NCBI GenBank assembly: GCA_020060235.1
Contig: JAGVAO010000067.1
Span: 1,257-65,256, forward strand
Length of the DNA: 64,000 bases
Direction: 5' to 3'
From: Anaerolineales bacterium
GTDB taxonomy: Bacteria; Chloroflexota; Anaerolineae; Anaerolineales; Villigracilaceae
Shown here: positions 1 to 64,000 of the stretch, piece after piece
How the letters are laid out: each line of letters starts with the position of its first letter
How positions within the stretch are numbered: the stretch's first letter is position 1
Notes under the pieces: generated by a model
What the model was told of the DNA's origin: nothing
The model's database searches: none
The model's input: only the letters and a program-made list of their open reading frames with translations
Position numbers and translations under genes: made by a program

Positions 1-282
1 CTCGATGCCCAGGTCATCATGCGCGGCCTGCGCGTTTTCTCCGATTTCGAGTTCGAGTTTCGCATGGCGCTGGCCAATCACCGCCTTTCACCGGATATCG
101 AAATCGTCTCCTTCATCACCCACGAGGAACATACATTCCTGTCCTCGACCACCGTGCGCGAAATTGCCACCCTCGACGGCGATATTTCCAGTATGGTTCC
201 GCCGCACGTCGAAGCGGCCCTCAAACAGCGCGTACGCGACATCGACGAGCATCACCGCCCCGCCTATGCCGCCAGGGATTAA
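1..282 (+). CDS. coaD: phosphopantetheine adenylyltransferase, C-terminal part (5' end lies outside the window)
   Basis: Frame 1 is open from base 1. It reads LDAQVIMRGLRVFSDFEFEFRMALANHRL...FLSSTTVREIA..GDIS..VPPHV, which matches the conserved C-terminal half of CoaD (E. coli [21 protein letters not shown]...FISSSLVKEVA). Confidence 0.8.
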   Translation, partial: LDAQVIMRGLRVFSDFEFEFRMALANHRLSPDIEIVSFITHEEHTFLSSTTVREIATLDGDISSMVPPHVEAALKQRVRDIDEHHRPAYAARD

Positions 283-447
283 TAAGTTGTGCCGCCGCCT
301 TTCGCGAAGCATCCCCGCAGGGGCAGGCGGTCTACCGCCTAAAGGCGGCAGTACGGATGATTAAAAATCGAACAAAAGTTTTTCTTTAATCAGTGTTTGT
401 GCTAGAATAATTAAGGTATTTGAACCGAAGACAGCGGAGCAAGCAAA

Positions 448-987
448 ATGGACATCCTGCATCTCGTAGACCGCCTCGAAGAACTCTTCAACGAAAGCCG
501 CACCGTTCCCTTTACCCGCAACGTGGTTGTGGATGAAGACCGGATGTTGGATTTAATCGACCAGATGCGCGTCACCATCCCTGAAGAAGTCAAAAAGGCC
601 CAGCAGCTGGTGGCGCAAAAAGACCGCATCCTGGCCCAGTCCCAGGAGGAAGCCAACCGCATCGTGCAGTTGGCGCGCGAAAAGGCCGAGCAGATGGTAG
701 ACCGCGAAGCCGTCGTCAAGAGCGCGCAGAACCGCGCCGACCAAATTCTGGCCCAGGCGCGCGCCGATGCCCAGGCTACCCGCCAGGACGCCGACGATTA
801 CGTCATCCAGAGTTTGCAGCATCTCGAAGTCGAAATTTCCCGGCTGCAAAACCAGGTGCATAACGGCCTGCGCAAATTGGAAGAAGACCGCCTGCGCGTT
901 CCCCAGCCCTTGCCGCAGGTGCGCGAGGCATCCGCCGCCAGGGATGAAGACCAGGAACCTGAAATCCAGGAACTTGAAGAAGAATAA
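448..987 (+). CDS. conserved coiled-coil protein (ATP-synthase-b-like heptad region), function unknown
   Basis: 179-aa ORF with GGAG about 10 nt upstream of the ATG. It has a long charged helical Q/A/E/R-rich region and is followed by a strong terminator. Confidence 0.6.
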   Translation: MDILHLVDRLEELFNESRTVPFTRNVVVDEDRMLDLIDQMRVTIPEEVKKAQQLVAQKDRILAQSQEEANRIVQLAREKAEQMVDREAVVKSAQNRADQILAQARADAQATRQDADDYVIQSLQHLEVEISRLQNQVHNGLRKLEEDRLRVPQPLPQVREASAARDEDQEPEIQELEEE

Positions 988-993
988 AAATTT

Positions 994-1018
994 AGCCCCG
1001 CAATTGCGGGGCTTTTTG
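994..1018 (+). terminator. rho-independent terminator, probably bidirectional
   Basis: 'agccccgc-aatt-gcggggct' forms an 8-bp GC-rich stem followed by TTTTT. It sits between the convergent genes ending at 987 (+) and 1023 (-). Confidence 0.75.
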
Positions 1019-1022
1019 ATGT

Positions 1023-2822
1023 TTAGGGGGTGGATGTTGGCGCGCGTGTGCTGGTCGGGACGGGCGTATTGGTCGGGACGCGGGTTGCGGGCGGTGGGGT
1101 TGCCTGGCGTAATTCCTTGATTTTTTCCTCCGCCTCGGCGCGCATCTCCTCTGTAACCGCTTCTTCGGGTAGGGCCAGCAGAGCCTCCCAGTCGCGGATG
1201 GCCTCGCGAGGAAAACCGATATTTCCCAACGAAATCGCCCGCAGGTAAAGGAAGTTGGCGCGGTCGGTATCGCTCTGGATGAGCCGCTCATACTTCAACA
1301 GTTCGATGTAGCCGTTGTTGAAATCGTCAAAGGCGTAATAATTGCGCACCAGCCCAATGCCCGCATCGAAAAAGTTCTGGTTGTTGCGCAGGGCCTGGCG
1401 GTAATCGTCACGCGCTTTTTCGTATTCTTCCAATATCATGTATATCTCGGCCCGCCAGTAATAGCCTTGCGAACTGGTATTGTCGAGCAGCAGGGCCTTA
1501 TTTAGCGAGTCGAGCGCTTTTTCATATTCGCCGCGATTGAAATACGTCGCGCCCAGGAACATGAAGGCCTCGCTGCTGTCGTCTGAATACAGGGTGTAAA
1601 TTTCCAGCATCTCGAGCGCCTTGTCCGTATCGCCGTTGGCGCGGTAGGCCATGCCCAAAACCAGGTAGGTTTCGAGCATCACCACATCCAACTCGTTGGC
1701 GCGGATGGCCGCTTCCAGCGCTTCGGGGTAGTTTTCAAGTTCCAGTTCCAGCCGTGCCAGGGCCAGGTACACCAGCGGTGAACCGGGCATCAAATCGCTT
1801 GCCCGGCGCAGGTCTGCCAGCGCGTCGGTGGTGTTATTGCGTCCCAAATGGTACAGGCCGCGTTCCAGGTAGGCCTCGCCGTAATCGGGGTCGAGGTCAA
1901 TGGCCGCATCCAGGTCTGCAATTACGACCCGGCGCGGGTTCAGGGCCAGGTTGGCGCGCGCGCGCCCCAGGTACGAAGGCGCGAAGTTGGGGTTGACCGC
2001 AATCGCTTCCTGGTAATAGTTCAGCGCGTCCTGGTAACGCCCCCTGAATCGGTGCGACTCAGCCACAAAATAAAGCGAATCAGCCGAACCGGGGTTCAGC
2101 GTCGCCACCTGCACCATCATCTCTGCAACCGTGTTCCAGTCGCCGCGCTCATAAGCCCGCACCGCGCCGCGATAAGTATCGCTGGAAAGCCCGGTGTATG
2201 GGGTGGCTGCGTAAACCGGCGTGGGTGTATAAGTGGCCGAAATCAGCCCGGCCAGCGGCCCGCGCTCCAACACTTGCAGGGTCATATCGGCTGTCGGGCT
2301 GGGCAGGGGCGTAAAGGAAGGCAACGCCCGCCGGGTGGGTTGGGGGTCGAAAGCCCCCGAAGCGGCAAAACCGCCAATCACCCCGCCGATAAGCAGGATG
2401 CCCGCAAGAATCAGCCCCACGACCCGCACCACCGGGTTGGCCACAAAAGCCTTGAATCCCTTTTCTTTGGGTTTTTCGTCGGCCAGTTGCAACTTCAATT
2501 CCCACGGGCGCGGATGATTCATCGGGAAAGGCGTCAGACCCTCCTCCGGCGGCAGTCCGCCCATCAGAGTCAGGCCGCGCCGCGCCGCCGTATTTTCGGG
2601 GTCGAGCCGCAGGGCGGTTTGCAGGCAATACAGCCGCTCTTTGGACGTCTCCATTGCCGCGCTCAACCAGACCCAGTATGTGGCGTTGTTCTGGTCGGTC
2701 TTGAGCAGGCGCGTCAGCACCTCGCGCGCCTCGGCGTTTTTGCCCTCTTCAATAAACGCTATCGCCTGGTGGAACAGCATTTCCTCTGCCGAAATTTCGG
2801 GCGTCAACATCTCGTCGTCCAT
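1023..2822 (-). CDS. tetratricopeptide-repeat (TPR) membrane protein with a Pro/Thr-rich C-terminal tail
   Basis: 599 aa. There are many TPR-like A/Y/L-patterned repeats (e.g. ...YYQEAIAVNPNFAPSYLGRARA...), one hydrophobic TM segment (VVGLILAGILLIGGVIGGF), and a tail TPPPATRVPTNTPVPTSTRAPTSTP. Confidence 0.75.
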   Translation of the reverse strand: MDDEMLTPEISAEEMLFHQAIAFIEEGKNAEAREVLTRLLKTDQNNATYWVWLSAAMETSKERLYCLQTALRLDPENTAARRGLTLMGGLPPEEGLTPFPMNHPRPWELKLQLADEKPKEKGFKAFVANPVVRVVGLILAGILLIGGVIGGFAASGAFDPQPTRRALPSFTPLPSPTADMTLQVLERGPLAGLISATYTPTPVYAATPYTGLSSDTYRGAVRAYERGDWNTVAEMMVQVATLNPGSADSLYFVAESHRFRGRYQDALNYYQEAIAVNPNFAPSYLGRARANLALNPRRVVIADLDAAIDLDPDYGEAYLERGLYHLGRNNTTDALADLRRASDLMPGSPLVYLALARLELELENYPEALEAAIRANELDVVMLETYLVLGMAYRANGDTDKALEMLEIYTLYSDDSSEAFMFLGATYFNRGEYEKALDSLNKALLLDNTSSQGYYWRAEIYMILEEYEKARDDYRQALRNNQNFFDAGIGLVRNYYAFDDFNNGYIELLKYERLIQSDTDRANFLYLRAISLGNIGFPREAIRDWEALLALPEEAVTEEMRAEAEEKIKELRQATPPPATRVPTNTPVPTSTRAPTSTP

Positions 2823-2869
2823 GCCTAAAGTGTAGCACAGCCCCGAAAGCCGGGCAAGACTCTCGCGCC

Positions 2870-3865
2870 ATGAAATACCATGCTGGGTATAATGAAGAAA
2901 TGGAATTTTTCCGCCGCCCTGTCCGCGTCCTGGTTCTCGCGCTTTTTATCCCGCTCCTGGCCTGCTCCGCGCCGGATTCGCCCTCCCCCGAGCCTGCTTC
3001 GCCGTTTCCTGAAATTTCATCTATGCCCCCGGCCAGTCCGCTCCCCTCGCCGACCAGCCCGGCCCTGCCCCTGCTGACCCCCGCTCCGCTGGCCCTCCAA
3101 CCTACGATTGTCATCCCGACCCCCACGCCGTTTGCCTACACGGTCAGGTCGGGCGACACCCTCAGCCAGATAGCCCTGCGCTACGGCCTGACGGTCGATG
3201 AACTGCTGGCCGCCAACCCCGGCGTCAGCACCATCCTGAGTATCGGGCAGGTCGTTCAAATCCCGTCCCGTCCGGCGTCGGTGGCCGAAGCCGTCCCTGC
3301 GCCCGCCGAATTGCTGGTCGGGCCGCTGCAATGCTTCCCCTCCGGTGCGGGCATGTGGTGCCTGGCCCTGGCCCAAAACCCGCACGCCGAGCCGGTAGAA
3401 AACATCACCGCCCAAATCTCCATCCTCAATCAAAACGGCGAACCGGAATCCGCCCTCGAAGCGCTGGCCCCGCTCAACATCCTGCCCGCCAGGGCCGGAT
3501 TGCCGGTAGCGGCCTTTTTCCCGTTACGCCCCTCCGGGCCTTTCGCCGCCCGTCTCGACATCCTGACCGCCTTCCTGCTTTCTCCCGGCGACCCGCGCTA
3601 CCTGCCGGTGCAGGTCAACAACCTGCTGACCCAGGTCTCGGCAGACGGGCTTTCAGCGCAGGTTAGCGGGCGGCTGGTGTTTTCCCAATCTGGCCCGCCT
3701 TCTGCTGAAATCTGGCTGGCTGGCGTGGCTTACGACGAATCCGGGCAGGTGGCCGGGTTCCGGCGCTGGCAGGCGGCCGGCGCGCCGCAGACTTTCTCGT
3801 TCGATGTTTACAGCCTGGGTCTGCCAATTGCGCGGGTCGAGGTAATTCCTGAAGCCCGGCCCTGA
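2870..3865 (+). CDS. LysM domain lipoprotein
   Basis: Contains a LysM motif (YTVRSGDTLSQIALRYGLTVDELLAANPGV) and a signal/lipobox-like LLAC|S. The true start may be the internal ATG at 2900 (MEFFRRPVRVLVLALFIPLLAC). Confidence 0.7.
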   Translation: MKYHAGYNEEMEFFRRPVRVLVLALFIPLLACSAPDSPSPEPASPFPEISSMPPASPLPSPTSPALPLLTPAPLALQPTIVIPTPTPFAYTVRSGDTLSQIALRYGLTVDELLAANPGVSTILSIGQVVQIPSRPASVAEAVPAPAELLVGPLQCFPSGAGMWCLALAQNPHAEPVENITAQISILNQNGEPESALEALAPLNILPARAGLPVAAFFPLRPSGPFAARLDILTAFLLSPGDPRYLPVQVNNLLTQVSADGLSAQVSGRLVFSQSGPPSAEIWLAGVAYDESGQVAGFRRWQAAGAPQTFSFDVYSLGLPIARVEVIPEARP

Positions 3866-3910
3866 TTTTTTGGCGTATAATCATCGCACCTTCCAGATTC
3901 TTTGCAATGT

Positions 3911-3939
3911 TTGACGCATAAATCCCTTGCATGTATAAT
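3911..3939 (+). promoter_or_regulatory. sigma70-type promoter for the 3981-18754 operon
   Basis: TTGACG (3911-3916), a 17-nt spacer, then TATAAT (3934-3939), about 42 nt upstream of the first start codon. Confidence 0.55.
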
Positions 3940-3980
3940 CAATCTATTCATTTTAATGCCCGCGTATATGGGCGCAGAGG

Positions 3981-4808
3981 ATGCTTATGGCTCTTCGGGG
4001 CAACTTGCGAGATTTTACAGTCACCCAGCTATTGAATCTGATAAACCTGGCCCATAAGACAGGCACTTTGGTTATCGAAGCCCCTAACGAAGTTGCCAAA
4101 GTCTCTTTTCGCGATGGAAAACTGTCCTACGCCCAAATCGGGCAGGACGACGGCCATCTCGCCTCCATCCTGCACAAGACCAGCCGTCTGACGACGGGGC
4201 AGTTGCGCGCCATTCAACTGCGTGCCACCCACGTTTCAGACAAAGAGCTGGGCTTGTTGCTGATAAACGCCGGGCATATGACCCAGGATGACATCCTGTC
4301 GTCCTTGCAGTCTTATTTCACCGATATGGTGCGGCGGCTGTTTACGTGGATAGAAGGCTCCTTTCGCTTCGAGAACGACATGATGCCGCCACCCGACCGC
4401 ATCACAGTGCGGCTCGATCTGGAAAACCTGATTATCGAAGGCGCGCGCCAATTGCGCGAGTTTGAGCAGTTGCAGGATGAAATTCCGAGCCTTGAGATGG
4501 CCCTGCGCTTTACCGAGCGTCCCGGCTCGAACCTGCAAAAGATGAACTTAAGCGTCGAAGAGTGGCGGGTGGTTTCTTATATCAGCCCCAAGAATACCAT
4601 CCAGCAAATCGCTTCGGCGGCCAAAATGGGCGATATGGAAATTCGCCGGATTGTTTATGGCCTTATTCAAGCGGGTCTGGTCGAAGTCGTGCGCCCGGAC
4701 GGGGCTGCGCCTGTTCAGGAAAGGGCGCGTCCAGCCATCCCGGTCCAGAACCGGGAAGAGCAGAAGTCTTTGGTCAACCGCCTGATTACGCGTATTCGCT
4801 CGATATAA
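3981..4808 (+). CDS. DUF4388 (PATAN-like) domain protein
   Basis: The N-terminus GNLRDFTVTQLLNLINLAHKTGTLVIE...VSFRDGKL is the signature of DUF4388. An alternative start at 3987 has a better GAGGA spacing. Confidence 0.7.
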   Translation: MLMALRGNLRDFTVTQLLNLINLAHKTGTLVIEAPNEVAKVSFRDGKLSYAQIGQDDGHLASILHKTSRLTTGQLRAIQLRATHVSDKELGLLLINAGHMTQDDILSSLQSYFTDMVRRLFTWIEGSFRFENDMMPPPDRITVRLDLENLIIEGARQLREFEQLQDEIPSLEMALRFTERPGSNLQKMNLSVEEWRVVSYISPKNTIQQIASAAKMGDMEIRRIVYGLIQAGLVEVVRPDGAAPVQERARPAIPVQNREEQKSLVNRLITRIRSI

Positions 4809-4830
4809 ATTTATTTGAGGATAAGTACTT

Positions 4831-5373
4831 ATGCAAACGGTCAAAATGGTCGTCACCGGCCCTTTCAGCGCTGGCAAAACGGAATTTATCCGCTCAGTGA
4901 GTGAAATTGACGTCGTCGCTACTGAACGCAAGATTTCATCTGACTCTGAAAGAGCGGTGAAACAGGCAACTACGGTGGCCATGGACTTTGGCCGTATCAC
5001 CGTGGATGAAGACCTGGTGCTCTACCTGTTTGGAACTCCCGGCCAGAAGCGTTTTGACTTCATGTGGGAAATCCTTTCCGAAGGGATGCTCGGGTTCATC
5101 GTCATGGTTGACAGCACCCGGCCAGAAACCTTCCGCGAAGCGCGCTCCATTCTCGAAACTTTCCGCGCTTACGCCCCCACGCCCTATGTCGTAGCCGCCA
5201 ACAAACAGGATGTTGATGATGCCTGGGAATTGGAAGATATGCGTCATGCCTTGCGCCTTGACGGCAAGGTAAAACTGCTTCCGTGCGTTGCCACCGATAA
5301 AGATACGGTCAAAAACGTCCTGCTCGAGTTGCTTTACAGCATCCTGGCAGAGATGGAAGGCAACGAAAAATAA
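4831..5373 (+). CDS. small Ras-like GTPase of the conservon CvnD / COG2229 type
   Basis: P-loop GPFSAGKTEF, switch II FGTPGQKRF and NKxD as AANKQD are all present. The core TTVAMDFGRI...LYLFGTPGQ is typical of CvnD-like 'ATP/GTP-binding proteins'. GAGGA RBS. Confidence 0.8.
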   Translation: MQTVKMVVTGPFSAGKTEFIRSVSEIDVVATERKISSDSERAVKQATTVAMDFGRITVDEDLVLYLFGTPGQKRFDFMWEILSEGMLGFIVMVDSTRPETFREARSILETFRAYAPTPYVVAANKQDVDDAWELEDMRHALRLDGKVKLLPCVATDKDTVKNVLLELLYSILAEMEGNEK

Positions 5374-5395
5374 ACATCGTAGATAGAATGCTGCT

Positions 5396-6196
5396 GTGTC
5401 CTCGATTACTACTGACCAGGGAATAGTTCATTATGAAGTGTATGGGCGCGGCCGCCCTGTTATTTTGCTTCACGGCTGGCTCGGCTCGTGGGGGCTGTGG
5501 CAGGATACAATGGCCTACCTGGGGCGCTCTTATCGCACCTATGCGATGGATTTTTGGGGGTTTGGCGAATCAGGCAAGAAACGTGATACCTATGCCGTAC
5601 AGGATTTTGTCAGCCTGGTGGACCAGTTTATGGACCGCCTGGGCATTACCGAAGCGCCACTGATTGGTCACAGCATGGGCGGTACGGTTAGCCTGTCGGT
5701 TGCAATCCAGTATCCCCAGCGCGTCAGCAAAGTGGTTGTGGTTGGTTCACCGATTGTCGGTTCGTCCCTGGCTTTCCCGCTCAAACTGGCGGGTTATCGC
5801 TTTATTGCGTTCATGCTTTTTAATATGATGTGGGCTTTCCGGGCTGGCATAAAAGTCGCTTCCCCGTTTATCTGCGCCGACCCGCAATTCCCGACCATGA
5901 TGGACAAGGACCTTTCAAGTACCACGCTTGAATCGTTTCTGCGCAGTATCGCCTCTCTGCGGCGCACCGACTTGCGTCCTAAACTCTCCCAGTTGCAAAT
6001 TCCGATTATGGGGATTTATGGCGGACGGGATAACATCGTCCATCCCATGCAGTGGCAGCCACTGTTGCAGGGCGCCCCGCAGACCAAGGTCGTTTATTGG
6101 GAACGTGCCCAGCACTTTGTCATGCTGGACATGGCGAAAGAGTTTACCGAAACGGTCAGAATATTTTTAGATGAAGAAGAGCAAAGCGAAGGATGA
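5396..6196 (+). CDS. alpha/beta hydrolase with an intact Ser-Asp-His triad
   Basis: HGWLGSW oxyanion region, nucleophile elbow GHSMGG, GGRDN (Asp) and AQHFVMLD (His). GTG start. It is a paralogue of 17969..18754. Confidence 0.8.
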   Translation: MSSITTDQGIVHYEVYGRGRPVILLHGWLGSWGLWQDTMAYLGRSYRTYAMDFWGFGESGKKRDTYAVQDFVSLVDQFMDRLGITEAPLIGHSMGGTVSLSVAIQYPQRVSKVVVVGSPIVGSSLAFPLKLAGYRFIAFMLFNMMWAFRAGIKVASPFICADPQFPTMMDKDLSSTTLESFLRSIASLRRTDLRPKLSQLQIPIMGIYGGRDNIVHPMQWQPLLQGAPQTKVVYWERAQHFVMLDMAKEFTETVRIFLDEEEQSEG

Positions 6197-6825
6197 ATCC
6201 TTCTACCAACATTTACCATTATCCAAACCAAATGGCGCGTATCCTGCTCTTGTCCGGCGACGAGATTTTGGGGCAGGCTGGCATGTCGGCAGTGTTGAAC
6301 GCGATTCCTGGCGGGTCTCGTTTTGTTGAAAATTATCCCCCTGCAAATACTAATCTGGAATTTCCCTTTGAACTTGTCGCCGGTTTGCAAGCCTCGCTCG
6401 AGTTGATTTATGGCCCTCACGGCGGGCGGGGGTTATCCATGCGCATGGGGCGCACATCTTTCCAGCATGGGCTATCTGAGTTCGGCCCGCTCTTTGGCCT
6501 GACAGACCTGGCGTTTCGCCTGCTGCCCCTCAAGACCAAACTGAGGGTTGGCGCAAACGCCTTTGCCGAAATTTTCAACAAACATAGCGACCAGCGCGTC
6601 CGCATCGAAGACCGGGACACACAGTTATACTGGCACATTGAGCGTTGCCCGGTTTGTTGGGGACGCAAGACCGAAGCCCCGGCCTGCCACCTGGCGGTTG
6701 GCTTGTTGCAAGAGGCTTTATATTGGGTAAGCGGTGGTAAGATGTTTAATGTAGAAGAAACGCAATGTTGCGCCGTGGGCGATTCTCAATGCAGCATTTT
6801 GATTGATAAAACTCCACTGGGGTGA
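6193..6825 (+). CDS. V4R (4-vinyl reductase-like) small-molecule-binding domain protein
   Basis: C-terminal Cys pattern ERCPVCWGRKTEAPACHLAVGLLQEALYWVSGG...QCCAVGDSQCSILI, typical of V4R domains (BchJ, XylR/DmpR N-termini). The start overlaps the previous stop (ATGA). Confidence 0.7.
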   Translation: MNPSTNIYHYPNQMARILLLSGDEILGQAGMSAVLNAIPGGSRFVENYPPANTNLEFPFELVAGLQASLELIYGPHGGRGLSMRMGRTSFQHGLSEFGPLFGLTDLAFRLLPLKTKLRVGANAFAEIFNKHSDQRVRIEDRDTQLYWHIERCPVCWGRKTEAPACHLAVGLLQEALYWVSGGKMFNVEETQCCAVGDSQCSILIDKTPLG

Positions 6826-6829
6826 ACCC

Positions 6830-8101
6830 ATGCTAAAAATAATTTTACAGGCCAAAAGACCCATCCTCCCCTTCAATGAACCTGCCCGCGATTTGCGCAT
6901 CCAGAACCAGCCGCTCTGGTTGTTGCAGCGCAATGCCCTTGCGCCTTACGTCACCCGCGAGTTGGAAATCCCATCCAATGCGCGTTTGCCGCAAATTCAG
7001 GAACCGATGCTGGTTTACCGCGACAATTTGTTCTTTGACCGGCATTTTATCGATGAGTTTATCCGCCTGGCTGTGCAGAAGAACCGTCCCGTGCGGGCGG
7101 CTTTTTCGATAGACGACCCGGCTTTTCGTGAGCACGCGCTGCCCTTGTCGGTATCCTATACGCCTGCCGGTAATTTATACCTGGCCGACATGTGGTACTA
7201 CCCTCGCGGCCCGGTAGCCGATGTAGACCCGCTGGTGATAGACATGCAGTCGCGGGAAGTGGGTTATTATCATGTGCCGTCTTACATGGCCGGGGAACGC
7301 GGCGACCTTGTCTTCCAGGTTCCGTTGCGCGCCATGCTGGCAATTGATACCTGGGTACACATCTTCATCGCCGACGTGGTCTTTGGTTTGTTCAAGCGCG
7401 GCAATCGCTTTGAAATTCGCCTGAGCAACGACCTGGCTTACAAACTGAAAATCATCAGCACCGCGATTTACGAGGGCCGCCAGATTCTGGAGTGCTCTGA
7501 ACTGGTGCAAATTGGCAAGAATTGCGTCATCGACCCACACGCTGTTATTCACGGACCGACAACGATTGGCGATAATGTCACTGTCGGCGCGGGCGCAGTC
7601 ATCGAGAACTGCATTATTGGCAACAATGTCAACGTGTCGCAGGATTGCCAGTTGATGCTCTCCGTCGTTGGGGACGGCACCTTCCTGCCGTTCAAGGCCG
7701 CCCTGTTTATGACCACCATCATGGACAACTCGATGGTTGCCCAAAATACCTGCCTGCAAATGTGTGTGGTGGGCCGAAACACATTTATTGGCGCAGGCTC
7801 TACGTTTACAGACTACAATCTCATTCCATCCACCATTCGCGCGTTGGATGGAAACGACGAACTCAAGCCATCCAACCGCCCCGTGTTGGGAGGGGCGGTT
7901 GGACACAATTGCCGCATTGGCGCAGGGATGATAGTTTACCCGGCCCGCACCATTGAGTCGGATGTCGTTCTGGCGGCGTCAAAGGAACGTCGGGTAATCG
8001 ATAAAAATATCAGATTTGAGGATAGCGACCACCATAAAATGAAAAACGCCGGCCAGCATAAAGTGCTTTACCAAAAACAACAGGATTTAGAGTCGTGGTA
8101 A
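6830..8101 (+). CDS. left-handed beta-helix (hexapeptide-repeat) protein, acyl/nucleotidyl-transferase-like
   Basis: Hexapeptide repeats IGKNCVIDPHAVIHGPTTIGDNVTVGAGAVIENCIIGNNVNVSQDC... The ATG at 6830 lies 4 nt after the upstream stop. The ORF track begins at an upstream TTG (6803). Confidence 0.65.
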   Translation: MLKIILQAKRPILPFNEPARDLRIQNQPLWLLQRNALAPYVTRELEIPSNARLPQIQEPMLVYRDNLFFDRHFIDEFIRLAVQKNRPVRAAFSIDDPAFREHALPLSVSYTPAGNLYLADMWYYPRGPVADVDPLVIDMQSREVGYYHVPSYMAGERGDLVFQVPLRAMLAIDTWVHIFIADVVFGLFKRGNRFEIRLSNDLAYKLKIISTAIYEGRQILECSELVQIGKNCVIDPHAVIHGPTTIGDNVTVGAGAVIENCIIGNNVNVSQDCQLMLSVVGDGTFLPFKAALFMTTIMDNSMVAQNTCLQMCVVGRNTFIGAGSTFTDYNLIPSTIRALDGNDELKPSNRPVLGGAVGHNCRIGAGMIVYPARTIESDVVLAASKERRVIDKNIRFEDSDHHKMKNAGQHKVLYQKQQDLESW

Positions 8102-8104
8102 AGC

Positions 8105-9196
8105 ATGGATACATTTGCATTTATCATCCATCCTATTGACCCGAAGCGCGACGTCAGTAGGAAATACCCCTTGCTTGGTAAGTATCTCAGCGAAAAACAA
8201 ATCAACTTCTTCTCCACTTTTTTCCCGCCCGTGTATCTCTCTGAAATTGAGGGCATTGTTTCACAGGCGACAGGCAAGCAAATCAAGGGCTGGTTTCTGG
8301 CCTGCCCTTTGACCCCCCGGCGGATGTTGGAATTGCCGGAAAAAATGGTGTATCATAAAATCATTCAGACCGGCCAAATGGCCGAGAATCTGGGCGCAGA
8401 TATTCTTGGTTTGGGCGCTTTCACTTCAGTGGTCGGCGATGCCGGTGTGACGGTTGCCAAGTCTCTCGATATTCCGGTTACAACTGGCGATTCTTATACG
8501 GTGGCCGTTGCGGTTGACGCAATCAAAAAAGCCGCTGAGCTGATGGACATTCGGTTGGAATCGGCTACAGCAGCGGTCGTTGGCGCGACAGGCACGATAG
8601 GAAAAGTTTGCGCAGAACTTCTCGCAGACGCCGTAGGTGAGTTATACTTAATAGGTCGCCGTGCTGATGCGTTGCAGGCTTTAAAAGAACGGCTCGAGCA
8701 GCAAGGTACAGCGCAGATTTTGACCAGCACAAGCATGGATGTACTCTCTCGCGCGCAGTTGATTTTGACTGTTACCAGCGCAATCCATGACGTCATCGAA
8801 CCGCAGTACTTGCAGCCTGGCAGCGTCGTCTGCGATGTGGCCCGCCCTCGTGATGTATCTGCAATGGTCGCGGCGGCGCGGAACGATATACTTGTGATTG
8901 ACGGCGGTATGGTGGATGTGCCGGGGCCTGTCGATTTTCACTTTAATTTCGGGTTCCCTGCGGGCAAGGCTTATGCCTGCATGGCCGAGACGATGGCCCT
9001 CGCGCTTGAAGGCCGCTTTGAGGACTACACCCTCGGGAAAGATGTTTCAAGGGCCCGCGTCGAAGAAATATCTGCAATTGCAAGCAAACATGGTTTTTAT
9101 TTGAGCGGTTTTCGCTCTTTTGAAAAAGAAGTCACTGATGAAACAATTGAGGCCATACGCCGCAAAGCAAAAACTGCCCGTCGGCGTCAAAATTGA
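8105..9196 (+). CDS. acyl-ACP reductase (AAR)-like NAD(P)-dependent oxidoreductase
   Basis: Collinear with my memory of cyanobacterial aldehyde-forming AAR. FAFIIHP matches FGLIGHL, GLGAFTSVVGD matches LGGFTSII, VAVVGATGTIGKVCAELL matches VAVVGATGDIGSAVCRWL, and YACMAETMALALEG matches FACFAEAMLLEFEG (the catalytic-Cys position is conserved). Confidence 0.55.
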   Translation: MDTFAFIIHPIDPKRDVSRKYPLLGKYLSEKQINFFSTFFPPVYLSEIEGIVSQATGKQIKGWFLACPLTPRRMLELPEKMVYHKIIQTGQMAENLGADILGLGAFTSVVGDAGVTVAKSLDIPVTTGDSYTVAVAVDAIKKAAELMDIRLESATAAVVGATGTIGKVCAELLADAVGELYLIGRRADALQALKERLEQQGTAQILTSTSMDVLSRAQLILTVTSAIHDVIEPQYLQPGSVVCDVARPRDVSAMVAAARNDILVIDGGMVDVPGPVDFHFNFGFPAGKAYACMAETMALALEGRFEDYTLGKDVSRARVEEISAIASKHGFYLSGFRSFEKEVTDETIEAIRRKAKTARRRQN

Positions 9197-9208
9197 TGGA
9201 GGCTCGTT

Positions 9209-10114
9209 ATGGGAAAAGCCCGCCTTTTAATTACCGAAGATGATGTTGACATCTCCAACATGCTCAAAATATATTTCTCTGGCTTGGGCTATGATGTGGA
9301 TGTTGCCATGCGCGGCTCTGACGCGCTGGAGAAAACGCGCCAGGTCTTGCCCCACCTTATCGTCCTCGATATCATGCTGCCCGATATTGATGGCTACGAG
9401 GTTTGCCGCAACCTGCGAATGAACACCCGCACCAGCCATATCCCGGTCATTTTCCTGACCCAGAAGGACGAGCGCAGTGACCGCTTGCAGGGCCTCGAAC
9501 TGGGCGCGGATGATTATATTACCAAGCCTTTCGACATCGAGGAACTAAAACTGCGCGTCCAGGGCGCGATTCGTCGCTCGGAGCGCGAGAGTTTGACAGA
9601 CCCCCGTTCCGGCTTACCGGCGGGACGGCTCATCGAAGAGCAGTTACGCAAGATTATCCGCGAAACGGGCTGGGCCTACCTTGATATGCGCATCAACAAC
9701 TTTGACCCGTTCAAAGACGTTTATGGCTTTGTCGCCGGGGACGATGTTTTGCGCTTTACCGGCATGTTGATTGGCGAAGTGCTCGACGAATTGGGCACCT
9801 CCTCCGATTTTGTCGGCCACGCAGGCGGGGATAACTTCATCATCATTACTACTGAAGGGGCCGCCCCTGTGATTGGTGAGCGTCTGAAAGAACGTTTTGC
9901 CGAGCAAGTTCTGACCCACTACAATTTTATGGACCGCCAGCAGGGCTATATTATGGCACCCGGCGCAGAAGGACAGAGCGAAAAATTCCCACTTATGACG
10001 CTCGCAGTGGGGACCGTGATGCCGACCAAACAGTCCTTTGCTGATATTCGTGAGATAACGGAATTGGCTGCCGAAGCGCGTCGTCAGGATGCCGCTAACG
10101 CGGTAAAAGGATAG
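9209..10114 (+). CDS. response regulator: receiver domain plus a degenerate GGDEF-like domain
   Basis: REC domain (LLITEDDVD...LIVLDIMLPDIDG...ITKPF) followed by a GGDEF fold (DMRINNFDPFKDVYGFVAGDDVL...). The signature reads HAGGDNF instead of RxGGDEF/GGEEF. Confidence 0.75.
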   Translation: MGKARLLITEDDVDISNMLKIYFSGLGYDVDVAMRGSDALEKTRQVLPHLIVLDIMLPDIDGYEVCRNLRMNTRTSHIPVIFLTQKDERSDRLQGLELGADDYITKPFDIEELKLRVQGAIRRSERESLTDPRSGLPAGRLIEEQLRKIIRETGWAYLDMRINNFDPFKDVYGFVAGDDVLRFTGMLIGEVLDELGTSSDFVGHAGGDNFIIITTEGAAPVIGERLKERFAEQVLTHYNFMDRQQGYIMAPGAEGQSEKFPLMTLAVGTVMPTKQSFADIREITELAAEARRQDAANAVKG

Positions 10115-10120
10115 CATCCA

Positions 10121-13100
10121 ATGTTTGATGGGCAATCTTTTGCCTTGGGCATGGGTTTGCTTATTATTGGGCTGGTTTTTGTTTTGGGCGTTTGGTTTGT
10201 CTTGCGGGTAGTGCCGCGCGTCAAACCCGCCGAACAACAACCGGCGCAATTTGTTGCAACCCGCCTGCAAGAGCACGAAGATGCCATCCTGATTGTGCAA
10301 ACAGGCGGGCGTATCACCTACCTGAACGAAGCTGCCAAAGAGTTGTTCGACCTGGCAGAGGGGGAAAATCCGAACCTCGACCGCATAGGCCGCCGTGTGC
10401 GGCCCGGGGAAACATTTTTAGAAATATGCGCCTCACAGGGTCAGGCGCGTTTTTCAATTAATGGCAGGTTGGTTGAGGCCAATTCTTATCCGATTCCAGG
10501 TTCAGTTCCGTCCATGATGGTTGCCATTCGGGTGCTGAAAAGCGCTCTGGCAGTTGCCAGCCAGGACGGTCTTTCTGAAAACGCCCTCAAGACAGTTACC
10601 GATTTTGGTCAGGCTGTCACTTCTGACTTAAGCCTTGAAGCCACTATTCAATCCATCCTGATTCATGTTGAGCAACTGGTTGCCTCGGACTTTTTGGAGT
10701 TGAAGGTTTGGAATGAAGCGCTGGAAAGTTTTACCTTTTACCGCATGAGCGGCGCGGAAGGAACGGTTCGCAGTGTCAGGGCAGAGTCGGAAACCCAGTT
10801 TGGGGAATATGCAAACTATATTTTTTCTGAAAAGCGCGAACTTGTTCTCGAAAATACCCGATTAAACCCCCTGGTGCGCTTTGATTCAAATGGCCGCCAG
10901 GTGCCGCCGATGGGTTCTTACATCGGCCTGCCTTTGCAGACATCCGACCAGTTTGTTGGCGTGCTGGAGGTGGGCGTAGTACAGGGTGACGGTTTCTCGA
11001 ACGATGATGTTGCCATTTTGAAAATGTTGAGCGGGCAGGCGGCGGTTGCCATCCGCAATGCCCGCCTGTATAAGTCGCAGGAGAACCTGACCACACAACT
11101 GCTCGGGTTGACGAAACTATCCCAGGCGGTTGGCTCTCTGCGCGATATTAGCGACCTTTTTACCAGCCTTGTTGACGGGCTGGTTCCCTTGTTTAATGTA
11201 AACATTCTTGGATTTTTGCTTTACGATGAGCAGCGCCGTTCGCTTGAGGGGCAATCCCCGTTCTTCGGGCTTTCCTCCCAGGTTGTTGATATTTACAAGA
11301 CCGTGATTCGGCCCGGCAGCCCGGCAGAGAAGCTTGTTTTCAGCCAGGACGTTCTTACCAGCCAGGATGCCTCCATTGACCCGGTATGGGACGAACTGGG
11401 CCTGCGCGATATGGCCCAGGCGGCCAGTATGCGCGACACCACCATGATTCCGCTTATTTCGGCGGGCCGTTTCCTGGGCTACCTGCAACTCTCGAATCAT
11501 AAATACGGCAACCTGAATTTAAGCCCGGATGAATTGCAACTGTTGAACCTGGTTGCCAACCAGGTGGCAGCCATGATTGATAACGCGCTTCTCGTGCAAC
11601 AAGCGCGTCAGAGAAACCAGCGTTCTGAAGCCATGCGTCGTTTGGCTAGTATGGTGAGTTCCAATGCGACACTGGACGAAGTGTTGACATTTGCCCTCCA
11701 GGAAGCCTCGCAACTTTTGCGCGCTGAGATGGCCGCCACTTTCCTGCTTAACGAGCGGGAGGGGGTCATGCGCGCCCATATTCCTTCAGTTTATGGTCTT
11801 GATGCTGAAAAGGTCAAACCGCTGGCGCGGATTAATGTCAAGCCCTCTGCTTTTCACCAGACGGTTGCGGGCAGCCAGCGCGCTTTTCTTTCGGGCAATC
11901 TTTCAAAAGACCGCAGGGTTTTGCCGCTTTATCGCGCTTTTGTAAGAAGGCTGAAAATTGAGTCGTGTATTGTTATCCCGCTGGTTGTGCGCGGACAGGG
12001 AATTGGCGAGTTGATGTTCGGCTCACAAAACATGGATTTGTTCAATAACCATGATTTGCAAATGGCGGCCATTATCGGCAGCCAACTGGCGATTGCGATT
12101 GAAAATTCGCGCTACTCGACCCAGTCGCAGGATAATTTGTATTTGCGCTCGGAACAAACAGGCAATGTTAGCCGTATCTCGCGTGAACTGGCCGTCACGA
12201 CTGATTTGAAGGAATTGTTGCGCGTTATCTACGACGAAAGTATGCGTATTTCCCGCGCCGATTGCGGCCTGGTCCTGTTTTTCGATGTCTCCGGCGAAGA
12301 AATGCCGGAGAATCCCGTCGTTACCATGCACCTGGGTCATTCCCCCGAAACCGAATCGTTCTGGCAGCAAACAGCCATCCTGGAAAAACAGGAACCCCTT
12401 CGTGTCGAAAAACCCGGGGAGACTGTACCGCATCCGGGCGTCAATACGGTGCTGGTTGTGCCAATGGCCTACCAGGATTTCGTGCTGGGCGTCATCGAAT
12501 TGCATTCCTTTGAAGAAGGCTTTTTCAACGAAATCCTGGTTGAAACCATTCATACCCTGGGCATCCAGGCGGCCATCGCCATTTCCAACGCGCTGCGTTT
12601 GCGGGAACAAAAACAACGCCTGGAATTGCTCCGCAGCCGCTCGGAAACCCTCTCGACCCTGTTTGAAACCTCACGCGCTTTGCGCCCCGACCAGCCGTTG
12701 CAAGACAGGCTGCAAATCATTGCCAGCGGCATTCAACGTTCGACCCCCTTTGATGTCATCCTGATTAGCCTTTACGAGGCTGAAACGACCTCGCTAAAGC
12801 GGGTTACTTCAGTTGGCGTCCCCGACGAGACCTTTGCAAAATTACAGGAACGTCAGCCGTCCTGGGAAAGCCTGGCGCAATTGCTCAGGCCCGAGTTTGA
12901 ACACGGTACCAACATCTACTTTATCCCCAATGACCGCATGCCGGTCGTTTCGCGGGATGTGCAGGTGGTGACCTTGATGGAAGACTCGAGCGATGTGCCC
13001 AACGCCTGGCATCCTGAGGACCTGTTGCTTGTCCCGGTCTTCGACGGGCAGAATAATCCCCTGGGCTTGATAAGCGTCGATTCCCCGCGCGACGGTAGGA

Positions 13101-16100
13101 GACCCGATGCCGTTGCCATGGAGGCACTTGAGATTTTTGCCTCCCAACTCCAGGTGGTCATCTCCAATGCCAGCCAGTTTGCCGAACTGGACAAAGAAAT
13201 TTCGGGCCTGTCTTTTGAAGTTCAGCGGCAAAAGAGTCTGGTCAGTTATAGCCAGCGCAACCTGCCGGTATTGCTCAACAAAGACCTTGAGCAGACCGTT
13301 GCGATTAACTATCTTAACCTGCGCGGGCGGCATATCCGCGCCGGGTTGGGCCTGACCGAGGCGATTAGCCGTCAAATCGACCTGGTATCTGCCCTCGACG
13401 CGCTGGGGCGGCAAATTTTGTTCAGTTTTGACATGACAGTTTCCATCGTGGCGAGGGAAACTGCCGAGGGGCCGCAAATTGTGCATGTGTTTGGCGGTGT
13501 GCCGCGCGGTGTCAACCCTGACGCGATGTTTGGCCAGCGCAACCCCTTGCGCCAGTGCTTGCAAACCGGCGAGGCGATAATTTCTCCCAACCTCGATGAA
13601 GACGAAACCTGGCACGATACGCCTTTCCTGACCGCGCTGAAAACCAAATCATTTATCTGTCTTCCAATGGTGGTGAACAACCTGCCTGTGGCGGCTGTCC
13701 TGGCTACCAACCCCGAACCGATGCCGATGTTGTCGAAGGATGACTGGCAGGTTTATGTTCAAATTGGCAGGCAGCTTTCGGTCATTGTCCAGAATATCGG
13801 TTTGTTGAGCGAAACCCGACAGCGCCTTGAAGAAGTCAACCTGTTGCTGGACTTTAGCCGTCGCTTAAGCGGCCTTAACCCACAGGGAATTTTGCAATCG
13901 CTGCTTGATAGCGCCTTGCGCGTTGTCTCTGCCGCCCATGCAGGTGTTGTCTTGCAGTGGGACGAAGTCGATGAAGTGCTTGTCCCGCGCGCCGCCGCCA
14001 ATTATGTAGACAATGACAGCACAATGGAAATTACCTATCGCCTGTCGGAGGGTTTGCCGGGCCGGGTGTTTGCCAGCCAGCGCGCGCAAATTGTCGATGA
14101 AATCAACTTTACGTCCGACTACAATCTTTCGGCTGAAGGCTTGTTGCGCTACCGAAAGGCCACCGGTGGACGTTTGCCTGTTTCGAGCATTGCCATTCCC
14201 ATCCAGACCAATGAACGCAATATGGGTATTCTCGTCCTCGATAACTTCAACACCACTGCTGCGTTCAGGCAGGAGGATGAGGCCATTCTTTCGTCCCTGA
14301 CCCAGCAGGTTGCCCTCTCGCTCGAAAATGTCCGCCTGGTGCAGGCAACCCAGGAGCGCGCTGCCCAACTCCAGGCGTTGAACCAGGTCGCGGGTGCGAT
14401 TAGTTCTTCGCTCAACCGTGAGGAACTGGTCGCTTCGTTGCTCGACCACCTTAGCGCGGTAATTGCCTACGATACGGCCATCCTGTGGATGCGTGACGAG
14501 CAGCAGATGGTGGTGGCCGAAGCGCGCGGCTTTAGTGATACCGAAGACCGCAAGGGTTTGACGGTTTCGGTTGAAGACAGTGTCCTGCTCAGGGAAATGA
14601 CCGGTTCGGGCCAGGCAATTTCGGTTGGCGACGTTCGCGCCGATGAGCGTTTCTCCTCGCTGGTCGAGGCTGAGTACCTTTCGTGGTTGGGCCTGCCGAT
14701 TATGGTAAAGGGCAATGTCATCGGCGTTATTGCGGTTGAGAAGACCGAATCCTATTACTATAGCATTGAGCAAATTCAACTGGCTGAAACTTTTGCCAGC
14801 CAGGCGGCGGTTGCCCTGGAAAATGCCATCCTGTTCGAGGACAGCATGAGCCGCACAGCGGAGCTGGACGAACGCTCGCAACGCCTGGCTTTGCTGAATC
14901 AGTTCTCCTCCGATTTGAGCGGCTCGCTTAATGCGGACCAGGTACTACGGCTGACAGCCAGCCAGCTTATGCGCGCAGTCGGCGCCGATTCGGCCATGAT
15001 TTTGGTGCTCGACCGTGACGAGAAGTCTTTCCTGTTGGCTGTCTTGCCGGAAGAAAACGAACGGCCCTCCATGTATCGCGCCTTGCCGGCATCTTCGATT
15101 ATTTCCGAATTGCGCGAGTCGCAAACGGTTTATGTAGTCGATGACATCACAGCGCACCGGGAACTGCAATCCTTCTCCGAATTCCTTGAGGGTTCGCGTT
15201 CCCTGCTCATCCTGCCCGTCTTTAGCAGCCAGAGCAACTATGCCATATTGGCGATGACCACCCAGCCGCACATGTTTTCTTCGACAGAGATTGAAATTGC
15301 CCGCACACTGGGCAACCAGGCTGCTATCGCGCTTGAAAATGCTGACCTGTACCAATCGACCGTGGCGACTGCCGAACGGTTGGCCATCCTGAACCAGGTA
15401 AGTTTTGAAATCGGTTCGAACCTCGACCCCGAGGAAGTTTACCGCTCGATTCACGAGGCGGTTGGCAAACTGATGCCTATCGACGCCTTTGTGATTGCCC
15501 TGCATGACGAAGAAACCAACGAAGTCGACGGTGTCTACATTGTCGACTTGGGACAGCGCATCACCGGTGTGCGCCTGCCCTATGGACAGGGATTGAGCGG
15601 CAAGGTGATTGCCTCCGGCGAACCCCTCTTGACCCTGACTCCCGCTGAAGCCGACGGCCAGGGCGCTGTAACGGTTGGGGAAAGGGGTACCCCGAACTCG
15701 ATTGTCGCCGTCCCCATGATTCAGGGAAACAAAACCATTGGCATGCTCTCGGCCCAGAGTTACCAGCATAACGCCTACTCTGAAAATGATATCCAGATGC
15801 TCAGTACCCTGGCCAACCAGGCGACTGTGGCTGTCCAAAACGGACGCCTGTTCTCTGAAACCCAACAGTTGGCGGCCACCCTTGAACAGCGCGTCATTGA
15901 ACGCACTTCCGAACTGGAACGCGAGCAACGCAACACTGAAACCCTGTTGCGCATTCTGACCGAGGTTTCGGCCAGCCTCGACCTCGACCGCGCCTTGAGC
16001 CGAACCCTGGCCTTGCTCAACGATGCCATCGGCGCCGAACAAGGTACCATCATGCTTGTCAACCCCGAAGACAACATGTTGCATTATCGGGCGGGTTATG

Positions 16101-17566
16101 GCTACCTGAGCGACACTTCTGAACAGACCGATTTGCGACCCCACCAAAGCACCTTTAAGCTAAAGGTGGGTGAAGGCCTTGCTGGTTGGGTGGTCAAGAA
16201 CCGCCAGCCGGTTATGGTGGAAGACTTGTATACCGACCCGCGCTGGGTGGTTTCGCAAGGCTCGCAAAATCATCGCAGCGCTGTGATTGCTCCGCTGATG
16301 GTTGGCGAAGACATCATTGGCGCCATCATGGTTTTCCACCGGCGGCTGGCCTATTTCACCGATGACTCTCTTGAAATGGTGCAGGCGATTGGTTCGCAGG
16401 TGGCAATTGCGATTAACAATGCCCAACTGTACGAACTTATCCGCGACCAGGCCGAGCGTCTTGGCTCCTATCTGCGCTCGCAGCAAATGGAAGCCAGCCG
16501 CCAGACAGCCATCCTCGAGGCGGTTGCCGACGGTGTCCTGGTGACCAACTCATCTAACGACATCAGTTTTGTCAACCCGTCTGCGGAAAAAATTCTTAAC
16601 ATTAGCCTGCCACAGGTTGAAGGACGTTCGCTCGAAAACTTTACCGGCCTGTTTGGCAAAAGCTCCCAGACCTGGATGCAAACCGTCCGCGAATGGTCTG
16701 AAGACTCGACCGGCCACACCGGCGAGACCTATGCCGAGCAAATCAGTCTTGATGATGGGCGGGTGGTGCTGGTTCACCTTGCGCCGGTTATCTGGCAGAG
16801 TGAGTTCCTGGGAACGGTATCCATTTTCCGCGATATTACCCATGAAGTCGAAGTCGACCGGTTAAAATCGGAATTCGTTGCCACCGTCAGCCATGAATTG
16901 CGCACGCCGATGACCTCCATTCGCGGGTATGTCGATATCCTGCTCATGGGTGCGGCTGGTGAGTTGACTGAAAGTCAGTTACACTTTTTGGACATTGTCA
17001 AAAACAACACCGAGCGCCTGAATGTCCTGGTCAACGACCTGCTCGACATTTCGCGCATCGAAACGGGGCGCGTTGTCCTCAGCCTGCAACCGATGGATTT
17101 GCGCGAGGTGGCCGAGGAAATTGTGGCTGATGTTTTGCGCCGCTCGCAGGAAGAAAACAAGCCGATGGCGGTCGTGGTGGATGCCGACCCCAAACTGCCG
17201 ATGGCGATGGTTGACCCCGACCGAATTCACCAGATTATGGGCAACCTGGTCGATAATGCATATAATTACAGCCCGCCCGACGGACACATTGCCATTCGCA
17301 TTCACACCCAGAATGGCGATGTGCAGGTGGATGTCCGTGATAGCGGGGTCGGCATTCCCCTGGAAGACCAGGACAGGGTCTTCGAGCGTTTCTTCCGCGG
17401 CGAAGACCCGCTGGTGCTGGCGACCCCCGGAACCGGCCTTGGGCTTTCGATAGTTTCACAACTGGTCGAAATGCATCATGGAAAAATTTGGATGACCAGT
17501 TCCGGCATACCCGGTGAAGGCAGCACGTTCTCCTTCACCGTGCCAGCCGAAAAGAACGAGGAGTAG
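10121..17566 (+). CDS. giant multi-GAF sensor histidine kinase (TM, PAS-like, 11 GAF, PAS, HisKA, HATPase_c)
   Basis: 2481 aa. N-terminal TM helix. Eleven recurrences of the GAF-terminal helix motif (e.g. LSGQAAVAIRNARLY, TFASQAAVALENAILF, AIGSQVAIAINNAQLY). H-box SEFVATVSHELRTPMTSI, N box MGNLVDNAYNY and G boxes DSGVGIP / GTGLGLSIV. Confidence 0.9.
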   Translation: MFDGQSFALGMGLLIIGLVFVLGVWFVLRVVPRVKPAEQQPAQFVATRLQEHEDAILIVQTGGRITYLNEAAKELFDLAEGENPNLDRIGRRVRPGETFLEICASQGQARFSINGRLVEANSYPIPGSVPSMMVAIRVLKSALAVASQDGLSENALKTVTDFGQAVTSDLSLEATIQSILIHVEQLVASDFLELKVWNEALESFTFYRMSGAEGTVRSVRAESETQFGEYANYIFSEKRELVLENTRLNPLVRFDSNGRQVPPMGSYIGLPLQTSDQFVGVLEVGVVQGDGFSNDDVAILKMLSGQAAVAIRNARLYKSQENLTTQLLGLTKLSQAVGSLRDISDLFTSLVDGLVPLFNVNILGFLLYDEQRRSLEGQSPFFGLSSQVVDIYKTVIRPGSPAEKLVFSQDVLTSQDASIDPVWDELGLRDMAQAASMRDTTMIPLISAGRFLGYLQLSNHKYGNLNLSPDELQLLNLVANQVAAMIDNALLVQQARQRNQRSEAMRRLASMVSSNATLDEVLTFALQEASQLLRAEMAATFLLNEREGVMRAHIPSVYGLDAEKVKPLARINVKPSAFHQTVAGSQRAFLSGNLSKDRRVLPLYRAFVRRLKIESCIVIPLVVRGQGIGELMFGSQNMDLFNNHDLQMAAIIGSQLAIAIENSRYSTQSQDNLYLRSEQTGNVSRISRELAVTTDLKELLRVIYDESMRISRADCGLVLFFDVSGEEMPENPVVTMHLGHSPETESFWQQTAILEKQEPLRVEKPGETVPHPGVNTVLVVPMAYQDFVLGVIELHSFEEGFFNEILVETIHTLGIQAAIAISNALRLREQKQRLELLRSRSETLSTLFETSRALRPDQPLQDRLQIIASGIQRSTPFDVILISLYEAETTSLKRVTSVGVPDETFAKLQERQPSWESLAQLLRPEFEHGTNIYFIPNDRMPVVSRDVQVVTLMEDSSDVPNAWHPEDLLLVPVFDGQNNPLGLISVDSPRDGRRPDAVAMEALEIFASQLQVVISNASQFAELDKEISGLSFEVQRQKSLVSYSQRNLPVLLNKDLEQTVAINYLNLRGRHIRAGLGLTEAISRQIDLVSALDALGRQILFSFDMTVSIVARETAEGPQIVHVFGGVPRGVNPDAMFGQRNPLRQCLQTGEAIISPNLDEDETWHDTPFLTALKTKSFICLPMVVNNLPVAAVLATNPEPMPMLSKDDWQVYVQIGRQLSVIVQNIGLLSETRQRLEEVNLLLDFSRRLSGLNPQGILQSLLDSALRVVSAAHAGVVLQWDEVDEVLVPRAAANYVDNDSTMEITYRLSEGLPGRVFASQRAQIVDEINFTSDYNLSAEGLLRYRKATGGRLPVSSIAIPIQTNERNMGILVLDNFNTTAAFRQEDEAILSSLTQQVALSLENVRLVQATQERAAQLQALNQVAGAISSSLNREELVASLLDHLSAVIAYDTAILWMRDEQQMVVAEARGFSDTEDRKGLTVSVEDSVLLREMTGSGQAISVGDVRADERFSSLVEAEYLSWLGLPIMVKGNVIGVIAVEKTESYYYSIEQIQLAETFASQAAVALENAILFEDSMSRTAELDERSQRLALLNQFSSDLSGSLNADQVLRLTASQLMRAVGADSAMILVLDRDEKSFLLAVLPEENERPSMYRALPASSIISELRESQTVYVVDDITAHRELQSFSEFLEGSRSLLILPVFSSQSNYAILAMTTQPHMFSSTEIEIARTLGNQAAIALENADLYQSTVATAERLAILNQVSFEIGSNLDPEEVYRSIHEAVGKLMPIDAFVIALHDEETNEVDGVYIVDLGQRITGVRLPYGQGLSGKVIASGEPLLTLTPAEADGQGAVTVGERGTPNSIVAVPMIQGNKTIGMLSAQSYQHNAYSENDIQMLSTLANQATVAVQNGRLFSETQQLAATLEQRVIERTSELEREQRNTETLLRILTEVSASLDLDRALSRTLALLNDAIGAEQGTIMLVNPEDNMLHYRAGYGYLSDTSEQTDLRPHQSTFKLKVGEGLAGWVVKNRQPVMVEDLYTDPRWVVSQGSQNHRSAVIAPLMVGEDIIGAIMVFHRRLAYFTDDSLEMVQAIGSQVAIAINNAQLYELIRDQAERLGSYLRSQQMEASRQTAILEAVADGVLVTNSSNDISFVNPSAEKILNISLPQVEGRSLENFTGLFGKSSQTWMQTVREWSEDSTGHTGETYAEQISLDDGRVVLVHLAPVIWQSEFLGTVSIFRDITHEVEVDRLKSEFVATVSHELRTPMTSIRGYVDILLMGAAGELTESQLHFLDIVKNNTERLNVLVNDLLDISRIETGRVVLSLQPMDLREVAEEIVADVLRRSQEENKPMAVVVDADPKLPMAMVDPDRIHQIMGNLVDNAYNYSPPDGHIAIRIHTQNGDVQVDVRDSGVGIPLEDQDRVFERFFRGEDPLVLATPGTGLGLSIVSQLVEMHHGKIWMTSSGIPGEGSTFSFTVPAEKNEE

Positions 17567-17568
17567 GA

Positions 17569-17943
17569 ATGGCAAAAATTGTAGTTGCTGAAGACGAACC
17601 TGATATTCGAGAGTTGATAGCCTTTACCCTGCGTTTTGCCGGGCACGAGGTGATTACAGGTGCCAATGGGTTGGAAGGTTTTGAACTGGCAAAAGAACAC
17701 AAGCCTGACCTGGTTATGCTGGATGTTCGTATGCCCAAAATGACGGGCTATGAAGCCTGCCAGAGCATTAAGGCCACAGCAGAAACGGCCCACATCCCGG
17801 TTGTCTTCCTTTCGGCCAAAGGCCAGGAATCGGAAATAGAACAGGGTCTCTCCGTTGGCGCGGAGCAGTACCTGCTCAAACCTTTCGCGCCCGACCAGTT
17901 GACCGAACAGGTGCGCGAAGTACTGGCGAAGTTCGGAAAATAA
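17569..17943 (+). CDS. single-domain (CheY-like) response regulator
   Basis: 124 aa with VAEDEPDIRE...DLVMLDVRMPKMTG...LLKPF. The start is 2 nt after the kinase stop. GAGGAG RBS. Confidence 0.85.
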   Translation: MAKIVVAEDEPDIRELIAFTLRFAGHEVITGANGLEGFELAKEHKPDLVMLDVRMPKMTGYEACQSIKATAETAHIPVVFLSAKGQESEIEQGLSVGAEQYLLKPFAPDQLTEQVREVLAKFGK

Positions 17944-17968
17944 ACGAAACGGATACTTTCCTGACACA

Positions 17969-18754
17969 ATGAGCGCGATTCTTCTTGACGGTGGCATTGT
18001 TCATTACGAGGTGATTGGCCGCGGGCGGCCTGTCATCTTCCTGCATGGCTGGGTTGGGTCATGGCGTTATTGGATTCCCGCCTTGCAGTCAGCCTCCACC
18101 GATTTTCGCGCCTATGCAGTCGATTTGTGGGGATTTGGCGATACGGCCCGTGAGACAGAACGTTACAGCCTCGATAAACAGGTGGCCTTGCTCGACCAGT
18201 TCTTGCAGGAACTCGGTATGGGGAAGGTTGCCCTGATTGGGCACGGATTGGGCGCAATCGTCGGCCTGCATTTCACCCTGCGCCACCCCAACACCGTTGA
18301 CCGCATCATGGCGATTAATACCCCGGTCGATATCGACGGTGTCAATGCCCGTATGCGAAACGATACCCTGGCGAACCTGGCCGACTGGCTGCTTTCAAAA
18401 AACTCCGAGTCTGAACCGGCCCGCGAGGATGGAGTCCGCGCTGACCCGTTGGCAGTCCAGGCATCTTTCAATAATCCTGAGCAATTTAATTTGACTGGTA
18501 AACTGCTGGGCATGAACAACGCCTGCCTGATGGTGTACGGGCAAAACGACCCGGCCATTACCCTGCCCATGCTTGACCCCAACCTGACCCCCTCGATGAT
18601 TCACCTGCTGCAACTCGAACAGGTCGGGCACTTCCCCATGTTGGACGATTCTGCGGGTTTCAACCGCCTGTTGATTGACTTCCTGGCCCTGCCTTCGGGC
18701 GATAGCCCGCGCAACCTGCAAATGAAGGAAGAGTGGAAGCGCCGCGTGCGCTAA
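17969..18754 (+). CDS. alpha/beta-hydrolase-fold protein lacking the nucleophile Ser (GHGLGA)
   Basis: Paralogue of 5396..6196 (GIVHYEVIGRGRPVIFLHGWVGSW vs GIVHYEVYGRGRPVILLHGWLGSW). The nucleophile elbow reads IGHGLGA (Gly in place of Ser), while the Asp (GQNDP) and His (VGHFPMLD) positions are kept. Confidence 0.8.
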   Translation: MSAILLDGGIVHYEVIGRGRPVIFLHGWVGSWRYWIPALQSASTDFRAYAVDLWGFGDTARETERYSLDKQVALLDQFLQELGMGKVALIGHGLGAIVGLHFTLRHPNTVDRIMAINTPVDIDGVNARMRNDTLANLADWLLSKNSESEPAREDGVRADPLAVQASFNNPEQFNLTGKLLGMNNACLMVYGQNDPAITLPMLDPNLTPSMIHLLQLEQVGHFPMLDDSAGFNRLLIDFLALPSGDSPRNLQMKEEWKRRVR

Positions 18755-18781
18755 CATCGGAATTTAATTCGATTTAAAGAA

Positions 18782-18806
18782 AACGCGCCGAAAGGCGTGT
18801 TTTTGT
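18782..18806 (+). terminator. rho-independent terminator ending the 11-gene operon
   Basis: 'aacgcgcc-gaaa-ggcgtgtt' stem (one G:U pair) followed by TTTTTG. Confidence 0.65.
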
Positions 18807-18884
18807 TGCGTATGGTCAGCCTGCCGCCTCGGTAACGATTACTTGACTTTCATAGGGTGGAAAACAGTTATTGGAATTTTATTC

Positions 18885-18913
18885 TTGACAAACCGATTTC
18901 TTATGGCGACAAT
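18885..18913 (+). promoter_or_regulatory. candidate promoter for the GH18 gene, giving a near-leaderless mRNA
   Basis: TTGACA (18885-18890), a 17-nt spacer, then GACAAT (18908-18913). The ATG at 18920 lies only 6 nt downstream. Confidence 0.35.
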
Positions 18914-18919
18914 GAAGCC

Positions 18920-20044
18920 ATGAATTTGACGAGCAAACGAAATATTATTCTGTCATGCGTATTTCTGACAAGTTCTTTCTTGGGAGCCTGTCAGTCAGCA
19001 GCGCTGTTTCTACCACCTACGCCTGAGCCAACCTTAACACAAATTCCAAGCGTAACCGCTAAACCACTTTCAACCATGACTGCTACACCACAGCCTACAA
19101 TAACAAATACTTCCACTGTAACAGCTACTGCTACTGTTGGAAAACAAGGCTGGTGCTCTCCGGGTTCAGATTTCCCTGAAAATTACCTGATTATCGGATA
19201 TTTGCCGGAATATCGAAAATTGGAGCCCACCTGGGGGAATTGTCTGACAGACGTCATATTTTTTTCACTCCAGCCGCTTCCTGATGGCAAACTTGACACC
19301 AGCCGCCTGAAACCCGATGTCTTAAAATCACTTCTGGACGTCAAAGAACATTATGGAATACGTATTCATATCTCGTTGGGCGGCTATAAACGTTCAGATA
19401 ATTTTGCTCCAATGGCAACGGATGCCAAAGCACGCCGGGCATTTGTTAAGAATCTGACCGATTTCTGTGTGGAAAATAATATTGATGGCGTTGATTTTGA
19501 TTGGGAATTTCCCTCCGATGTGGCTGAATCTAGCAGTTATATTGCATTACTCAAGGAGACACGCGCAGCCTTCAATCCGTATGGAAAGTTAGTGAGCGTG
19601 GCACTTTATCCGTTCCCAGATTTAAATGTTGAGCCGTATAACGTAGCAGACCGTATCCATATTATGTCTTATGATAGGGGTGCGCGTCATTCCACCCTGG
19701 AGCAGGCAATCAACGACGTCGAATTTTTTGTTTCGGCAGGTATTCCCAAAGATAAAATCTTTTTGGGTGTGCCGTTTTATGGCAGAACAATGAGCGGGCC
19801 GAGCAATTCTTTTGCCTATTTCGAAATTGTGGAGAATTACTATCCACTGCCTGAAACAAATGAAGTGAACAACATCTTTTTTAATGGTCGCAACCTGATA
19901 CGGCAAAAAGCTTGTTATGCCAGGGATGCGGGTATTGGTGGTGTGATGATATGGGAACTGGGCCAGGATAGTTTGAGTGGTTTTTCCTTGTTGCGCGCGC
20001 TTTACAATGGCGCGCGAGATGGGTGTGAAAATTTGTTTCCATGA
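18920..20044 (+). CDS. glycoside hydrolase family 18 (chitinase-like) lipoprotein
   Basis: GH18 catalytic motif DGVDFDWEFP and signal/lipobox MNLTSKRNIILSCVFLTSSFLGAC. The ORF track starts at an upstream GTG (18857). The region is AT-richer than its neighbours. Confidence 0.8.
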   Translation: MNLTSKRNIILSCVFLTSSFLGACQSAALFLPPTPEPTLTQIPSVTAKPLSTMTATPQPTITNTSTVTATATVGKQGWCSPGSDFPENYLIIGYLPEYRKLEPTWGNCLTDVIFFSLQPLPDGKLDTSRLKPDVLKSLLDVKEHYGIRIHISLGGYKRSDNFAPMATDAKARRAFVKNLTDFCVENNIDGVDFDWEFPSDVAESSSYIALLKETRAAFNPYGKLVSVALYPFPDLNVEPYNVADRIHIMSYDRGARHSTLEQAINDVEFFVSAGIPKDKIFLGVPFYGRTMSGPSNSFAYFEIVENYYPLPETNEVNNIFFNGRNLIRQKACYARDAGIGGVMIWELGQDSLSGFSLLRALYNGARDGCENLFP

Positions 20045-20047
20045 ATA

Positions 20048-20088
20048 CACAATGGAACTTTGGCCCCATTGTGCCAGCTTGATTTTTT
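20048..20088 (+). terminator. weak terminator candidate after the GH18 gene
   Basis: 'cacaatgg'/'ccattgtg' form an 8-bp stem with a 10-nt loop. The T6 run begins 9 nt after the stem. Confidence 0.3.
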
Positions 20089-20263
20089 GTTGATAGCTGG
20101 TATTTGAATCAAATCCTGGTTGCTCAAGAATCTGGTAGTACCCCATGCGCATTGACGAGCAACTGACAGTCACCGTATGCATCCTCGAAACCGAATTCAG
20201 CGAAGGCGCGTCCCAAAAAACGGATGAAATCTTCCCCGGCCCCGACGGCGAAGCCCCCGAAGC

Positions 20264-21046
20264 CTATGCCTGGTAAACCGCCTCGGCCTGCTTGAGCAAG
20301 AAGCCCTGCAATTCGGGTATCCCCTCGGCCAGGCGCGCCGCCGCCACAATCGGCAGGAAGGCGCGGTAAGTGGTCTGGTCGCCGCCAGTGGCAAAATAGG
20401 CCCGCAGGTAGTGGTCATGGAACCAGTTCACCAGCCAGCGCACCGGCGGAATCGGCACCGTCGCCGCCATTCCTTTTAGCAGGATGGTCGTCCGTGCCAC
20501 ATCCGCCAGCGGGTGGCCGAGCGAAACGTCAACCCAGTCAATCGCCAGGTCTTCCCCGGCGTTCGACAAAATATTTTCCGGATGAAAATCGCCATGACAC
20601 AGGCGGCTTTCATCCGGAATTTTTGCGTAAGCCTCCAGCAGGCGCGTTTTCAGTGCGGCAGGCAGGATGTCTGACGCCTCGATGCGCCGGGTATATTTCT
20701 CGCGCTGGTTGGGCAGGTCGGCCTCGATGCTGGGCTGGTGCATTTGCAGGTGCAAGGCCGCCATGCGTTTTGCCAGGGATGGGCTGCGCCAGGGGCCTTT
20801 AAAGACCAGTTGGGACATCGGGACGCCCTGAATGCGCTCATAGACCAGGCCGGGACGCCCCTCGAATTCGACCTGCTCATAAAAACGAGGGCAGGGTACC
20901 CCCGATTCTTGTGCCACCGTCGCGACCTTTGCCTCGTAAGCGGCGAATTCGGCGCTGAAGTCGGGAAAATACACCTTGACGACTTTATCCGTTTCCCAGG
21001 CATACACTTCGGCGGTGCGCCCGCGGGCTATCAACTGCCCGGCCAT
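20264..21046 (-). CDS. phosphotransferase-family (APH/choline-kinase-like) protein kinase-fold enzyme
   Basis: Contains CHGDFHPENIL and DWVDVSLG motifs. I chose the start ATG at 21046 (MAGQLIARGRTAEVY...), which abuts the upstream stop. The longer track ORF would overlap the DUF1330 gene. Confidence 0.75.
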   Translation of the reverse strand: MAGQLIARGRTAEVYAWETDKVVKVYFPDFSAEFAAYEAKVATVAQESGVPCPRFYEQVEFEGRPGLVYERIQGVPMSQLVFKGPWRSPSLAKRMAALHLQMHQPSIEADLPNQREKYTRRIEASDILPAALKTRLLEAYAKIPDESRLCHGDFHPENILSNAGEDLAIDWVDVSLGHPLADVARTTILLKGMAATVPIPPVRWLVNWFHDHYLRAYFATGGDQTTYRAFLPIVAAARLAEGIPELQGFLLKQAEAVYQA

Positions 21047-21048
21047 AT

Positions 21049-21336
21049 TCAGGCTCCTTCGATGACAACGGTCTGGCTTTTGGCGTACTTGTGCCGCATG
21101 GCCAGCGCCGGGGCGTACTCTGGTGAGTTGAGCCAGGCTTTGGCCTGCTCGACAGAAGAAAATTCGAGCACAACCAGCCGGGATGGCGACCAATCGCCTT
21201 CGAGGGTTTCGACCTTGCCGCCGCGCGCAACATAGCGGCCTCCATACAGGGCGACGGCGGCCGGGGCCAGTTTTTTATATTCTTCATAGCCCGCCGGGTC
21301 GGCGACTTCGATATCAAGAATAACGTATGCTGTCAT
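21049..21336 (-). CDS. DUF1330 domain protein
   Basis: 95 aa reading MTAYVILDIEVADPAGYEEYKKLAP...LVVLEFSSVEQAKAWLNSPEY, typical of DUF1330. Confidence 0.75.
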   Translation of the reverse strand: MTAYVILDIEVADPAGYEEYKKLAPAAVALYGGRYVARGGKVETLEGDWSPSRLVVLEFSSVEQAKAWLNSPEYAPALAMRHKYAKSQTVVIEGA

Positions 21337-21389
21337 TTATAAGGCTCCTTATTTGGGGTGTCTCTTTTGGCGGTTATGTAGTTTCTGCC

Positions 21390-21480
21390 TGTCATTTCGA
21401 ACCGCGTAGCGGTGAGAAATCTTTGGCACTGGGAAAGATTCTGCCATGCGGGTACGATGCCACAATCGCTGGAAATGACA
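21390..21480 (+). repeat. 91-nt element bounded by 9-bp inverted repeats, with internal hairpins (MITE-like)
   Basis: 'tgtcatttc' (21390-21398) pairs with 'gaaatgaca' (21472-21480). Inside is an interrupted hairpin atttc-ga-accgc-gta-gcggt-ga-gaaat. Confidence 0.35.
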
Positions 21481-21526
21481 AGTATTGAGTATAGAAAATA
21501 ATTGTAGTCGTAAAATTACGAAGAAC

Positions 21527-21832
21527 TTAATTGACATTTTCTAATATTTCAATGAAAACTCTTGTCAGTATAACCGGGCCTAATATTCCAACAAGCATTT
21601 TTATTAAAGGGTCTGGGATAAATTCTGCCACAAATAGCCCATAAAATATGATTAGCATTCCCCATGCTTGCAAAAAGACGGTGGCGACAGGTGTAACTTG
21701 CTGAAAATTTAGAAGCAGCAGGGACGCCCATCGGGGCCGTTTCATTGTCTCTTCGCCTCGAGCAAAGAAATTGGTTACCGTTCCGAGTAACCAAAAAAAA
21801 ATTCCAATACCAAAAAATACTTGATTCGGCAT
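21527..21832 (-). CDS. small hydrophobic membrane protein, unknown function
   Basis: 101-aa ORF with 3 predicted TM helices. It is very AT-rich compared with the rest of the window. No family was recognised. Confidence 0.45.
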   Translation of the reverse strand: MPNQVFFGIGIFFWLLGTVTNFFARGEETMKRPRWASLLLLNFQQVTPVATVFLQAWGMLIIFYGLFVAEFIPDPLIKMLVGILGPVILTRVFIEILENVN

Positions 21833-21847
21833 CTTTGTCTCAAAAAA

Positions 21848-22468
21848 CTAAAACAAAAACGGGATAAACAATTTCGACTTGCGCCTGTACTCTTCAAAAC
21901 CCGGATAGCGCGAAAGTGATTTGTCTTTTTTGTACATATTCGGGAACCAGATAACGACCAGGTAGAGCGCAATCACTGCCAGCGGAATCCAGTGCAAGGC
22001 CAGGATGCTGAAGCCGAGGTAGATGAGTAGTTCGCCGAAATAGTTGGTGTTGCGGGTGCGCGCCATGAGGCCGTCGTTAATCAACTGGCCGGGGTTGTAT
22101 TTGAGTTGCACATATTTTTGCATGTCGGCGGTGTAGTGCAGGAAAATGCCGAAGGTGTAGAGGCTGACCGAAAGCCCGAGCAGCCAGGCCGGGGCTTGCA
22201 CATTTTGGGAGGCGATAATGAAGGGCGCAATCCAGTACAGGCTCAACCCGGCCCAGATATACAGGCCGTAAAACAAGCCTTTGTCTTCTTCCCACTGTTT
22301 GTCGGGGAAAACCCGGCTTTTTAGCAGCCATAAAATTCCATACGTGCCGTGCAAGGCCAGGTAAACCCAGGCGGTCGGGTTATCCCATTGCTTGAACCAT
22401 GCCATCAGGCCGAGAATGACCAAAAAGGTCACGGCTTTGTGACTGTCGATAAAGTATTTCTGTTTCAT
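21848..22468 (-). CDS. DUF1295 / ICMT / steroid-5-alpha-reductase-like membrane protein
   Basis: Multi-TM protein with the C-terminal signature RTRNTNYFGELLIYLGF...YRRKSKLFIP. Confidence 0.65.
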   Translation of the reverse strand: MKQKYFIDSHKAVTFLVILGLMAWFKQWDNPTAWVYLALHGTYGILWLLKSRVFPDKQWEEDKGLFYGLYIWAGLSLYWIAPFIIASQNVQAPAWLLGLSVSLYTFGIFLHYTADMQKYVQLKYNPGQLINDGLMARTRNTNYFGELLIYLGFSILALHWIPLAVIALYLVVIWFPNMYKKDKSLSRYPGFEEYRRKSKLFIPFLF

Positions 22469-22480
22469 GGATGAGTTCCT

Positions 22481-24199
22481 TCACACCAATTGTACTCTCA
22501 CCCAGCCGCGGACGGCGTTAACCAGCCAGAGTTGCGTACAGCGCGACAGGTCGTCGAGGGTTAGTATCCGTTCCCGGATTTGTCCGCTTGCGAGCAGTTC
22601 GGCGCGCATCGTGCCGGGTAAAAGCCCGCAGTCGAGGGGCGGGGTGAGGCGTTCGCTGTCCAGTTCGGCGACCAGGTTGCCGATGGTGAATTCGGTTAGT
22701 TCACCGCGCTGGTTGTAGAGCAAGGTTTCGTCTGCTCCGGGGGCGGGAGGCGGATACATCTCGCGGCGGGTGGTTTTGTGGAAGAGGAAAACCTCGTCGG
22801 TGTGGACTGGCGCGGGTGCGAGTGACGCTTTCAGGCCAGTAGCGGGGGCTTGGGGTAATGGCATGGCCTGATGGTCAAGAGTCCCGGCGCGGGTGAGGAC
22901 GAGCCGCACGCGCATCGGTTCGGTAAACGATTTGGCCAGATGGTCAAGATAAGCCTCGAGGGCGGAAACGTCCAGATGAAACCCAAAATAATGCGCCGAA
23001 TCGACCAGCCGCCGGAAGTGGCGCTCGCGCAGGAAGAAGCCTTCGGAGGGCGTCCAGCGCATTGTTGTGAACAGGTCAAAGGACGGGGTGGGGCGGGTCA
23101 GGATTTGGGCTTTGAGCAGGGCTTCGTCGTATTCGCCGCTGGCGGTCGAATCCCAGACGATGCCGCCGCCCGCGCCGTATTCCGCGCTCTGGGTTTGGCG
23201 GTCGACCAGCAGGGTGCGGATAGCCACATTGAATTGCGCCTGCCTGCCGGGGGCAATGAAGCCAATGCTCCCGGTGTAGATGCGGCGCGGGGTGTTTTCG
23301 AGGGCGTGAATGATTTTCATCGTGCTGACTTTGGGCGCGCCGGTGATGGAAGCGCACGGGAAGAGTGCGCGCAGGATTTCGTGGATGGGGGCGCGTGTGC
23401 GGGCGCGGACGGTGCTGGTCATTTGCCACAGGGTCGGGTAGCGTTCGGCACTGAACAGGGCCGGGACGTGGACGCTGCCGGTTTCGGCGATGCGGCCCAG
23501 GTCGTTGCGAATCATGTCGACAATCATGACGTTTTCGGCGCGGTTTTTGGGGTCGGCAGCCAGCCAGGCGGCCTGGGCGGCGTCTTCTTCGTTGGTGCGT
23601 CCACGTTTGACGGTGCCTTTCATCGGGCGGGCGGTGATGTCCTGTCCGTCGAGGCTGAAAAAGAGTTCGGGCGAAGCCGAGCAGAGGACGAAGCGGCCAA
23701 TATCGAGGTAGGCGGCGTGGGCGTTCTGGGTTTGGGCCAGGTTGAGGAAGAAATCCCAGGCGTCGTGCGGGAATTTGGCGCGCAGGCGCAGGGTGTAGTT
23801 GACCTGGTAGGTTTCTCCGCGGGCGATGTGCGCTTTGACGGCGGCGATGCCAGCGTTGTAGGCTTTGCGCGGGATGGAGGCTTTCCAGCGCATCGGCGGC
23901 GGCGCGGCGGATGGGGCGGGCAGTTTGACCGGCTGTGGCGGCGGGTACAGTCCGAACCACAGCAGCGGGAATCCGCTCCCGTCGGGGTGGACGCCCAGGG
24001 CCGGGTCGAAGGCCGGGGCCGATTCGTAGGACAAAAATCCGGCGGCGTGCCAGCCGTTGGCCTCGACCAGGGATTCGAGTTCCCACAACAGGGGCAGGAT
24101 TTGGTCGAGCCGGTCGGTTTGTAGGATGCGCCGGGGATTCTGGTAATACAGCCAGCCGTCGGCGCGACGCAGGAGGACTTCGTTGGCCTGGGGTCGCAT
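22481..24199 (-). CDS. pabB: aminodeoxychorismate synthase component I fused to aminodeoxychorismate lyase (PabB-PabC)
   Basis: Chorismate-binding motifs (RIYTGSIGFIAPG, GAGGGIVWDS) are followed by a class-IV aminotransferase-like C-terminal domain of about 190 aa. Confidence 0.8.
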   Translation of the reverse strand: MRPQANEVLLRRADGWLYYQNPRRILQTDRLDQILPLLWELESLVEANGWHAAGFLSYESAPAFDPALGVHPDGSGFPLLWFGLYPPPQPVKLPAPSAAPPPMRWKASIPRKAYNAGIAAVKAHIARGETYQVNYTLRLRAKFPHDAWDFFLNLAQTQNAHAAYLDIGRFVLCSASPELFFSLDGQDITARPMKGTVKRGRTNEEDAAQAAWLAADPKNRAENVMIVDMIRNDLGRIAETGSVHVPALFSAERYPTLWQMTSTVRARTRAPIHEILRALFPCASITGAPKVSTMKIIHALENTPRRIYTGSIGFIAPGRQAQFNVAIRTLLVDRQTQSAEYGAGGGIVWDSTASGEYDEALLKAQILTRPTPSFDLFTTMRWTPSEGFFLRERHFRRLVDSAHYFGFHLDVSALEAYLDHLAKSFTEPMRVRLVLTRAGTLDHQAMPLPQAPATGLKASLAPAPVHTDEVFLFHKTTRREMYPPPAPGADETLLYNQRGELTEFTIGNLVAELDSERLTPPLDCGLLPGTMRAELLASGQIRERILTLDDLSRCTQLWLVNAVRGWVRVQLV

Positions 24200-24238
24200 G
24201 AGGTGGTTTTACCACAAAAATGGCTTAAAAGCGCTGGA

Positions 24239-24302
24239 CACGAATTGCACGAATTTTACGAAAAGGTCAAAGACAATTCGTATCAATTCGTGAAATTCGT
24301 GT
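24239..24302 (+). repeat. imperfect inverted array of ACGAAT(T) units in a divergent intergenic region
   Basis: 'cacgaattgcacgaattttacgaa' - 14 nt - 'ttcgtatcaattcgtgaaattcgtg'. The units recur with a 9-nt period. Confidence 0.5.
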
Positions 24303-24324
24303 TAGAAGTTCTTCGTCACATCTT

Positions 24325-24744
24325 ATGGAAGGTGTGTCGGTTAAAATAGCCGTCATGCAAACATTTCTGAAAAAACTCCCTCGCTGGCTGCCGGCTGTCC
24401 TGCTGATGGCCGCCATTTTTGTCTTTTCCTCCATTCCGTCCAGTGAAATGCCGCGCTTTGGCGTGTTCGATTTGTCGGTTAAAAAGGGCGGGCATATGCT
24501 CGGCTATGCCCTGCTGGCGCTGGCTTTCCTGCACTGGCGCAGGCCGCTCTGGGAGGCGGGAGCCGCGCCGCTGAAAACCCTGGCCCTGGCCTGGGTTCTG
24601 GCTGTCGTGTACGCGGCCACCGATGAGTTCCATCAATCCTTTGTGCCGGGACGCGGGCCAAGCCCCTTCGATGTGCTGATTGACGCAATCGGGGCCGGGC
24701 TGGGGCTGGCGGGCTTTTCTTTGCGAAAATATTTGTCAAAGTAA
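24325..24744 (+). CDS. VanZ family membrane protein
   Basis: AIFVFSSIP...GHMLGYALLA...DEFHQSFVPGRGPSPFDVLIDAIGAGLG is the VanZ-like signature. The start could instead be 24355. Confidence 0.7.
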   Translation: MEGVSVKIAVMQTFLKKLPRWLPAVLLMAAIFVFSSIPSSEMPRFGVFDLSVKKGGHMLGYALLALAFLHWRRPLWEAGAAPLKTLALAWVLAVVYAATDEFHQSFVPGRGPSPFDVLIDAIGAGLGLAGFSLRKYLSK

Positions 24745-24795
24745 TCTGCTTTTCCTCGGCTATAATGTGAAGAACAACGCAAAAGGGATAATTGA

Positions 24796-26580
24796 ATGTC
24801 TTTCACTGCCGGGCAAATGATAGGCCCTTACCGCATCATTGAGCAACTTGGGCAGGGCGGCATGGCGACGGTCTTTAAGGCCTATCATGCTTCTCTTGAC
24901 CGTTATGTTGCCATCAAAGTCTTGCACCAGGCTTTCCTGGAAGATAAAACCTTCCTGGCCCGTTTCCAGCGCGAGGCTCGCCTGGTTGCCCGCCTGGAAC
25001 ACCCGAACATTGTTCCGATTTATGATTATGCCGAGCATTCAGGCCAGCCTTACCTGGTGATGAAATACATCGAGGGGGATACGCTCAAGGCGCGCCTGCA
25101 CGCCGGGCTGCTGGGGCGGGAAGAAGTCAGCGAGATTATCGAACGGGTTGGGGCCGGGCTGGCGTATGCCCACAAGCAGGGAATCTTGCACCGTGACATC
25201 AAGCCCAGCAACGTCATCCTGGCGAACGACGGCGGGATTTACCTGGCCGACTTCGGGCTGGCGCGGATTGCCCAATCTGGCGATTCGACCCTGACCTCCG
25301 ACATGATTCTCGGTACGCCGCAATATATTTCACCGGAACAGGCGCTTGGCAAATCCGACCTCGACCAGGGCACCGATATTTATTCCTTTGGCGTCATGGT
25401 CTATGAAATGACCACCGGGCGCGTACCGTTTAGCGCCGATACGCCGTTTTCGGTTATTCACGATCATATTTATTCTCCTTTGCCGCTGCCTACCCAGGTA
25501 AACCCCAACCTTTCGATGGATATCGAGCGGGTTTTGCTCAAATCCCTGGCCAAAGACCGAGCGGACCGTTATTCCGATGTTTCGATTTTTGTCGGCGAGT
25601 TCCTGGCAGCCTGGCAGAATGAAGTCAAGCCGAATGCGCTTACCCAAACAAGGGCGGCTGCTCCTGCCGAGTTTGCCAGGGCGGCCGGGACATCTGCGAC
25701 TCACTTGCCTGAGGCGAATCAAATTGTGATGGAGGTTGTCCAGCAGAATGACAAGACTGCTCATCCCGGGCCAGCAAAACGCCGCAGGTGGTGGCCATGG
25801 ATTTTAGTGGGAAGCCTTGTTTTTCTTTGTCTGTGTTGCTTGCTGATAGGTATTTTGAATGATGAAGAAATCAAAGCCGGGAGGCAAGAAACCCCATCCG
25901 AGCCTGTTGCAACGCCCCTGGTTCAGCAAGAAGAATTGGAACAGGCGGAAGCTGTTCCGCTAAGTGCCCTGCCGGTTGAACAGGCTTCCCAGGCCGTGGA
26001 AGCTGATCCGGAATCCCCGATTGCGCATGTCGAACTGGGCCTTGCGCTGATAGGTTCAGGCAATGAGATCGAGGGCTATGCAGAAATTCGTTTGGGCGCT
26101 GAGTTGTCCCGTTCAGATCCCTCATTGTTGTTAGGGCTGGCAAAGGCGCTTGAAAAGCGCGAGCACTGGCCTGGCGCGTTGACCATGTATCTGCGCTTGC
26201 ATGAAGTTCGCCCCCGGTTACCCCAGTTGATTGAGAATTTACGCAGGGCGGCCTATTATTCGGCTTCGCACCCGCTGGCTCCAGAAATCATTGAACTGGA
26301 ATCTGTTGGCAATGTTGACCAACCGGCATTGCTGATGGCCCAGGCGCGTTATGTTATCCTGCATCGGCAAGATTTTGAAGAGGCGCGCCGGCTTTTGGCT
26401 GAAATCCGCCTGCCGGTTCGGAATTTCCCTGAGCGGGCTCTTGTAGAGGCAGAAGGGTTATATCTTGCCGGGCAACACGAAGAAGCATTGCAGGCCTTAA
26501 ACACCATCCTTGAACAGGATGAGGCTCCATCCTGGGTGCGTGACCAGGCGGAGCGGTTGCTTAAAGAATTCAGCCAATAA
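24796..26580 (+). CDS. Ser/Thr protein kinase with a TM segment and a TPR-like C-terminal domain
   Basis: Hanks kinase motifs GQGGMATVFKA, HRDIKPSNVIL, DFGLAR and GTPQYISPE. Followed by the TM segment WWPWILVGSLVFLCLCCLLIGIL. Confidence 0.9.
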   Translation: MSFTAGQMIGPYRIIEQLGQGGMATVFKAYHASLDRYVAIKVLHQAFLEDKTFLARFQREARLVARLEHPNIVPIYDYAEHSGQPYLVMKYIEGDTLKARLHAGLLGREEVSEIIERVGAGLAYAHKQGILHRDIKPSNVILANDGGIYLADFGLARIAQSGDSTLTSDMILGTPQYISPEQALGKSDLDQGTDIYSFGVMVYEMTTGRVPFSADTPFSVIHDHIYSPLPLPTQVNPNLSMDIERVLLKSLAKDRADRYSDVSIFVGEFLAAWQNEVKPNALTQTRAAAPAEFARAAGTSATHLPEANQIVMEVVQQNDKTAHPGPAKRRRWWPWILVGSLVFLCLCCLLIGILNDEEIKAGRQETPSEPVATPLVQQEELEQAEAVPLSALPVEQASQAVEADPESPIAHVELGLALIGSGNEIEGYAEIRLGAELSRSDPSLLLGLAKALEKREHWPGALTMYLRLHEVRPRLPQLIENLRRAAYYSASHPLAPEIIELESVGNVDQPALLMAQARYVILHRQDFEEARRLLAEIRLPVRNFPERALVEAEGLYLAGQHEEALQALNTILEQDEAPSWVRDQAERLLKEFSQ

Positions 26581-26612
26581 ACGAAAGACTGCCTTTCGGG
26601 GCAGTCTTTCGT
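26581..26612 (+). terminator. bidirectional hairpin terminator
   Basis: Perfect 13-bp stem 'acgaaagactgcc'-tttcgg-'ggcagtctttcgt' between the convergent genes ending at 26580 (+) and 26655 (-). Confidence 0.7.
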
Positions 26613-26654
26613 TTATTGGTCGGTTGGTACTTTGACGCAAAGATGCGCGACGGA

Positions 26655-26951
26655 TTATTCGGGCTTGAGCAAATCCTGGTATTCCGGCTTTTTCTGGATG
26701 TATCCCGCCACAAACGAGCACAGCGGGACGACGCTCAAGCCCTCGGCGCGGGCGTAATCCAGCCCGGCGCGGGCCAGTTGCCCGCCCAGGCCGCGGCCTC
26801 CCAACTCAGACGGGACACCGGTATGGGTAAAGGAAATCGTCGTATCGTCCAGCCGGTATTCGAGCACAGCCAGGTGCGAGTCGATTTCGAGTTCAAAACG
26901 ATTTTTGGCAGGGTTATGCTTTATCTCAATGGGTTCGGGGGATGTTGTCAT
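26655..26951 (-). CDS. small GNAT-family N-acetyltransferase (YjdJ-like)
   Basis: 98 aa reading ...NRFELEIDSHLAVLEYRLDDTTISFTHTGVPSELGGRGLGGQLARAGLDYARAEGLSVVPLCSF. Confidence 0.7.
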   Translation of the reverse strand: MTTSPEPIEIKHNPAKNRFELEIDSHLAVLEYRLDDTTISFTHTGVPSELGGRGLGGQLARAGLDYARAEGLSVVPLCSFVAGYIQKKPEYQDLLKPE

Positions 26952-27108
26952 GGTCTGCTCCTTTCAGGCACATTCTATCAGACCCGGCTCTCATTCCCTC
27001 TCTATTTTGCCGCCATGCCCCGATGGTCACATTTTTTGTTTTCGGGGGTCTGTAAAAGCATAATTTGCTGGCGGGGCGTGTATAATTAAACCGCTTTTGG
27101 AGGAGATT

Positions 27109-27954
27109 ATGACCGCGTCCATGCAAAACAAGACCGTTGTGGTCACCGGCGCAACGGCCGGGATTGGCCTGGTCACTGCCCGCGAACTGGCGCGCAGGGG
27201 AGCGCACCTGACCATCATCAGCCGCTCGGCGGAAAAATGCGCGCGTGTGGCCGAAGAAATCAAGGCCGACACCGGCAACCTCCAGGTCGAATACATCGCC
27301 GCCGACTTGTCCGTCAAGGAAGAAGTCCATCGTGCGGCCTATGATTTCAAAAAACGCCATCCGCGCCTCGATGTGCTGGTCAACAACGCAGGCGGGGTGT
27401 TCATGTCGCGCCTGCTTTCAAAAGACGGTATCGAAATGACCTTTGCCCTCAACCACCTGGGCTATTTCCTCCTGACCCAGTTGTTGTTGGATGTCATCAA
27501 AACCAGCGCGCCGTCACGAATTGTCAACGTGGCCTGTGATTCTCACCGTGGGGCCAAAATTAATTTCGACGATATCCAATCCACAAAAAACTACTCCGGC
27601 TACGGGGCTTACAGCCGGTCGAAAATGTGCAACCTGCTTTTCACCTATGAACTTGCCCGGCGGCTGGAAGGGGCCGGCGTGACAGTCAACGCCCTGCACC
27701 CCGGCTTTGTCGCCAGCGATTTCGGCAAAAACAACGGCGCCCTGATGCGCGTCATCTTGAAGTTGTTATCCCCGGTAGCCAGGAGCACCAACGACGGCGC
27801 CTCCACCAGCATTTACCTGGCCACCTCGCGGGAAGTGGACGGCGTCAGCGGCAAATATTTCGTCGATACCCGCGAAATTGCCTCAGACCCGAACTCGTAC
27901 GACCAGGCCGCTGCCGAAAAGTTGTGGAACTTGAGCCTGGAAATGATTCTTTAA
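27109..27954 (+). CDS. SDR-family oxidoreductase (retinol-dehydrogenase-like)
   Basis: TGATAGIG cofactor motif, NNAG, and catalytic YSRSK. The ATG at 27109 has a GGAGGAG RBS. The track ORF starts at an upstream TTG (27097). Confidence 0.85.
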   Translation: MTASMQNKTVVVTGATAGIGLVTARELARRGAHLTIISRSAEKCARVAEEIKADTGNLQVEYIAADLSVKEEVHRAAYDFKKRHPRLDVLVNNAGGVFMSRLLSKDGIEMTFALNHLGYFLLTQLLLDVIKTSAPSRIVNVACDSHRGAKINFDDIQSTKNYSGYGAYSRSKMCNLLFTYELARRLEGAGVTVNALHPGFVASDFGKNNGALMRVILKLLSPVARSTNDGASTSIYLATSREVDGVSGKYFVDTREIASDPNSYDQAAAEKLWNLSLEMIL

Positions 27955-27974
27955 AATTGATTTCCGACATCCGG

Positions 27975-28013
27975 GGCCCTAAAGGATTAACAAACCTTTA
28001 GGGCCTGTTTTTG
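27975..28013 (+). terminator. rho-independent terminator
   Basis: Perfect 11-bp stem 'ggccctaaagg'...'cctttagggcc' followed by TGTTTTTG. Confidence 0.75.
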
Positions 28014-28059
28014 TCATTTTGTGGTAAATTAGATGCTTGTCTAACACATTGGAAACCTT

Positions 28060-29820
28060 ATGACTACTATTGCCTCCCCCGCCGAATTTACCATTCAACG
28101 TCCGCAGTACAGCCGCACCAGCGCCATTCGCTGGGTGTTATCGCACGTCCTCCGACACAATTGGATTATTGTGATGGTCTTCCTCGGCGCGTTGGGCAAT
28201 GCCGCCCTGGCCGCTGTGGTTCCCATCTTGGTTGGTGATGCCTTCAACGCCATGCTGCTGCCTTCACCGGATACAGGCGTGCTCGTTCCGTTGGCGCTGA
28301 TAATCGGCGGCACCCAGGTTTTGCGCGGCGTCCTGCAATTGGGGCGCAACTTTGGCGCGGAACTGCTCGGCCAGCGCCTCGAAGCCGAAATCCGCGACGA
28401 ATTGTACATTTCCCTGCTCGGCAAGAGCATGACCTTCCACAGCCTCCAGCCGGTTGGCGATACCATGGCTCGCGCCACCAACGACGTGCGCGAAATCAAC
28501 CTGATGTTCAATCCTGGCATCAATCTGGTGATTGGCTCGTTCTTCTTCCTGGTCATGCCCATCCTGGCTGCGCCGCGTTATCACCCGGCTCTGCTCATCA
28601 CGCCCCTGCTTTTCGCGCTTGCCTATTTCGCCTCCCTGGCGCGCTACCTCAAGACCCTGGCCCCCATTTCGGACGAAGTGCGCGCCTCGTTTGGCAGCAT
28701 GAACACCCACCTGTCCGAATCGCTTGACGGCGTCGAAACCGTCAAAGGCGCGGCCCAGGAAGATTCCGAAGTCGAGCGCTTCATCCTGAACGCCAAACGG
28801 GTGCGGGATGCCTTCGTCAAGCAGGGGGATACCGAAGCGAGATTTATCGCCTTCCTCCTGTACGGGATTGCCATCGCCGCCGGACTCACCCACGCCCTGT
28901 TCCTGTTTCGGGAAGGGCTGCTCAACACCGGGCAGGTGATTGCCTATTTTGGCCTGCTGCGCATGCTCGATTTCCCGACCTTTACCTCCTCCTGGGCCTA
29001 TACCCAGGTCTCGATGGGGCTGGCCGGGGCGCGGCGCATCCTCGAACTCATCAACCGCGAGACCGACCTCGACCAGAACGCCAGCGGTTACAGCGGCGAG
29101 ATGAAAGGCGAGGTTGAATTCAAAGATGTGACTTTTGCCTACCCTGATGGCTCCGCTGTGCTTGAAAATATTTCCTTCAAGGTCAAGCCGGGGCAAACGG
29201 TCGCCGTTGTCGGCCAGACCGGGGCAGGCAAAACCTCGCTGGTCAAACTACTCAACCGCACCTACGACATCTCCTCCGGCCAGGTGCTGGTGGACGGCCT
29301 CGATGTCCGTGAGTGGAACCTGGCCTCGCTTCGTTCGCAAATCTCGATGATTGAGCAGGACATATTCCTGTTCTCGCGCTCGATTAGCGACAACCTGGCC
29401 TTTGGCAAGCCCGGCGCCGGGCAGGACGAAGTCGAATCCGCCGCCAGGGCCGCCCAGGCGCATGACTTCATCGAAACTTTCGAAAACGGCTACGAGACCG
29501 TCATCGGCGAGCGCGGCGTCACCCTCTCTGGCGGACAGCGCCAGCGCCTGGCCCTCGGACGCGCCTTCCTGACCGACCCGCGCATCCTCATCCTCGACGA
29601 TTCGACCAGCGCCATCGACTCGGCCACCGAGGACAAAATCCAGCGCGCCATTTCAGCGGCGGCCAGGGGACGTACCACCTTTATCATCACCCACCGCCTG
29701 AGCCAGATTCGCTGGGCCGACCTTATCATCGTCCTGCGCAAGGGACAGGTCGCCGCCATGGGGTCACACGACGAACTGATGCGTACTTCCGACGCCTACG
29801 CCCGTATTTTCAGGGAGTAA
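28060..29820 (+). CDS. ABC exporter half-transporter (fused permease and ATPase)
   Basis: Six-TM N-terminal domain. Walker A GQTGAGKTS, signature LSGGQRQR and Walker B ILILDD. Confidence 0.9.
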   Translation: MTTIASPAEFTIQRPQYSRTSAIRWVLSHVLRHNWIIVMVFLGALGNAALAAVVPILVGDAFNAMLLPSPDTGVLVPLALIIGGTQVLRGVLQLGRNFGAELLGQRLEAEIRDELYISLLGKSMTFHSLQPVGDTMARATNDVREINLMFNPGINLVIGSFFFLVMPILAAPRYHPALLITPLLFALAYFASLARYLKTLAPISDEVRASFGSMNTHLSESLDGVETVKGAAQEDSEVERFILNAKRVRDAFVKQGDTEARFIAFLLYGIAIAAGLTHALFLFREGLLNTGQVIAYFGLLRMLDFPTFTSSWAYTQVSMGLAGARRILELINRETDLDQNASGYSGEMKGEVEFKDVTFAYPDGSAVLENISFKVKPGQTVAVVGQTGAGKTSLVKLLNRTYDISSGQVLVDGLDVREWNLASLRSQISMIEQDIFLFSRSISDNLAFGKPGAGQDEVESAARAAQAHDFIETFENGYETVIGERGVTLSGGQRQRLALGRAFLTDPRILILDDSTSAIDSATEDKIQRAISAAARGRTTFIITHRLSQIRWADLIIVLRKGQVAAMGSHDELMRTSDAYARIFRE

Positions 29821-29897
29821 CTGCGTTTTTTCACAACCCTTTTTATGTTTTTTTGCGACTATTTTAGAAATATTCCCGCAACCCAAAGGAGATTGAA

Positions 29898-31628
29898 ATG
29901 AAAAAACGCGTCTATTTTCTCTTGACCCTGCTGTTGCTTGCCAGCCTCTTCCTGGCCTCCTGCGACATCCTGGATGATGACGAATACTATGACGATTACG
30001 AGTACGACTCCGAATCCGGTTATTCGGAAGACTATGGGGAAGAGGAAAGCACCGACGAGTACGCCGCGCAGCCAACCCGCGCCCCGGTTTCGTCTGACCT
30101 GATGGGCGGACGCCCCGGTGTAATTGTCTATGATTTCGGCTTTCGCCCAGACTCGCACGGGTTCAGTTTCGAAAACTATGGCGACGACATCGAAGTCACC
30201 AACCTGACTGCCGATGAAATGCGCCGCCTGTTCGGCGATGACGTTTGTTCGCGCATCAGCGGCGACCAATGCACCCTGACCCCGCCCGCCAAGCAGTGGA
30301 TGAAGCAAGTTAACGACGCCATGGCCGGCGGTCACTGCGAGGGCATGGCTGTCCTGAGTCTGATGATGTACACCGGCCAAATCTCGCCCGCCGATTTTGG
30401 CGGTAACTACGCCAGCGAACTGGATATTAACGACGAAGCCTTGCAGCGCGAAATCGCCTACTGGTGGGCCACCCAGGCCACCGAGCCGGCCGCCGACAGC
30501 GTCATTCGCGGCACGCCGATGGAAATCCTGGCAAAAATCGAGGAAATGGACGCGCGCGGCGAAACCTACACCATTGGCATCTACAAGGAGGATTTCAGCG
30601 GCGGGCACGCCATCACGCCCTTCGGCATCAAGAGCGTCGAGGACGGCCTGTACACCATCCTGGTGTATGACAACAATTATCCCGGCGAGGTGCGCGAACT
30701 TCTCATAGACGAGCGCGACAATTCCTGGGCTTACGAGGCCGCCATTAACCCGCAGGTCGAATCGGAAATTTATGCAGGGAACGCCGCCACGGAAACCCTC
30801 GACCTGACCCCCACCTCGGCGCGCCTGGTGACGCAGCAATGCACCTTCTGCGCGGATGGCTACGGTTCCCTGACCGGGGCCAAACTGGCCGCCCCGGCCC
30901 GTGGTCACAACCAGATTTTCCTTGACGGCAAGGGGCGCATCCTGATTACCGATGAGCAGGGCAATCGCCTCGGCTATGTAAACGGGAAAATTGTCAACGA
31001 AATTCCCGGCGCGTTTTTCAACGCCTACCGCATGGGATTTGTGCAGGAAGCACCCGACCCGATTTATTCCATCCCTGCCGGGCTGAATGTGACCGTCACG
31101 ATTGATGGCAGCAGCCTGGATGCCGATTCCGAAACCGACCTGGTGCTGATTGGCCCCGGCTTCACCATCGGTGTCGAGGAAATCATTCTCGAACCCGGCC
31201 AGGTCGATACGGTCCAGTTTTTTCCTGACGACCAGATGATTGTTTACCAGACCGATGCCGACGAATCGCCTTTTATTGTGGTCGGTGTCGAAGACCAGGA
31301 CGGCGCAGATTACTACTTTGAAGTGCAGGGTATGGACATGCTCGGCGGCGGCGAAATTACCGTCTGGCTTGACACTGAAGAGGGCGACCTGCTTATCAGC
31401 ACCGAAAAACTCAAAGGCGAAGGCGATTTTGCCCTTTACCTGCTTCGCATCACCGATGAAGATGATGAAGAGTTCTACGCCGAGGGCATCATGCTGCGGG
31501 CTGGCGCGACCATCTACATCAACTATGCCGAGTGGACCTCTGACGACCCCGAAGGCTTGTACATCGACGTCGACCTGGACGGCGATGGCGAAATCGACGA
31601 TGTCTATGACATCCATGATTCGGAATAA
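29898..31628 (+). CDS. secreted acidic lipoprotein, putative papain-fold cysteine peptidase with a Ca-binding-like C-terminus
   Basis: Lipobox LFLASC and an Asp/Glu/Tyr-rich linker. Candidate catalytic motifs GGHCEGMA, GGHAITPFG and YDNNYPG. C-terminal DVDLDGDGEIDD (DxDxDGxxD). AAGGAG RBS. Confidence 0.5.
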   Translation: MKKRVYFLLTLLLLASLFLASCDILDDDEYYDDYEYDSESGYSEDYGEEESTDEYAAQPTRAPVSSDLMGGRPGVIVYDFGFRPDSHGFSFENYGDDIEVTNLTADEMRRLFGDDVCSRISGDQCTLTPPAKQWMKQVNDAMAGGHCEGMAVLSLMMYTGQISPADFGGNYASELDINDEALQREIAYWWATQATEPAADSVIRGTPMEILAKIEEMDARGETYTIGIYKEDFSGGHAITPFGIKSVEDGLYTILVYDNNYPGEVRELLIDERDNSWAYEAAINPQVESEIYAGNAATETLDLTPTSARLVTQQCTFCADGYGSLTGAKLAAPARGHNQIFLDGKGRILITDEQGNRLGYVNGKIVNEIPGAFFNAYRMGFVQEAPDPIYSIPAGLNVTVTIDGSSLDADSETDLVLIGPGFTIGVEEIILEPGQVDTVQFFPDDQMIVYQTDADESPFIVVGVEDQDGADYYFEVQGMDMLGGGEITVWLDTEEGDLLISTEKLKGEGDFALYLLRITDEDDEEFYAEGIMLRAGATIYINYAEWTSDDPEGLYIDVDLDGDGEIDDVYDIHDSE

Positions 31629-31668
31629 CGAGAAGAAAAAAAGATGGAATAGTGGATGAGCAACTCCA

Positions 31669-31693
31669 CTGAAAACTGAAAACTGGAAACTGA
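31669..31693 (+). repeat. tandem heptamer CTGAAAA x3 (the third copy is CTGGAAA)
   Basis: 'ctgaaaactgaaaactggaaactga' ends 3 nt before the ATG at 31697. Confidence 0.6.
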
Positions 31694-31696
31694 CCT

Positions 31697-33514
31697 ATGG
31701 GATTCTTTGCCGGACTAAACGAAGAAAAATACGACCGCCAGTATAAAGACAGCGACCTTGCAAAACGCATGATTGCCTATTTTGCCCATCAAAAAGGGCG
31801 CATGGCGTTCATTGTGGGGTTGATGTTCCTCATGGCTGGTTTGGGCGCGGCCCTGCCGATTATTGTCAGCGCCATTATGGATTTGCTCGAGGAACGCCCG
31901 ACCATCGAAGCCATCCTGCTGGTGGGCGGCGGCATGACCCTGATTGCCTTCCTGAACTACGGTCTCAACTGGCTGCGCCGAGCCCTGACCGTCCGCACCG
32001 TTGGCGACGTGGTGCTGGATATTCGCGCCCGCGCCTTCCGCGCCGCCGCCGAGCACGACCTATCGTTCTACGACCAGTTTTCCAGCGGGCGCATCGTCAG
32101 CCGCATCACCAGCGACACCAACGATTTCGGTCAATTGGTAGTCATCGTTACCGATGTCGGCTCACAATTGGGTATGACCATCATCCTCGGTATCGTATTG
32201 TTCAACACCGAGTGGCGGCTGTTTACAGTCATGCTGGCTTTCATTCCGGTAATTTTGGCGATTGCGCTCGGCTTCCGCAAACTGGCGCGGATTGTCACCA
32301 AGCGCGGGATGCAGGCCATGGCCGATGTCAACGCGACCATCAAGGAAACCGTCAGCGGTATTGCAGTTGCCAAGAACTTCCGTCAGGAAGGCAGCATTTT
32401 CGACACCTTTGAAGTTGCCAACCAGCAGGCCTACCGCGTTAATGTCCGGCGCGGGTTTGTGCTCTCGCTCGTTTTCCCCGTACTGAACGCCACGACCGGT
32501 ATTTTTGTCGGCATTCTCGTGTATGCGGGCGGTTTGAGCGCGGCGGCGGGAATTGTCACCATTGGGGCCTGGTTCCTGTTTGTCAATTCGCTCGATTACT
32601 TCATGTTTCCCCTGCTCAACCTGACCTCGTTCTGGGCGCAGATTCAGTCCGGCCTGTCGGCGGCGGAACGGGCTTTCGCGCTCATCGACGCCGACCCGAA
32701 CGTCAACCAGGTGGACAGGCGGGACGTGCCGCCGCTAAAAGGCGAGATTCGCTTCGAGAATTTCGATTTCCGCTACACCGACAACGAACCCATCCTGACC
32801 GGCTTCGACCTGGCCATCAAACCCGGTGAAAACCTTGCGCTGGTGGGCCATACCGGGGCGGGGAAATCCTCGATTGCCAAACTGATAGCCCGCTTTTACG
32901 AGTTTCAGGGCGGGCGGCTGCTTATCGATGGTCAGGACATCCGCACTTTTGATTTGCAGCAGTACCGCCGCCAGTTGGGAATTGTCTCACAGGTTCCTTT
33001 CCTGTTTTCGGGCACGGTCGAGCAAAACATCCGCTATGCCTGCCCGGACTGCACAGGCCGCGAAGAAATCATCGAAATGGCGCGCCGAATCGGTGACGGC
33101 GAATGGCTGGAGACCCTGCCCAATGGCCTGGATACAGAAGTCGGGGAGCGCGGCGGGCGATTAAGCATGGGCCAGCGACAACTTGTCGCGCTGATGCGCG
33201 TCCTCGTGCAGAAACCGGCCATCTTCATCCTGGACGAGGCCACCGCCAGCATCGACCCGTTTACCGAGTGGCAAATCCAGCAGGCGCTTAATCTCATTCT
33301 GCAAAATTCGACCAGCATCCTGATTGCCCACCGCCTTTCGACCGTCAAAGCCGCCGACCGGATTGTGGTCATGAAACAGGGTGCGATTATCGAACAGGGC
33401 AGCCACGAGGCCCTGCTGGCCCAGGCCGGGCACTATGCCGAGCTGTACAACACCTACTTCCGGCACCAGAGCCTGGCCTATGTCGAGCAGATGAAAGACT
33501 TGGTCACGAGTTAG
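31697..33514 (+). CDS. ABC exporter half-transporter (fused permease and ATPase), likely partner of 28060..29820
   Basis: Walker A GHTGAGKSS, signature LSMGQRQL and Walker B IFILDEAT. Confidence 0.9.
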   Translation: MGFFAGLNEEKYDRQYKDSDLAKRMIAYFAHQKGRMAFIVGLMFLMAGLGAALPIIVSAIMDLLEERPTIEAILLVGGGMTLIAFLNYGLNWLRRALTVRTVGDVVLDIRARAFRAAAEHDLSFYDQFSSGRIVSRITSDTNDFGQLVVIVTDVGSQLGMTIILGIVLFNTEWRLFTVMLAFIPVILAIALGFRKLARIVTKRGMQAMADVNATIKETVSGIAVAKNFRQEGSIFDTFEVANQQAYRVNVRRGFVLSLVFPVLNATTGIFVGILVYAGGLSAAAGIVTIGAWFLFVNSLDYFMFPLLNLTSFWAQIQSGLSAAERAFALIDADPNVNQVDRRDVPPLKGEIRFENFDFRYTDNEPILTGFDLAIKPGENLALVGHTGAGKSSIAKLIARFYEFQGGRLLIDGQDIRTFDLQQYRRQLGIVSQVPFLFSGTVEQNIRYACPDCTGREEIIEMARRIGDGEWLETLPNGLDTEVGERGGRLSMGQRQLVALMRVLVQKPAIFILDEATASIDPFTEWQIQQALNLILQNSTSILIAHRLSTVKAADRIVVMKQGAIIEQGSHEALLAQAGHYAELYNTYFRHQSLAYVEQMKDLVTS

Positions 33515-33538
33515 CGGCCGTCGAATATTTTCAAATCG

Positions 33539-33580
33539 GGCAAAACCGCTGCATCAGGGGCGGTTTTGCCTTTTGTTTTG
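33539..33580 (+). terminator. rho-independent terminator
   Basis: Perfect 11-bp stem 'ggcaaaaccgc'...'gcggttttgcc' followed by TTTTGTTTT. Confidence 0.8.
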
Positions 33581-33760
33581 GCGCAGGATGACATTTGTAA
33601 CTTGAATTGACCCGCCGCCGGATGTAAAATAAAGAGAACATTGCAGATTAACAACTTGTCCAGTCCCAGCATTGGTTCGGCGGTCGCCCGGGGTCAAACC
33701 CGGCGGCGTGAGCGAGGCTCTCGAAAAGTGCCGCCGCCCGTCCCACAAGGAGCCGACCCT
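33581..33760 (+). promoter_or_regulatory. long GC-rich structured 5' leader, candidate cis-regulatory RNA
   Basis: About 180 nt lie between the terminator and the ATG at 33761. 'ggctct' (33716-33721) can pair with 'ggagcc' (33749-33754), which covers the AAGGAG RBS. 'ccgccg' (33731-33736) can pair alternatively with 'cggcgg' at 33678 or 33701. Confidence 0.25.
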
Positions 33761-34630
33761 ATGAGTCTCTGGAAAGAATATCTTCACCCCAAAACCGTAC
33801 AAGAAGCCGTCGAGGCCCTGGCCTCCTCCCCCGCTCCCGCGATTCCCATCGCGGGCGGTACCGATTTAATGCTCGACCTGCAACAGGGCAACCATACCCC
33901 GGTGCATACGCTGGTCGACCTGACCGGCATCCTTGAACTGCACGCCCTCGAAATTCGCGGCGAGAAGCTGTTTATCGGGGCGGGCGTGCCGCACAACCGC
34001 ATTGTTGAATCAGCGCTGGTGCGCGAACATGCCACATCGCTGGTCGAATCGTGCGGGCTGATTGGCGGGCCGCAGGTGCGCAACTCTGCCACGCTGGGAG
34101 GAAATGTTGCCCACGCCCTGCCCGCTGCCGACGGGACGATTGGACTTTTGGCGCTGGACGCGGAAGCCGAAGTCGCTTCGCCCTCAAGCCGCCGCCTGCT
34201 CCCGTTACATGAACTTTTTGCCGGCCCTGGCAAATCGACCCTCGCGGCGGACGAAATCCTGGTCGGCTTTTACGTTCCGCTGCGCAAGCCGCGCCAGGCC
34301 TCGGCTTTTTGCCGCGTCATGCGCGCCCAGGGAATCGCCCTGCCGATTCTCAACCTGGCTGCCTGGGTCGAGCGCGATGACGAGGTCATCCGCGCCACGC
34401 GGATTGCTGTCGGCCCGGCTGGCCCAACCCCCTTCCGCGCCCTCGAAACCGGAAAATTCCTGACCGGAAAAGCCTTCAGCGAAGAAACCATCGCCGGGGC
34501 GCAGGAAGTTTTGCTCTCCGAGGCCAAATTTCGCACCAGCCCGGCCCGCGCCACTGCCGAATACCGCCGCGAGTTGGTGGTTGTCCTGTTGAAAAATGCC
34601 TTCTCCGCCGCCTGGGAAAGGGCGAAATAG
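33761..34630 (+). CDS. xanthine dehydrogenase / CO dehydrogenase family, FAD-binding (medium) subunit
   Basis: MSLWKEYLHPKTVQEAVEAL...PIAGGTDLMLDL is typical of CoxM/XdhB-type subunits. The ATG at 33761 has AAGGAG 9 nt upstream. The track ORF starts earlier, at a TTG (33641). Confidence 0.8.
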   Translation: MSLWKEYLHPKTVQEAVEALASSPAPAIPIAGGTDLMLDLQQGNHTPVHTLVDLTGILELHALEIRGEKLFIGAGVPHNRIVESALVREHATSLVESCGLIGGPQVRNSATLGGNVAHALPAADGTIGLLALDAEAEVASPSSRRLLPLHELFAGPGKSTLAADEILVGFYVPLRKPRQASAFCRVMRAQGIALPILNLAAWVERDDEVIRATRIAVGPAGPTPFRALETGKFLTGKAFSEETIAGAQEVLLSEAKFRTSPARATAEYRRELVVVLLKNAFSAAWERAK

Positions 34631-34633
34631 CCC

Positions 34634-34687
34634 GGAGTCCAGCGTCTCCTGACGTTGGATATCGAAAATCGGGAGATTTTCGACTCC
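34634..34687 (+). repeat. palindromic element, family B copy 1 (intergenic)
   Basis: Hairpin 'tcgaaaatc'-ggga-'gattttcga' (34662-34683), with outer arms 'ggagtc' (34634) and 'gactcc' (34682-34687). Confidence 0.7.
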
Positions 34688-34701
34688 AAAAGGATTATCT
34701 C

Positions 34702-37557
34702 ATGAAAAAAACACAACTTTCCTTAACCGTAAACGGCAACACCCACACCCTGGCCTCCATCCCCGGCGAAACGCTGGCGGATTTGTTGCGTAAACGCCTG
34801 CACCTGACCGGCACAAAAATCGGCTGCAACGAAGCCGAGTGCGGCGCGTGCACCGTCATCATGGACGGCGAACCGGTCTTGTCCTGCTCCACCCCGGCGG
34901 AACGCGCCGACGGCAAGACAATTTTGACGATTGAGGGGCTGGCAAAGACCCCCCTCGCCCCTGCGGGGCACTCCCCCCATTTTCAAGGAAAATGGGAGGA
35001 GACGGAGGGGGGCCTGCATCCTCTGCAGGAAGCCTTCGTCTCCCACGGCGCAGTCCAGTGCGGGTTCTGCATCCCCGGCCAGATTATGACATCGTATGCC
35101 CTGCTCGAAAAGAACCCCAACCCGACCTCCGACGACATCCGCCACGCGCTCAAGGATACCATCTGCCGCTGTGCTGGATACCCGACGATTGAGAACGCGA
35201 TTTTAGCCGCCGCCGAATCGCTCCGCACTGGGCAGCCGGTTGAAGGGCCGGACATCCCGGATTCTGCGCTGGAGGGACAAACCGTCGGCAAGTTGAAAGT
35301 CCGCCCGGACGGGGTCGAGAAAGTCACCGGCCACGCGATTTACACCGATGACCTGATTTTCGATAACATGCTCTTCGCGGCGGTCAAGCGCGCGGGCGTG
35401 CCTCACGCTTTTGTCCGCAAAATTGACGTGGAAAAAGCCCGCAGCGCCCCCGGCGTCGTCTCCGTGCTGACCGCCGAAGATGTCCCCGGCGAAAACATTC
35501 ACGGACTGGTGACGCTCGACTGGCCGGTCATGGTCGGTATCGACGAACGCGTCCGCTATGTCGGTGACGCGATAGCGATTGTAGCCGCCGAAAGCCAGGA
35601 AGCGGCTAAAGCGGCGGTTGAACTTATCGAAGTTGAATTCGACCTCCAGCCGGTTGTTGGCAACGCAGTCCAGGCGCGGGAGGAGGGCCAGCCGCAAATC
35701 CACGAAAAGGGCAACCTGCTCAAGCACATCAAAGTCCGCAAGGGCGACCCGGAAATCGGGTTTGCCGAAGCAGACATCGTGCTGGAACACACCTTCCACA
35801 CCCCGGCCCATGACCACCTGTTCATCGAACCGGAATGTAGCATCGCCGTTCCCGAGGGCGAACGCATGTTAATTTACGTCGGCTCGCAAATTCCGTACCA
35901 GGATAGAACGCAAGTCGCCCGCGCCCTGGGCTGGGACGAGGGCCGGGTGCGTATCCTCGGCCAGTTGATGGGCGGCGGCTTCGGCGGCAAGGAAGACATC
36001 GCCGGGCAAATACACGCCGCGCTGCTGGCAAATGCCACCGGGCGGCCCGTCAAATTGCTCTTTGACCGCCACGAGAGCCTGCTGGTGCATCCCAAGCGCC
36101 ACGCTACCCAAATCAAGGTCAAGATTGGCGCGAAGAAGGACGGTACCCTGGTCGCTGCCAAAACCGAACTATACGGCGACACCGGCGCGTATGCCTCGCT
36201 GGGCGAGAAAGTGCTGACCCGCGCCACGACCCACTCGGCTGGCCCGTACATCATCCCGCACGTCCACGCCGACTGCTACGCCATGTACACCAACAATCCC
36301 CCGGCGGGCGCGTTTCGTGGGTTTGGCGTGCTGCAATCGGCCTTTGCGATTGAAACCGTGCTGGACATGTTGGCCGAAAAACTCGGCCTCGACCGCATCG
36401 AACTGCGCCGCAAGAACGCTCTGCGCGTCGGCACCGAAACCAGCACCGGGCAGGTGATGCGCGAGAGCGTCGGGCTGGTGGAGTGTATTGACAAGGTGTC
36501 AGGTACCATGTGTCAGGTGTCAGGTTTGTCGAGAGACGAATTGTTCCAGGCACGGCGGGTTCCCGACGCTGAACACCTCGTCCGCGCCTGGGGTTTTGCT
36601 TCCGGCTTCAAGAACACTGGTCTGGGCGGCGGCGCGGACGATTGCGCCGGGGCCGAAGTCGAACTCTATGAGGATGGCCTGTTCGAGGTGCGCTCCTCCT
36701 CCGCTGAACTCGGCCAGGGTCTCGTCACCGTCATGCGCATGATTGTGGCCGAGGAACTGTCCGTCCCGGCGGAGCAGGTCAAAGTCCTGGTGATGGACAC
36801 CGACCTGACCCCCAACGGCGGCCCGACCACCGCCTCGCGCCAGACCTACGTTACCGGCAATGCTTCAAGATTGGCGGCCAAGACCCTGCGCGAAGCCATC
36901 ACAGCGACCCTGGCCGAAAAATACGACCAGGCTCCCGATAAAATCCGCTTCGAGGACGGCAACGTGCGCGTCAATGGGCATAGCCTGACCATGCAGGAAG
37001 TCTACAGCGAGATGAAAGCCGCCGGGAAAGACCCGCGCGTCTTGTACGATTACCACGCCCCGGCCACGACCCCGCTCGGCACGCCCGGGGATATGCACGT
37101 CGCTTTCTCGTTCGCCTCGCAGGCCGCCGAGGTGGAAGTCAACACCCTGACCGGCGAAGTAAAAGTCCTGCGCGTCATCGCTGCCAATGATGTTGGCCAC
37201 GCCATCAACCCGCTCGGCTTGCGCGGACAAATCGAAGGCGGCGTCGTCATGGGCGTCGGCCATGCCCTGCTCGAAAACTTCATCACCAAAGACGGCATGG
37301 TCGTCACCGACCGCATGTCGCGCTACCGCGTCCCGTCCATCGTCCACACGCCCGAAATCATCCCGATTGTGGTCGAAGACCCGGCGTCAGACGGACCTTA
37401 CGGCGCGAAGGGCGTCGGCGAAATCGTCCTGATTCCGACCCCGCCCGCCATCACCAACGCCATCTACAATGCGGTCGGCGTACGATTCGACACCCTGCCG
37501 GTCGACCAGGAGAAATTGCTCTGGGCGATGCGGAATTCATCAGGCAGCGCAGGATAA
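34702..37557 (+). CDS. xanthine dehydrogenase / aldehyde oxidase family protein: [2Fe-2S] small subunit fused to the molybdopterin-binding large subunit
   Basis: N-terminal ferredoxin motifs GCNEAECGACTV and QCGFCIPG...CRCAGY, followed by an approximately 780-aa MoCo domain (GGGFGGKE, ...GPYGAKGVGE). Confidence 0.85.
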   Translation: MKKTQLSLTVNGNTHTLASIPGETLADLLRKRLHLTGTKIGCNEAECGACTVIMDGEPVLSCSTPAERADGKTILTIEGLAKTPLAPAGHSPHFQGKWEETEGGLHPLQEAFVSHGAVQCGFCIPGQIMTSYALLEKNPNPTSDDIRHALKDTICRCAGYPTIENAILAAAESLRTGQPVEGPDIPDSALEGQTVGKLKVRPDGVEKVTGHAIYTDDLIFDNMLFAAVKRAGVPHAFVRKIDVEKARSAPGVVSVLTAEDVPGENIHGLVTLDWPVMVGIDERVRYVGDAIAIVAAESQEAAKAAVELIEVEFDLQPVVGNAVQAREEGQPQIHEKGNLLKHIKVRKGDPEIGFAEADIVLEHTFHTPAHDHLFIEPECSIAVPEGERMLIYVGSQIPYQDRTQVARALGWDEGRVRILGQLMGGGFGGKEDIAGQIHAALLANATGRPVKLLFDRHESLLVHPKRHATQIKVKIGAKKDGTLVAAKTELYGDTGAYASLGEKVLTRATTHSAGPYIIPHVHADCYAMYTNNPPAGAFRGFGVLQSAFAIETVLDMLAEKLGLDRIELRRKNALRVGTETSTGQVMRESVGLVECIDKVSGTMCQVSGLSRDELFQARRVPDAEHLVRAWGFASGFKNTGLGGGADDCAGAEVELYEDGLFEVRSSSAELGQGLVTVMRMIVAEELSVPAEQVKVLVMDTDLTPNGGPTTASRQTYVTGNASRLAAKTLREAITATLAEKYDQAPDKIRFEDGNVRVNGHSLTMQEVYSEMKAAGKDPRVLYDYHAPATTPLGTPGDMHVAFSFASQAAEVEVNTLTGEVKVLRVIAANDVGHAINPLGLRGQIEGGVVMGVGHALLENFITKDGMVVTDRMSRYRVPSIVHTPEIIPIVVEDPASDGPYGAKGVGEIVLIPTPPAITNAIYNAVGVRFDTLPVDQEKLLWAMRNSSGSAG
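34949..35012 (+). repeat. nested-palindrome segment inside the 2Fe-2S domain coding sequence
   Basis: Outer arms 'cccccctc'/'gagggggg' enclose two inner hairpins, 'gcccc-tgc-ggggc' and 'cccattttc-aag-gaaaatggg'. The segment encodes an extra TPLAPAGHSPHFQGKWEETEGG between IEGL and LHPLQ. Confidence 0.55.
36496..36524 (+). repeat. TGTCAGG-repeat element, family A copy 1 (in-frame in the MoCo subunit)
   Basis: 'gtgtcaggtaccatgtgtcaggtgtcagg' is 27/29 identical to 45731-45759. It encodes VSGTMCQVSG. Confidence 0.8.
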
Positions 37558-37572
37558 TATTTTGCGTCAAAA

Positions 37573-37602
37573 ACTCCGCCCAGCAACGGGCGGAGTTTTT
37601 TT
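37573..37602 (+). terminator. rho-independent terminator
   Basis: 8-bp stem 'actccgcc'...'ggcggagt' followed by a T7 run. Confidence 0.8.
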
Positions 37603-37760
37603 ATGCAGCCGCTAAATTAAACCGGCGTATGCTAAAATGACGCAGAGTGGGATGTTGAAACTTTTTCCCGTAATTTACGAATATCTGTATAAACAACCGC
37701 CCAAACACCGGTCAAAACGGCTATTGCCTGGCGGTGACATTTTCCAGAAAAGGAGCAACG

Positions 37761-40025
37761 ATGGACAACAAACAAAGGAATGATGCCCCACAGGTTGAGC
37801 AGTCCTCCCGCCGCCGGTCGGAACAGCAGTTGGAGGAATTCAACACCAGCGTTTCTGCCCTGCGCACCCAGGCCGACCGCACCCGCAACGTGTTTGGCTT
37901 TGGGCGCCGGATTATCGTCCCGCCCGATGAAATTCACGTTGTCGTCGGGGACGGCCTGCATATTGCGGCCATGTCCAACGACCGCAAGGTGTTCGGGCAA
38001 AGCGCCTCGCGCCCTTCCCGTTATTGGTTGAACCCGCTGACCCAGGTCATTAAACTCAAGACCATCAGTTTCACCGTCCCGATTCGCGGCAACAACGACG
38101 AGGGCGTCGAAGCACTCGACAACAGCAAGGTCAGTTTCAGGCTGTGGGCGCACGCGGTTGCCAAACTCAACCCCGAAAAAGCGGATGTCGCTGCCCAGCG
38201 CGTCGGCCTCGATACCGGCGGTCTTATCAACACCATCACCGAGGTTGGCACGGCGGAACTGATTGCCGCCGCCGCATCGATGGGCCTGAACGACATCATT
38301 GCCAATCGCCAAAAACTGGCCGAGATTGCCTTCCCCAAGGTCAATAATATTCTCTCTGAACTGGGCTACGACCTGGCGCTGCTGACCGTCACCCAACTGG
38401 AGGGCATGGCCTATCACAAACTGGTCGAGCAGGCTGAATCGCGCATCTCGAAAGAGACCAGTATTGCCACCAACAAGGAACAGGTTCAGGAGTTGCAGGA
38501 CGACCAGGTACGCGAGCGCACCGAGGCCGAAATCCGCGCCCTGACCGAGAAGAAACTGGCCTCCGAACGGTTGGATGCCGAGCGCGAAGTCGAGACGGCT
38601 ACCCTCTCGCAGCAGGAAGCCCTGGCCATCCGCCGTCACGAACTGGAAGTCAAGCAACTCGAACTGGCAAAATCTGCCGCGACCGCCTCGCACGAGACCG
38701 ATATTGCCAAAGTGCAACTGGGCCAGACCCTCGGCCAGGCCGAAGCGGAGAAGGAAGCCACGCTGGCGCGCATCAAAAAGGAACGCGATGCCGAACTGCG
38801 CGCCCTCGAACAGCAGAAAAATGCGGCCATTAAACTGGCTGAAACCAAAGCCGAAGCCGAACGCATGGCGATGGAGCAGGTGCGCCAGATTGAACGCGCC
38901 GCCGAGCGTACCCAGGCCGAGGCCGAGCGCTTGCGCGCCGAGGAACTGGCCGCTGCCGAGCGCGCCAAGGAAATTGCGCTGGTTGACGCCAACAAACTGG
39001 GCGAATCGATGAAAGTCGAGGCCGAAGCCGAAGCCCGCGCTTTACAGATGCGCACCGAAGCCCAGACCAAGGCCGAACTGGTCAAGGCCGAAGCTGAAGC
39101 GACAGCCACCGAAAAACGCGCCAAGGCGGCCAAAATCCGCGCCGAGGCCACTCGCGCCGAATCGGCGGCCCAGGGTTTGGCCGAAGCCGAAGTCGAAGCC
39201 GCCCGCGTGCAGGTGGCCGAAAAGCAGGTGGTTGTCAACCGCGCCGAAGGCCTGGCCCAGGCCGAAATCGCCCGCGCCCAGGCGGAAGTCGAGGCCGAGC
39301 GCATCCAGCGGTTGAAAGATGTCGAAATCACCGCCCAGCAAAAACTGGTCGACCTGTACGAAAAGGCCCCGGTGCTGGTCGAAATCGAAAAGATGAAACT
39401 TGAACACGCTCATCGCGAACGCCTGGCCACCCTGCAAGTCGAAGCCTACAAGGAAGCCTTCATGGCAATGGCCCCCGGAGTCAAGGTTCACATTTACGGC
39501 AATGGCGGGCAGACCGGCAAAATCATCACCGACCTGATGAGTTTCTCGCAGGGCATCAACCTGCTGGGCGAGGAAGTGCCGCTCATTGGGCGCATCATCA
39601 ACGCCAGCGGGGTTACTCCTGCCGAAGTAGACGAGGCCGAAAGCACCACCATCAACTGGGTGCGCGACAACCTGGACGGCTTCCGGCCCTACATCCAGCA
39701 GGTCATGTCCGATGTCAACCCGCGGGTTTTCTCCAGCCTGAAAGTCGCCGACCTGGTAGAACGCCTCGTGCCGGTTATCTCCGGCAAGGAAGACCTGACC
39801 ACCAGCCTCGACCAACTGCGCCAGGACGCCAACTTCCGCGTGGTCGGCGACCTGCCAATTGTGCCCATCCTGAAACTGTTCGGCATCGACCTGGGCAGCG
39901 GCAAGAAAAAGGGCAAAGCCTCCCTGCCGGAAGTGGACGAAGCCCTCGCGCCGGTTGCGCTCGCCGCCAGCGCGCCTGCCGAGCCAGAGGAAACTGACCA
40001 GGTGGATGACGGCAGAAAAACCTGA
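37761..40025 (+). CDS. flotillin-like SPFH/Band-7 domain protein with a long Ala/Glu-rich coiled coil
   Basis: SPFH-like N-terminal domain (IVPPDEIHVVVGDG...VIKLKTISFTV...RLWAHAVAKL), then about 300 aa of AEAE/KAEA heptads. The ATG at 37761 has an AAAGGAG RBS. Confidence 0.7.
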   Translation: MDNKQRNDAPQVEQSSRRRSEQQLEEFNTSVSALRTQADRTRNVFGFGRRIIVPPDEIHVVVGDGLHIAAMSNDRKVFGQSASRPSRYWLNPLTQVIKLKTISFTVPIRGNNDEGVEALDNSKVSFRLWAHAVAKLNPEKADVAAQRVGLDTGGLINTITEVGTAELIAAAASMGLNDIIANRQKLAEIAFPKVNNILSELGYDLALLTVTQLEGMAYHKLVEQAESRISKETSIATNKEQVQELQDDQVRERTEAEIRALTEKKLASERLDAEREVETATLSQQEALAIRRHELEVKQLELAKSAATASHETDIAKVQLGQTLGQAEAEKEATLARIKKERDAELRALEQQKNAAIKLAETKAEAERMAMEQVRQIERAAERTQAEAERLRAEELAAAERAKEIALVDANKLGESMKVEAEAEARALQMRTEAQTKAELVKAEAEATATEKRAKAAKIRAEATRAESAAQGLAEAEVEAARVQVAEKQVVVNRAEGLAQAEIARAQAEVEAERIQRLKDVEITAQQKLVDLYEKAPVLVEIEKMKLEHAHRERLATLQVEAYKEAFMAMAPGVKVHIYGNGGQTGKIITDLMSFSQGINLLGEEVPLIGRIINASGVTPAEVDEAESTTINWVRDNLDGFRPYIQQVMSDVNPRVFSSLKVADLVERLVPVISGKEDLTTSLDQLRQDANFRVVGDLPIVPILKLFGIDLGSGKKKGKASLPEVDEALAPVALAASAPAEPEETDQVDDGRKT

Positions 40026-40043
40026 ACCGGAAATCAATGAACG

Positions 40044-40076
40044 AAATGCCCCGCGGCGACGTGGGGCATTTTTTCG
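40044..40076 (+). terminator. rho-independent terminator
   Basis: 'aaatgcccc'...'ggggcattt' stem followed by a T-run. Confidence 0.7.
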
Positions 40077-40139
40077 TATTCCTGAACGGCAAGGGTATAA
40101 TACCCCTTCAATAATGGACATTACCAGGATGCCTGCCTT

Positions 40140-41420
40140 ATGAACAAATTTGCTGGTTATCGCTGTTCCCTGTGCAACACAGAATACATGCCCGGGCAGG
40201 TGACGTATACCTGTCCCTGTGGCGGCAACCTCGACGTGGTGCTCGATTTCGACGTCATCAAGAAAAAATATCAGGCGGATGATTTCCTGAGCAGGGATAA
40301 TGCCGGTCTCTGGCGTTATCTGCCGCTGATACCGGTCGCTTTTCCGAAGGGCGCGGAACAAACTCCCCTCAGCCTGGCTGGCGGGACCCCGGTCGTTTCC
40401 CTGCCCCGGCTGGCGAAAAAACTCGGCCTCGAGCATTTGTGGCTCAAAGACGAATCGCGCAACCCAACGGCCTCGTTCAAAGACCGCGCTTCGGCGGTGG
40501 TGGTGGCCCGGGCGCAGGAAATCGCCGCTGAGGTGGTTGTGACTGCTTCGACGGGCAATGCCGGGGCCGCGCTGGCTGGTATGGCGGCGGCAGTCGGCCA
40601 GAAGGCGGTCATCTTTGCCCCCAAGACGGCCCCGCCCGCCAAGGTGGCGCAGTTGCTGGTCTTTGGCGCGAAAGTCTTGCTGGTCGATGGCACCTATGAC
40701 GACGCTTTTGATTTGACCGTCAAAGCCGCTGACGAATTTGGCTGGTATTGCCGCAACACCGGGTACAACCCGTTTACGCTGGAAGGCAAAAAGACCGCTG
40801 CTTTTGAAATTTGGGAATTTATGCACCGCGAGCTGGGCCTGGTCAGCCGACGGGCAACCGGCGATTTGACTGTTCCGCTCAACCAGCCGCGCCTGACGAT
40901 TTTCGTTTCGGTTGGCGATGGCAATATCATTTCCGGCATTCATAAGGGATTCAAGGATTTGCATGACCTCGGCTGGCTGGAGCGCATTCCGCGCATTATT
41001 GGTGTGCAGGCCGAGGGGTCGGCGGCGATTGCCAATGCCTTTCATGCGGGGGGCGAGGAAATAGTCCCGGTTAAAGCGACCACCCTGGCCGACAGCATCA
41101 GCGTCGATTTGCCGCGCGACGGGGTGCGGGCGGTGCGGGCGGCGCGCGAAACCGGCGGGACGTATATCACCGTTTCAGACGCCGAGATTTTGGCCGCCAT
41201 AGCGGAACTGGGCGGGGTGGGGGTCTTTGCCGAACCCGCCGGGGCGGCGGCCTACGCCGGTTTGACGGCGGCCCAGGCCCGGGGGATTCTCGAACCGGGC
41301 GCGCCCGTTTTGGTGGTCAATACCGGCAGCGGCCTCAAAGATGTCCGCGCGGCAATGCAATCGGTGCAGGCCGCGCCTGTTATCCAACCTGACCTGGAGT
41401 CTGTCAAGAAGCATCTATGA
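40140..41420 (+). CDS. thrC: threonine synthase (PLP-dependent, N-terminal zinc ribbon)
   Basis: CSLCNTEYMPGQVTYTCPCGG zinc ribbon, PLP-lysine motif NPTASFKDRAS, and GNAGAALA. Confidence 0.8.
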   Translation: MNKFAGYRCSLCNTEYMPGQVTYTCPCGGNLDVVLDFDVIKKKYQADDFLSRDNAGLWRYLPLIPVAFPKGAEQTPLSLAGGTPVVSLPRLAKKLGLEHLWLKDESRNPTASFKDRASAVVVARAQEIAAEVVVTASTGNAGAALAGMAAAVGQKAVIFAPKTAPPAKVAQLLVFGAKVLLVDGTYDDAFDLTVKAADEFGWYCRNTGYNPFTLEGKKTAAFEIWEFMHRELGLVSRRATGDLTVPLNQPRLTIFVSVGDGNIISGIHKGFKDLHDLGWLERIPRIIGVQAEGSAAIANAFHAGGEEIVPVKATTLADSISVDLPRDGVRAVRAARETGGTYITVSDAEILAAIAELGGVGVFAEPAGAAAYAGLTAAQARGILEPGAPVLVVNTGSGLKDVRAAMQSVQAAPVIQPDLESVKKHL

Positions 41421-42574
41421 ACGAGTGGCGTCCATCTTTTCGATATATGATTGGGCTGCTGTTGCTGGCCGCGCTGGCGGGCTTTGTGTATTATGCGCGC
41501 GAGGCCATTCAGCCGCTGGTGATTTCGGCTTTCATTGCCTACCTGTTTAACCCGGCTGCGGTTATCCTGGCTGAAAAGACCCGCCTTTCGCGCCGCGCCG
41601 CAGTGGCGATTGTGTATTTTACGGCCCTGGTGCTTTTGTTTGCCGTCCCGGCGACGGTGACGCCCTTTTTCCTTGATGAACTGGCCGGGGTGGGGCGCGA
41701 TTTGTTCAACCTGCTGGGCGAGTTTCAGGCGATGCTGGCCGAGCCGCTTTTTTTTATGGGCATGAGCTTCGACTTGAGCGAGGTCGGCCAATCGTTGGGC
41801 GGTTTGCAGTCGTTTTTAATTACGCCCCTGCCCGAAGATGCCTTCTGGATTTTGGAATCGACCTCGCGGGGGACGATTTGGTTCCTGGTGATTGTCGTAA
41901 CGGTGTACCTCTTCCTGGCCTATTGGCCGGATATGCGCGATTGGCTGCTCGACCTGGCGCCGCCCGCGGCGCGCGAGGAGGCGCAAATTCTTTACAGGCA
42001 GGTTCGCGCAGTCTGGATGGCTTACCTGCGCGGCCAGATTTTGCTGATGTTTCTTGTGGGCGTCATTTTTACGATTGCCTGGTACATTTTGGGTATTCCC
42101 GGCGCGTTTGTGCTGGGAGTGATTGCCGGCCTGTTCACCCTGGTGCCCGACCTGGGGCCGATTCTGGCTGTTGCGCTGGCGATGGGTGTTGCCCTGCTGG
42201 AAGGCTCGACCTGGATTCCGCTCTCGAACGCCTGGGTGACGGTGATTGTATTTATCGTCTATTTTGTGTTGATAAACTTGAAAAATATGTGGCTCAGGCC
42301 GGTCATTATGGGCCGCAGTGTTCACATGAACGAGGGCCTGATTTTTGTGGTCATCCTGGTTGCCACGATTTTGAATGGCATTCTCGGCGCGCTGCTGGTT
42401 GTGCCGGTGCTGGCTTCGAGTATCATTGTTTTCAATTACCTGGTTCGCAAGGTGCTCGGCAGGCCGCCTTTCGAGAAGGAAATTCCTTTTGTCAAGCGTT
42501 TCCGTCCCAGCGATGAGCGTCTCCCCGCGAGGCATTTGCGCCGCCGCACAATCAAAAAACTGAACAGGAATTAA
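41417..42574 (+). CDS. AI-2E family transporter (PerM/UPF0118)
   Basis: Membrane protein of about 8 TM helices with the typical ...VPDLGPILA... segment. The start overlaps the thrC stop. Confidence 0.75.
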   Translation: MNEWRPSFRYMIGLLLLAALAGFVYYAREAIQPLVISAFIAYLFNPAAVILAEKTRLSRRAAVAIVYFTALVLLFAVPATVTPFFLDELAGVGRDLFNLLGEFQAMLAEPLFFMGMSFDLSEVGQSLGGLQSFLITPLPEDAFWILESTSRGTIWFLVIVVTVYLFLAYWPDMRDWLLDLAPPAAREEAQILYRQVRAVWMAYLRGQILLMFLVGVIFTIAWYILGIPGAFVLGVIAGLFTLVPDLGPILAVALAMGVALLEGSTWIPLSNAWVTVIVFIVYFVLINLKNMWLRPVIMGRSVHMNEGLIFVVILVATILNGILGALLVVPVLASSIIVFNYLVRKVLGRPPFEKEIPFVKRFRPSDERLPARHLRRRTIKKLNRN

Positions 42575-42577
42575 CCC

Positions 42578-43519
42578 ATGTCCATCACGTATTCAATCAT
42601 TGCCCCGATATATAACGAATTCGAGAATATTCCCGCGCTCTGGCAGCGTGTGAGCCAGGTGATGGATTCGACCGGCGAGAATTGGGAACTCATCCTGGTT
42701 GATGACGGTTCGAGCGATGGCTCGACGGAGCGCATCCGTGAACTGGCGGCTGGCGAGCCGCGCGTGCGACCCGTGATTTTTGCGCGCAATTTCGGTCACC
42801 AGATTGCCGTCACCGCCGGGCTGGATTATGCGCGCGGCAAGGCAATTGTGGTCATCGATGCTGACCTGCAAGACCCGCCGGAGGTCATTCTCGAACTGGC
42901 TGAAAAGTGGAAGGAAGGCTACGAGGTGGTTTATGCGGTGCGTTCGGAGCGCGAGGGGGAGAGTTGGTTTAAACTGTTTACGGCTTCGATGTTTTACCGC
43001 CTGATTTACCGTATTACGGATGTCAAAATTCCGCTCGATACCGGGGATTTCCGCCTGATTGACCGCAAGGTGGTCGATGTGATGAATTCGATGCGCGAGC
43101 GTCACCGCTTCCTGCGCGGCATGTCGGCCTGGATTGGTTTTAAGCAGGTTGGGGTGGAATATAAACGCGCGGCGCGGGTGGCCGGGGTGACAAAATACCC
43201 GTTCAAAAAGATGCTGCGCCTGGCGCTGAATGCCATTACCGGTTTTTCATATTTCCCCTTGCAGGTGGCAACTTATTTTGGCTTCATCGCCGCCGGGTTG
43301 GCAATTCTGGCCATCCCTGTTGTGACAGTGCTGCGCCTGGTGGGTTCGCATTTCTTCGAGGGGCAGACGACGACCCTGATTTCGGTCTTGTTCCTGGGTG
43401 GTGTGCAGTTGATTTCGCTCGGCATACTGGGCGAGTACATCGGGCGGATTTATGATGAGGTCAAGGGCCGCCCGCTGTATGTGGTCAGTGAAGCGCCAGA
43501 TTCGATGGGCGGTGAGTAG
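42578..43519 (+). CDS. family 2 glycosyltransferase (polyprenyl-phosphate sugar transferase, GtrB/DPM1-like)
   Basis: IIAPIYNE...[12 protein letters not shown]...[12 protein letters not shown] plus two C-terminal TM helices. Confidence 0.85.
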
Positions 43520-43520
43520 T

Positions 43521-43597
43521 AATCGTTAATTCGGAGAGAAGTTTGGGAATACCCGAATTCGATACTCGATTTTCGAATACTCGAATAACGAATAGCG
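43521..43597 (+). repeat. CGAAT-unit repeat block, family D copy 1 (intergenic)
   Basis: 'aatcgttaattcgg...cccgaattcgatactcgattttcgaatactcgaataacgaatagcg' lies between convergent genes. Confidence 0.55.
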
Positions 43598-43600
43598 CTC

Positions 43601-44395
43601 TTACGGCAATCCCTTAAATCCCTGTTCGCGCCAGGTGCTGAAACGCTGCCAGCCGATGTCCGAGAGCATCAGGGTCATACCAAAGCCAATTAGAACGCAG
43701 GTGATGAAGAAAAAGGCCACTTCTTCGATGGGCAGGATGCCGAAGAAGTTGATGCCCAGCGTCTGGTCTTTGGAGATGTTCCAGGTGGTGGCGCTCAGGG
43801 CGACGATGTCGGTTAGCGAGAGATACAGTCCGGGGATAAAGATGGACGTAAAAACCACTTTGCGGTAATGCCACAAAATATCTGCCCCGAACAGGAATTG
43901 GGGAATGATGGGTGGCAGCGCCCAGAAGAAGATGATGCCCAGGTAGTTCCACTCATCACCGGCGAAGAAAAATTGGAAGGTAAAGAAGACCCAGGCGGCA
44001 ATGAGTATTCCGGTTGACAAGTAAACCAGTTTTGGGCTGCGCTGGAAGGTTTCAGGAGCGGGCAGTCTCAGCCGCCGAGCCAGGAACCACCACCACAAAC
44101 CAACCAAGATGGTTTCGACGATAAAGAACGTGTATTCTTCAATCGGAACATAGCCAATCGTAATGCCGGTGACCAGGTCCGGGTTGTAGTACCAGACGCC
44201 GGTGGCGACCAGGTAGTTGTCCCAGGGGGTGGTGTAAACCAACGCGATGAGAACATGCACGGCGATAATTAGCGGCACTTTTTTTGCGTCGAAACCGGGA
44301 GTGGGGCGTCCGGCGCGCTTGTCCAGCCAGGTGATGACCAGCAGGACAAGAATCGGGATGATGACGAAGTAAGCGAGAAAGGCGAAGTAGGTCAT
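43601..44395 (-). CDS. lycopene cyclase, fused CrtYc/CrtYd-type (two lycopene-cyclase domains)
   Basis: A duplicated membrane domain, each half carrying the PxEE motif (VPIEEYTFF and LPIEEVAFF). Confidence 0.75.
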   Translation of the reverse strand: MTYFAFLAYFVIIPILVLLVITWLDKRAGRPTPGFDAKKVPLIIAVHVLIALVYTTPWDNYLVATGVWYYNPDLVTGITIGYVPIEEYTFFIVETILVGLWWWFLARRLRLPAPETFQRSPKLVYLSTGILIAAWVFFTFQFFFAGDEWNYLGIIFFWALPPIIPQFLFGADILWHYRKVVFTSIFIPGLYLSLTDIVALSATTWNISKDQTLGINFFGILPIEEVAFFFITCVLIGFGMTLMLSDIGWQRFSTWREQGFKGLP

Positions 44396-45744
44396 GAGGA
44401 TTTTAGATTGGATGATAGGCGGCGGGTAATTTTCATCAACACACCCGGGCGCGGTTCAAGGGTTGCGCCCATATGCGGGTGGATGTTTTCTGTCAAAAGT
44501 TGAAAATCGAAAGTCCTTAAAAGCTGGCTGACCACAATCCGCGCTTCGGCCTGGCCAAAGGCGGCCCCGATGCAGGCGCGCGGCCCGCCGCCGAAGGGGA
44601 TGAAGCTCATCGGGGGCGTTGCTTGCCTCGTGCTTTTTTGCGAGGTGCGGGCTTGCGAGAATCGTTCAGGCTGGAACTGGTCTGGGTTTTCCCAGATGGT
44701 CGGGTCACGCTGGGTCAGGTAAATCGAGTAGAACATGCGCGAACCGGCCGGGATGGTTTTACCCTCGCCAAAAGCCACATCCTGCGCCGCGATGCGGTTG
44801 CCGATGTGGATGGGCGGATATAGGCGCAAGGTTTCCTTGATGACCTGGTCGAGCAGGGGCGGGGTCTGGCCGGGTTCGCTCGCGTCCAGTTCGCGGACGA
44901 GGCGGGCGTGGATGTCCGGGTGCTGGCCGAGCAGGGCGAAAACCCAGGCCAGCAGCGCGGTGGAAGTGTCGTGCCCGGCAATCAGCATGGTCAGCATTTG
45001 GTCACGAATGATTTTGTCGGTCAGGTTGGCGTCGATGAGGTGTTGAAGCAAATCGTTATTCGGGGCTTCGGTATTCGATGAATCGGCGTCCGAATATCGA
45101 ACATCGAATATCGCTTTTCGCCGTTCTGCAATGATTTCATACAGGTAGTCATCGAGGGCTTTCAGGCGTTTTTTATAACCAGGGCGCGGGATGCGCCGCC
45201 ATAAAATCCATGCGCCGGGGGAGATGTAGTCGATGGCTTTCAAGATGGGCGTCCAGATGCGCGGGATGTCGTCCCAGGCATCGCGGCTGAAGAGGGCCTG
45301 GATGATAATCAGCAGGGCGATTTTGCGGCCTTCGACGAGCATATCCACTACCTGCCCATCCTGCCAGGTTGCGCTGACCCGTTTGGTTTGCTGGCGCATC
45401 ATTTCGGCGTAGCCGGGCAACTTGCCTGGGTGCAGCGACGGTTCCATGAGTTTGCGGTAATGGTCGTGTTCCTCTCCATCGGTGACGAGCACGCCGCGGT
45501 CGAGCAGGTCTGTGACCGGGTCGTTGTTGCGCCACTGGAACTTGTCACGCTCGGTGACGAGTACCTTGCGGGCGGCTTCGGGGCCAAAGACGATGTAGGG
45601 CTTGAATCCCGGCAGAGGCACCTGGAAGAAGCGCCCGACCCGCTCGGCCATAACGCGCAGCGGCCCGAGCGGGGGTTTTTCTGCGAGAAAGGATTTCAGG
45701 ACGGCGAGGCCGAGTTGGGGGTCGGAGGATGTGTCAGGTTTCAT
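44392..45744 (-). CDS. cytochrome P450, probable carotenoid-modifying monooxygenase by context
   Basis: I-helix [14 protein letters not shown] (ExxR) and heme loop [10 protein letters not shown]. The stop overlaps the lycopene cyclase start. Confidence 0.85.
45051..45113 (+). repeat. CGAAT-unit repeat block, family D copy 2 (in-frame inside the P450 gene)
   Basis: 'aatcgttattcgg...ggtattcgatgaatcggcgtccgaatatcgaacatcgaatatcg' encodes ...[20 protein letters not shown].... Confidence 0.5.
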
Positions 45745-45759
45745 GTGTCAGGTGTCAGG
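45731..45759 (+). repeat. TGTCAGG-repeat element, family A copy 2 (spans the GNAT stop and the P450 start)
   Basis: 'gtgtcaggtttcatgtgtcaggtgtcagg'. On the minus strand it supplies the TGA of the GNAT gene, the 10-nt spacer, and ATG AAA CCT GAC AC of the P450. Confidence 0.8.
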
Positions 45760-46276
45760 CGAGGGTTTTGGTCAGGTAAAGCACCAGGTCGTCATCGACG
45801 GGGATGGATTGGCCGTACTGAACGGGCTGGCCGCGCGAGAACAGTCCGCGCCCGTCGGGGATGTAACCGCGTTTGGCGTACATGCGCTGGGCCGAGCCGT
45901 AGTCGGCGGTCATGCCGACGCCCAGGCCAACCACTGCGCTTCGGGCGGCAACCCGTTTTTCGGCTTCGTCCATCAGGGACTCGCCGATGCCCTGGCGGCG
46001 GAATTTGGGCAGGACGTTGAAATCGACAATTTCAGGGATGTTTTGCTCGCGGAAAGGCGGGTAGTGCGACTGCCAGCAGATGGTGACGTAACCAGCGAAG
46101 TCCAAAATCGGGAGATTTTGGACTCCAGAATGAGCGACCAGGACGACCCGCTGGCCTGCTTCCTGCTCCGCGAGATATTTCTCATACTGCGAGGCGGGTT
46201 TATCCCAGCCCAGTTCAGAAAAAGCAGCAGCGATGGAGTTAATGTCGGTGGGTTCGATGAGGCGAATGGTAGGCAT
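45755..46276 (-). CDS. GNAT-family N-acetyltransferase
   Basis: 173 aa with the acetyl-CoA motif FRRQGIGESLMDEAEKRV. Confidence 0.8.
   Translation of the reverse strand: MPTIRLIEPTDINSIAAAFSELGWDKPASQYEKYLAEQEAGQRVVLVAHSGVQNLPILDFAGYVTICWQSHYPPFREQNIPEIVDFNVLPKFRRQGIGESLMDEAEKRVAARSAVVGLGVGMTADYGSAQRMYAKRGYIPDGRGLFSRGQPVQYGQSIPVDDDLVLYLTKTLA
46097..46126 (+). repeat. palindromic element, family B copy 2 (in-frame inside the GNAT gene)
   Basis: 'gaagtccaaaatc'-ggga-'gattttggactcc' pairs at 12 of 13 positions. It encodes GVQNLPILDF. Confidence 0.75.
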
Positions 46277-46295
46277 GTCTTTTAAGGGTTGAAGG

Positions 46296-47747
46296 TCATT
46301 CGGGTTTTTGGCTTGTGGCTTTTGATGAATTGTAGGCTTTCAGCGTTCGTTCCCGCGCCTCGGCGCGGTCAACGATGGGTTGGGCCGGGTAGCCAGGGAC
46401 GCGGATGCCCTTTTCCCAGCAGGGGGCGTGGATTTCGGGGGTGGAGAGATGGGCGAGTTCGGGAACCCATTTGCGGATGTAGGCGCCGTCCGGGTCGAAT
46501 TTGGCCGATTGCAGCACCGGGTTGAAGATACGGAAGTAGGGCGCGGCATCGGTTCCGGTTCCAGCTGTCCACTGCCAGCCGCCGTTGTTGGCGGCCGGGT
46601 CGCCGTCGAGCAGGTTGTCCATAAACCAACGTTCGCCCCATTGCCAGTTAATCAGCAAATCCTTGACGAGAAAGGAGGCGACAATCATGCGCGCCCGGTT
46701 GTGCATCCAGCCGGTTTCGCGCAGTTGGCGCATGGCTGCGTCCACGACCGGGACGCCGGTGCGGCCTTCCTTCCAGGCGGCAAAATCGGCTTCATCGTCC
46801 CGCCAGGGGATGTTTTGCAGGGCCGGGTTGAATGCGCGCCTGGCAACGTGCGGGAAGTGGTAGAGGATAGATATGTAGAATTCGCGCCAGATGAGTTCGT
46901 TCAACCATCTTTGCGAGCCTTTTTCGTTGAACGTGTTCAACGCGGTTTCAGCCGCCTGGCGCATGGAAACCATGCCGAAGCGGATATAGGGCGAGAGGGC
47001 GGAAGTGCCGTCGAGGTCGAGGCGGTTGCGGGTTTCGTGGTAACTGGTAATTGGTGATTGAGCAAATTGAGCTAGGCGGCGTTGGGCTTCGGCTTCACCG
47101 GGAGGAAAATGGTCAACGGATGACAGCGGATGCGCGGAGTTGTCAACGGATAGGAACGGATGCACGGATTTTGCCAGCGGATGAAGGGGCGGATACTTCG
47201 GCAGGCTCGGTGCAAGTTGCGCGGATATCTCAACGGATGGGGGCAGGTTGATGGGGGGGAAATGTTCCGGAGCTGGGAGCGGGTTTAGGCTCGATGGGAG
47301 CAGGGATTTCCAGGTTTTCGCAAAAGGCGTGAAAACGGTGTACGGCTTGCCGTCTGGTTTGCGAACGGCTTCCGGGTGATGAACGGTCTGCCCGTGGACA
47401 AGGGTCAGCGGTAGGGATTGAATCAGTTGTTCGTCGCGGGCGCGGGCGTAGGGGGTGTAATCTTGCTCGGCAAAAATGGCCTGCGCGCCAGTTTCGATGA
47501 GCAGGTTGAGCAATTCAATCTCCGGTTTGCCGCGTCGAATGACCAGAGAAGAGCCGCGTTTTTGCAATTCCTGGTCGAGTTCGTCCAGGCCGCCAAAGAG
47601 GAAGGCTTGCCGCCGGGCGGGAGTGCGTTCGAGCAGGTGCGGGTCGAGGATAAAGACGGGGACCACCGCTCCCTGCTTGAGAGCGGCGCGCAAGGCCGGG
47701 TTATCCGAAAGGCGAAGGTCGCGGCGAATCCACCACAGGGAGGTCAT
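46296..47747 (-). CDS. phr: deoxyribodipyrimidine photolyase (cryptochrome/photolyase family)
   Basis: LWWIRRDLRLSDNPAL, WREFY, GWMHNRARMIVASFL, and W..G..D-type FAD-domain motifs. Confidence 0.9.
   Translation of the reverse strand: MTSLWWIRRDLRLSDNPALRAALKQGAVVPVFILDPHLLERTPARRQAFLFGGLDELDQELQKRGSSLVIRRGKPEIELLNLLIETGAQAIFAEQDYTPYARARDEQLIQSLPLTLVHGQTVHHPEAVRKPDGKPYTVFTPFAKTWKSLLPSSLNPLPAPEHFPPINLPPSVEISAQLAPSLPKYPPLHPLAKSVHPFLSVDNSAHPLSSVDHFPPGEAEAQRRLAQFAQSPITSYHETRNRLDLDGTSALSPYIRFGMVSMRQAAETALNTFNEKGSQRWLNELIWREFYISILYHFPHVARRAFNPALQNIPWRDDEADFAAWKEGRTGVPVVDAAMRQLRETGWMHNRARMIVASFLVKDLLINWQWGERWFMDNLLDGDPAANNGGWQWTAGTGTDAAPYFRIFNPVLQSAKFDPDGAYIRKWVPELAHLSTPEIHAPCWEKGIRVPGYPAQPIVDRAEARERTLKAYNSSKATSQKPE
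47112..47243 (+). repeat. 'caacggatg / gcggatgcgcgga' repeat block, family C copy 1 (in-frame in the photolyase inter-domain linker)
   Basis: 'gtcaacggatgacagcggatgcgcggagttgtcaacggataggaacggatgcacgg...' encodes ...HPLAKSVHPFLSVDNSAHPLSSVDH. Confidence 0.8.
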
Positions 47748-47767
47748 ATCTAAAAAGAAACCTCCCT

Positions 47768-48343
47768 TTATTCCAGTAGTTCCGGCAGGGTCGGTTCTGC
47801 AACCTGTTCAGGAAAGAGTTTGTGCATCACTGTAATCACTTTGTAGGCAAAGTTGGGGTCGAAGGTGTAAAAGCCCTCATACATGCGTGGTTCGTTGGGC
47901 AGGCGGTTTTCGGCGTTGATTTCTTCAGCCAGCAGGGTCATGTGAATGCCCGGCCCGTAGGCAATGACAAACCAGTAATGTTCGAGCGGCGTGCCAGAAG
48001 TGTCGATGGCCTGGGTGCGGACGAAATCAGGCAGGGGTACGTCAGGCACGCCATACATCCACAAACTTGTGGAGGCCTGGGCGACCCCTACGTAACGCTC
48101 TTGCTGTGCGGCAACCCGCGAGAAATACTGGAAGGAAACGTGGGTTTCCGATGCGCCCGGGCTGGCAATAATGGCGTCCTCTATCATGTGGCTGATTTCT
48201 ATCATGCCGTTCACGGTGAAGATGTAGCGAAAATTGACCCGTTGCAGGTCTTCGCGCGTGGCGCTTTTCAGGAAAGCCTCGGTGCGCGGCGGAAACAGCG
48301 GCATCAGTTTGCCAAAAAAGTTGTGCAGAATATCTTTTTCCAT
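47768..48343 (-). CDS. stand-alone DICT-domain protein
   Basis: 191 aa collinear with the N-terminal domain of the neighbouring cyclase (...HVSFQYFSRVAAQQERY...WMYGVPD...HYWFVIAYGPGIHMTLLAEEI). Confidence 0.55.
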   Translation of the reverse strand: MEKDILHNFFGKLMPLFPPRTEAFLKSATREDLQRVNFRYIFTVNGMIEISHMIEDAIIASPGASETHVSFQYFSRVAAQQERYVGVAQASTSLWMYGVPDVPLPDFVRTQAIDTSGTPLEHYWFVIAYGPGIHMTLLAEEINAENRLPNEPRMYEGFYTFDPNFAYKVITVMHKLFPEQVAEPTLPELLE

Positions 48344-48348
48344 TTGTC

Positions 48349-49707
48349 TTACTCCTTGGTCGCTGGTATTGCCGGCGCTTTTGCGCGGCTTTCGTTTTCC
48401 CCGCCGATGAAGTCTTCAAGGGCTTCGAACTCGGCGCTGTACATTCGCTGGTAGCCTTTGCCTTTGACCTGCACGTCGCGGCCCAGGCAGCGGATGGGGC
48501 GGTTGAGGGCGCGGTAGGTGGCTTCATCAATACCCAGCCCATTGGACGGGGCCAGGGCCTGCAAGCGGCTGGCCATGTTGACCGCGTCGCCAATAATGGT
48601 GATTTCGCGGCGCGAAGCCGAGCCAAGGCGGGTAATGATGCACTCGCCGCTGGCAATGCCGATGCGGGTGTTGAACTGCAGGCCCAGGTGGGCGATTTGC
48701 TGATTATTGAAGCGCGACAGGCGGCGCTGCATTTCGGCGGCAGCGCTGACTGCATCGTTTGAACTGTTGAAGAATGCCATCAGGCCATCACCCAGGAATT
48801 TGTCGATGTCGCCATTGTGTTCGTAGATGACCGTCGTCAGCAGGTTGAAGTAACGATTGAGCGTTTTGGTCAATTCGAGCGAATCGCCGCGCTCGAAAAG
48901 CGGGGTAAAGTTTTCAATATCGGTAAACAGGATGGTCAGTTTACGGCGTTCCGGTTGGAAAGGCTCTTCAGGCGGGCTGTCGAGCATTTGCTGGCTGTCG
49001 TCCCAGGCGCGGCGTGAGACCATCGTGCGCACAATTTCTTCCATGCGCTCCAGCGCGTTGGTGCGTTCGGCCAGGTTGTTGTAAAGAGCCGATAACTGGC
49101 TTTGGGTGCGGTCCATATAACCGGCGAATTGGTTCAGGTAAGTGTTGACAGGTTGAACCGGGTCGAGCGGGGCGGGGACAAAAGGCGGTTCGGGCAGGCC
49201 AATCGCCTGGTGCAGCAAGCGCGCCGCAGGCTGGACGATGTGGTCTTCGAGCGTGACCATGCCCTGGTAGAGCCGTCCGCGCCCAAAGCGGCTTTCGCGC
49301 AACGAGGCAGCCGAGGCACCGATTTCACGCGTCAGTAAGGCGACGCCAAAGCGCGGGTGGGCAAAGACAATAAACCATTCCTGTGTCAAGGGCGCGTCAG
49401 GGGCCAGGGACACATATTCCAGGTTGGGAATTTCCGGCACGGCGCTGTCGGCTTTGCCAAAGATATAGACTTTTTTACAGCGTGCCGCCAACTGGCGAAA
49501 ACGGTTGGCCTGCGGCAGGAAGGCCGAAAAACGCTGGAATCCGGCGAAGAAAATCGAATCCATGCCATGCCGCAAGACGGTTTCTTCGATGCTGTGGCTG
49601 ACGGCCAGCAAAGACGCCACAGACGAGGTGCGCGCGGCGTTTGCCCCTGCGGCGGCCTGGGTGGCATTAAGTGTATAGAGCGAGATGGCCTGGATATCTG
49701 GTTTCAC
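48349..49707 (-). CDS. class III adenylate/guanylate cyclase with an N-terminal DICT sensory domain
   Basis: Cyclase core LTILFTDIENFTPLFE...KFLGDGLMAFF...IGIASGECI...IGDAVNMASRLQ. N-terminal DICT-like region FFAGFQRFSAFLPQANRF...EWFIVFAHPRFGVALLTREI. Confidence 0.85.
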   Translation of the reverse strand: MKPDIQAISLYTLNATQAAAGANAARTSSVASLLAVSHSIEETVLRHGMDSIFFAGFQRFSAFLPQANRFRQLAARCKKVYIFGKADSAVPEIPNLEYVSLAPDAPLTQEWFIVFAHPRFGVALLTREIGASAASLRESRFGRGRLYQGMVTLEDHIVQPAARLLHQAIGLPEPPFVPAPLDPVQPVNTYLNQFAGYMDRTQSQLSALYNNLAERTNALERMEEIVRTMVSRRAWDDSQQMLDSPPEEPFQPERRKLTILFTDIENFTPLFERGDSLELTKTLNRYFNLLTTVIYEHNGDIDKFLGDGLMAFFNSSNDAVSAAAEMQRRLSRFNNQQIAHLGLQFNTRIGIASGECIITRLGSASRREITIIGDAVNMASRLQALAPSNGLGIDEATYRALNRPIRCLGRDVQVKGKGYQRMYSAEFEALEDFIGGENESRAKAPAIPATKE

Positions 49708-49718
49708 GGGACAGGTTC

Positions 49719-50930
49719 TCAGGATGCTGCGGCCATTGATTTGGCGCGGATTTCAGCCGCAATCGGGTTGCCGTAGATGACGCGCCAGACATACACGCTC
49801 AAGGCAACCAATAGGATACCGCTGAACAGGCCGGGGGCCCAGGTTCCGAGGCTGCCGAGCAGGGCGCCGCCCAGGGTGGGGGCGATGACCCGCGTCAGGC
49901 TTTCGATGGAGGCTGAAAGCCCCAAAATCCCGCCGACTTCCTGGGTCTGGACGGCCTTGGTCAGGGTGCTGGCGAGGACGGTGTTCAGGATTCCGCCCGC
50001 GATGGCGGTCGGCGTCAGGATGACCATCAGCCAAAAGACCGAGGGGACAATTGCCCAACCCAGCAGGGCTGCGGCCATGATGACAATCGAGACGGCAATC
50101 AGCAGGTCTTCACGGAAGCGTTGGGTCAGGCGGCCAATTAAGAATCCCTGCACAAAGACCGAGAGAACGCCAACGTAGGTGAGAATAAATCCTGTATTGC
50201 GGGCGTCGAGCTGGAATTTTTTCAGGGCGTATAAGGCGAAAATAGTCTGAAAAATAGCAAAGGCCAGGCCAAAGAAGAAACGGGTTATCAGCAGCGAGCC
50301 GCTGAATGGACGTTTGAGCGCTGCGCCGAGGGCCGAAAAGGTGAAACCAGGGCGTTTTTCGGGCATCGCGGCGCGCTTTTCTTCGGACAGCGATTCGGGA
50401 AGCCAGGCGGCCACCAAAATCAGGTTGATGGCCGACAGCCCGGCGGCGGCAAAGGAGGGCACATCGTAGCCCCACTGACTCAAAAACCCGCCAGTGACAG
50501 GGCCGATGATAAATCCCAGGCCGAAGGCGGCCCCGACCAGCCCCAGGCCTTTGGAGCGATTCTTCTCGTCGGTTACATCGGCGATGTAGGCCTGGGCCAC
50601 GCTCAGGTTGCCGCCCATGAAGCCGGAGAGCATGCGGCTGGCGAAGAGCATCCACAGGGCGTTGGCAAAGCCGAGCAGGAGAAAGCCGAGGAATGCGCCA
50701 AAAATGCTGATGAGCAGCATCGGGCGGCGGCCATAGCGGTCGGAAAGCCGCCCCAGCATTGGCGCGCCGATGAGCTGCATGGCGGCGTAGGATGCCACCA
50801 GCAGGCCGGTGGTGAACTCGTCTGCGCCAAAGGTATCCGCATAATAGGGCAGCAGTGGCAGAATCAGGCTGAAGCCGAGCAAGTCAACGAAGACGACGAA
50901 GATGACAGAGAACAGGCGTTTTTTATCCAT
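49719..50930 (-). CDS. MFS transporter (TetA-like drug:H+ antiporter family)
   Basis: 12-TM profile with motif A GRLSDRYGRRPML. Confidence 0.85.
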   Translation of the reverse strand: MDKKRLFSVIFVVFVDLLGFSLILPLLPYYADTFGADEFTTGLLVASYAAMQLIGAPMLGRLSDRYGRRPMLLISIFGAFLGFLLLGFANALWMLFASRMLSGFMGGNLSVAQAYIADVTDEKNRSKGLGLVGAAFGLGFIIGPVTGGFLSQWGYDVPSFAAAGLSAINLILVAAWLPESLSEEKRAAMPEKRPGFTFSALGAALKRPFSGSLLITRFFFGLAFAIFQTIFALYALKKFQLDARNTGFILTYVGVLSVFVQGFLIGRLTQRFREDLLIAVSIVIMAAALLGWAIVPSVFWLMVILTPTAIAGGILNTVLASTLTKAVQTQEVGGILGLSASIESLTRVIAPTLGGALLGSLGTWAPGLFSGILLVALSVYVWRVIYGNPIAAEIRAKSMAAAS

Positions 50931-51405
50931 GAAGTTTTTCTTGATTGAATTCTCTTAAAACAGCCAGGATTTCATCGTTGGCGGGAATGTCAGATGCATC
51001 GTGTCCATAATGCACGAAGCGTACAATGCCCTGTTTGTCAATCGTCACCTGGGCGGGCATGCGCCCGAATTTGAAAATCTTGACTTGCTGACCGTACAGT
51101 TTTAAGACCGTATGTTCAGGGTCAGGCAGGCCGATGAAAGGCAGGTCGTGCTTTTGCCAGTATTCTGCAAAGGCTTTGGCGTCTTCGGGACCAAGCACCA
51201 GCACGACGGTGTCTTCGGCGATAAATTTTTCAGAGTCCTGGCGCAACTGCGCCAAATGCCGTTGGCAAAATGGTCAGAAAAGGCCGCGGTTGAAAACGAG
51301 CAGGACGTTGTTCCGGTCTTTGAAATCAGACAGGTTGATTTTCTGACCGTTGAAATCGGGCAGGCTGAAATCGGGCGCGGGTTGGTTGAGTTCTACGCGG
51401 CTCAT
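50923..51405 (-). CDS. peroxiredoxin-like (AhpC/TSA, PRX_like2) thiol oxidoreductase with in-frame TGA: probable selenoprotein (UxxC)
   Basis: ORFs 51274..51489 and 50923..51255 share one frame and are separated only by TGA 51274-51276. Read-through gives LVFNRGLF-U-PFCQRHLAQLRQD, which places Sec at the first Cys of the family's CxxC. A hairpin follows (see the next feature). Confidence 0.6.
51238..51255 (-). promoter_or_regulatory. candidate bacterial SECIS hairpin
   Basis: In the mRNA, 5'-UUGGCGC-AGUU-GCGCCAG-3' forms a 7-bp stem with a GU-containing tetraloop. The stem begins 18 nt after the UGA and the loop is about 25 nt from it. Confidence 0.45.
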
Positions 51406-51406
51406 C

Positions 51407-51733
51407 TCAGGCCCTGTTGCCCATGAAGAATTTTTGCGGATTGCCCTGGCTGGCGCGCAAGGCCAGGAAGGCGTACAGGCTGATGGCAAATGCGCCCAGA
51501 GTCATGACGGCGAGAATCCACAAGGCCGTTACCGGGATGGATTTTTCACGGTAGACAATCCAGGCCGAGAACAGGGTGAATCCGACGTACAGGTCCACAA
51601 GCGAGACGATTCCCCAGGGCAGGGAGGTAAGGATTGCGCCCTCGGCGGCGAAATCGCCCGCGATGAAGGCATAGCCGATGACGGCGGTCATCGCCAGCAC
51701 GCCCAAAATGGTGAGAATTTTTGCAACGTTCAT
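51407..51733 (-). CDS. small integral membrane protein (DUF1475-like)
   Basis: 108 aa with 3-4 TM helices and the motif LPWGIVSLVDLYVGFTLFSAWIVYRE. Its stop lies 1 nt before the next start codon. Confidence 0.55.
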   Translation of the reverse strand: MNVAKILTILGVLAMTAVIGYAFIAGDFAAEGAILTSLPWGIVSLVDLYVGFTLFSAWIVYREKSIPVTALWILAVMTLGAFAISLYAFLALRASQGNPQKFFMGNRA

Positions 51734-51742
51734 TGTGTATTC

Positions 51743-52579
51743 CTATTTCTTGCTGATACAGGCAAACCCCAGGGCGCCGACGCCAAGATGCGCGCCCAGC
51801 ACCGGGGTAATTTGCAGGACGGGTACATCGTTTCCCGGCCAATAAGCGCGGACGCTTTCGCGCAGGGCTTCGGCTTCTTCTTGAATCCCAGCGTGCAGGA
51901 TGGCGAGTTGCTCGAACGGCGCGTATTGTTCCAACCATTCCATCAGCAGGGCGGTGGCGTTTTTCTGGGTGCGCGTGCGATGAACAACCGGCTTGCCCTG
52001 GTTCATGTGCAGGACGGGTTTGATTTTGAGAAATTCGCCGATATGCGCTACGGCGGAGTGCATTCGTCCGCTGCGGCGCAGGTATTCGAGGGTTTTTAGC
52101 GAGGCAAAGACATAACTGCGCTCCATCTGCTCCTTGAGCGCGGATAAAATCTCTTCGATGGATTGACCGGCGGTCGCCAGTTGGGCGGCTTTTTCGACCA
52201 GGTAGCCCGTCCCCAGGCTGAGTTGCGTCGAATCCAGCACGGTCACCGGGATGCGGGCAAATTGTTGGGCGGCGATTCGCGCCTCGTTGACGGTGGCGCT
52301 CAGGCTCTCGGAGATGTGAATCGAGAGAATGGCCTTTGCCCCCTGGTCGGCCAGACGCTGGTAGAGTTGCTCAAAACCGCCCGGGCCGGGAGATGCCGTT
52401 TTCGGGAAGGGGTTCAGCACAGGCAACTGGCGGTAGAACTCCTCGCGGCTGATGTCGATGCCGTCCTTGTAGGCTTGCTCGCCGACGTGGATGTTAAGCG
52501 GCAGGACGGTGATACCCAGTTTGCGAACGGTCTCTTCGGGCAGGTCGCAGGTGCTGTCGGTAACGATGTGGATGCTCAT
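51743..52579 (-). CDS. DegV family fatty-acid-binding protein
   Basis: MSIHIVTDSTCDLPEE... with a DegV-type fold signature throughout. Confidence 0.85.
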   Translation of the reverse strand: MSIHIVTDSTCDLPEETVRKLGITVLPLNIHVGEQAYKDGIDISREEFYRQLPVLNPFPKTASPGPGGFEQLYQRLADQGAKAILSIHISESLSATVNEARIAAQQFARIPVTVLDSTQLSLGTGYLVEKAAQLATAGQSIEEILSALKEQMERSYVFASLKTLEYLRRSGRMHSAVAHIGEFLKIKPVLHMNQGKPVVHRTRTQKNATALLMEWLEQYAPFEQLAILHAGIQEEAEALRESVRAYWPGNDVPVLQITPVLGAHLGVGALGFACISKK

Positions 52580-52609
52580 GGGTGTCCCTCTCTTATATGG
52601 ATGGCAAAA

Positions 52610-53932
52610 TCAGGATGTGAATTTGCCAGCAGATGCCTGTTCAAGCCAGTTGCTTATCAGACGGCCATGTTCTGGCATGTGGTGTTCCACTGCGTCGGCG
52701 TAAACTTTCAGGTAGCCTGCGACAGCCTCGGGCGGGATGTGGTGAACTTTGATGAGCGTTTCGAGCCAATCCAACTCGGTGTCGATGAAGTTCAGGTCGC
52801 CCAACTGCAGGGCGGCGGCAATATTGTCGCCCAGGAAGATGTTGGCGCTGGCGAAATGTTCGGGTTTGATGCCGAAGGGCTGTAATCCCTCATTGACGCT
52901 ATTCTCTACCAGAGGGCGTTTAACGATAAACGCCTTCAGAGTTTCCAAATGTTTATTTGACGGCAACCCAGGCCGGGGGGCGTCTGCCCGCGTGACCAGC
53001 AGCGATTCGATACGTTCGATGCCGTCTTCCAGCGAGTCTCCCAGGTAATGACCGGGAATGCTTTCCTTTAAGCCCGGCTGGATGCTGAATATTCGTCCGC
53101 CGTAAACGACTGTTGCGCCGTGCGCCGAGAGCAGGCTGGCTGTTTGCTGAAGGTTGGCAGCGGTTCTGAGTTGCTGCGAAATTAGAACCACCAGGGTCGG
53201 TTGGATTGCCGTCAGGGTTTCCTCGAATCGGTCATGCGGCACGTTGGCACCCAGGTAAATTACATTCAATCCGCGGCGGCGCAAGAAGAGGGTCAGCAGC
53301 AGGCCGCCAAAGGTGTGCCACTCGTTTGGCGGACAGCCCACCAACAGGGTATGCGGACGGGTGGGGGTCGGCGCGGCGGCAATCAGGGCATCGAGGCGGC
53401 GCATGGCCAGTCCCGAAGCAAAGTGTTCCTGCTGCACGCTGGCGCGGTTTTCATACCAGAGCGTTCCAATTTCGGTCAGCCCGCGGGCCAGCAGTTCTGA
53501 GCAAACCACCTCGACCGGGTAAAGGCTAAAGGCCTGGTTGAGGGTTTGTTCGGCTGCGATTTCGTTGAAGTTCAGGCAGGCAGCCAGCCATTGCGAGCGC
53601 AGGGAATCGATGCCGGTTTCGGGCGGCAGGTATATGGCCTGCGGAATGCCGGGCGGGCGCACACCGGGCATGCTTTCGAGCGGGTCTTTGCCGTTGGCGC
53701 TTTGCTCGCGCCACATTTCGACAGCCCGTGAAATCGACAGCCCTTCGTTTTGGCGGGCCACGAGCCATTTAATCAGGGCAATGTCATGCTCCGAGTAAAG
53801 CCGGTGCCCGCCCGCTGTGCGCTGTGGCGACGGTATCCCGTAGCGGCGTTCCCAGGCGCGCAGGGTGTCGGCGTTCAGGCCGGTTTCTTTCAGCACCGCT
53901 TTCAGGTTGTAGACAGGGTTGGTATTTGGCAT
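52610..53932 (-). CDS. carH: MerR-family, B12-binding light-responsive regulator (CarH/LitR-like) with an extra C-terminal domain
   Basis: MerR HTH (YNLKAVLKETGLNADTLRAWERRYG), Wx9EH motif (LWYENRASVQQEHF), and B12 lower-ligand motif ExHxxG (NEWHTFG). About 135 additional C-terminal residues are of unknown family. Confidence 0.75.
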   Translation of the reverse strand: MPNTNPVYNLKAVLKETGLNADTLRAWERRYGIPSPQRTAGGHRLYSEHDIALIKWLVARQNEGLSISRAVEMWREQSANGKDPLESMPGVRPPGIPQAIYLPPETGIDSLRSQWLAACLNFNEIAAEQTLNQAFSLYPVEVVCSELLARGLTEIGTLWYENRASVQQEHFASGLAMRRLDALIAAAPTPTRPHTLLVGCPPNEWHTFGGLLLTLFLRRRGLNVIYLGANVPHDRFEETLTAIQPTLVVLISQQLRTAANLQQTASLLSAHGATVVYGGRIFSIQPGLKESIPGHYLGDSLEDGIERIESLLVTRADAPRPGLPSNKHLETLKAFIVKRPLVENSVNEGLQPFGIKPEHFASANIFLGDNIAAALQLGDLNFIDTELDWLETLIKVHHIPPEAVAGYLKVYADAVEHHMPEHGRLISNWLEQASAGKFTS

Positions 53933-54043
53933 GGCAGTAAGAACTTCTTTCCGAATTGGTTAGGCAGGCAACACGCGGTTTGCCGCAAGGCTGGCACTGC
54001 CGACTTGATGTTAATTAAAGCACGCAATGCTCAAATTGCCAAA

Positions 54044-55576
54044 TCAATCGCCAGCAGCCGGCGAAAGTTTCAGGTTGGCCACCTTGGCCGGGGGCATCTC
54101 TTTCAGGATGCGCTGGGCAGTCAGTTTGGCTGAGAGCAGCACAATCGGCAGGCCGGTGCCAGGGTGGGTCGAAGCCCCCGCAAAATACAGGTTTTTGAAC
54201 TGCGCGTGGCGGTTCTGCGGGCGCAGGAAACCAACCTGCCAGAAGTTGTGGCTCAGGCCAAATGCCGCGCCTTTTTCGAGATTGAACTGCTGTTTCCACT
54301 CTTTTGGTGTGTAGGCAATCTCGAATTTTATGTGCTCTTTCAGGTCGCTAATGCCCATTTCTTTTTCGAGCCGGGCAAAAACCGTTTCGCGGGCGCGGTT
54401 GACCATCGCGTCCCAATCTTGCTGGTTGCTTTCGTCCATGTGGCCAACCGGCACGAGCACATACAGGGTTTCCTGCCCTTCGGGGGCCGCCGCCGGGTCG
54501 GTGCGCGCCGGCGCGTGAACGTAAAACGAAGGCTGTTCGGGTAGGCTGTGGTCGTTGAAAATCTGGTCGAACGAAGCCTTGTAATCGCCGCCCAAAAACA
54601 CATTGTGGTGGGCTATCTCGGGGTAGGACTTGTCCACGCCCCAGTAGAACATAATCGTCGAGCAGGTGTACAACTTCTTGTCCAGTTTTTCCGCTTCGGC
54701 ATTTTTGGGCAGCAGTTCTTTGTAGATGTACGGCAGGTCGGCGTTGCCCACGAAAAGGTCGGCCTCGTAGCGCAGGCCGTCTTCCGTTTCGACGCTCTGG
54801 ACGCGACTCCCCTCAGCCTGGATAGCCTTTACCGGGGCATTGTACACAAACCGGACGCCCAGTTTTTCGGCCACCCCGGTCAAGGCTTCGATGCCCGCAT
54901 ACATCCCGCCGATTGGATACCAGACCCCCTCGGCCAGTTCGGTGTACTGGAGCAGGGAGTAGGTGGCCGGGGCGTCGTAGGGGCTGAGTCCCAGGTACAT
55001 ATTCTGGAAGGTGAACGCCGCCTTGAGCCTTTCATCCTTAAAGAAGCGGCTGGTGTTGCGATAGTGCTTGTCGAGCGCCTTGAGCTGGAAGATGAGCGGC
55101 AGGTTGCTCAGGCTGAAATACTCGAAGATGTTGTAGAAATTGCGCCCGACGAACTTCTCAACCGAAATCTTGTAATGCTTTGCGCCTTCTGCAATATAAC
55201 CCAGGAAACCCGTAAAAGCAGTTTTCTCCACTTTTTCGAGTTGCTTCTGCATTTTCCCAATGTCCGAAGTCAGTTCGATTTGCAGCCCGTCATCAAAGTG
55301 GACTTTGTACGTCGGGTCGATGCGCCGCAGGTCAAGGTGGTCGCTCATCTTCTCGCCCAGCGAGGCGAAAGTTTCCTCCCAAATTTCAGGCATCAGGAAC
55401 AGGGTCGGGCCAATGTCGAAGCGGTGACCGTCGCGGACGATTTGATTGCAGCGTCCGCCGGGTTTGTCATTCTTTTCGAGCACGGTGACATCGAATCCGT
55501 TTTTTGCCAGGCGGGCGGCGGTGGCAATTCCGCCGATGCCGGCGCCGATAACGATTGCGGCAGGTTTAGTAGACAC
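54044..55576 (-). CDS. crtI: phytoene desaturase
   Basis: FAD motif AAIVIGAGIGGIATAARLAKNGFDVTVLEKNDKPGGR and C-terminal FAGASTHPGTGLP. The GTG start at 55576 has AAGGAG 8 nt upstream. The track ORF extends to 55660. Confidence 0.9.
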   Translation of the reverse strand: MSTKPAAIVIGAGIGGIATAARLAKNGFDVTVLEKNDKPGGRCNQIVRDGHRFDIGPTLFLMPEIWEETFASLGEKMSDHLDLRRIDPTYKVHFDDGLQIELTSDIGKMQKQLEKVEKTAFTGFLGYIAEGAKHYKISVEKFVGRNFYNIFEYFSLSNLPLIFQLKALDKHYRNTSRFFKDERLKAAFTFQNMYLGLSPYDAPATYSLLQYTELAEGVWYPIGGMYAGIEALTGVAEKLGVRFVYNAPVKAIQAEGSRVQSVETEDGLRYEADLFVGNADLPYIYKELLPKNAEAEKLDKKLYTCSTIMFYWGVDKSYPEIAHHNVFLGGDYKASFDQIFNDHSLPEQPSFYVHAPARTDPAAAPEGQETLYVLVPVGHMDESNQQDWDAMVNRARETVFARLEKEMGISDLKEHIKFEIAYTPKEWKQQFNLEKGAAFGLSHNFWQVGFLRPQNRHAQFKNLYFAGASTHPGTGLPIVLLSAKLTAQRILKEMPPAKVANLKLSPAAGD

Positions 55577-55642
55577 GGGATGAACTCCTTGGTGAGAATT
55601 TACTTGGGTGAATGGTGGCGTTTTTTTGCTAACGATGCCCGT

Positions 55643-55670
55643 AGTATAACACTTGTCCATGTTTTGTCAA
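55643..55670 (-). promoter_or_regulatory. promoter of the crtI-led minus-strand array
   Basis: On the minus strand: TTGACA (55670-55665), a 16-nt spacer, then TATACT (55648-55643). Confidence 0.55.
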
Positions 55671-55688
55671 GCAATTTTGCGAAAAACC

Positions 55689-55716
55689 TTGACAAAAATT
55701 GAACAATCCGTAAAAT
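55689..55716 (+). promoter_or_regulatory. crtB promoter
   Basis: TTGACA (55689-55694), a 16-nt spacer, then TAAAAT (55711-55716). Confidence 0.55.
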
Positions 55717-55761
55717 ACGGATATTCGACTATCCACTACGATAGAAGACAGGAGAGAAATC

Positions 55762-56709
55762 ATGCACGCACACTGGGAACGCAATCTGCTCAACCTGGCC
55801 GGGAACATCCCGCACCCGTCCACACGCCCCATTTTCTCGTACTGGGCTGGCGACGCCTCGCTCGAAGACGCTTACCAGCTCTGCGCCCGAATTGCCGCCG
55901 AACACTCGAAATCTTTTTATATGGCATCGGGCCTGTTGCCCGAAGAAAAGCGCTCTGCCGCCCGCGCGTTGTATGCCTTTTGTCGTGTTGTAGATGATAT
56001 TGTGGATGAAGGTTCTGTGGTGGGGCGGGAAGTCGAACTTGACTACTGGCGCGGCGTTGTGCAGGGGCTTATCCACCCTCGCGCCGACGACCTGGTAGCC
56101 CAGGCCTGGGCCGATACCCGCTCCCGTTATCATATTCCCCCGCGTTATGCCCTGCAACTGATTGACGGCGTTTCGCGCGACCTGACCCAGACCCGTTATA
56201 AAACCTTCGACGACCTGGCGACCTATTGTTATGGCGTTGCCTCGACCGTCGGGTTGATGAGCATGTATATTGTCGGCTTCAAATCCAACGAGGCGCTGCC
56301 GTATGCCATTAAGTTGGGCGTAGCCCTGCAAATGACCAACATCCTGCGCGATGTCGGCGAAGATTTCCGCAATGGCCGCATTTATCTGCCGAAAGATGAG
56401 TTGAAAGCCTTTGGCATCAGCGAAGCCGACCTGGCGCGCGGCATTGTCAACGACGCCTGGCGCAATTTCATGCGCTTCCAAATCGACCGCACGCGTAAAC
56501 TCTATGCCGAAGCCGAGAAGGGCATTGCCTTCCTCGAGCGCGACGGCCAGATGGCAATTGGGGCCTCGTCCAATTTTTATCAGGGCATCCTGGATGTCAT
56601 CGAGGCCAGCGATTACGATGTGTTTTCCAAACGTGCCAGTCTCACCGCCTGGGGCAAGGTTAGCCGCATCCCTGCGTTGTGGTTCAAACTTGCCACGCTG
56701 TCTCAATAG
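55762..56709 (+). CDS. crtB: phytoene synthase
   Basis: SKSFYMASGLLPEEKRSAARALYAFCRVVDDIVD, YCYGVASTVGLM and NILRDVGED. Confidence 0.9.
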   Translation: MHAHWERNLLNLAGNIPHPSTRPIFSYWAGDASLEDAYQLCARIAAEHSKSFYMASGLLPEEKRSAARALYAFCRVVDDIVDEGSVVGREVELDYWRGVVQGLIHPRADDLVAQAWADTRSRYHIPPRYALQLIDGVSRDLTQTRYKTFDDLATYCYGVASTVGLMSMYIVGFKSNEALPYAIKLGVALQMTNILRDVGEDFRNGRIYLPKDELKAFGISEADLARGIVNDAWRNFMRFQIDRTRKLYAEAEKGIAFLERDGQMAIGASSNFYQGILDVIEASDYDVFSKRASLTAWGKVSRIPALWFKLATLSQ

Positions 56710-56763
56710 TTCGAGTCTGCGTACAGGTGATTCTCCTTTGGGTGAAGGGTGCAAGCCCTTCAG

Positions 56764-56801
56764 CAAGCCCCCCGTCGGGCAACGGGGGGCTTGTCTTTTT
56801 T
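56764..56801 (+). terminator. rho-independent terminator after crtB
   Basis: 'aagcccccc'-gtcgggcaac-'ggggggctt' stem followed by GTCTTTTTT. Confidence 0.75.
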
Positions 56802-57537
56802 ATGTTTGCTGTGCCGGAGCTGGCTTTTTGAGCCAATCCTTGATAATAAAGGGCAGGTAAAGCAGCAGGAAAGTGACCAGCCCGATACCCTGCACGACCA
56901 GCAGGTACCAGGGCCATTCGGGCATGATGTCGAACAGGCTGGCGGTGTCGGGTTTGCGCAGAGTGTACAGGTAATTGCTGCCAATCAGCCAGTTGATGCC
57001 GGTCACAATTGCCATGTAAATATTGCCGCCGACAATGACCCGCAGAAGCGACTTCCAGGTCGGGCGAAAACCCTCGACGGTGGTCATGTAAATCGCGGCG
57101 GTCACAATCAATCCGTGCGAAATAAACGTTTGGAAAAAACGATAGTGGGGATAGCCGTAAATGCCCAGGTCGGGGGTGATAACGGCCTGCAACGCCCCGC
57201 CGATGCCTAAAAAGTACATGTATTCGTAAATGACGTAATTCCTTTTGACCAGCATCCAGCCGCCCAGCCAGACCAGGATACTGCAAACGTGAAACGGGAG
57301 CATGGTCTGGATGTTCCACTGGCCGACCGCGGCGTTCCACAAATGCCAGCCGATTTCATTGCCCCACAGCACCAGGGCCATCGCCAGGGCGGCCCTGGCG
57401 CGCGCTTCCGGGCTGGCTGCTCGAAACCGCAAAAGCAGAAAGTTGAGAATCAAGAGTACCGCCATGGCGGTCATGTGTTCGGGGCCGAGGAAGACAAATT
57501 CCGGGCCGATGAAGTCTTTGGCGAAGAAATTTTCCAT
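56800..57537 (-). CDS. TIGR02206 (YwaF-like) family integral membrane protein
   Basis: Protein of about 7 TM helices with the characteristic MLPFHVCSILVW and YPHYRFFQTFISHG motifs. Confidence 0.65.
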   Translation of the reverse strand: MENFFAKDFIGPEFVFLGPEHMTAMAVLLILNFLLLRFRAASPEARARAALAMALVLWGNEIGWHLWNAAVGQWNIQTMLPFHVCSILVWLGGWMLVKRNYVIYEYMYFLGIGGALQAVITPDLGIYGYPHYRFFQTFISHGLIVTAAIYMTTVEGFRPTWKSLLRVIVGGNIYMAIVTGINWLIGSNYLYTLRKPDTASLFDIMPEWPWYLLVVQGIGLVTFLLLYLPFIIKDWLKKPAPAQQT

Positions 57538-57577
57538 GCGCTATCCCTCCAATTTTTTATGGATAAATTATACCGTT

Positions 57578-58408
57578 TTATGCCCCCGCCAGCCGGCCCC
57601 ATTCTTCAATCGAGAGTGTTTCGGCGCGGCGCATTGGGTCGATGCCTGCCGCAGTGAGCAGGTTGGCCGCTTCAGGGGCCGGGATTGCCAGCCCGGCCGA
57701 CAGACTGTTGCGCAGGGTTTTACGTTTTTGCGAAAAACCGGCCTTTGCCAGCCGGAAGAAAGCCTCCAGCCTGCCCGGCGGGATGAGCGGCTCAGGGTAC
57801 AAATCGACGCGGATAACCGCCGAATCGACTTTGGGCGCGGGGTAAAAAGCCCCAGCCGGGATTTTCGCGGCGATGGATGGCTTGCCGTAAACCTGAACGC
57901 TGAGGGCCAGCAGGCTCATTTCACCGGGGGCGGCGCAAATTCGCTCGGCGACTTCTTTTTGAATGGTGAGCGCAATTCGGCGCGGGCGGGGTGCTTTGTC
58001 GAGCAGATGGCGGAAAACTGCCGAGGTGATGTAATAAGGAATATTGGCGGCCACCAGGTAGTCGCCGCCGGGCATCAGTTCGGCGGGCGCAAAGTTCAGG
58101 ATGTCGCCCTGGATGACGCGCACATTGCCAAAGGGTTTGAGTACCTCGCCCAAAACGGGAATCAGGCTCCCGTCCAGTTCGACCGCTGTCACCGACCGGG
58201 CGGAAAGGGCCAGGTGGCGGGTCAGGCTTCCCAGGCCGGGGCCGATTTCGAGCACATTATCATCCGCCGTAACCCCTGCGGCATGGACGATTTTTGCCAG
58301 CACCTCGTCATCTTGCAGGAAGTTTTGTCCCAGGCCTTTGCTGGCGTGAAGGCCGTGAGCGCGCAGCAGGGCCGGGATGTTGAGCGGCGGCAGGTTTTCT
58401 AGGGGCAT
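57578..58408 (-). CDS. rsmA: 16S rRNA (adenine1518/1519-N6)-dimethyltransferase
   Basis: KGLGQNFL, VLEIGPGLGSLT and NIPYYITS. I chose the start ATG at 58408 (MPLENLPPL...), which overlaps the upstream stop by 10 nt. Confidence 0.85.
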   Translation of the reverse strand: MPLENLPPLNIPALLRAHGLHASKGLGQNFLQDDEVLAKIVHAAGVTADDNVLEIGPGLGSLTRHLALSARSVTAVELDGSLIPVLGEVLKPFGNVRVIQGDILNFAPAELMPGGDYLVAANIPYYITSAVFRHLLDKAPRPRRIALTIQKEVAERICAAPGEMSLLALSVQVYGKPSIAAKIPAGAFYPAPKVDSAVIRVDLYPEPLIPPGRLEAFFRLAKAGFSQKRKTLRNSLSAGLAIPAPEAANLLTAAGIDPMRRAETLSIEEWGRLAGA

Positions 58409-59622
58409 GAGAACGGTTCTCCGGGGCTGGCGGCAGGCGCGGCAGGGGTCAGGGGGGTGGGCAGCGGCTCGGCTGGGGCTATGGCAGAAGGCGGCGTGGG
58501 CCAATCGCCGCTTTGAAAGGCCGCGACATACAGGCGCATCCGGTCGAAATCGGCTTTGTAGATGAAGACCTGTTTTTTGAAGATGGGGTCGTAAATGCGC
58601 GAGGCGGTCAGCAGGTCTTCGGGAAAGGAGACAAAGCGGATGTTTTGCGGCGGGATTTGCGGCGCAAGGCAGGTCAGCGCGCTGATTTCACGCGGCGAAA
58701 GGTCGGTCTGAACCGCGCCCTCGAAAGCCTGGATGACGTCGGGCAGGCGGCCAATATTGGACGGTTTTAGCGCGGCATCGCGCAGGGCGCAGGCAATCAG
58801 GCTCTGGTGGGCGCTGCGGTCGGCGTTACTGCCGATGCGCATGCGCGCCAGGGTCAGGGCTTGTTCTCCCTTCAATCGCTGCGGCCCGGGCTTGAAGTAC
58901 AAATCGTCGCGGGTTTGCTGGTCAGACATGCGTCCATCTACAGCGTAAGGCAGGTTGATTTCGACGCCGCCATAGGCATCGACCAGGCGCACAAAGGTTT
59001 GCATGTTGATGGCCAGGTAGTGGTCGGGACGCGCGCCGAAGTTCAGGTCGAGGGTGCGCGCCAGCAGGCCGGGGCCAAGGCCGGGGCCGTCGTAATAGCC
59101 AAAGCCGGGATTGCCGTACAGGTAAGACTGGTTGAGTTTTTCGTGGGTAATGCCGTGATGGTCCGAAATATCTGGAATTTCGACCCACAGGTCGCGCGGA
59201 AATTCGAGCACCGTCACGCCGGGGTTGGCAAAATCGACCCGCACCAGGCGGATGACATCAGCCAGCCCGTACAGGTAGCCGCTGCCGCGCGTATCCGACC
59301 CGATGGCGAGGATGAGCATCCGCTCTGGCCCGCCGCAGCGCGCCCGCGACGGATGTGCCGGCGGGGTGCGGGTCGGGAAGACGGGCAGGGTCGCTTCATA
59401 GGGCAGGCCGATTAAATTGCTGCCGGGTGTTTCAAAAGGGGTGGCTGTTGCCTGGTTTCCATTGCTTGTCGGGGCGGGTGTGCGAGGCGCAAGAGTTGGC
59501 CAACCGAGGGCCGGGCCGAGCGGCCGGTTCCAGCGCTCAACCAATTCGAACCCAATCCCAAACCAGACCAGGCCCAACAACCCCAGCGCTACCACAAATG
59601 CGACTTTTGCCCAGGTGCTCAT
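58399..59622 (-). CDS. LCP (LytR-CpsA-Psr) family cell-envelope phosphotransferase
   Basis: N-terminal TM helix and LCP core LILAIGSDTRGSG...LADVIRLVRVD...FPRDLWVEIP. Confidence 0.8.
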   Translation of the reverse strand: MSTWAKVAFVVALGLLGLVWFGIGFELVERWNRPLGPALGWPTLAPRTPAPTSNGNQATATPFETPGSNLIGLPYEATLPVFPTRTPPAHPSRARCGGPERMLILAIGSDTRGSGYLYGLADVIRLVRVDFANPGVTVLEFPRDLWVEIPDISDHHGITHEKLNQSYLYGNPGFGYYDGPGLGPGLLARTLDLNFGARPDHYLAINMQTFVRLVDAYGGVEINLPYAVDGRMSDQQTRDDLYFKPGPQRLKGEQALTLARMRIGSNADRSAHQSLIACALRDAALKPSNIGRLPDVIQAFEGAVQTDLSPREISALTCLAPQIPPQNIRFVSFPEDLLTASRIYDPIFKKQVFIYKADFDRMRLYVAAFQSGDWPTPPSAIAPAEPLPTPLTPAAPAASPGEPFSCP

Positions 59623-59631
59623 CTCACCCCA

Positions 59632-60675
59632 TTATTTCAGGAAGTATGGAATCTCTTGCGGCGCGGGCGCAAGGAAATAAACGGTTATCCAGCCGCTCCA
59701 GGTTTCGAAGTCGTCATCTGAAAATCCCAGGTCAATCCACGGGCGGCCGTCAGGGAAGCCGCCGCCGACATCCGAAACCACTGCCACGCCGTAGCCGGGA
59801 ATATAGACCTGCGTACCGCGCAATTGGTTAAACCACAGGCGCGTCATGGCGACCACCCCGCGCTGCACGGGCAGGCCGCCGGCTGTGCCGTAGAAACAGC
59901 GGTCAGGCACGCCTGACCGGCAAGGCGAGTAGGATGTGGCATACATCGAAATGGCGCGCCAGTACTGCAATTGTGTTCCCGGCACGGTTTGCAGGCTAAT
60001 CTTTGTCCCGCGCCCGCTCAGGCGGTCTTGGGGTGGCTGGACGACCGCCTCGGCTTCCTCGAAGCGCGCGGTTTCCTGCCCGTCTTCGTAGCGGATGCGT
60101 GTGCGCGTTATCAGCACGCCCGGCTTGCCGGGCGAAAGAATTTCCTCGATACCCAGCGGCACTTCGGGCGCATCGACATACTGGGTTTGGAAAGGAATGG
60201 ATTTTTGCGCCAGCGAGAGCGTTTCGCGCACGCGGACGATTTGGATGGCCCCTTCGACCGGCGCCGGGGCGGATTCATCCGGGAGGCTGTAATCCAGCCC
60301 GACGAGCGCAATCCCGGCTGAAGCCAATACCTGCCCAACCGTCTCACCGCTGGCTTTTACCGTTATCTCCTGCCCATCCACGCGGACGGTAATCTGGCGC
60401 GCCGGGTGGTATTCGACCGTCATATCGGCATCCAGCGGCGTCTGGAGCGGCGGCCAAACCAGGTCGCGCTCGTCGGGGGCAAATCCCGCCTCGCGCAGGG
60501 CTTCGCCGACAGTCCCGGCCCGGGTGTCGAAAGCTGTCTCGCCCGCCGGGGTCAGCAGGGTGATTTGCCGGGTTTGCGGCGCTGAGGTTTCGGCGGCGGG
60601 TTGCTGCGGCGCGTCGGCGGGCTGGCAGGCTGCCAGCAGCAGGAGGACCAGCAGAAGTAAACAGCGAATTCGCAT
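59632..60675 (-). CDS. DUF348-G5-3D domain cell-wall protein (YabE/RpfB-like)
   Basis: Lipoprotein-like signal MRIRCLLLLVLLLLAAC, DUF348 repeats, a G5 region (LSPGKPGVLITRTRIRYEDGQE), and a C-terminal 3D/RlpA-like domain (GVVAMTR...VYIPGYGVAVVSDVGGG). Confidence 0.75.
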   Translation of the reverse strand: MRIRCLLLLVLLLLAACQPADAPQQPAAETSAPQTRQITLLTPAGETAFDTRAGTVGEALREAGFAPDERDLVWPPLQTPLDADMTVEYHPARQITVRVDGQEITVKASGETVGQVLASAGIALVGLDYSLPDESAPAPVEGAIQIVRVRETLSLAQKSIPFQTQYVDAPEVPLGIEEILSPGKPGVLITRTRIRYEDGQETARFEEAEAVVQPPQDRLSGRGTKISLQTVPGTQLQYWRAISMYATSYSPCRSGVPDRCFYGTAGGLPVQRGVVAMTRLWFNQLRGTQVYIPGYGVAVVSDVGGGFPDGRPWIDLGFSDDDFETWSGWITVYFLAPAPQEIPYFLK

Positions 60676-60680
60676 TTCGA

Positions 60681-61160
60681 TTATTTCAATCTCTCCAGCC
60701 AACCCTGGCAGGAGCGTTCGACCATCTGGTAAACCGTTTCAAAGTCGTTCAGGTCGCCGTAATAGGGGTCGGGAACTTCGAGATTGCCCCTGGCTTGTGG
60801 GTCGGCCTCGCGCAGCAGGTGAATTTTTTCGCGGGCCGGTCCGTTGCCCGCCATGCGCAGCAAACCGTGATAGATGTCCTCGTCGAGGGCCAGGATGAGG
60901 TCGAAACGCTCAAGGTCGCGGGCGCGGAACTGCTGGGCCGTGCTGTCGAGGCTGATTCCATGCTGACGGGCGACAATTTGCGAACGGCTGTCGGGAGTCT
61001 CGCCGACATGCCATCCGCCCAGCCCCGCCGATTCGATGTGGAATTCCTCCTCGCGCCCGGCTTCTTTAACGAGTTTTTTGAAAATGCCTTCCCCCAGCGG
61101 ACTGCGGCAAATGTTGCCCAGGCAGACAAAGGTGACGGCATAAGGTTTGGTAGTAGTCAT
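60681..61160 (-). CDS. low-molecular-weight protein-tyrosine phosphatase
   Basis: Active site VCLGNICRSPLGEG (CX5R-S) and a DP motif near the C-terminus (VPDPYYG). Confidence 0.9.
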   Translation of the reverse strand: MTTTKPYAVTFVCLGNICRSPLGEGIFKKLVKEAGREEEFHIESAGLGGWHVGETPDSRSQIVARQHGISLDSTAQQFRARDLERFDLILALDEDIYHGLLRMAGNGPAREKIHLLREADPQARGNLEVPDPYYGDLNDFETVYQMVERSCQGWLERLK

Positions 61161-61198
61161 GGGGAGAGCCTTGTTTTAAGTGTGGATTTCAGTATACC

Positions 61199-63250
61199 TT
61201 AACCCGGGTTGCAGCCCAACTCCTCCAGCCATTCGGCGGGCAGGGGTTGCCGCTGGCTGGCGCGCTCCCAGGCGGCGCAAAACGTTTTTCGCAGGAAGGG
61301 ACGTTCAGAGACGGCCTGCTTCGTGCGCATAGCCGCTTTTTGTGTGTCGCCGTTTGTTGCGCCCGCTTCAACGAAGGGCAGCCATTCGAGCGGGTCGGAT
61401 GGAGAATAGCCGAATGCGGCAGCCTCGGTATCGAGACGGGCGATTTCGTCCCATTGTTGGAATTGGCGGGCCAGCTCGGCGCGAGCATAGTAGTAGCACC
61501 ATCCGCGCGAGGGTTCGGGGCCGAAAACGGACTCGGCAACGGACTCTGTCACGGAATCACGGATGGAAGCAGACTTGGTAATTAAATCCAGGCTTGAGAG
61601 GGCAATGGCCTGACGCATGCGCTCGGACAGGTTGGGGTAGGCGTCTTCGTCGCCGGGGGAGAGGATGCGCACGCAGCCACGCAGGGGGGCCAGGAAGGCG
61701 ATGGATTGGGATGTGTTGCCGCTGAAATGGGCCGGGCGGTAGGGAAATTCGATGGGGGTATCCGGGTCGAGGGCCAGGCGGCGGGGGCGCATGTCGACGC
61801 CGAAGACGAGGTAGGGAATTTGATGCGAATCCAGGTCGGGGGCATACATCCAGTTCAGCGGGGCGGTCAGGATGTAGTCGGTTTCGTAGTCGATTTCGAC
61901 GGTGTCAGTAAACAGGACGGTCCCCGGTTGGATGGCGGGCATGCGCCAGGTGAATTGCCAGTAAATGTCGCGCTGGCGGTCCCAGTCGCGGCGAAAGATG
62001 TTGGCGTTGTAGAACTGCTGTCCGACGCCGAGGGCGACGATGAGGCTGGCGAGTATCAACCGCCAGCGTCCGTTTCGGGCGACCAGTTCGATTATCCCAA
62101 CGGCGAACAGGCTGGCGGCCAGCATCAGCGAGACGTTGAATCGGTCGTTGCTGGATTGCAGGGTGAGCGGCAGGCCGGCGGCCCAGGAGGGGATGCGTCC
62201 GAGGATGATGCCGATGATGCCGATGAGGAGTAGGTCAACGGATGGGGGAGCGGATGCGCGGAGGTTATCAACGGATGGAATCGGATGCGCGGATGGGGGG
62301 GCGGACTCTGTAAAAGTTGGCAGGCGGCTGAGGTAGAAGGTCAGGGCGGCGAAGGTGACGGCGATGAGCGCGAGGGTGAGCAAGCCCGAGGGGGTGGGGA
62401 GGGCTTCGGTAACGAGAGACAGGATTTGGGCGTAGGCAACGAATCCCGCTTTGTAGACGGCTTCGGCGGCGGTGGCGAAAAAGCCATTTAAAAGGTTGGA
62501 GGCCGGGGCTTCGACATCCAGCGCAACGTCATAATTTGCGTACAGGCCGGAGCGGTAGTAGAAAAACAGCCAGGCGGCGTTGAGCGACCAGACCAGGATG
62601 TAAGGAATCCACAGTTTAAGGGCCTGCCATGCGCGGGGCAGGAGGGGCTGCGCGGCCAGCATGGAGAACAGAAATAGGAAGCGCAGGGGTTCGATGGTCA
62701 GGAAGTATTCGGTCGGGAAGACACCCAGAACGAGAAGCAGCAGCGCAATGACGGTGCGCGGACGAAAACGGGCCGGGCTATGGAAGGCCCAGCCGGTTGC
62801 GCCAAAGGACAGGATGTAGAACAGCAGGGGAATGAGTTCCTGGTTGATGTGGGTGAAGGCGACCCAATGTTGCGAGTAGCCGGGATAGACCAGAAAGATG
62901 AGCGCGGCGGTCAGGGTCTGGCGCGGGCGGTCAGGCCAAATGCTGCGCAAGGCCCACCAGACCGAAAGGGTGAGCGCGAAGCGGATGAAAAGGGCGAAGG
63001 TTTGCCAGGCGAGCGGGGTTTCGGGCAGCAGGCTGGTGGTGAATTGGAAAATGGGGCCAAGGAAGGGACGCACGCGCAGGAAGGAACGCAGGAAACTCTC
63101 AGGGCCGAAAAAGTGCGCGCCCCAGGCGAAGGGCCAGTCGTCCCAGTAGAAGCCGGTACGGGTGAGTAGCAGTCCGTAGCCGAGAACGACCAGGACGGCA
63201 AAGGCAAGCGGAATTGTTTTGGGCGAGAATTGGAATCGGTTTTGCGGCAT
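61199..63250 (-). CDS. large polytopic membrane protein, possible GT-C-fold glycosyltransferase
   Basis: 683 aa with about 12 TM helices, an acidic first-loop motif (FYWDDWPFAW), and a soluble C-terminal domain. The family assignment is tentative. Confidence 0.4.
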   Translation of the reverse strand: MPQNRFQFSPKTIPLAFAVLVVLGYGLLLTRTGFYWDDWPFAWGAHFFGPESFLRSFLRVRPFLGPIFQFTTSLLPETPLAWQTFALFIRFALTLSVWWALRSIWPDRPRQTLTAALIFLVYPGYSQHWVAFTHINQELIPLLFYILSFGATGWAFHSPARFRPRTVIALLLLVLGVFPTEYFLTIEPLRFLFLFSMLAAQPLLPRAWQALKLWIPYILVWSLNAAWLFFYYRSGLYANYDVALDVEAPASNLLNGFFATAAEAVYKAGFVAYAQILSLVTEALPTPSGLLTLALIAVTFAALTFYLSRLPTFTESAPPSAHPIPSVDNLRASAPPSVDLLLIGIIGIILGRIPSWAAGLPLTLQSSNDRFNVSLMLAASLFAVGIIELVARNGRWRLILASLIVALGVGQQFYNANIFRRDWDRQRDIYWQFTWRMPAIQPGTVLFTDTVEIDYETDYILTAPLNWMYAPDLDSHQIPYLVFGVDMRPRRLALDPDTPIEFPYRPAHFSGNTSQSIAFLAPLRGCVRILSPGDEDAYPNLSERMRQAIALSSLDLITKSASIRDSVTESVAESVFGPEPSRGWCYYYARAELARQFQQWDEIARLDTEAAAFGYSPSDPLEWLPFVEAGATNGDTQKAAMRTKQAVSERPFLRKTFCAAWERASQRQPLPAEWLEELGCNPG
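62234..62308 (+). repeat. 'caacggatg / gcggatgcgcgga' repeat block, family C copy 2 (in-frame in the membrane protein)
   Basis: 'gtcaacggatgggggagcggatgcgcggaggttatcaacggatggaatcggatgcgcggatggggg' encodes PPSAHPIPSVDNLRASAPPSVD. Confidence 0.8.
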
Positions 63251-63253
63251 GGG

Positions 63254-64000
63254 TTATTCGACCGGGTAGTAGCACAACCCGGCGGTTCCCGGCCCGGTAT
63301 GGACAGCCAGGGCGGGTGAGAGTTCGGCGATGAAGGATTCGACGACTTCGACTTTTTCTTCGACCAGTTGGCGGATTTTTTGGGCTTCGTCCTGTGCCCC
63401 GGCGTGGACATAGGCGACTTTGGCGCGTCCCTGGCCGACAACATCGGAGACCATGTCGGCCATTTGCTGGTAAGCACCCAGGCGCGAGCGCGCTTGTCCG
63501 AGTGCAACGATGACGCCGTCTTTCATGCCGATGAGCGGTTTGATGTTGAGCAGGCCGCCGACCAGTCGTTTGGCGAGTCCGATGCGCCCGCCCATGTAGA
63601 GATATTTGAGCGTATCGGCGGTTTGCACCATGCGGGTGACGGGAATCATGGCGGCAACCTGGCTGCGGATGGATTCCAGGTTTGCCCCGTCAAGGGCGGC
63701 GCGGGCGGCTTCCAGGGCTATCCAGCCCTGGCAAAGGGAAACGTTTTGGGTATCGACGACCTCGATTTTGATTTCGGGGTTGCTATCTGCCAGCATGGAT
63801 TGGGCAACAGTGGCTGCCTGGTATGCCCCGCTGCCGCGCGAGGTCATGTGAACGCTGATGATTTCGCGAACTCCTTTTTCGACCAGGCTGCGGTACATCT
63901 CGAAGTAATCGCCGGGGCCGGGGCTGGCCGTTGTCGGCAGGCTGGTGGCGGTCGGCAGCCAGGAGATGAATTCGTCGCGCTTGATGGTGACCAGGTCGCG
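63254..64000 (-). CDS. DegV family protein (N-terminus lies outside the window)
   Basis: DegV-like sequence ...IISVHMTSRGSGAYQAA...YLYMGGRIG.... The reading frame stays open upstream of the track's start through to base 64000. Confidence 0.8.
   Translation of the reverse strand, partial: RDLVTIKRDEFISWLPTATSLPTTASPGPGDYFEMYRSLVEKGVREIISVHMTSRGSGAYQAATVAQSMLADSNPEIKIEVVDTQNVSLCQGWIALEAARAALDGANLESIRSQVAAMIPVTRMVQTADTLKYLYMGGRIGLAKRLVGGLLNIKPLIGMKDGVIVALGQARSRLGAYQQMADMVSDVVGQGRAKVAYVHAGAQDEAQKIRQLVEEKVEVVESFIAELSPALAVHTGPGTAGLCYYPVE

What the first reader, a model, noticed from the sequence alone, without database searches (positions are those of the whole stretch)
43601..55576. 12-gene, roughly 12-kb co-directional array linking carotenoid synthesis, a B12 photoreceptor, photolyase, cAMP signalling and a Sec-peroxiredoxin
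From the crtI promoter the minus strand carries these genes in order: crtI, the CarH-like regulator, DegV, a DUF1475-like membrane protein, the Sec-Prx, MFS, the DICT-cyclase, the DICT protein, photolyase, GNAT, P450 and lycopene cyclase. The consecutive intergenic distances are 111, 30, 9, 1, -8, 11, 5, 20, 19, 10 and -4 nt, so gaps are small throughout apart from the 111 nt after crtI. I found no intrinsic terminator inside the array. Functionally it reads as one light / photo-oxidative-stress regulon. It contains pigment synthesis (crtI, cyclase, P450), DNA repair (photolyase), peroxide detoxification (Prx), a light sensor/repressor (CarH-like) and a second-messenger branch (DICT-cyclase). 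Embedding a cyclase, a DICT protein, DegV and an MFS pump in a carotenoid operon is not a standard arrangement.
Basis: partly seen in the sequence, partly recalled or inferred. Interest (0 to 1): 0.65.

Follow-up and report, generated by a model that had tools for sequence, protein, structure and literature searches.

The report
B12-photoreceptor-controlled light-protection operon in Anaerolineae
A 12-gene string for pigments, DNA photorepair, peroxide removal and cAMP signalling sits behind a promoter carrying the binding-site pattern of the vitamin-B12 light-sensing repressor encoded inside it, and versions of the string recur across Anaerolineae bacteria, so it is most likely a real light-protection unit of a known general kind with new components.

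Summary

The 185-bp crtB/crtI spacer holds two back-to-back near-consensus promoters. Each is overlapped by phased 11-bp TnnACA repeats, the published CarH operator pattern. This pattern occurs nowhere else in the 64 kb and is conserved in relatives.

The "CarH-like" regulator is a MerR protein carrying a photocobilin-type module: B12-binding domains plus a C-terminal globin-like domain. It keeps the Wx9EH and ExHxxG signatures.

Versions of the array recur in many Anaerolineae genomes and metagenomic contigs. The common order is crtB / crtI, regulator, DegV and DUF membrane genes, Sec-Prx, MFS, DICT, photolyase, P450 and lycopene cyclase. For DegV, MFS, DICT and the peroxiredoxin this is therefore the usual arrangement in the lineage. 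The DICT-adenylyl cyclase is the rarer addition.

The best reading is a light-derepressed photoprotection operon that includes its own repressor gene. A single 12-kb transcript and a light response remain unproven.

I rate it a new variant of a known kind, with moderate interest. The main open question is what DICT and the cyclase do.

The parts
55642..55674 (-). PcrtI promoter with overlapping CarH-type operator. The -35 TTGACA is at 55670-55665 and the extended -10 TGtTATACT ends at 55643. The phased 11-bp repeats are TTGCTTGACAA / AACATGGACAA / GTGTTATACTA (two full TnnACA repeats plus one pseudo-repeat).
   Evidence: Promoter scan, 11/12 match. Motif search finds it at only 2 sites in 64 kb. 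Conserved in relatives. The repeat definition comes from PMC9304148.
55685..55717 (+). PcrtB promoter with overlapping CarH-type operator. The -35 TTGACA is at 55689-55694 and the -10 TAAAAT at 55711-55716. The repeats are AACCTTGACAA / AAATTGAACAA / TCCGTAAAATA.
55762..56709 (+). crtB (phytoene synthase), divergent from crtI and monocistronic.
   Evidence: SQS_PSY, E 2.9e-81. The divergent crtB/crtI pairing is conserved in relatives.
56763..56794 (+). Strong intrinsic terminator after crtB (13-bp stem, 9 G-C pairs, T-run).
54044..55576 (-). crtI (phytoene desaturase). The GTG start follows AAGGAG. The longer ATG at 55660 lies between the -35 and -10 elements and is unlikely to be used.
   Evidence: crtI_fam 516.8 bits, cut-off 238.
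52610..53932 (-). Light-sensing repressor candidate: MerR HTH + B12-binding four-helix bundle (W159-x9-E169-H170) + Rossmann B12 domain (E204-x-H206-xx-G) + C-terminal five-helix globin-like ('photoglobin') domain.
51743..52579 (-). DegV-family (FakB-like) fatty-acid-binding protein.
   Evidence: It lies next to the regulator in 12 of 22 related loci.
51407..51733 (-). Small membrane protein with a partial DUF1475 match.
   Evidence: Present in 11 of 22 related loci.
50923..51405 (-). Peroxiredoxin-like selenoprotein with a U-P-F-C redox motif. The in-frame TGA is at 51276-51274 and the SECIS-like hairpin UGGCGC-AGUU-GCGCCA at 51254-51239.
   Evidence: TGA and hairpin present in 11 of 11 orthologues.
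49719..50930 (-). MFS transporter (DHA-type, distantly Tet-like, below all resistance-family cut-offs). Its start overlaps the Prx stop by 8 nt.
48349..49707 (-). DICT sensor domain + coiled linker + class III (IIIb-type) adenylyl cyclase domain, with all six catalytic residues present.
47768..48343 (-). Stand-alone DICT protein (191 aa), highly conserved across Anaerolineae.
46296..47747 (-). Class I CPD photolyase-family flavoprotein.
45755..46276 (-). GNAT acetyltransferase.
44392..45744 (-). Cytochrome P450. Its nearest solved relatives are carotenoid/retinoid hydroxylases, so it is a probable carotenoid hydroxylase.
43601..44395 (-). Fused two-domain (CrtYc/Yd-type) lycopene cyclase. Its start overlaps the P450 stop by 4 nt.
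   Evidence: two CarR_dom_SF stretches.

Best explanation
This is a light-derepressed photoprotection unit of the CarH/LitR kind, in an Anaerolineae (Chloroflexota) genome.

Inferred mechanism in the dark: the regulator encoded by the second gene, loaded with adenosylcobalamin, oligomerises and binds phased 11-bp TnnACA repeats. These repeats overlap the -35 to -10 regions of two back-to-back promoters, so both crtB and the crtI-led string are shut off.

Inferred mechanism in the light: photolysis of the Co-C bond breaks up the oligomer and both promoters fire. Because the repressor gene lies inside the string, the system is negatively autoregulated and can reset.

Inferred roles of the products:
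- CrtB, CrtI, the lycopene cyclase and the P450 make cyclic, probably hydroxylated, carotenoids.
- The photolyase repairs UV lesions.
- The Sec-peroxiredoxin removes peroxides.
- DegV, the small membrane protein and the MFS transporter serve membrane-lipid maintenance or export.
- The DICT-adenylyl cyclase with the DICT protein adds a cAMP output whose input signal is unknown.

Shown directly by sequence and comparison: the genes, the gaps, the promoters, the operator pattern, the regulator's architecture and signature residues, and the conserved synteny.

Inferred: operator binding, the light response, transcription as one unit, and the individual enzyme roles.
For: Control region:
- Two 11/12-match sigma-70 promoters lie back to back in the crtB/crtI spacer.
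- TTGACAA-N4-T-NN-ACAA occurs only at these two places in 64 kb, against 0.38 expected.
- The pattern fits the CarH operator definition quoted in PMC9304148: tandem 11-bp nnnnTnnACAn repeats that include the -35 element.
- In 15 of 18 related crtB/crtI or crtB/regulator spacers, three phased repeats score at least 10 of 12. Only 2.3% of same-length random windows from the same loci do.
- Across 13 whole related loci, sites scoring at least 11 fall only in crtB/crtI spacers or the DegV/regulator spacer.
- The consensus is cTTGACAAAnnaTAGACAAnnnGTAnAnT.

Regulator:
- It matches TtCarH over the DNA-binding and B12 domains (E 5e-29) and photocobilins over residues 114-419.
- The AlphaFold2 model (pLDDT 87.6) has 8J2W and 8J2Y as its top Foldseek hits (TM 0.81-0.83).
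- W159, E169, H170 and H206 align to the AdoCbl-binding Trp, Glu-His and His of the photocobilin SasPcob (8J2W).

Synteny:
- The whole array is kept in L001, L002 and L004, partly in L005, L008 and L009, and in L060, L061, L062, L142 and L143.
- In L079 and L081 the DegV module is flipped but still shares the operator-bearing spacer with the regulator gene.

Operon signals and precedent:
- Gaps are at most 30 nt apart from one of 111 nt, there are two start/stop overlaps, and no convincing internal terminator.
- In Thermus, LitR controls crt, phrB and a CRP-family regulator (PMC5401885). In Pseudomonas, LitR regulons include a photolyase, an SDR and lipid-modifying enzymes (PMC9758184).
Against: - There are no transcript data, so a single 12-kb mRNA is not demonstrated.
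- The 111-nt crtI/regulator spacer holds a weak TTGGCA-17-TTTAAT promoter-like sequence and a weak hairpin over the crtI stop codon. Neither is conserved.
- In L060 an opposite-strand gene separates DICT from the photolyase gene, and no operator-like site precedes that gene. The distal genes can therefore be expressed independently in some relatives.
- The regulator scores below NCBIfam's CarH equivalog cut-off (145.7 against 400).
- The background for the operator statistic is mostly coding DNA, which is less AT-rich than spacers, so the enrichment is overstated.
- No B12 synthesis or uptake genes and no cAMP receptor are present in the window.
Confidence: 0.68

Rival explanations
1. The array is a mosaic of several transcription units. 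Only crtB and crtI (perhaps also the regulator gene) are under the B12 photoreceptor. The downstream modules (DegV to MFS, DICT-cyclase/DICT, photolyase-GNAT, P450-cyclase) are driven by internal promoters that need not respond to light. They cluster because of shared function or history, not shared transcription.
For: Modules are gained, lost and reordered among relatives. In L060 an opposite-strand gene lies ahead of the photolyase gene, and no operator-like site precedes it. The window has a 111-nt gap with a promoter-like TTGGCA-17-TTTAAT. The operator motif occurs only once per locus.
Against: Eleven junctions are at most 30 nt and two overlap. No convincing internal promoter or terminator was found. 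The modules stay attached to the regulator gene across genomes whose regulators are only about 45-55% identical to the window's. When the DegV module is inverted, it stays on the operator-bearing spacer. The crtI/regulator spacer is not conserved, which argues against a dedicated promoter there.
Confidence: 0.2
2. The array is primarily a carotenoid and membrane-lipid biosynthetic operon. In this reading DegV, GNAT, MFS and the P450 tailor or export carotenoid derivatives. The B12-binding regulator reports cobalamin or redox status rather than light, and the cyclase is a passenger.
For: The carotenoid genes bracket the array. The P450's nearest solved relatives are carotenoid hydroxylases. DegV proteins bind fatty acids (NCBIfam FakB1-like). 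A GT2 glycosyltransferase gene lies immediately downstream in the window and in relatives.
Against: The regulator keeps the Wx9EH and His-ligand signatures that the cited papers tie to light-responsive B12 domains. A photolyase and a peroxiredoxin are not biosynthetic. The DICT/photolyase pairing persists where the crt genes are absent (L007, L009, L021, L023, L144).
Confidence: 0.08
3. The co-directional clustering is a chance run of unrelated genes with no shared regulation.
For: Long same-strand gene runs are common in bacterial genomes.
Against: The same gene families recur next to the regulator gene in independent genomes and metagenomes. The operator pattern is conserved.
Confidence: 0.02

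Closest known systems
CarH / class I LitR light-inducible carotenoid clusters (Thermus thermophilus, Myxococcus xanthus, Bacillus megaterium, Streptomyces)
   Same: The repressor has a MerR-type HTH plus an AdoCbl-binding module with Wx9EH and a His lower ligand. The operator is made of tandem 11-bp TnnACA repeats covering the -35 element. The repressor gene is embedded in or next to the crt genes, and a crtB promoter is among the targets. In Thermus the regulon also includes a photolyase, a P450 carotenoid hydroxylase and a CRP-family regulator (PMC9304148, PMC5401885).
   Different: The regulator carries an extra C-terminal globin-like domain and scores below the CarH equivalog cut-off. The operon is much longer and includes DegV, a selenoprotein peroxiredoxin, an MFS transporter, DICT and a DICT-adenylyl cyclase. 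The host is an Anaerolineae bacterium, a group for which the paper searches run here found no described light regulon.
Photocobilins (SasPcob 8J2W/8J2X, AbDPcob 8J2Y; Zhang et al. 2024, PMC10979010) and the 'photoglobin' family (Schneider et al. 2022, PMC8717448)
   Same: B12-binding_2 + B12-binding + C-terminal five-helix globin-like domain, and the best structural match of the model (TM 0.81-0.83). The Trp that contacts the corrin (Trp296) is conserved here as W389. A MerR-HTH + B12 + photoglobin architecture is listed by Schneider et al.
   Different: The characterised photocobilins are stand-alone proteins or fusions to a diguanylate cyclase, not DNA-binding proteins. The biliverdin-binding Asp270 is not clearly conserved here, because the alignment in that stretch is unreliable and places a Phe there. 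No operator or regulon was described for the MerR form in the two papers read here.
Sensor-coupled class III adenylyl cyclases (CyaB of P. aeruginosa, Cya2, bPAC/OaPAC, phytochrome-cyclase fusions)
   Same: The catalytic domain has both metal-binding Asp residues, the Lys/Thr substrate pair (class IIIb type) and the Asn/Arg transition-state pair. An N-terminal sensor is joined to it through a helical linker.
   Different: The sensor is a DICT domain, for which no ligand, chromophore or structure is known. The gene sits inside a photoreceptor-controlled operon next to a second, stand-alone DICT protein.
Singlet-oxygen / light stress regulons (class II LitR regulon of Pseudomonas; SAK1-dependent genes of Chlamydomonas)
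   Same: The gene families overlap: photolyase, SDR, Rieske protein, DUF1295, peroxidase and efflux transporters (PMC9758184, PMC4067076). Several of these (DUF1295, SDR, Rieske) occur in relatives' versions of the array.
   Different: The regulators differ, and DUF1295, SDR and Rieske genes are absent from this window's version.

Membership tests
CarH / class I LitR (AdoCbl photoreceptor repressor) | N-terminal MerR-type winged HTH | tested here: met
   MerR_1 E 3.3e-13. Residues 5-79 align to the TtCarH DNA-binding domain.
CarH / class I LitR (AdoCbl photoreceptor repressor) | Four-helix bundle with W-x9-E-H, and a Rossmann domain with E/D-x-H-x-x-G (His lower ligand) | tested here: met
   LW159YENRASVQQE169H170 and E204WH206TFG. 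These align to Trp61, Glu71-His72 and His108 of SasPcob and to the equivalent TtCarH residues. All are invariant in 32 homologues.
CarH / class I LitR (AdoCbl photoreceptor repressor) | Operator of tandem 11-bp nnnnTnnACAn repeats overlapping the promoter | tested here: met
   Two full repeats plus one pseudo-repeat on each of the two promoters. Conserved in relatives. Actual binding was not tested.
CarH / class I LitR (AdoCbl photoreceptor repressor) | Score above the curated family threshold (NCBIfam TransRegCarH equivalog) | tested here: not met
   145.7 bits against a cut-off of 400. The protein is about 150 residues longer than CarH.
CarH / class I LitR (AdoCbl photoreceptor repressor) | AdoCbl-dependent oligomerisation and DNA binding in the dark, lost on illumination | not testable with these tools
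   Needs purified protein, EMSA or footprinting, and SEC-MALS with and without light.
Photocobilin / photoglobin-coupled B12 photoreceptor | C-terminal five-helix globin-like domain packed against the B12 domains | tested here: met
   The AlphaFold2 model has helices at 301-436. Foldseek's top hits are 8J2W and 8J2Y, with 327-345 aligned columns and TM 0.81-0.83. phmmer aligns residues 114-419.
Photocobilin / photoglobin-coupled B12 photoreceptor | Biliverdin-binding residues (Asp270; Trp296 contacting the corrin and the bilin D ring) | tested here: inconclusive
   Trp296 corresponds to W389, which is invariant. Asp270 falls in a low-confidence stretch of the alignment, opposite F/LGD. The C-terminal domain alone finds nothing in the PDB by sequence.
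Photocobilin / photoglobin-coupled B12 photoreceptor | Simultaneous binding of cobalamin and a bilin, with a red-light response | not testable with these tools
   Needs spectroscopy on purified protein.
Class III adenylyl cyclase | Two metal-binding Asp residues, substrate-specifying Lys + Asp/Thr, and transition-state Asn and Arg | tested here: met
   D263, D307, K303, T370, N377 and R381 align to CyaB and Cya2. All are invariant or nearly so in 25 orthologues.
Bacterial selenoprotein (Prx-like, UxxC) | Conserved in-frame UGA at the redox position, followed by a SECIS-like hairpin | tested here: met
   TGA in 11 of 11 orthologues, with the invariant UGGCGCAGUUGCG(C/U)CA starting 19 nt after the TGA (loop about 26 nt after it). 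Folding energy alone is not significant (z = -0.53).
Bacterial selenoprotein (Prx-like, UxxC) | selA/selB/selC/selD present in the genome | not testable with these tools
   No tRNA gene in the window. The rest of the genome was not available.
Operon (single transcription unit) | Short or overlapping junctions, no internal terminator, one upstream promoter | tested here: met
   This is sequence-level evidence only.
Operon (single transcription unit) | One transcript spanning all junctions | not testable with these tools
   Needs RT-PCR or long-read RNA sequencing.

The most novel reading that the evidence does not exclude
DICT is the long-sought receiver that couples a photoreceptor to second-messenger output. 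In this reading the stand-alone DICT protein and the DICT domain of the cyclase read the state of a partner photoreceptor, or a photoproduct released on illumination. The partner would be either the B12/globin regulator or the adjacent photolyase-family flavoprotein. Light would then gate cAMP synthesis in these non-phototrophic Chloroflexota. That would give a two-tier light response (transcriptional derepression plus cAMP) and a first function for the DICT domain.
Probability: 0.18. Interest if true: 0.8.

Novelty: new variant of a known kind. Interest (0 to 1): 0.57.

Why it matters
B12-based light sensing is known from a few model bacteria, and photocobilins have so far been characterised as isolated proteins. 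This locus offers a natural DNA-binding photocobilin-type regulator together with its probable operator and a defined set of probable target genes. That makes its biology directly testable and could supply a new optogenetic repressor/operator pair.

The locus also places the uncharacterised DICT domain, a DICT-adenylyl cyclase and a selenoprotein peroxiredoxin inside a conserved light-protection unit. This gives the first concrete experimental handle on DICT function. It also suggests that Anaerolineae, usually thought of as dark-dwelling fermenters, invest in an elaborate light and photo-oxidative defence.

Tried and rejected
- Rfam scan of the whole window: no hit, so no cobalamin riboswitch or known SECIS family.
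- tRNA scan: none found, so no tRNA-Sec nearby.
- Search for further operator copies inside the array or elsewhere in the window: none within 2 mismatches.
- Alignment of the crtI/regulator spacer across relatives: no conserved element, so I did not call an internal promoter or attenuator there.
- 3' end of the array: no canonical terminator, and the fold is not significant.
- The regulator's C-terminal domain alone against PDB sequences: nothing. Homology to photocobilins is visible only in the full-length alignment and at fold level.
- DICT against PDB sequences: nothing.
- DICT model against PDB folds: only weak resemblance (TM 0.45-0.57) to PLD-like and TrmB sugar-binding-domain folds. I do not treat this as a family assignment.
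- Distant DICT-cyclase loci (identity to the window's cyclase 45% or less): neighbours are mostly unrelated housekeeping genes.
- A cyanobacterial DICT-GAF locus (L036): no B12 or light genes nearby.
- The MFS transporter's resemblance to Tet efflux pumps is far below all curated cut-offs, so it is not called a resistance gene.
- No cNMP-binding or CRP gene in the window.
- Paper searches found no description of this array or of a DICT-cyclase.

Full report
**Observation.** They also reproduce all eleven junction lengths: 111, 30, 9, 1, -8, 11, 5, 20, 19, 10 and -4 nt.

Pfam and NCBIfam confirm the gene identities:
- CrtI-family desaturase
- MerR + B12-binding_2 + B12-binding regulator
- DegV
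- a small membrane protein with a partial DUF1475 match
- an AhpC/TSA-Redoxin protein interrupted by one in-frame TGA
- an MFS transporter
- DICT + class III cyclase
- a stand-alone DICT protein
- a class I photolyase-family protein
- a GNAT acetyltransferase
- a P450
- a two-domain lycopene cyclase

The longest crtI ORF starts at ATG 55660, but that codon lies between the -35 and -10 elements of the promoter.

It is divergent from crtI and is followed by the only strong intrinsic terminator in the region (56763-56794). Terminator-like hits inside the array are weak and no more frequent than in shuffled sequence (21 against 19.8 expected). The array's own 3' end also has no canonical terminator, so the lack of internal terminators counts for little.

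**Control region.** The 185-bp crtB/crtI spacer holds two 11-of-12 sigma-70 promoter matches, back to back:
- On the minus strand, TTGACA (55670), 16 nt, TG-n-TATACT (ends 55643).
- On the plus strand, TTGACA (55689), 16 nt, TAAAAT (ends 55716).

Each -35 element sits inside TTGACAA-N4-T-NN-ACAA. That is two tandem 11-bp units of the form nnnnTnnACAn, followed by a third, degenerate unit over the -10 element. The units are:
- TTGCTTGACAA / AACATGGACAA / GTGTTATACTA at 55674-55642
- AACCTTGACAA / AAATTGAACAA / TCCGTAAAATA at 55685-55717

This matches the operator architecture reported for CarH proteins: tandem 11-bp direct repeats 5'-nnnnTnnACAn-3', three or four per operator, one of which contains the -35 element (PMC9304148). 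With up to two mismatches the 18-nt pattern occurs only at these two places in the 64-kb window, against 0.38 expected.

**Conservation of the control region.** I scored three phased TnnACA units (maximum 12) in 18 related crtB/crtI or crtB/regulator spacers. Fifteen score at least 10 and nine score 11. Among same-length random windows from the same loci, 2.3% reach 10 and 0.8% reach 11. That background is mostly coding DNA, so the contrast is somewhat inflated.

In 13 complete related loci, sites scoring at least 11 occur only in crtB/crtI spacers, or in L081 in the spacer between a flipped DegV module and the regulator gene. L079 shows the same two-promoter layout there at score 10. Alignments anchored on the -35 element give the consensus cTTGACAAAnnaTAGACAAnnnGTAnAnT on the crtI/regulator side, and a conserved ACAAAACCTTGACAAA on the other side.

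The crtI/regulator spacer (111 nt here) varies in length and sequence among relatives. I therefore do not call a conserved internal promoter or attenuator there.

**Regulator.** The 440-residue protein matches Thermus CarH over its DNA-binding and B12 domains (E about 5e-29). It is roughly 150 residues longer than CarH and falls below NCBIfam's CarH equivalog cut-off (145.7 against 400 bits).

phmmer also aligns residues 114-419 to the photocobilins 8J2W, 8J2X and 8J2Y (E about 5e-19). An AlphaFold2 model built on 32 homologues (pLDDT 87.6) has those photocobilins as its top Foldseek hits, with TM 0.81-0.83 over 327-345 columns. This is better than its match to CarH.

The protein is therefore a MerR HTH fused to a photocobilin-type module: B12 four-helix bundle, Rossmann domain and a C-terminal five-helix globin-like 'photoglobin' domain. 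Schneider et al. list this architecture computationally (PMC8717448). Photocobilins have been shown to bind AdoCbl and biliverdin (PMC10979010).

The AdoCbl signatures are present and invariant in the family: W159-x9-E169-H170 and E204-x-H206-x-x-G. The corrin-contacting Trp296 of SasPcob corresponds to the invariant W389. The biliverdin-binding Asp270 falls in an unreliable stretch of the alignment, so bilin binding is undecided. More than a hundred 90%-identity clusters of about 440-residue homologues at 53% identity or more exist. Those that carry a source name are labelled Anaerolineae, Anaerolineales or Chloroflexota.

**Synteny.** Full-length orthologues of the DICT-cyclase are found almost only in MAGs labelled Anaerolineae or Chloroflexota. 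I mapped the window's proteins onto the retrieved loci by tblastn.

- L001, L002 and L004 (cyclase 77-83% identical) keep the whole array and the same downstream flank (GT2, AI-2E). They carry one or two extra genes: a 348-residue membrane protein after the regulator gene in all three, and an SDR in L001 and L002. In L004 only 26% of crtI is matched.
- L005 (58%) keeps crtB / crtI, regulator, MFS, DICT-cyclase, DICT, photolyase, P450 and lycopene cyclase.
- L008 and L009 (about 55%) keep regulator, DegV, DUF1475, DUF3159 and DUF1295 ahead of the DICT-cyclase. L009 adds Rieske, SDR and MFS before the cyclase and a photolyase gene after it. Neither has crt genes.
- L007, L021 and L023 (41-56%) keep only the cyclase-photolyase pair.
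- Most of the remaining loci, at 45% identity or less, have unrelated neighbours.

Starting instead from the regulator or from the DICT protein gives the same picture. L060, L061, L062, L142 and L143 each carry most of the series crtB / crtI, regulator, (DICT), DegV, DUF1295, DUF1475, DUF3159, Sec-Prx, SDR, (Rieske), MFS, (DICT-cyclase), DICT, photolyase, GNAT or abhydrolase, P450 and lycopene cyclase.

Among 22 loci with at least 4 kb downstream of a full-length regulator gene, the counts are: photolyase 14, DegV 12, DUF1475 11, MFS 11, Sec-Prx 8, DICT 8. Seven of these loci were selected through the cyclase, so the DICT and cyclase counts are biased upward.

The array is thus a modular unit that recurs across the lineage. 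The window carries a compact version plus the less common DICT-cyclase.

One counter-example matters for the operon claim. In L060 an opposite-strand solute-binding-protein gene lies between DICT and the photolyase gene, and no operator-like site precedes the photolyase gene.

**Individual components.**

*Sec-peroxiredoxin.* The peroxiredoxin-like gene has TGA at the first position of a U-P-F-C motif in all 11 orthologues examined. The TGA is followed 19 nt later by the invariant hairpin UGGCGC-AGUU-GCG(C/U)CA, whose only substitution preserves pairing as G-U. This fits a selenoprotein with a SECIS-like element. Folding energy alone is not significant, and no Sec machinery is visible in the window.

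*Cyclase.* The cyclase domain aligns best to Cya2, CyaB and the photoactivated cyclases. It has both metal-binding Asp residues, Lys303 and Thr370 (the class IIIb adenylyl pattern, from my own knowledge of the family), Asn377 and Arg381. All are conserved in 25 orthologues.

*DICT.* The stand-alone DICT protein is among the most conserved proteins of the array. The 120 best of 209 matching clusters are 59-99% identical, and it is 89% identical in L001, where the regulator is 75% identical. It is only 24% identical to the cyclase's own DICT domain.

Its AlphaFold2 model (pLDDT 89) gives only weak matches to PLD-like and TrmB sugar-binding-domain folds (TM 0.45-0.57). No chromophore-binding fold is evident.

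[quoted passage not shown] It also lists DICT among the domains annotated in a similarity network of light-responsive cobalamin-binding proteins (PMC11796333).

*P450 and lycopene cyclase.* The P450's nearest solved relatives include the carotene hydroxylases CYP97A3 and CYP97C1, the retinoid hydroxylase CYP120A1 and the Thermus enzyme CYP175A1. The lycopene cyclase has two CarR-type domains.

**Mechanism.** The best-supported model is a CarH-type switch. Its steps are inferred, except where the evidence above shows them directly.
- In the dark, AdoCbl-loaded regulator oligomers occupy both repeat sets and block both promoters.
- In the light, photolysis releases the regulator. crtB is transcribed as a terminated monocistron, and the crtI-led string is transcribed through short or overlapping junctions.
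- The repressor gene is the second gene in the string, which gives negative autoregulation.
- The products cover pigment synthesis, CPD repair, peroxide removal, membrane-lipid handling or export, and a cAMP branch.

The closest experimentally supported precedent is Thermus. There LitR/CarH controls its own gene and a CRP-family activator, which in turn switches on crt and phrB (PMC5401885). Here a cyclase rather than a CRP-family protein is embedded, and no cNMP-binding protein is encoded in the window.

**What remains open.**
- Whether a single transcript covers all 12 genes.
- Whether the globin-like domain binds a bilin.
- What DICT senses.
- What reads the cAMP.

DICT, in either form, persistently sits next to the photolyase gene, even where nothing else of the array survives (L007, L021, L023, L144). 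One reading this allows is that DICT receives input from a partner photoreceptor: the B12 regulator or the photolyase-family flavoprotein. I rate that as possible but unproven.

**Verdict.** The light-regulon interpretation is supported at the level of sequence and comparative genomics, with corrections: crtB belongs to the unit, the regulator is photocobilin-type, and the arrangement is typical for the lineage. The locus is a new variant of the known CarH/LitR light-inducible cluster. The paper searches run here found no description of this array or of a DICT-cyclase.

Noticed in passing
window 50923-51405 (TGA at 51276-51274; hairpin 51254-51239): The peroxiredoxin-like gene is a probable selenoprotein. 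The in-frame TGA in a U-P-F-C motif and an invariant downstream hairpin (UGGCGC-AGUU-GCGCCA) are conserved in all 11 orthologues found in related arrays. NCBIfam's nearest model is 'SelL-related redox protein', below its cut-off.
   Followed up: partly
window 55706-55722: A perfect 7-bp inverted repeat, ATCCGTA-AAA-TACGGAT, spans the -10 element of the crtB promoter. It is only partly conserved in relatives. It could be a second regulator site or a 5' RNA hairpin.
   Followed up: no
window 43520-43600: The 81-nt spacer between the convergent lycopene cyclase and GT2 genes is AT-rich and built from repeated (G)TATTCGA-like units. It has no canonical terminator.
   Followed up: partly
window 9209-17566: A REC-GGDEF response regulator gene is immediately followed by a 2481-residue histidine kinase with about ten GAF domains, a PAS domain, HisKA and HATPase_c. 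This is an unusually large multi-GAF sensor.
   Followed up: no
window 57302-58402 and 61199-63250: ORFs of 366 and 683 residues have no Pfam match.
   Followed up: no
L001 5138-6184 (also L002, L003, L004, L005, L059, L081, L097): A roughly 350-residue multi-pass membrane protein with no Pfam match lies directly after the regulator gene in many relatives. It is absent from the window.
   Followed up: partly
L144 9001-14589: In one Anaerolineales MAG, a DICT-photolyase pair lies about 3 kb from a heliorhodopsin gene. This echoes a remark in PMC8612252 about a DICT gene near a heliorhodopsin gene.
   Followed up: no
L004 2391-4203: In this close relative only 26% of crtI is matched, and about 1.8 kb of unrelated sequence lies between crtB and the crtI remnant. 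This may be an insertion or an assembly problem.
   Followed up: no
window 40140-43519; L059, L142: The flank PALP, AI-2E transporter, GT2 is conserved next to the array in relatives. In L059 the regulator, membrane-protein and DegV genes abut PALP and AI-2E directly, as if the rest of the array were missing there.
   Followed up: partly

Follow-up and report, generated by a model that had tools for sequence, protein, structure and literature searches.

Interspersed ATCCG-core tandem arrays of Anaerolineales lie between genes and, in frame, within unrelated genes

Two protein-coding genes in the window, the whole 64-kb stretch of Anaerolineales DNA analysed here, have a short repeat in common. 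One of them encodes a photolyase and the other a conserved membrane protein (Table 1). The shared element consists of two tandem units of ~30 nt, which follow the pattern TCCGYGCATCCG-N5-8-ATCCGTTGA and are present both in the photolyase linker and in the membrane protein. Both DNA strings quoted in a preliminary description of this DNA are found exactly where it had placed them, and the quoted peptides, ...SVHPFLSVDNSAHPLSSVDH... in the photolyase and ...PPSAHPIPSVDNLRASAPPSVD... in the membrane protein, are correct. Its coordinates led to both loci, but their extents had to be redrawn: the photolyase repeat comprises a main array and a separate partial unit, and the membrane-protein array has the limits given in Table 1. 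In addition to the two loci named there, a third, degenerate array is present in the membrane-protein gene. The description had also proposed that the membrane-protein DNA is partly read one frame over, with small indels restoring the frame, and this is what we see: one extra nucleotide (+1) before the second unit and two (+2) within it cause TCCGCGCATCCGCT to be read L-R-A-S-A, after which the frame is restored.

Table 1. Host genes and repeat features of the window (positions counted from its first nucleotide).
Feature	Positions	Strand	Description
Deoxyribodipyrimidine photolyase, 483 aa (host gene 1)	46296-47747	-	Pfam PF00875, PF03441
Main photolyase array	47113-47194	-	Interdomain linker; encodes ...YPPLHPLAKSVHPFLSVDNSAHPLSSVDH
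Photolyase canonical unit	47143-47168	-	TCCGTGCATCCGTTCCTATCCGTTGA on coding strand
Photolyase canonical unit	47113-47138	-	TCCGCGCATCCGCTGTCATCCGTTGA on coding strand
Degenerate ATCCGC sub-repeats, preceding the two canonical photolyase units	47169-47194	-	
Separate partial unit CCCATCCGTTGAGATATCCGCGCAA	47221-47239	-	Same photolyase linker, further upstream; encodes PPSVEISAQ
Conserved 683-aa multi-pass membrane protein (host gene 2)	61199-63250	-	No Pfam family
Membrane-protein array, hypervariable site 1	62235-62294	-	Two units
Membrane-protein unit	62268-62293	-	TCCGCGCATCCGATTCCATCCGTTGA on coding strand
Membrane-protein second unit	62235-62262	-	TCCGCGCATCCGCTCCCCCATCCGTTGA on coding strand; read one frame over (LRASA)
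Degenerate array TCCGTGAT TCCGTGACAGAG TCCGTTGCCGAG TCCGTTTTC	61527-61564	-	Membrane-protein hypervariable site 2; encodes SIRDSVTESVAESV

The motif ATCCGTTGA occurs five times in the 64 kb, always on the minus strand and always within these two genes. A repeat search groups a 26-nt family (D9) of 81-88% identity in the window, and TRF detects a 30-nt period at 47112-47184. A relaxed census of the window returned four clusters of cores compared with none in 20 shuffles, while the composite pattern occurs four times against ~3e-7 occurrences expected from a uniform-base estimate. The similarity between the photolyase and the membrane-protein DNA is confirmed as real and beyond chance.

The two Pfam domains of the photolyase, spanning residues 3-160 and 281-473, flank the array. 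Matches of this protein among solved structures include the photolyase 1owl (E = 2.4e-97), and in the alignment with 1owl the array residues correspond to gaps located directly before the conserved PGE. An AlphaFold model of the photolyase was set aside as evidence (mean pLDDT 62.5; residues 179-218 form low-confidence coil, and the C-terminal domain is just as poor in places) and the 1owl alignment was used instead. Photolyase orthologues range from 445 to 512 aa in length, and at some of the orthologous sites the array has decayed, for example to SVSLSAYPLQQSV. The membrane protein has 1360 homologues at E <= 1e-20, and those with a named source all belong to Anaerolineae/Chloroflexota MAGs. 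Its orthologues are 657-830 aa long with two variable sites, the second of which exceeds 100 aa in one of them (P0132) and reads as NLRASVHPLTSVENIRASV in another (P0131).

An exact-pattern scan over species-representative genomes places the repeat unit in 19 Chloroflexota/Anaerolineales MAGs, with 40 loci in all. Four loci outside the lineage were also returned, none of them with surrounding ATCCG clusters, and this number is close to the chance expectation (2-3 matches estimated). The 40 loci plus the window hold ~60 arrays in total, whose density is very uneven: two genes carry them in the 64-kb window, whereas six arrays are present on a single 5.5-kb contig. One true array sits in an integrase-bearing mobile region. 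Phage records gave no array match, and the single plasmid match, a pure (GCATCCGT)n microsatellite on a Rhizobium Ti plasmid, was judged coincidental. All loci were obtained by scanning for the DNA pattern, the peptide-based route being unproductive. A word-indexed census with a synthetic sense-frame profile gave no candidates, and the 31-aa peptide of the window, used in an exhaustive HMMER scan, matched P0241 alone, a high-GC repeat protein that is unrelated; both queries were short and of low complexity, and the power of these searches was low.

Analysis of the arrays reveals that the unit is modular. It is built of ATCCG cores in three spacing classes of 8 nt (ATCCGTGC), 10-12 nt (ATCCGTT followed by variable nucleotides) and 13 nt (ATCCGTTGAnnAC), usually in that order, which results in a unit of 31-33 nt; a 45-nt variant contains an extra 13-mer. 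The mean core spacing is ~10.5 nt, i.e. one helical turn. This three-part unit, the order of its sub-repeats and the GTGC and TTGA extensions recur across the 40 loci, and 35 arrays have at least five cores compared with none in shuffles. Units within an array are contiguous and their variable parts are only 3-5 nt long, and the unique-spacer criterion of CRISPR-type arrays is not met. Folding of five arrays against shuffles gave z-scores of -0.31, 0.15, 2.68, 1.64 and 0.18 and no evidence of hairpins. Neither the arrays nor their flanks gave any inverted repeats, and the four arrays inspected for terminal inverted repeats showed none. Rfam gave no match overlapping the arrays of L006, L017 or L024, even at E <= 1. 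No target-site duplications are visible at array boundaries, although among the filled and empty sites compared no pair is close enough for the junctions to be read exactly.

Placement was determined for 60 arrays, of which 30 are intergenic, 13 lie at gene edges, one at a 5' edge and 16 within genes, so that ~73% are intergenic or at gene edges and ~27% are in frame in real genes. Long frames over the arrays of L001 and L009 look spurious (Arg-rich wrong frames), and these arrays were counted as intergenic. In-frame hosts include the photolyase, the 683-aa membrane protein, TrpF, PurF, PurK, PurL, a PDDEXK_3::PurM fusion and a rhamnosidase, all except the membrane protein verified by Pfam. 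The arrays lie between domains in the photolyase, PurF, the PDDEXK_3::PurM fusion and the rhamnosidase, and within the ATP-grasp and PurS domain matches in PurK and PurL, respectively. In seven loci the trpD-trpC operon junction is made of array, and in the purF-purD-purM cluster of L017 every spacer contains one. Besides upstream regions, convergent intergenic regions also hold arrays. In L020, L025, L035 and L042 the unit occupies the 5' end of paralogous genes, which were identified by eye as TIR-like; these copies have been co-duplicated with the genes and are not independent insertions.

The cores are read in all six orientation and phase classes (84, 14 and 38 cores in the three sense phases and 19, 33 and 10 in the three antisense phases), the commonest reading being Ser-Val or Ser-Ala in sense phase 0. 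As judged from the sequence, TGA is present in one sense frame only and in no antisense frame. Periods of coding units are multiples of 3 in 11/14 cases versus 6/13 for non-coding units, a trend which is not significant (p = 0.12). The element is a feature of the DNA and not of the protein, since both orientations and every reading frame are used. This agrees with the preliminary description, which had suggested from two loci that the DNA and not the peptide is conserved in loops or linkers of unrelated proteins, and had asked whether further copies exist; the 40 loci and six readings described above answer on both counts. An ancestral protein feature, named there as the outcome that would refute the idea, is not seen in the orthologues, as distant orthologues of both the photolyase and the membrane protein are without the insert. 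The inference of a DNA element is therefore supported, and colonisation of coding regions in frame does occur within real genes. However, coding DNA is only the minority habitat, and the behaviour is that of a hypervariable minisatellite and not of a fixed-size insertion.

Copy number at one site varies between relatives from none, or one, to more than 12 units; variable copy number is seen at the photolyase site, both membrane-protein sites, TrpF and PurF. Related species differ at the same site in copy number as well as in unit variant, related populations differ in unit number, and some arrays have been homogenised into lineage-specific units of 42 and 45 nt. The ATCCG core persists even across species in which the units have otherwise diverged.

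A further variable site is a loop of TrpF, a protein expanded to 351 aa in L075. Empty sites have a native loop in common, reading K-A-F-R-G-I-P. Filled sites carry sense, antisense or mixed arrays and are interleaved with the empty ones on the tree, and a split with 95% support has sense arrays on either side. In the same loop, antisense arrays encode TDARM and NGWG while sense arrays encode SVHPF. These sense, antisense and mixed states, together with nodes supported at 95% and 79%, show that one TrpF loop has been colonised several times and in both orientations. The tree is poorly resolved at many nodes, and polyphyly of three antisense arrays (L061, L063 and L067) was not retained in the absence of bootstrap support. 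Identity among these three arrays is 89-92%, while the genes as a whole agree at 72-76% and their third codon positions at 50-55%. One clade has the array in place of the native loop, at a nearly unchanged overall length. A native ATCCGT seed at this site was considered and rejected; the ATC CGT of K-A-I-R-L-S belongs to the array, empty sites reading K-A-F-R-G-I-P, and the native loop contains only weak proto-cores with one mismatch, such as AATGGAT. Judging from the insert-free distant orthologues and from the pattern of empty and filled TrpF sites, the arrays have been gained and are not ancestral. It is unlikely that they are assembly artefacts, because independent assemblies show them again, in frame, at orthologous sites.

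We consider it probable, although far from settled, that the copies in the window are members of an Anaerolineales-wide set of interspersed, non-palindromic, minisatellite-like arrays, which are copied to new sites and resized by slippage. According to this reading, at least one complete unit would be copied into each new site, a step which is inferred and whose mechanism is not established. The likeliest route would be template switching from an existing array, mediated by recombination or repair, and short ATCCG-like microhomology might help. The arrays could then grow, shrink and become homogenised through replication slippage or unequal exchange, while selection would purge those coding insertions that are not a multiple of 3 or that fall in structured parts of the protein. 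Persistence within genes may be attributed to stop-free frames, as five of the six reading frames are without a stop codon. No cellular function would be required, and the visible effect would be new or resized protein linkers and intergenic spacers. However, the copying step has never been observed, and no candidate enzyme was identified in the fragments examined. Three observations also fit this reading poorly. Array DNA can be more conserved than the host gene, and the core persists across diverged units, which constraint on the motif, whether through function or drive, explains no less well than neutral selfish DNA does. The ~10.5-nt mean core spacing is as expected of a protein-binding array and counts against the copied-and-resized arrays we favour, and the near-equal-length loop replacement in one TrpF clade is not predicted by simple insertion.

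It is conceivable, though we regard it as unlikely, that the ATCCG cores are instead cooperative sites for a lineage-specific DNA-binding protein (nucleoid-associated, segregation or regulatory), kept by selection wherever they are tolerated, protein linkers included. The helical spacing, the three fixed classes in fixed order, the core retained in diverged units and array DNA that is better conserved than the host gene's third codon positions would all follow, and many arrays adjoin gene starts or operon junctions. The lack of an orientation requirement is also as expected for a site in duplex DNA. However, binding sites under selection are hard to reconcile with the extreme instability of copy number at one site among relatives, with decay at some orthologous sites such as that of the photolyase, with the very uneven density, or with the occurrence of arrays between convergent genes and within housekeeping enzymes that are unrelated to each other. 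There are no binding data, and we know of no protein that binds the arrays.

Molecular drive directed by the motif, without a classical mobile element, appears more improbable still. In one version, a nickase, transposase footprint or staggered cut at ATCCG re-duplicates 8-13 nt including its own site, and arrays build up locally from proto-sites; in the other, a bias of uptake or gene conversion favours motif-bearing alleles, as with DNA uptake sequences. The discrete, duplication-sized spacings (8, 10-12 and 13) that always include the core, the locus- and species-specific spacers around an invariant core conserved order-wide, and the failure to find terminal inverted repeats or hairpins or to see target-site duplications are in line with such a drive. 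So is the near-equal-length TrpF replacement in a loop with one-mismatch proto-cores, but that resemblance is weak and might be due to chance. One objection is the recurrence of one three-part unit, with its order and GTGC/TTGA extensions, at 40 loci. Such a shared higher-order unit would not be expected from in-place growth at different seeds and needs either copying of at least 26 nt or selection on the whole unit. The uptake version is further weakened by the presence of only four clusters in the 64-kb window. Uptake sequences are single motifs present roughly once per kb, and we are not aware of natural competence having been reported for this lineage.

A bolder proposal, to which we give limited credence, is that the arrays stem not from a conventional mobile element but from an undescribed motif-directed propagation in Anaerolineales, which recognises the ATCCG-core unit and copies or duplicates it, seeding and regrowing arrays at permissive sites in either orientation. 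Candidates might be a site-specific nicking or duplication activity, templated repair, or a conversion or uptake bias. If true, the motif would be kept above the level of gene conservation, and an order-wide generator of protein linkers and intergenic spacers would exist. That the segments are ancestral, flexible Ser/Val/Pro/Ala-rich linkers, alike in DNA through shared codon preferences and local slippage, is scarcely credible: inserts do lie in linkers and loops and Ser-Val or Ser-Ala is the commonest reading, but the same DNA is read in six classes, non-coding DNA and gene edges account for ~73% of arrays, one TrpF loop holds unrelated sense and antisense peptides, and distant orthologues are without the segments.

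No description of the array family was found in the searchable literature, which matches the earlier remark that no description was known for this lineage. Among the closest known systems are the mycobacterial interspersed repetitive units (MIRUs), minisatellite-like VNTR loci of M. tuberculosis that are described as tandem repeats of 46-101 bp at 41 loci (PMC3914561). They share with the ATCCG arrays a direct tandem organisation in units of tens of nucleotides, a spread over many loci and a copy number that differs among strains or species. In operons, MIRUs reportedly occupy intergenic regions, with small reading frames that overlap the stop and start codons on either side (Supply et al. 1997, 2000), a placement resembling that of the arrays at trpD-trpC and in the pur spacers of L017. 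To our knowledge MIRUs have no described palindrome or transposase signature and no known mechanism of dispersal; the ATCCG element is likewise without a detected signature of either kind. However, it comes from a different phylum (Chloroflexota) and is not claimed as a member of the MIRU sequence family, its 31-33-nt unit is shorter and built from three ATCCG-core sub-repeats, and the family spans a whole order and not one species complex. Furthermore, about a quarter of the ATCCG arrays are in frame in conserved enzymes, in both orientations, which is not a MIRU feature as far as we know.

Rickettsia palindromic elements (RPEs) are MITE-like palindromes of ~150 bp (about 100-150) with a conserved peptide per family (PMC10969869). 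They too are found in frame in unrelated metabolic genes, in a manner compatible with function, and also between genes (PMC10969869). The likeness to RPEs suggested in the preliminary description holds for in-frame colonisation but not for structure: the ATCCG element is a direct tandem repeat without hairpin (z -0.3 to +2.7), inverted repeats or TIRs, it has no single conserved peptide and uses six frames, and its 31-33-nt unit (or 45-nt variant) occurs in tandem arrays of 1 to >12, in contrast to single-copy insertion. On this comparison, the element would be MIRU-like in kind and RPE-like for in-frame colonisation only, and would belong to neither family.

MITEs, REP/REPIN and BIMEs are short, non-autonomous, interspersed and mostly intergenic repeats which are sometimes clustered (PMC3116915; PMC10969869). 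The ATCCG arrays are also short interspersed repeats with a mostly intergenic location, but those elements are defined by palindromes or TIRs, target-site duplications and a cognate transposase (RAYT or IS), and the arrays show no palindrome or TIRs. Uptake sequences (USS/DUS) and the cyanobacterial HIP1 are lineage-specific motifs found both within and outside genes, whatever the frame, and tolerated preferentially where the protein is under weak constraint. The abundance of HIP1 is reported in PMC5861425. Unlike the ATCCG motif, which is essentially confined to sparse, clustered tandem arrays, these are single short motifs of very high and fairly even density. Small dispersed repeats (SDRs) of cyanobacteria are mentioned in PMC3116915. 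Neither these nor the STRR heptamer repeats correspond to the ATCCG arrays in sequence or lineage. SDRs and STRRs are very small dispersed or tandem repeats of a filamentous lineage without obvious transposition machinery, and we know of no modular three-part unit or frequent in-frame residence in housekeeping enzymes among them.

In-frame colonisation of bacterial housekeeping genes by repeats is best known from RPEs. The same outcome is found here in a free-living, environmentally abundant phylum and arises from a structurally different source, a direct, modular, non-palindromic tandem repeat. How a repeat without transposon hallmarks spreads and yet keeps its core order-wide is the question that this family poses. 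The arrays also amount to a natural experiment on conserved enzymes, whose loops and linkers accept arbitrary peptides from six reading frames. They inflate and vary protein length (445-512 aa in the photolyase, 657-830 aa in the membrane protein, up to 351 aa in TrpF), and can join adjacent reading frames into one, as in PDDEXK_3::PurM. The arrays could serve as VNTR-type markers of Anaerolineales strains in metagenomes. They may also break metagenome assemblies; the contig of L005 ends inside one. Gene calling at starts and stops is confused by them. Arrays that adjoin gene starts either have a separate AAGGA-type ribosome-binding site after them or lack one, an observation on a promoter or ribosome-binding role made from sequence alone.

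The photolyase gene and the gene of a 683-aa membrane protein had been described as sharing near-identical tandem DNA, inserted in frame and read partly in different frames. Re-translation of both genes agrees with the translations claimed, both sequences lie where they had been placed (table below) and the observation as a whole is confirmed. The partial change of frame is real as well: in the second membrane-protein unit one additional base before the unit and two inside it move TCCGCGCATCCGCT to the L-R-A-S-A frame, after which the frame is restored. ATCCGTTGA occurs five times in the 64 kb, only on the minus strand and only in the photolyase and membrane-protein genes. These two genes are ORFs 46296-47747 and 61199-63250, both coded on that strand. 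A 26-nt repeat family (D9) was detected in the window by repeat search and a 30-nt period by TRF, and a relaxed core census gave four core clusters versus none in 20 shuffles. Similarity within the window is not due to chance.

Repeat units and further arrays of the ATCCG family in the window
Feature	Position	Strand	Sequence	Remark
Photolyase unit 1	47143-47168	minus (coding)	TCCGTGCATCCGTTCCTATCCGTTGA	
Photolyase unit 2	47113-47138	minus (coding)	TCCGCGCATCCGCTGTCATCCGTTGA	after unit 1
Membrane-protein unit 1	62268-62293	minus (coding)	TCCGCGCATCCGATTCCATCCGTTGA	
Membrane-protein unit 2	62235-62262	minus (coding)	TCCGCGCATCCGCTCCCCCATCCGTTGA	after unit 1
Partial unit, photolyase gene	47221-47239			relaxed core census
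Third array, degenerate, in membrane-protein gene	61527-61564			relaxed core census

Arrays consist of direct, head-to-tail repeats with a modular build. Their cores are TCCG, mostly with A in front, and fall into spacing classes of 8 nt (ATCCGTGC), 10-12 nt (ATCCGTT followed by 3-5 variable, C-rich bases) and 13 nt (ATCCGTTGAnnAC). These sub-repeats most frequently follow each other in that order to form a unit of 31-33 nt, and a 45-nt variant contains a second 13-mer. Five or more cores are present in 35 arrays versus none in shuffled sequence. Arrays show no hairpin potential (z-scores of -0.3 to +2.7 versus shuffles), no inverted repeats inside or around them and no overlapping Rfam match. 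Only one frame of the motif strand contains a stop codon (TGA in GTTGA), and all three frames of the complementary strand are open.

The repeat is a lineage-wide family and an order-wide phenomenon. A scan of 596 Gb, one genome per species, for TCCGYGCATCCG-N5-9-ATCCGTTGA returned 44 loci. Forty of these, well beyond the two genes of the window, belong to 19 MAGs labelled Anaerolineales, Anaerolinea, Chloroflexi, Chloroflexota or unclassified 'bacterium'; 4-7 contigs come from each of several MAGs, and 11 exact matches lie on a single 5.5-kb contig. The four off-lineage loci (three Gammaproteobacteria, one Vicinamibacterales) have no surrounding ATCCG clustering and fit chance, because about 2-3 matches are expected in the whole collection from a uniform-base estimate. 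One more true array lies on an IMG/VR contig that also carries two integrases and a DarB-like/methyltransferase gene, and phage records gave no match to the pattern. The sole plasmid match is an unrelated pure octamer microsatellite of about 27 perfect GCATCCGT octamers (L129 1500-1720; Rhizobium sp. L51/94 plasmid pTiL51_94, NZ_CP072145.1, about 223050-223270). This octamer exactly matches the 8-nt sub-repeat class of the Anaerolineales unit, the higher-order structure of that unit is absent, and we judge the match to be coincidental. A T-DNA-border-like sequence (gacaggatatattgg) directly adjoins this run, which lies in an unannotated stretch, and an IS701-family transposase gene is ~230 bp away.

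Arrays reside in frame in several Pfam-verified hosts. In photolyase (the window and the matched loci L007, L046 and L047) the array is located between PF00875 and PF03441, and in PurF of four MAGs 2-6 antisense units lie between the glutaminase and PRTase domains. PurK has an antisense array, PurL has one within its PurS-like module, alpha-L-rhamnosidase between the Ig-like and N-terminal domains and TrpF in a loop, while in PDDEXK_3::PurM the array connects both parts in continuous frame. Alignment with the solved A. nidulans enzyme (1owl) places the array residues of the window photolyase (about 190-213) in gaps at the end of the interdomain loop, directly before the conserved PGE which opens the helical domain; the AlphaFold model is too weak overall to add much. 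Cores use all six orientation/phase classes (codon phases 84/14/38 in sense and 19/33/10 in antisense), single arrays often mix several phases, and the encoded peptides range from SVHPFPSVD and IRASV to TDARM and NGWG. This is direct proof that the shared entity is the nucleotide sequence and not a peptide. The claims of conservation at the DNA level and of in-frame residence in loops or linkers of unrelated proteins both hold.

At one locus, L017, a single 553-codon frame (3555-5216) contains a PD-(D/E)XK nuclease-family domain (PF13366, residues 30-141) and PurM (AIRS, AIRS_C), joined via an array at 4148-4210; a second array (3476-3590) overlaps the start of the frame. Being free of stop codons, the array could have joined an inserted PDDEXK_3 gene to purM; alternatively, it may obscure where purM truly starts. 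The photolyase gene of two relatives, L046 and L047, sits in a cluster related to light and UV damage (L046 14882-15685; L046/L047 8422-9350), with UvdE endonuclease, a short-chain dehydrogenase and a DICT-domain protein upstream and, in L046, a heliorhodopsin gene and lycopene cyclase downstream.

A simple codon-usage-scored gene call placed 30 of 60 arrays in intergenic DNA, 13 over a gene edge, one within 30 codons of a start and 16 inside genes. Given that non-coding DNA typically accounts for no more than roughly one tenth of bacterial genomes in general, arrays are strongly biased toward spacers. The spacers are co-directional, divergent and convergent, with either orientation of the array relative to adjacent genes. 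Several arrays constitute operon junctions. In L017 they fill the purF-purD, purD-(PDDEXK_3::purM) and purM-downstream spacers. In seven TrpF loci the trpD gene ends within an array, which supplies its last codons and stop, and the final sub-repeat of the array directly adjoins the trpC ATG. The junction array also occurs at loci whose TrpF loop is empty.

Arrays inside genes and at junctions concentrate in genes of purine biosynthesis (purF, purD-purM spacers, purK, purL; L017, L026, L030, L037, L038) and in the trp operon (TrpF loop and trpD-trpC junction; L013, L014, L019, L048-L076), and multiple arrays within a few kb are common (five in L011, six in L017). This clustering could reflect short-range spread or regional permissiveness, and is confounded by the very uneven array density between MAGs. 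A single unit also forms the start of paralogous genes (L020 1869-1908; L025 91-129, 343-381 and 1621-1660; L035; L042), where ATG ACA TCC GTT GAC AAC encodes MTSVDN, followed by KRPLKVFLCHAHADRD. By eye this looks like a TIR-domain N-terminus. The unit is duplicated along with gene fragments, including an upstream promoter-like TATAAT/TTGACA stretch.

In photolyase orthologues of about 60-70% identity the linker is short and lacks the insert, and at least one unit is present in the window photolyase clade. In individual lineages the array has decayed (e.g. SVSLSAYPLQQSV) or grown (proteins of 504 and 512 aa); the grown arrays are homogenised to their own 45-nt and 42-nt units with TCCG(C/T)T cores kept. 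Both inserts are absent from membrane-protein orthologues aligned at ~55% identity; the close clade (657 to 830 aa) has expanded independently at two sites, and the expanded orthologue P0132 has a 42-nt homogenised unit.

Among metagenome loci, most TrpF orthologues have the native loop KAFRGIPENINGFARSESPAFLVDA. Some have sense arrays, which in L075 lengthen the protein by as many as ~130 residues. In L061, L063 and L067 an antisense array of roughly 40 nt replaces the loop with almost no change in length; L019 has an antisense array unlike these, and L068 has adjacent antisense and sense sub-arrays. The empty site is ancestral, because a lost array cannot regenerate the shared native loop. 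Filled and empty sites are interleaved in the loop-masked tree, sense arrays fall either side of a split with 95% support, and the sense-array locus L048 clusters with loci of empty site (79% support). We infer that the loop was colonised independently at least four times, although many nodes are unresolved. One MAG contains two related populations (flanks 88-95% identical), and these differ in unit number at this site. The three antisense arrays of L061, L063 and L067 are 89-92% identical in their DNA, versus 72-76% for the genes overall and 50-55% at third positions.

Our analysis thus reveals a dispersed, modular, non-palindromic repeat family defined at the DNA level. Its copy number is hypervariable, its gain recurrent and its placement mostly intergenic, and linkers and loops tolerate it in frame. 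The means of its spread and of its sequence maintenance remain unexplained. From the recurrence of the complex three-part unit at 40 loci we infer that at least one whole unit would have to be copied between sites. The favoured route is template switching from existing arrays, mediated by recombination or repair, since terminal inverted repeats and hairpins are absent and no target-site duplications were seen. Subsequent slippage or unequal exchange would account for within-array homogenisation. Purifying selection would then keep only multiples of three at permissive positions (unit periods are multiples of three in 11 of 14 coding versus 6 of 13 non-coding arrays, a trend only), and the scarcity of stop codons would make coding residence possible. 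It cannot be excluded that arrays function as binding sites, or that a motif-directed drive operates: core conservation exceeds the expectation for neutral DNA, the mean core spacing is one helical turn, and the native TrpF loop has been replaced almost length-neutrally in one clade. Classical transposition is argued against by the same absences which favour template switching. Independent local growth, we infer, cannot explain the recurrence of the three-part unit.

The ATCCG repeat belongs with interspersed bacterial repeats able to live in frame inside genes. Closest in working are the mycobacterial MIRUs, reportedly placed at operon junctions in work ascribed to Supply et al. (1997 and 2000). 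MIRUs are likewise interspersed direct tandem repeats of variable copy number (PMC3914561). The likeness to Rickettsia palindromic elements (RPEs) proposed in the preliminary description extends to in-frame colonisation (PMC10969869), but not to the palindrome, as ATCCG arrays have neither hairpin nor inverted repeats. The arrays fail the tests which define RPEs, MITEs and REPINs (palindrome, terminal inverted repeats and a single conserved peptide are absent, and unit size differs), the density test of uptake sequences and, having no spacers, that of CRISPR arrays. An inserted DNA element is supported, with the correction that it behaves as a minisatellite; its colonisation of coding regions stands as far as in-frame residence is concerned, but its main habitat is intergenic. 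No description of this behaviour in the lineage was found in full-text literature by motif, lineage or behaviour, as had been supposed, although coverage was incomplete and this is only absence of evidence. What makes the family noteworthy is its order-wide occurrence, its residence in housekeeping enzymes in six reading frames and the recurrent colonisation of the same loop.

Other repeats are present in the window. The heptamer repeat CATGTGTCAGGTGTCAGG, (GTGTCAG)n, is a second small repeat with behaviour like that of the ATCCG arrays: at 36505-36525 it lies inside the coding ORF 34702-37557 and is read T-M-C-Q-V-S-G, at 45741-45760 it lies immediately 5' of the start codon of ORF 44392-45744 (minus strand), and a dimer occurs in one related metagenome locus (L048 877-890). 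A 33-nt repeat in two copies of 88% identity (34662-34694 and 46101-46133) forms a 9-bp hairpin, TCGAAAATC-GGGA-GATTTTCGA, with a compensatory C/G change in the second copy (TCCAAAATC...GATTTTGGA). The first copy is located just upstream of the AAAGGA ribosome-binding site and ATG of ORF 34702 and the second downstream of the gene for photolyase. This repeat may represent a small structured element with a regulatory or terminator-like role. Three further repeats, namely (ACTGAAA)x3.7 (31668-31693, intergenic, immediately upstream of ORF 31697), (GAATACTC)-like x5.6 (43547-43587, intergenic, between ORFs 42578-43519 and 43601-44395) and (CGAATAT)x3.3 (45091-45113, inside ORF 44392-45744), together suggest a general short-tandem-repeat propensity of the genome.

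Follow-up and report, generated by a model that had tools for sequence, protein, structure and literature searches.

A Split Peroxiredoxin-like Gene in an Anaerolineales Genome Is Very Probably One Intact Selenoprotein Gene with a Conserved SECIS-like Hairpin

We analyzed a 64,000-nucleotide stretch of DNA from an Anaerolineales bacterium (contig JAGVAO010000067.1), referred to here as the window. Its minus strand carries a gene of the AhpC/TSA type that appears in the list of open reading frames as two pieces: 51274..51489, which begins at a TTG upstream, inside the neighboring gene, and 50923..51255, which begins at a TTG at codon 51. An earlier, sequence-only reading had held that the pieces share a frame and are separated by a single TGA. 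The frame and the list agree with this: one uninterrupted minus-strand frame leads from ATG 51405-51403 to TAA 50925-50923 except for TGA 51276-51274 at codon 44, and its read-through translation is ...NVLLVFNRGLF*PFCQRHLAQLRQD.... The gene is also as tightly packed as that reading had described. The stop of the upstream DUF1475 gene (TGA 51409-51407) lies 1 base ahead of its ATG, and the ATG of the downstream MFS gene (50930-50928) overlaps its end by 8 nt (ATGGATAA). Positions of all features are summarized in Table 1. A scan of the window for TGA-split pairs of open reading frames outside known genes returned no other credible candidate for a selenoprotein gene.

Table 1. Features of the selenoprotein locus and its neighborhood (window coordinates)
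Feature	Position	Strand	Basis or remark
Prx-like selenoprotein CDS (predicted), complete	50923..51405	-	160 codons including Sec44; read-through frame, Pfam, AlphaFold
In-frame TGA, codon 44, predicted Sec codon (U of UxxC)	51274..51276	-	TGA in orthologues; Cys in homologues
Cys47 (TGC), second residue of UxxC; same column as the peroxiredoxin peroxidatic Cys	51265..51267	-	Alignment
SECIS-like apical hairpin UUGGCGC-AGUU-GCGCCAG	51238..51255	-	5' arm 51255-51249, loop 51248-51245, 3' arm 51244-51238
Possible small lower stem (tentative), UGC 51267-51265 with GCA 51259-51257	51257..51267	-	Alignment A3, columns 10-12 and 18-20
DUF1475 membrane-protein gene, upstream	51407..51733	-	Conserved upstream neighbor in 37 loci
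MFS transporter gene, downstream	49719..50930	-	Conserved neighbor in 33 loci
MerR HTH + B12-binding regulator gene (CarH/LitR architecture), upstream	52610..53932	-	In 39 loci
DNA photolyase gene, downstream	46296..47747	-	In 40 loci
Phytoene-desaturase-like (CrtI-type) amine oxidase gene, upstream	54044..55660	-	In 32 loci

The read-through product has a thioredoxin fold and belongs to the AhpC/TSA (peroxiredoxin-like) superfamily. It matches the Pfam family AhpC-TSA (PF00578) at 4e-22, with 78.8 bits against a cut-off of 26, and Redoxin at 7e-19. An AlphaFold model of a natural Cys form (pLDDT 93.5) has a Bcp/AhpE/ResA-like fold, in which residue 44 stands directly before the helix 45-56. 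The closest solved structures are Bcp1 (3drn; sequence E 6e-14, Foldseek TM 0.82) and AhpE, with ResA also among the close Foldseek matches. Close relatives share the signature FNRGxxUPFCxxHMAQLRxD ... RFVHYGHxxxDIPxN.

The protein resembles BCP/PrxQ and AhpE in these structures and in two residues of the active site. Cys47 is invariant, with a TGC codon in 82/84 aligned sequences, and lines up with the residue that is the peroxidatic Cys in 2ywn and AhpE; in the alignment, the invariant Arg115 adjoins AhpE's catalytic Arg116. It differs from them in the canonical peroxiredoxin signature PxxxTxxC, where Arg40 takes the place of Pro and Sec44 that of Thr, and the BCP and PrxQ equivalog models score below their cut-offs (46 and 41 bits vs 140 and 260). 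The best NCBIfam model was the SelL-related redox protein NF040769 (2.8e-22, profile positions 1-99 of 173). The SelL/PRX_like2 group shares with the window protein a Prx fold with CxxC, UxxC, or UxxU instead of TxxC, and the score of 79.2 bits, below the curated cut-off of 120, means that the protein is not a member by the NCBI criterion. PrxU (NF040737) scored 18.8 bits vs 270; there Sec is itself the peroxidatic residue (TxxU), in a different column from Sec44, which lies 3 residues upstream of the peroxidatic one.

In order to evaluate the TGA, we compared 80 orthologous loci from 80 species-representative genomes, with 61-85% amino-acid identity. Their labels are mostly Chloroflexota/Anaerolineae, with some Smithella/Syntrophaceae, Actinomycetota, or Leptospirales. 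All 80 carry TGA at exactly codon 44, as does one further locus (L085), and an independent assembly of the window's own locus (L001) has this TGA too. None of the 80 loci shows independent frameshifts or scattered stops. Across 84 aligned sequences, synonymous codon choice is free at conserved residues in codons 10-43 and 45-143, and both halves are therefore translated in one frame.

These observations bear on one rival account of the split gene, which is that a nonsense mutation has made it a pseudogene or that an error of sequencing or assembly has turned a TGC or TGT into TGA. Gene callers do divide the gene into fragments of 43-44 and ~105-113 aa, and TGA is one base away from TGC and TGT, both of which exist as Cys forms in relatives. 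Against this account stand the purifying selection on both halves in one frame, the intact translational coupling to both neighbors, and the recurrence of the TGA in L001 and in 80/80 other genomes, which effectively refutes it; its probability is practically nil. The earlier argument that such packing speaks against a decaying pseudogene points the same way.

The relatives also identify the residue that the TGA replaces. Rare close relatives have TGC (L082, L083) or TGT (L084) in the codon-44 column. More distant full-length homologues read CPFC, CPYC, or CSHC, with Cys in this column in most of those at 30-50% identity, and canonical peroxiredoxins have Thr or Ser there. The TGA column thus corresponds to the first Cys of the redox CxxC, as had been proposed from the sequence, and the resulting motif is U44-P-F-C47. 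Among the 84 close relatives examined, the clade almost always uses Sec.

A further explanation is that the locus makes two products, possibly a split thioredoxin fold, consisting of an N-terminal peptide of 43 residues and, from a second start at codon 51, a C-terminal protein of 110 residues. Most orthologues have ATG at codon 51, and annotation pipelines use this start. The codons between the TGA and this start nevertheless behave as coding sequence: codons 45-50 are conserved at the protein level (P-F-C-x-x-H, with Cys47 invariant) and vary synonymously at Pro45 and His50, which means that they are translated in frame. In addition, codon 51 is TTG in the window and CTG in L003, and a split would cut the redox motif off from the remaining fold. 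We rejected the two-protein gene on these grounds and consider it extremely unlikely.

Reading UGA44 as selenocysteine would call for a SECIS element shortly downstream, and the hairpin that the sequence-only reading had placed there is present at the expected sequence and coordinates. It begins 18 nt past the UGA, has a stem of 6-7 bp, and opens into its AGUU loop from 25 nt onward; the exact sequence occurs once in the window. The local 23-mer folds at -11.6 kcal/mol. The folding energy of the surrounding 68-nt region was no better than that of shuffled sequences (z = -0.43), and we did not use the single sequence as evidence. A covariation test on the 84-sequence alignment likewise gave the same values for observed and shuffled data; compensatory covariation is lacking because the stem hardly varies. 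We therefore used synonymous-site entropy instead.

The synonymous sites showed a clear signal. The segment UGGCGC-AGUU-GCGY-C is invariant at these sites in 84/84 sequences, and within its core (51254-51240, alignment columns 23-37) 14/15 positions are identical throughout, the remaining one being C or U. Codons 52-54 are GCG, CAG, and UUG in 84/84 sequences, with zero synonymous variation; codon 55 is only ever CGC or CGU, and codon 56 always begins with C despite variation in its amino acid. This is unlike the other conserved residues of the protein, whose synonymous codons are used freely. In the rest of the stem, 26/29 variant cells change G-C to G-U or U-A to U-G and so keep the pairing. 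Just ahead of the hairpin, the G at 51259 is invariant while the amino acid of codon 49 varies (R, K, Q, A, G, M). The hairpin is constrained at the RNA level, and the idea of a functional hairpin, first put forward from one sequence, is in this respect upheld by the alignment. Together, the retention of TGA in 80/80 loci and the zero synonymous variation over the hairpin in 84/84 sequences indicate that the hairpin is no product of chance.

The Cys forms set a limit on what the hairpin can prove. The two close Cys forms, with TGC or TGT, still carry it and failed as a control without SECIS, so its presence is no proof of Sec insertion by itself; its retention there presumably reflects recent changes from Sec to Cys. 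Two distant Cys homologues were also compared, of which one has no hairpin and the other only a degenerate 4-bp remnant.

In form, the hairpin is comparable to known bacterial elements. A small apical loop containing G is a criterion for bacterial SECIS (PMC1088965), and in the E. coli SECIS the loop G23 and U24 are conserved, with G23 and the bulged U17 serving as SelB-binding sites (PMC8659212). The invariance pattern is the signature of a predicted SECIS hairpin with G-U in its tetraloop, 25 nt after the UGA. It shares with the E. coli fdhF SECIS a position in the coding sequence just after the UGA and a small G-U apical loop (PMC8659212, PMC1088965). It differs in its spacing, as the fdhF stem starts 11 nt after the UGA vs 18-19 nt here, and in the bulged U, which is not evident in the window hairpin. 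Rfam gave no match at gathering thresholds across the whole window, and recognition of this hairpin by SelB is a prediction.

UGA44 could also be read through without Sec, either under a reassigned code (Trp or Gly, as in codes 4 and 25) or by a near-cognate or Cys-charged tRNA stimulated by the hairpin, to give W, C, or R. Other systems are known to insert Cys at Sec codons when selenium is scarce. Public gene calls do translate the site as W, and one homologue (P0097) has R at the codon-44 position. Sec machinery was also not seen in the window or in ~1 Mb of orthologous flanks: none of the 52 Pfam-annotated window genes is selA, selB, or selD, a tblastn search with E. coli SelA, SelB, and SelD against the window and these flanks gave one weak GTPase match only, and a tRNA scan of the window and 60 orthologous loci found no tRNA-Sec.

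Several observations weigh against such readings. TGA is the ordinary stop of 15/52 window genes, so the genetic code is not reassigned, and we rejected this variant. The closest database proteins are all either C-terminal fragments of ~105-117 aa or “full-length” versions with W at the site, and for the single W-type protein traced to its DNA (P0001), the codon is not TGG but TGA, on a short contig. In homologues this position holds the redox-active first Cys of CxxC, and Trp there would abolish activity; the hairpin resembles a SECIS of the SelB type in form. We therefore regard read-through without Sec as very unlikely. The Sec trait exists in the lineage: SelB is encoded by A. thermophila UNI-1 and by single-cell genomes of Anaerolineales (PMC4959059), and tRNA-Sec has been reported in Chloroflexi (PMC5389517). 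A paper on the selenoproteome of digesters yielded no metaproteomic evidence for this protein.

The broken-looking peroxiredoxin-like gene is thus very probably one intact gene of 160 residues whose internal TGA encodes selenocysteine, and the UxxC selenoprotein first suggested from the sequence is supported by the conserved TGA, the Sec/Cys pairing, and the constrained hairpin. We propose the following mechanism. The ribosome would decode UGA44 as selenocysteine, with the hairpin 18-35 nt downstream (stem UGGCGC/GCGCCA, tetraloop A-G-U-U) acting as a bacterial SECIS that recruits SelB with GTP and Sec-tRNA(Sec) and so outcompetes release factor 2. In the folded protein, the first long helix would carry the redox center U44-P-F-C47 at its N-terminus. 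Sec44, with its selenolate exposed, may attack an oxidized substrate, which could be a disulfide, a sulfenic acid, or a hydroperoxide; Cys47 would then resolve the adduct to a selenenylsulfide, to be recycled by a thioredoxin-type reductant.

The neighborhood suggests what this enzyme may be for. In ~40 Anaerolineae-type genomes, a CarH-type regulator, carotenoid genes, and photolyase are clustered with the gene. The conserved set consists of CrtI, MerR-B12, DegV, DUF1475, the selenoprotein gene, MFS, photolyase, P450, and lycopene cyclase. Photolyase directly follows the selenoprotein gene in four loci (L034, L060, L065, L081), and another (L088) adds phytoene synthase, P450, and lycopene cyclase. 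Loci labeled Deltaproteobacteria, Smithella/Syntrophaceae, or Actinomycetota have almost none of this neighborhood. The role of the CarH/LitR regulator family has been described (PMC6739363, PMC11519972). Since the cluster shares one orientation and includes a CarH/LitR regulator, carotenoid genes, and photolyase, the context suggests a role in photo-oxidative stress, most likely defense against or repair of photo-oxidative damage in Anaerolineae-type genomes. Both the enzymatic function and the link to light are predicted from homology and gene neighborhood. Taken jointly, an intact gene, UGA44 read as Sec, a SECIS hairpin, a U-P-F-C center, and a photo-oxidative role form the explanation that we favor with high confidence.

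A broader reading is possible, and we advance it tentatively, as it is somewhat more likely to be wrong than right. The clade may form a Prx-like subfamily of its own in which Sec is nearly universal, with a SECIS core of ~15 nt (UGGCGCAGUUGCGYC) frozen across genomes labeled as several phyla, and in non-phototrophic Anaerolineae the gene may be a dedicated part of a photoprotection regulon controlled by B12/CarH. This regulon would comprise photolyase, carotenoid synthesis, DegV, DUF1475, and an MFS exporter. If true, the gene would encode a selenoenzyme that is induced by light and repairs the damage of photo-oxidation. It would also supply a client, not annotated to date, for the Sec machinery (a SelB gene) of Anaerolinea thermophila UNI-1, in which no Sec-containing dehydrogenases are annotated (PMC4959059).

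Prx-like thiol:disulfide oxidoreductase selenoproteins (pfam00578, UxxC/UxxU) have been predicted since 2004 in Geobacter, Syntrophus, and Desulfotalea, and include the “Prx-like 1” group from ocean metagenomes (PMC1794560, PMC2398784, PMC9312934, PMC13188914). The window protein has in common with them the Pfam domain, Sec for the first Cys of CxxC, abundant Cys homologues, and an uncharacterized function. We matched it to this family by domain and motif, which leaves membership in the subfamily of the published reference WP_010940744.1 unproven. The window clade differs in its own signature, in its near-constant Sec among 84 relatives, and in its setting in an Anaerolineae light-response cluster. 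Prx-like UxxC selenoproteins are thus already known; the window gene adds one in a conserved light-response cluster that suggests a function, and we found no description of such a setting in the literature searched. For a family that has had no such hypothesis since 2004, the neighborhood offers a testable one, namely light-induced oxidative stress. The gene would also extend selenium dependence to the Anaerolineae, a group common in digesters, sediments, and mats, with Sec decoding here being predicted.

The gene and hundreds of its orthologues are misannotated in public databases, either as truncated “peroxiredoxin Q/BCP” fragments of 105-117 aa or as complete proteins in which a Trp has been wrongly inserted. 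Because the clade scores below the cut-off of every NCBIfam model, automated annotation is likely to go on splitting the gene. The invariant core of the putative SECIS together with the FNRGxxUPFC motif provides a simple signature by which the family can be recovered.

Read on the minus strand, the gene forms one frame from ATG 51405-51403 to TAA 50925-50923, with TGA 51276-51274 at codon 44 as its sole interruption. The read-through product, MSRVELNQPAPDFSLPDFNGQKINLSDFKDRNNVLLVFNRGLF-U-PFCQRHLAQLRQD...KLHG, has 160 residues. The sequence-only reading had described two pieces in one frame, parted only by this TGA, and both the translation and the ORF list (pieces 51274..51489 and 50923..51255) bear this out. 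This TGA and the split gene calls also appear in L001, a Logan contig that represents an independent public assembly of this locus. The tight packing on both sides also holds: the stop codon of the upstream DUF1475 gene (TGA 51409-51407) lies 1 base ahead of the ATG, and the MFS gene downstream, starting at 50930, shares the final 8 nt. The proposed hairpin, UUGGCGC-AGUU-GCGCCAG, was found with the sequence and position claimed for it; every element of that observation is confirmed.

At least 591 relatives turned up when we scanned 185,579 species-representative genomes, and the best 80 loci were retained. By record title, these were mostly Chloroflexota/Anaerolineae, with some from Smithella, Syntrophaceae or Deltaproteobacteria and Actinomycetota, and one Leptospirales bin. 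All 80 had TGA at exactly codon 44, in the motif FNRGxx-TGA-PFC. Two close metagenome relatives had a cysteine codon at this site (TGC in L082/L083, TGT in L084), and most full-length homologues at 30-50% identity had Cys in the same column (CPFC, CPYC, CSHC and similar). These Cys-containing homologues agree with the earlier assignment of the TGA column to the first Cys of a CxxC motif. One database protein, P0097, had Arg there (FTRPFC), which could reflect CGA or AGA, a single mutation from TGA, or an annotation quirk.

In an alignment of 84 close relatives, conserved residues on either side of the TGA used all of their synonymous codons, indicating in-frame translation of both halves and purifying selection on each. 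A reassigned genetic code would also allow read-through, and it was rejected because TGA serves as the ordinary stop for 15 of the window's 52 predicted genes. The selenoprotein reading is supported by the conserved TGA, the Sec/Cys pairing, the two-sided purifying selection, and a SECIS-like constraint, and we consider it very probable that 50923-51405 encodes a selenocysteine protein.

The SECIS-like constraint appears at synonymous sites. Across the 84 sequences, only three codons had zero synonymous-codon entropy: Ala52 (GCG), Gln53 (CAG), and Leu54, which was always UUG despite six possible Leu codons. Arg55 was restricted to CGC or CGU, and codon 56 began with C throughout while its amino acid varied (Q, R, H, L). 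Elsewhere in the gene, Leu, Ala, and Arg columns that are likewise invariant used four to six codons. The constrained bases coincide exactly with the stem UGGCGC/GCG(C/U)CA and the loop AGUU. Stem variation consisted of 15 G-C to G-U and 11 U-A to U-G changes, which kept pairing, and 3 broken cells. The alignment showed no compensatory covariation in the hairpin and the shuffle control was uninformative, both because the hairpin is frozen; the evidence for this predicted element is therefore the synonymous-site constraint. The third-position G of codon 49 was also invariant though its amino acid varies, tentatively suggesting a small lower stem, UGC/GCA.

The tetraloop contains a G-U 25 nt past the UGA. 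Conserved positions of the E. coli SECIS include the loop bases G23 and U24, and its SelB-binding sites are given as G23 and the bulged U17 (PMC8659212). The present hairpin differs in that no bulged U is evident and its stem starts farther from the UGA. Two distant Cys homologues had, at the equivalent place, no hairpin (-0.5 kcal/mol) and a degenerate 4-bp remnant (-6.3 kcal/mol), compared with -11.6 kcal/mol in the window. The hairpin is still intact in the two close Cys forms, which fits recent Sec-to-Cys changes. Among the Cys-form loci, it is intact in L082-L084 and decayed in L090; these look like recent and older conversions, respectively, leaving "fossil" SECIS elements. The L082 copy has as neighbors a reverse transcriptase, a DsbA-like gene, and a C_GCAxxG_C_C gene.

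In a protein search, all close relatives (72-98% identity) were fragments of 105-117 residues beginning just past the TGA, a picture typical of a mis-annotated selenoprotein. Most "full-length" relatives at 55-68% identity had Trp at the Sec site (L085, an ENA contig; P0001, P0004, P0006, P0010 and similar). The DNA was fetched for one of these, P0001: the site codon is TGA, and the locus read with the standard code does not match the deposited protein. The Trp likely came from a gene caller using code 4 on a short contig. Calling TGA as Trp thus hides selenoproteins in protein databases.

Domain searches were run with Cys in place of the stop. Two Pfam domains, AhpC-TSA (4e-22) and Redoxin (7e-19), matched along the whole product. 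Its top NCBIfam model was the SelL-related redox protein NF040769, which aligned partially and scored 79 bits (cut-off, 120); BCP, PrxQ, ResA, and PrxU models scored far lower, and the product reached the curated threshold of none of the SelL-related, BCP/PrxQ, and PrxU models. By both sequence and fold, the nearest solved structures were Sulfolobus Bcp1 (3drn), AhpE, and ResA; the fold comparison (TM 0.82) started from the AlphaFold model for a natural relative in the Cys form (pLDDT 93.5). In this model, residue 44 directly precedes a long helix (45-56), the classic site of the first Cys in a thioredoxin-fold CxxC. Canonical peroxiredoxins have Thr or Ser in the Sec column: in alignments to them, the Thr of PxxxTxxC falls on the TGA, the peroxidatic Cys on Cys47, and the Pro on Arg40. 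A canonical peroxiredoxin was therefore rejected in favor of a protein that combines the Prx fold with a UxxC center of the thiol-oxidoreductase type.

The conserved recoding signals and the UxxC center at a helix N-terminus of a Prx fold are established. From these, we propose that the hairpin would recruit SelB carrying Sec-tRNA(Sec) to decode UGA44. Sec44 would be the attacking nucleophile and form a selenenylsulfide with Cys47, which a thioredoxin-type reductant would recycle. The invariant Arg115 may be a counterpart of the peroxiredoxin catalytic Arg.

The original call was right, but this kind of selenoprotein is already known and would not surprise a specialist. The Prx-like UxxC family appears in published lists for Geobacter, Syntrophus, and Desulfotalea, and under the name "Prx-like 1" for ocean metagenomes (PMC1794560, PMC2398784, PMC9312934, PMC13188914); the present gene agrees with it by description and may belong to the subfamily of the published reference. 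The added interest lies in a frozen SECIS core shared by genomes with labels from several phyla, near-exclusive Sec use in this clade, systematic mis-annotation, and a conserved neighborhood suggestive of light response.

No selA, selB, selD, or tRNA-Sec was found in the 64-kb window or in the flanks of the orthologous loci. Published work places the Sec trait in this lineage: selenoproteins of Chloroflexi have been listed (PMC1794560), a tRNA-Sec with an 8/4 structure has been reported in Chloroflexi (PMC5389517), and SelB has been reported in Anaerolineales single-cell genomes and Anaerolinea thermophila UNI-1, in which no dehydrogenases were annotated as Sec-containing (PMC4959059). The TGA gene is present in L011, a MAG with the label A. 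thermophila.

The gene lies in a co-directional cluster (window 43601-55660) typical of light response in a non-phototroph.

Predicted hairpin and neighboring genes of the probable selenoprotein gene
Feature	Position	Strand	Remark
CrtI-like desaturase	54044-55660	minus	
MerR + B12-binding regulator (CarH/LitR-type)	52610-53932	minus	
DegV	51743-52579	minus	adjoins the DUF1475-selenoprotein pair on its upstream side; kept there in 36 loci
DUF1475	51407-51733	minus	next upstream of selenoprotein gene
Hairpin UUGGCGC-AGUU-GCGCCAG	51255-51238	minus	starts 18 nt past UGA
MFS transporter	49719-50930	minus	next downstream of selenoprotein gene
Two DICT-domain proteins, one fused to adenylate/guanylate cyclase		minus	between MFS and photolyase
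Photolyase	46296-47747	minus	
GNAT acetyltransferase, cytochrome P450, lycopene-cyclase-like protein		minus	past photolyase, in this order

The cluster core was found in the same orientation in about 40 orthologous loci from Anaerolineae-type genomes. The photolyase directly follows the selenoprotein gene in four loci, and a 4.44-Mb genome (L088) also has phytoene synthase in the cluster. CarH/LitR-family MerR + B12 regulators control light-induced carotenogenesis in non-phototrophic bacteria (PMC6739363, PMC11519972). Based on this family role and the conserved cluster, we infer that the selenoprotein is part of how these organisms respond to light and photo-oxidative stress. Almost none of this context surrounds the gene in loci labelled Deltaproteobacteria, Smithella/Syntrophaceae, and Actinomycetota, which limits the link to Anaerolineae-type genomes. 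The upstream DegV points tentatively to an operon function involving lipids; a second DegV-family (fatty-acid-binding) gene lies at 63254-63898 (minus).

Elsewhere in the window, four ORFs of 345-683 aa had no Pfam match at E <= 0.001: 29859-31616 (-), 55729-56766 (-), 57302-58402 (+), and 61199-63250 (-). A xanthine-dehydrogenase-family molybdoenzyme at 33641-37557 (+) comprises an FAD-binding subunit and a fused 2Fe-2S/MoCo subunit; a selenium cofactor occurs in some enzymes of this family. A giant sensor histidine kinase of 2481 residues (10121-17566, +), with at least 10 GAF domains, PAS, and HisKA/HATPase, is flanked by response-regulator genes (9209-10114 and 17569-17943) and may be a multi-input or light sensor.
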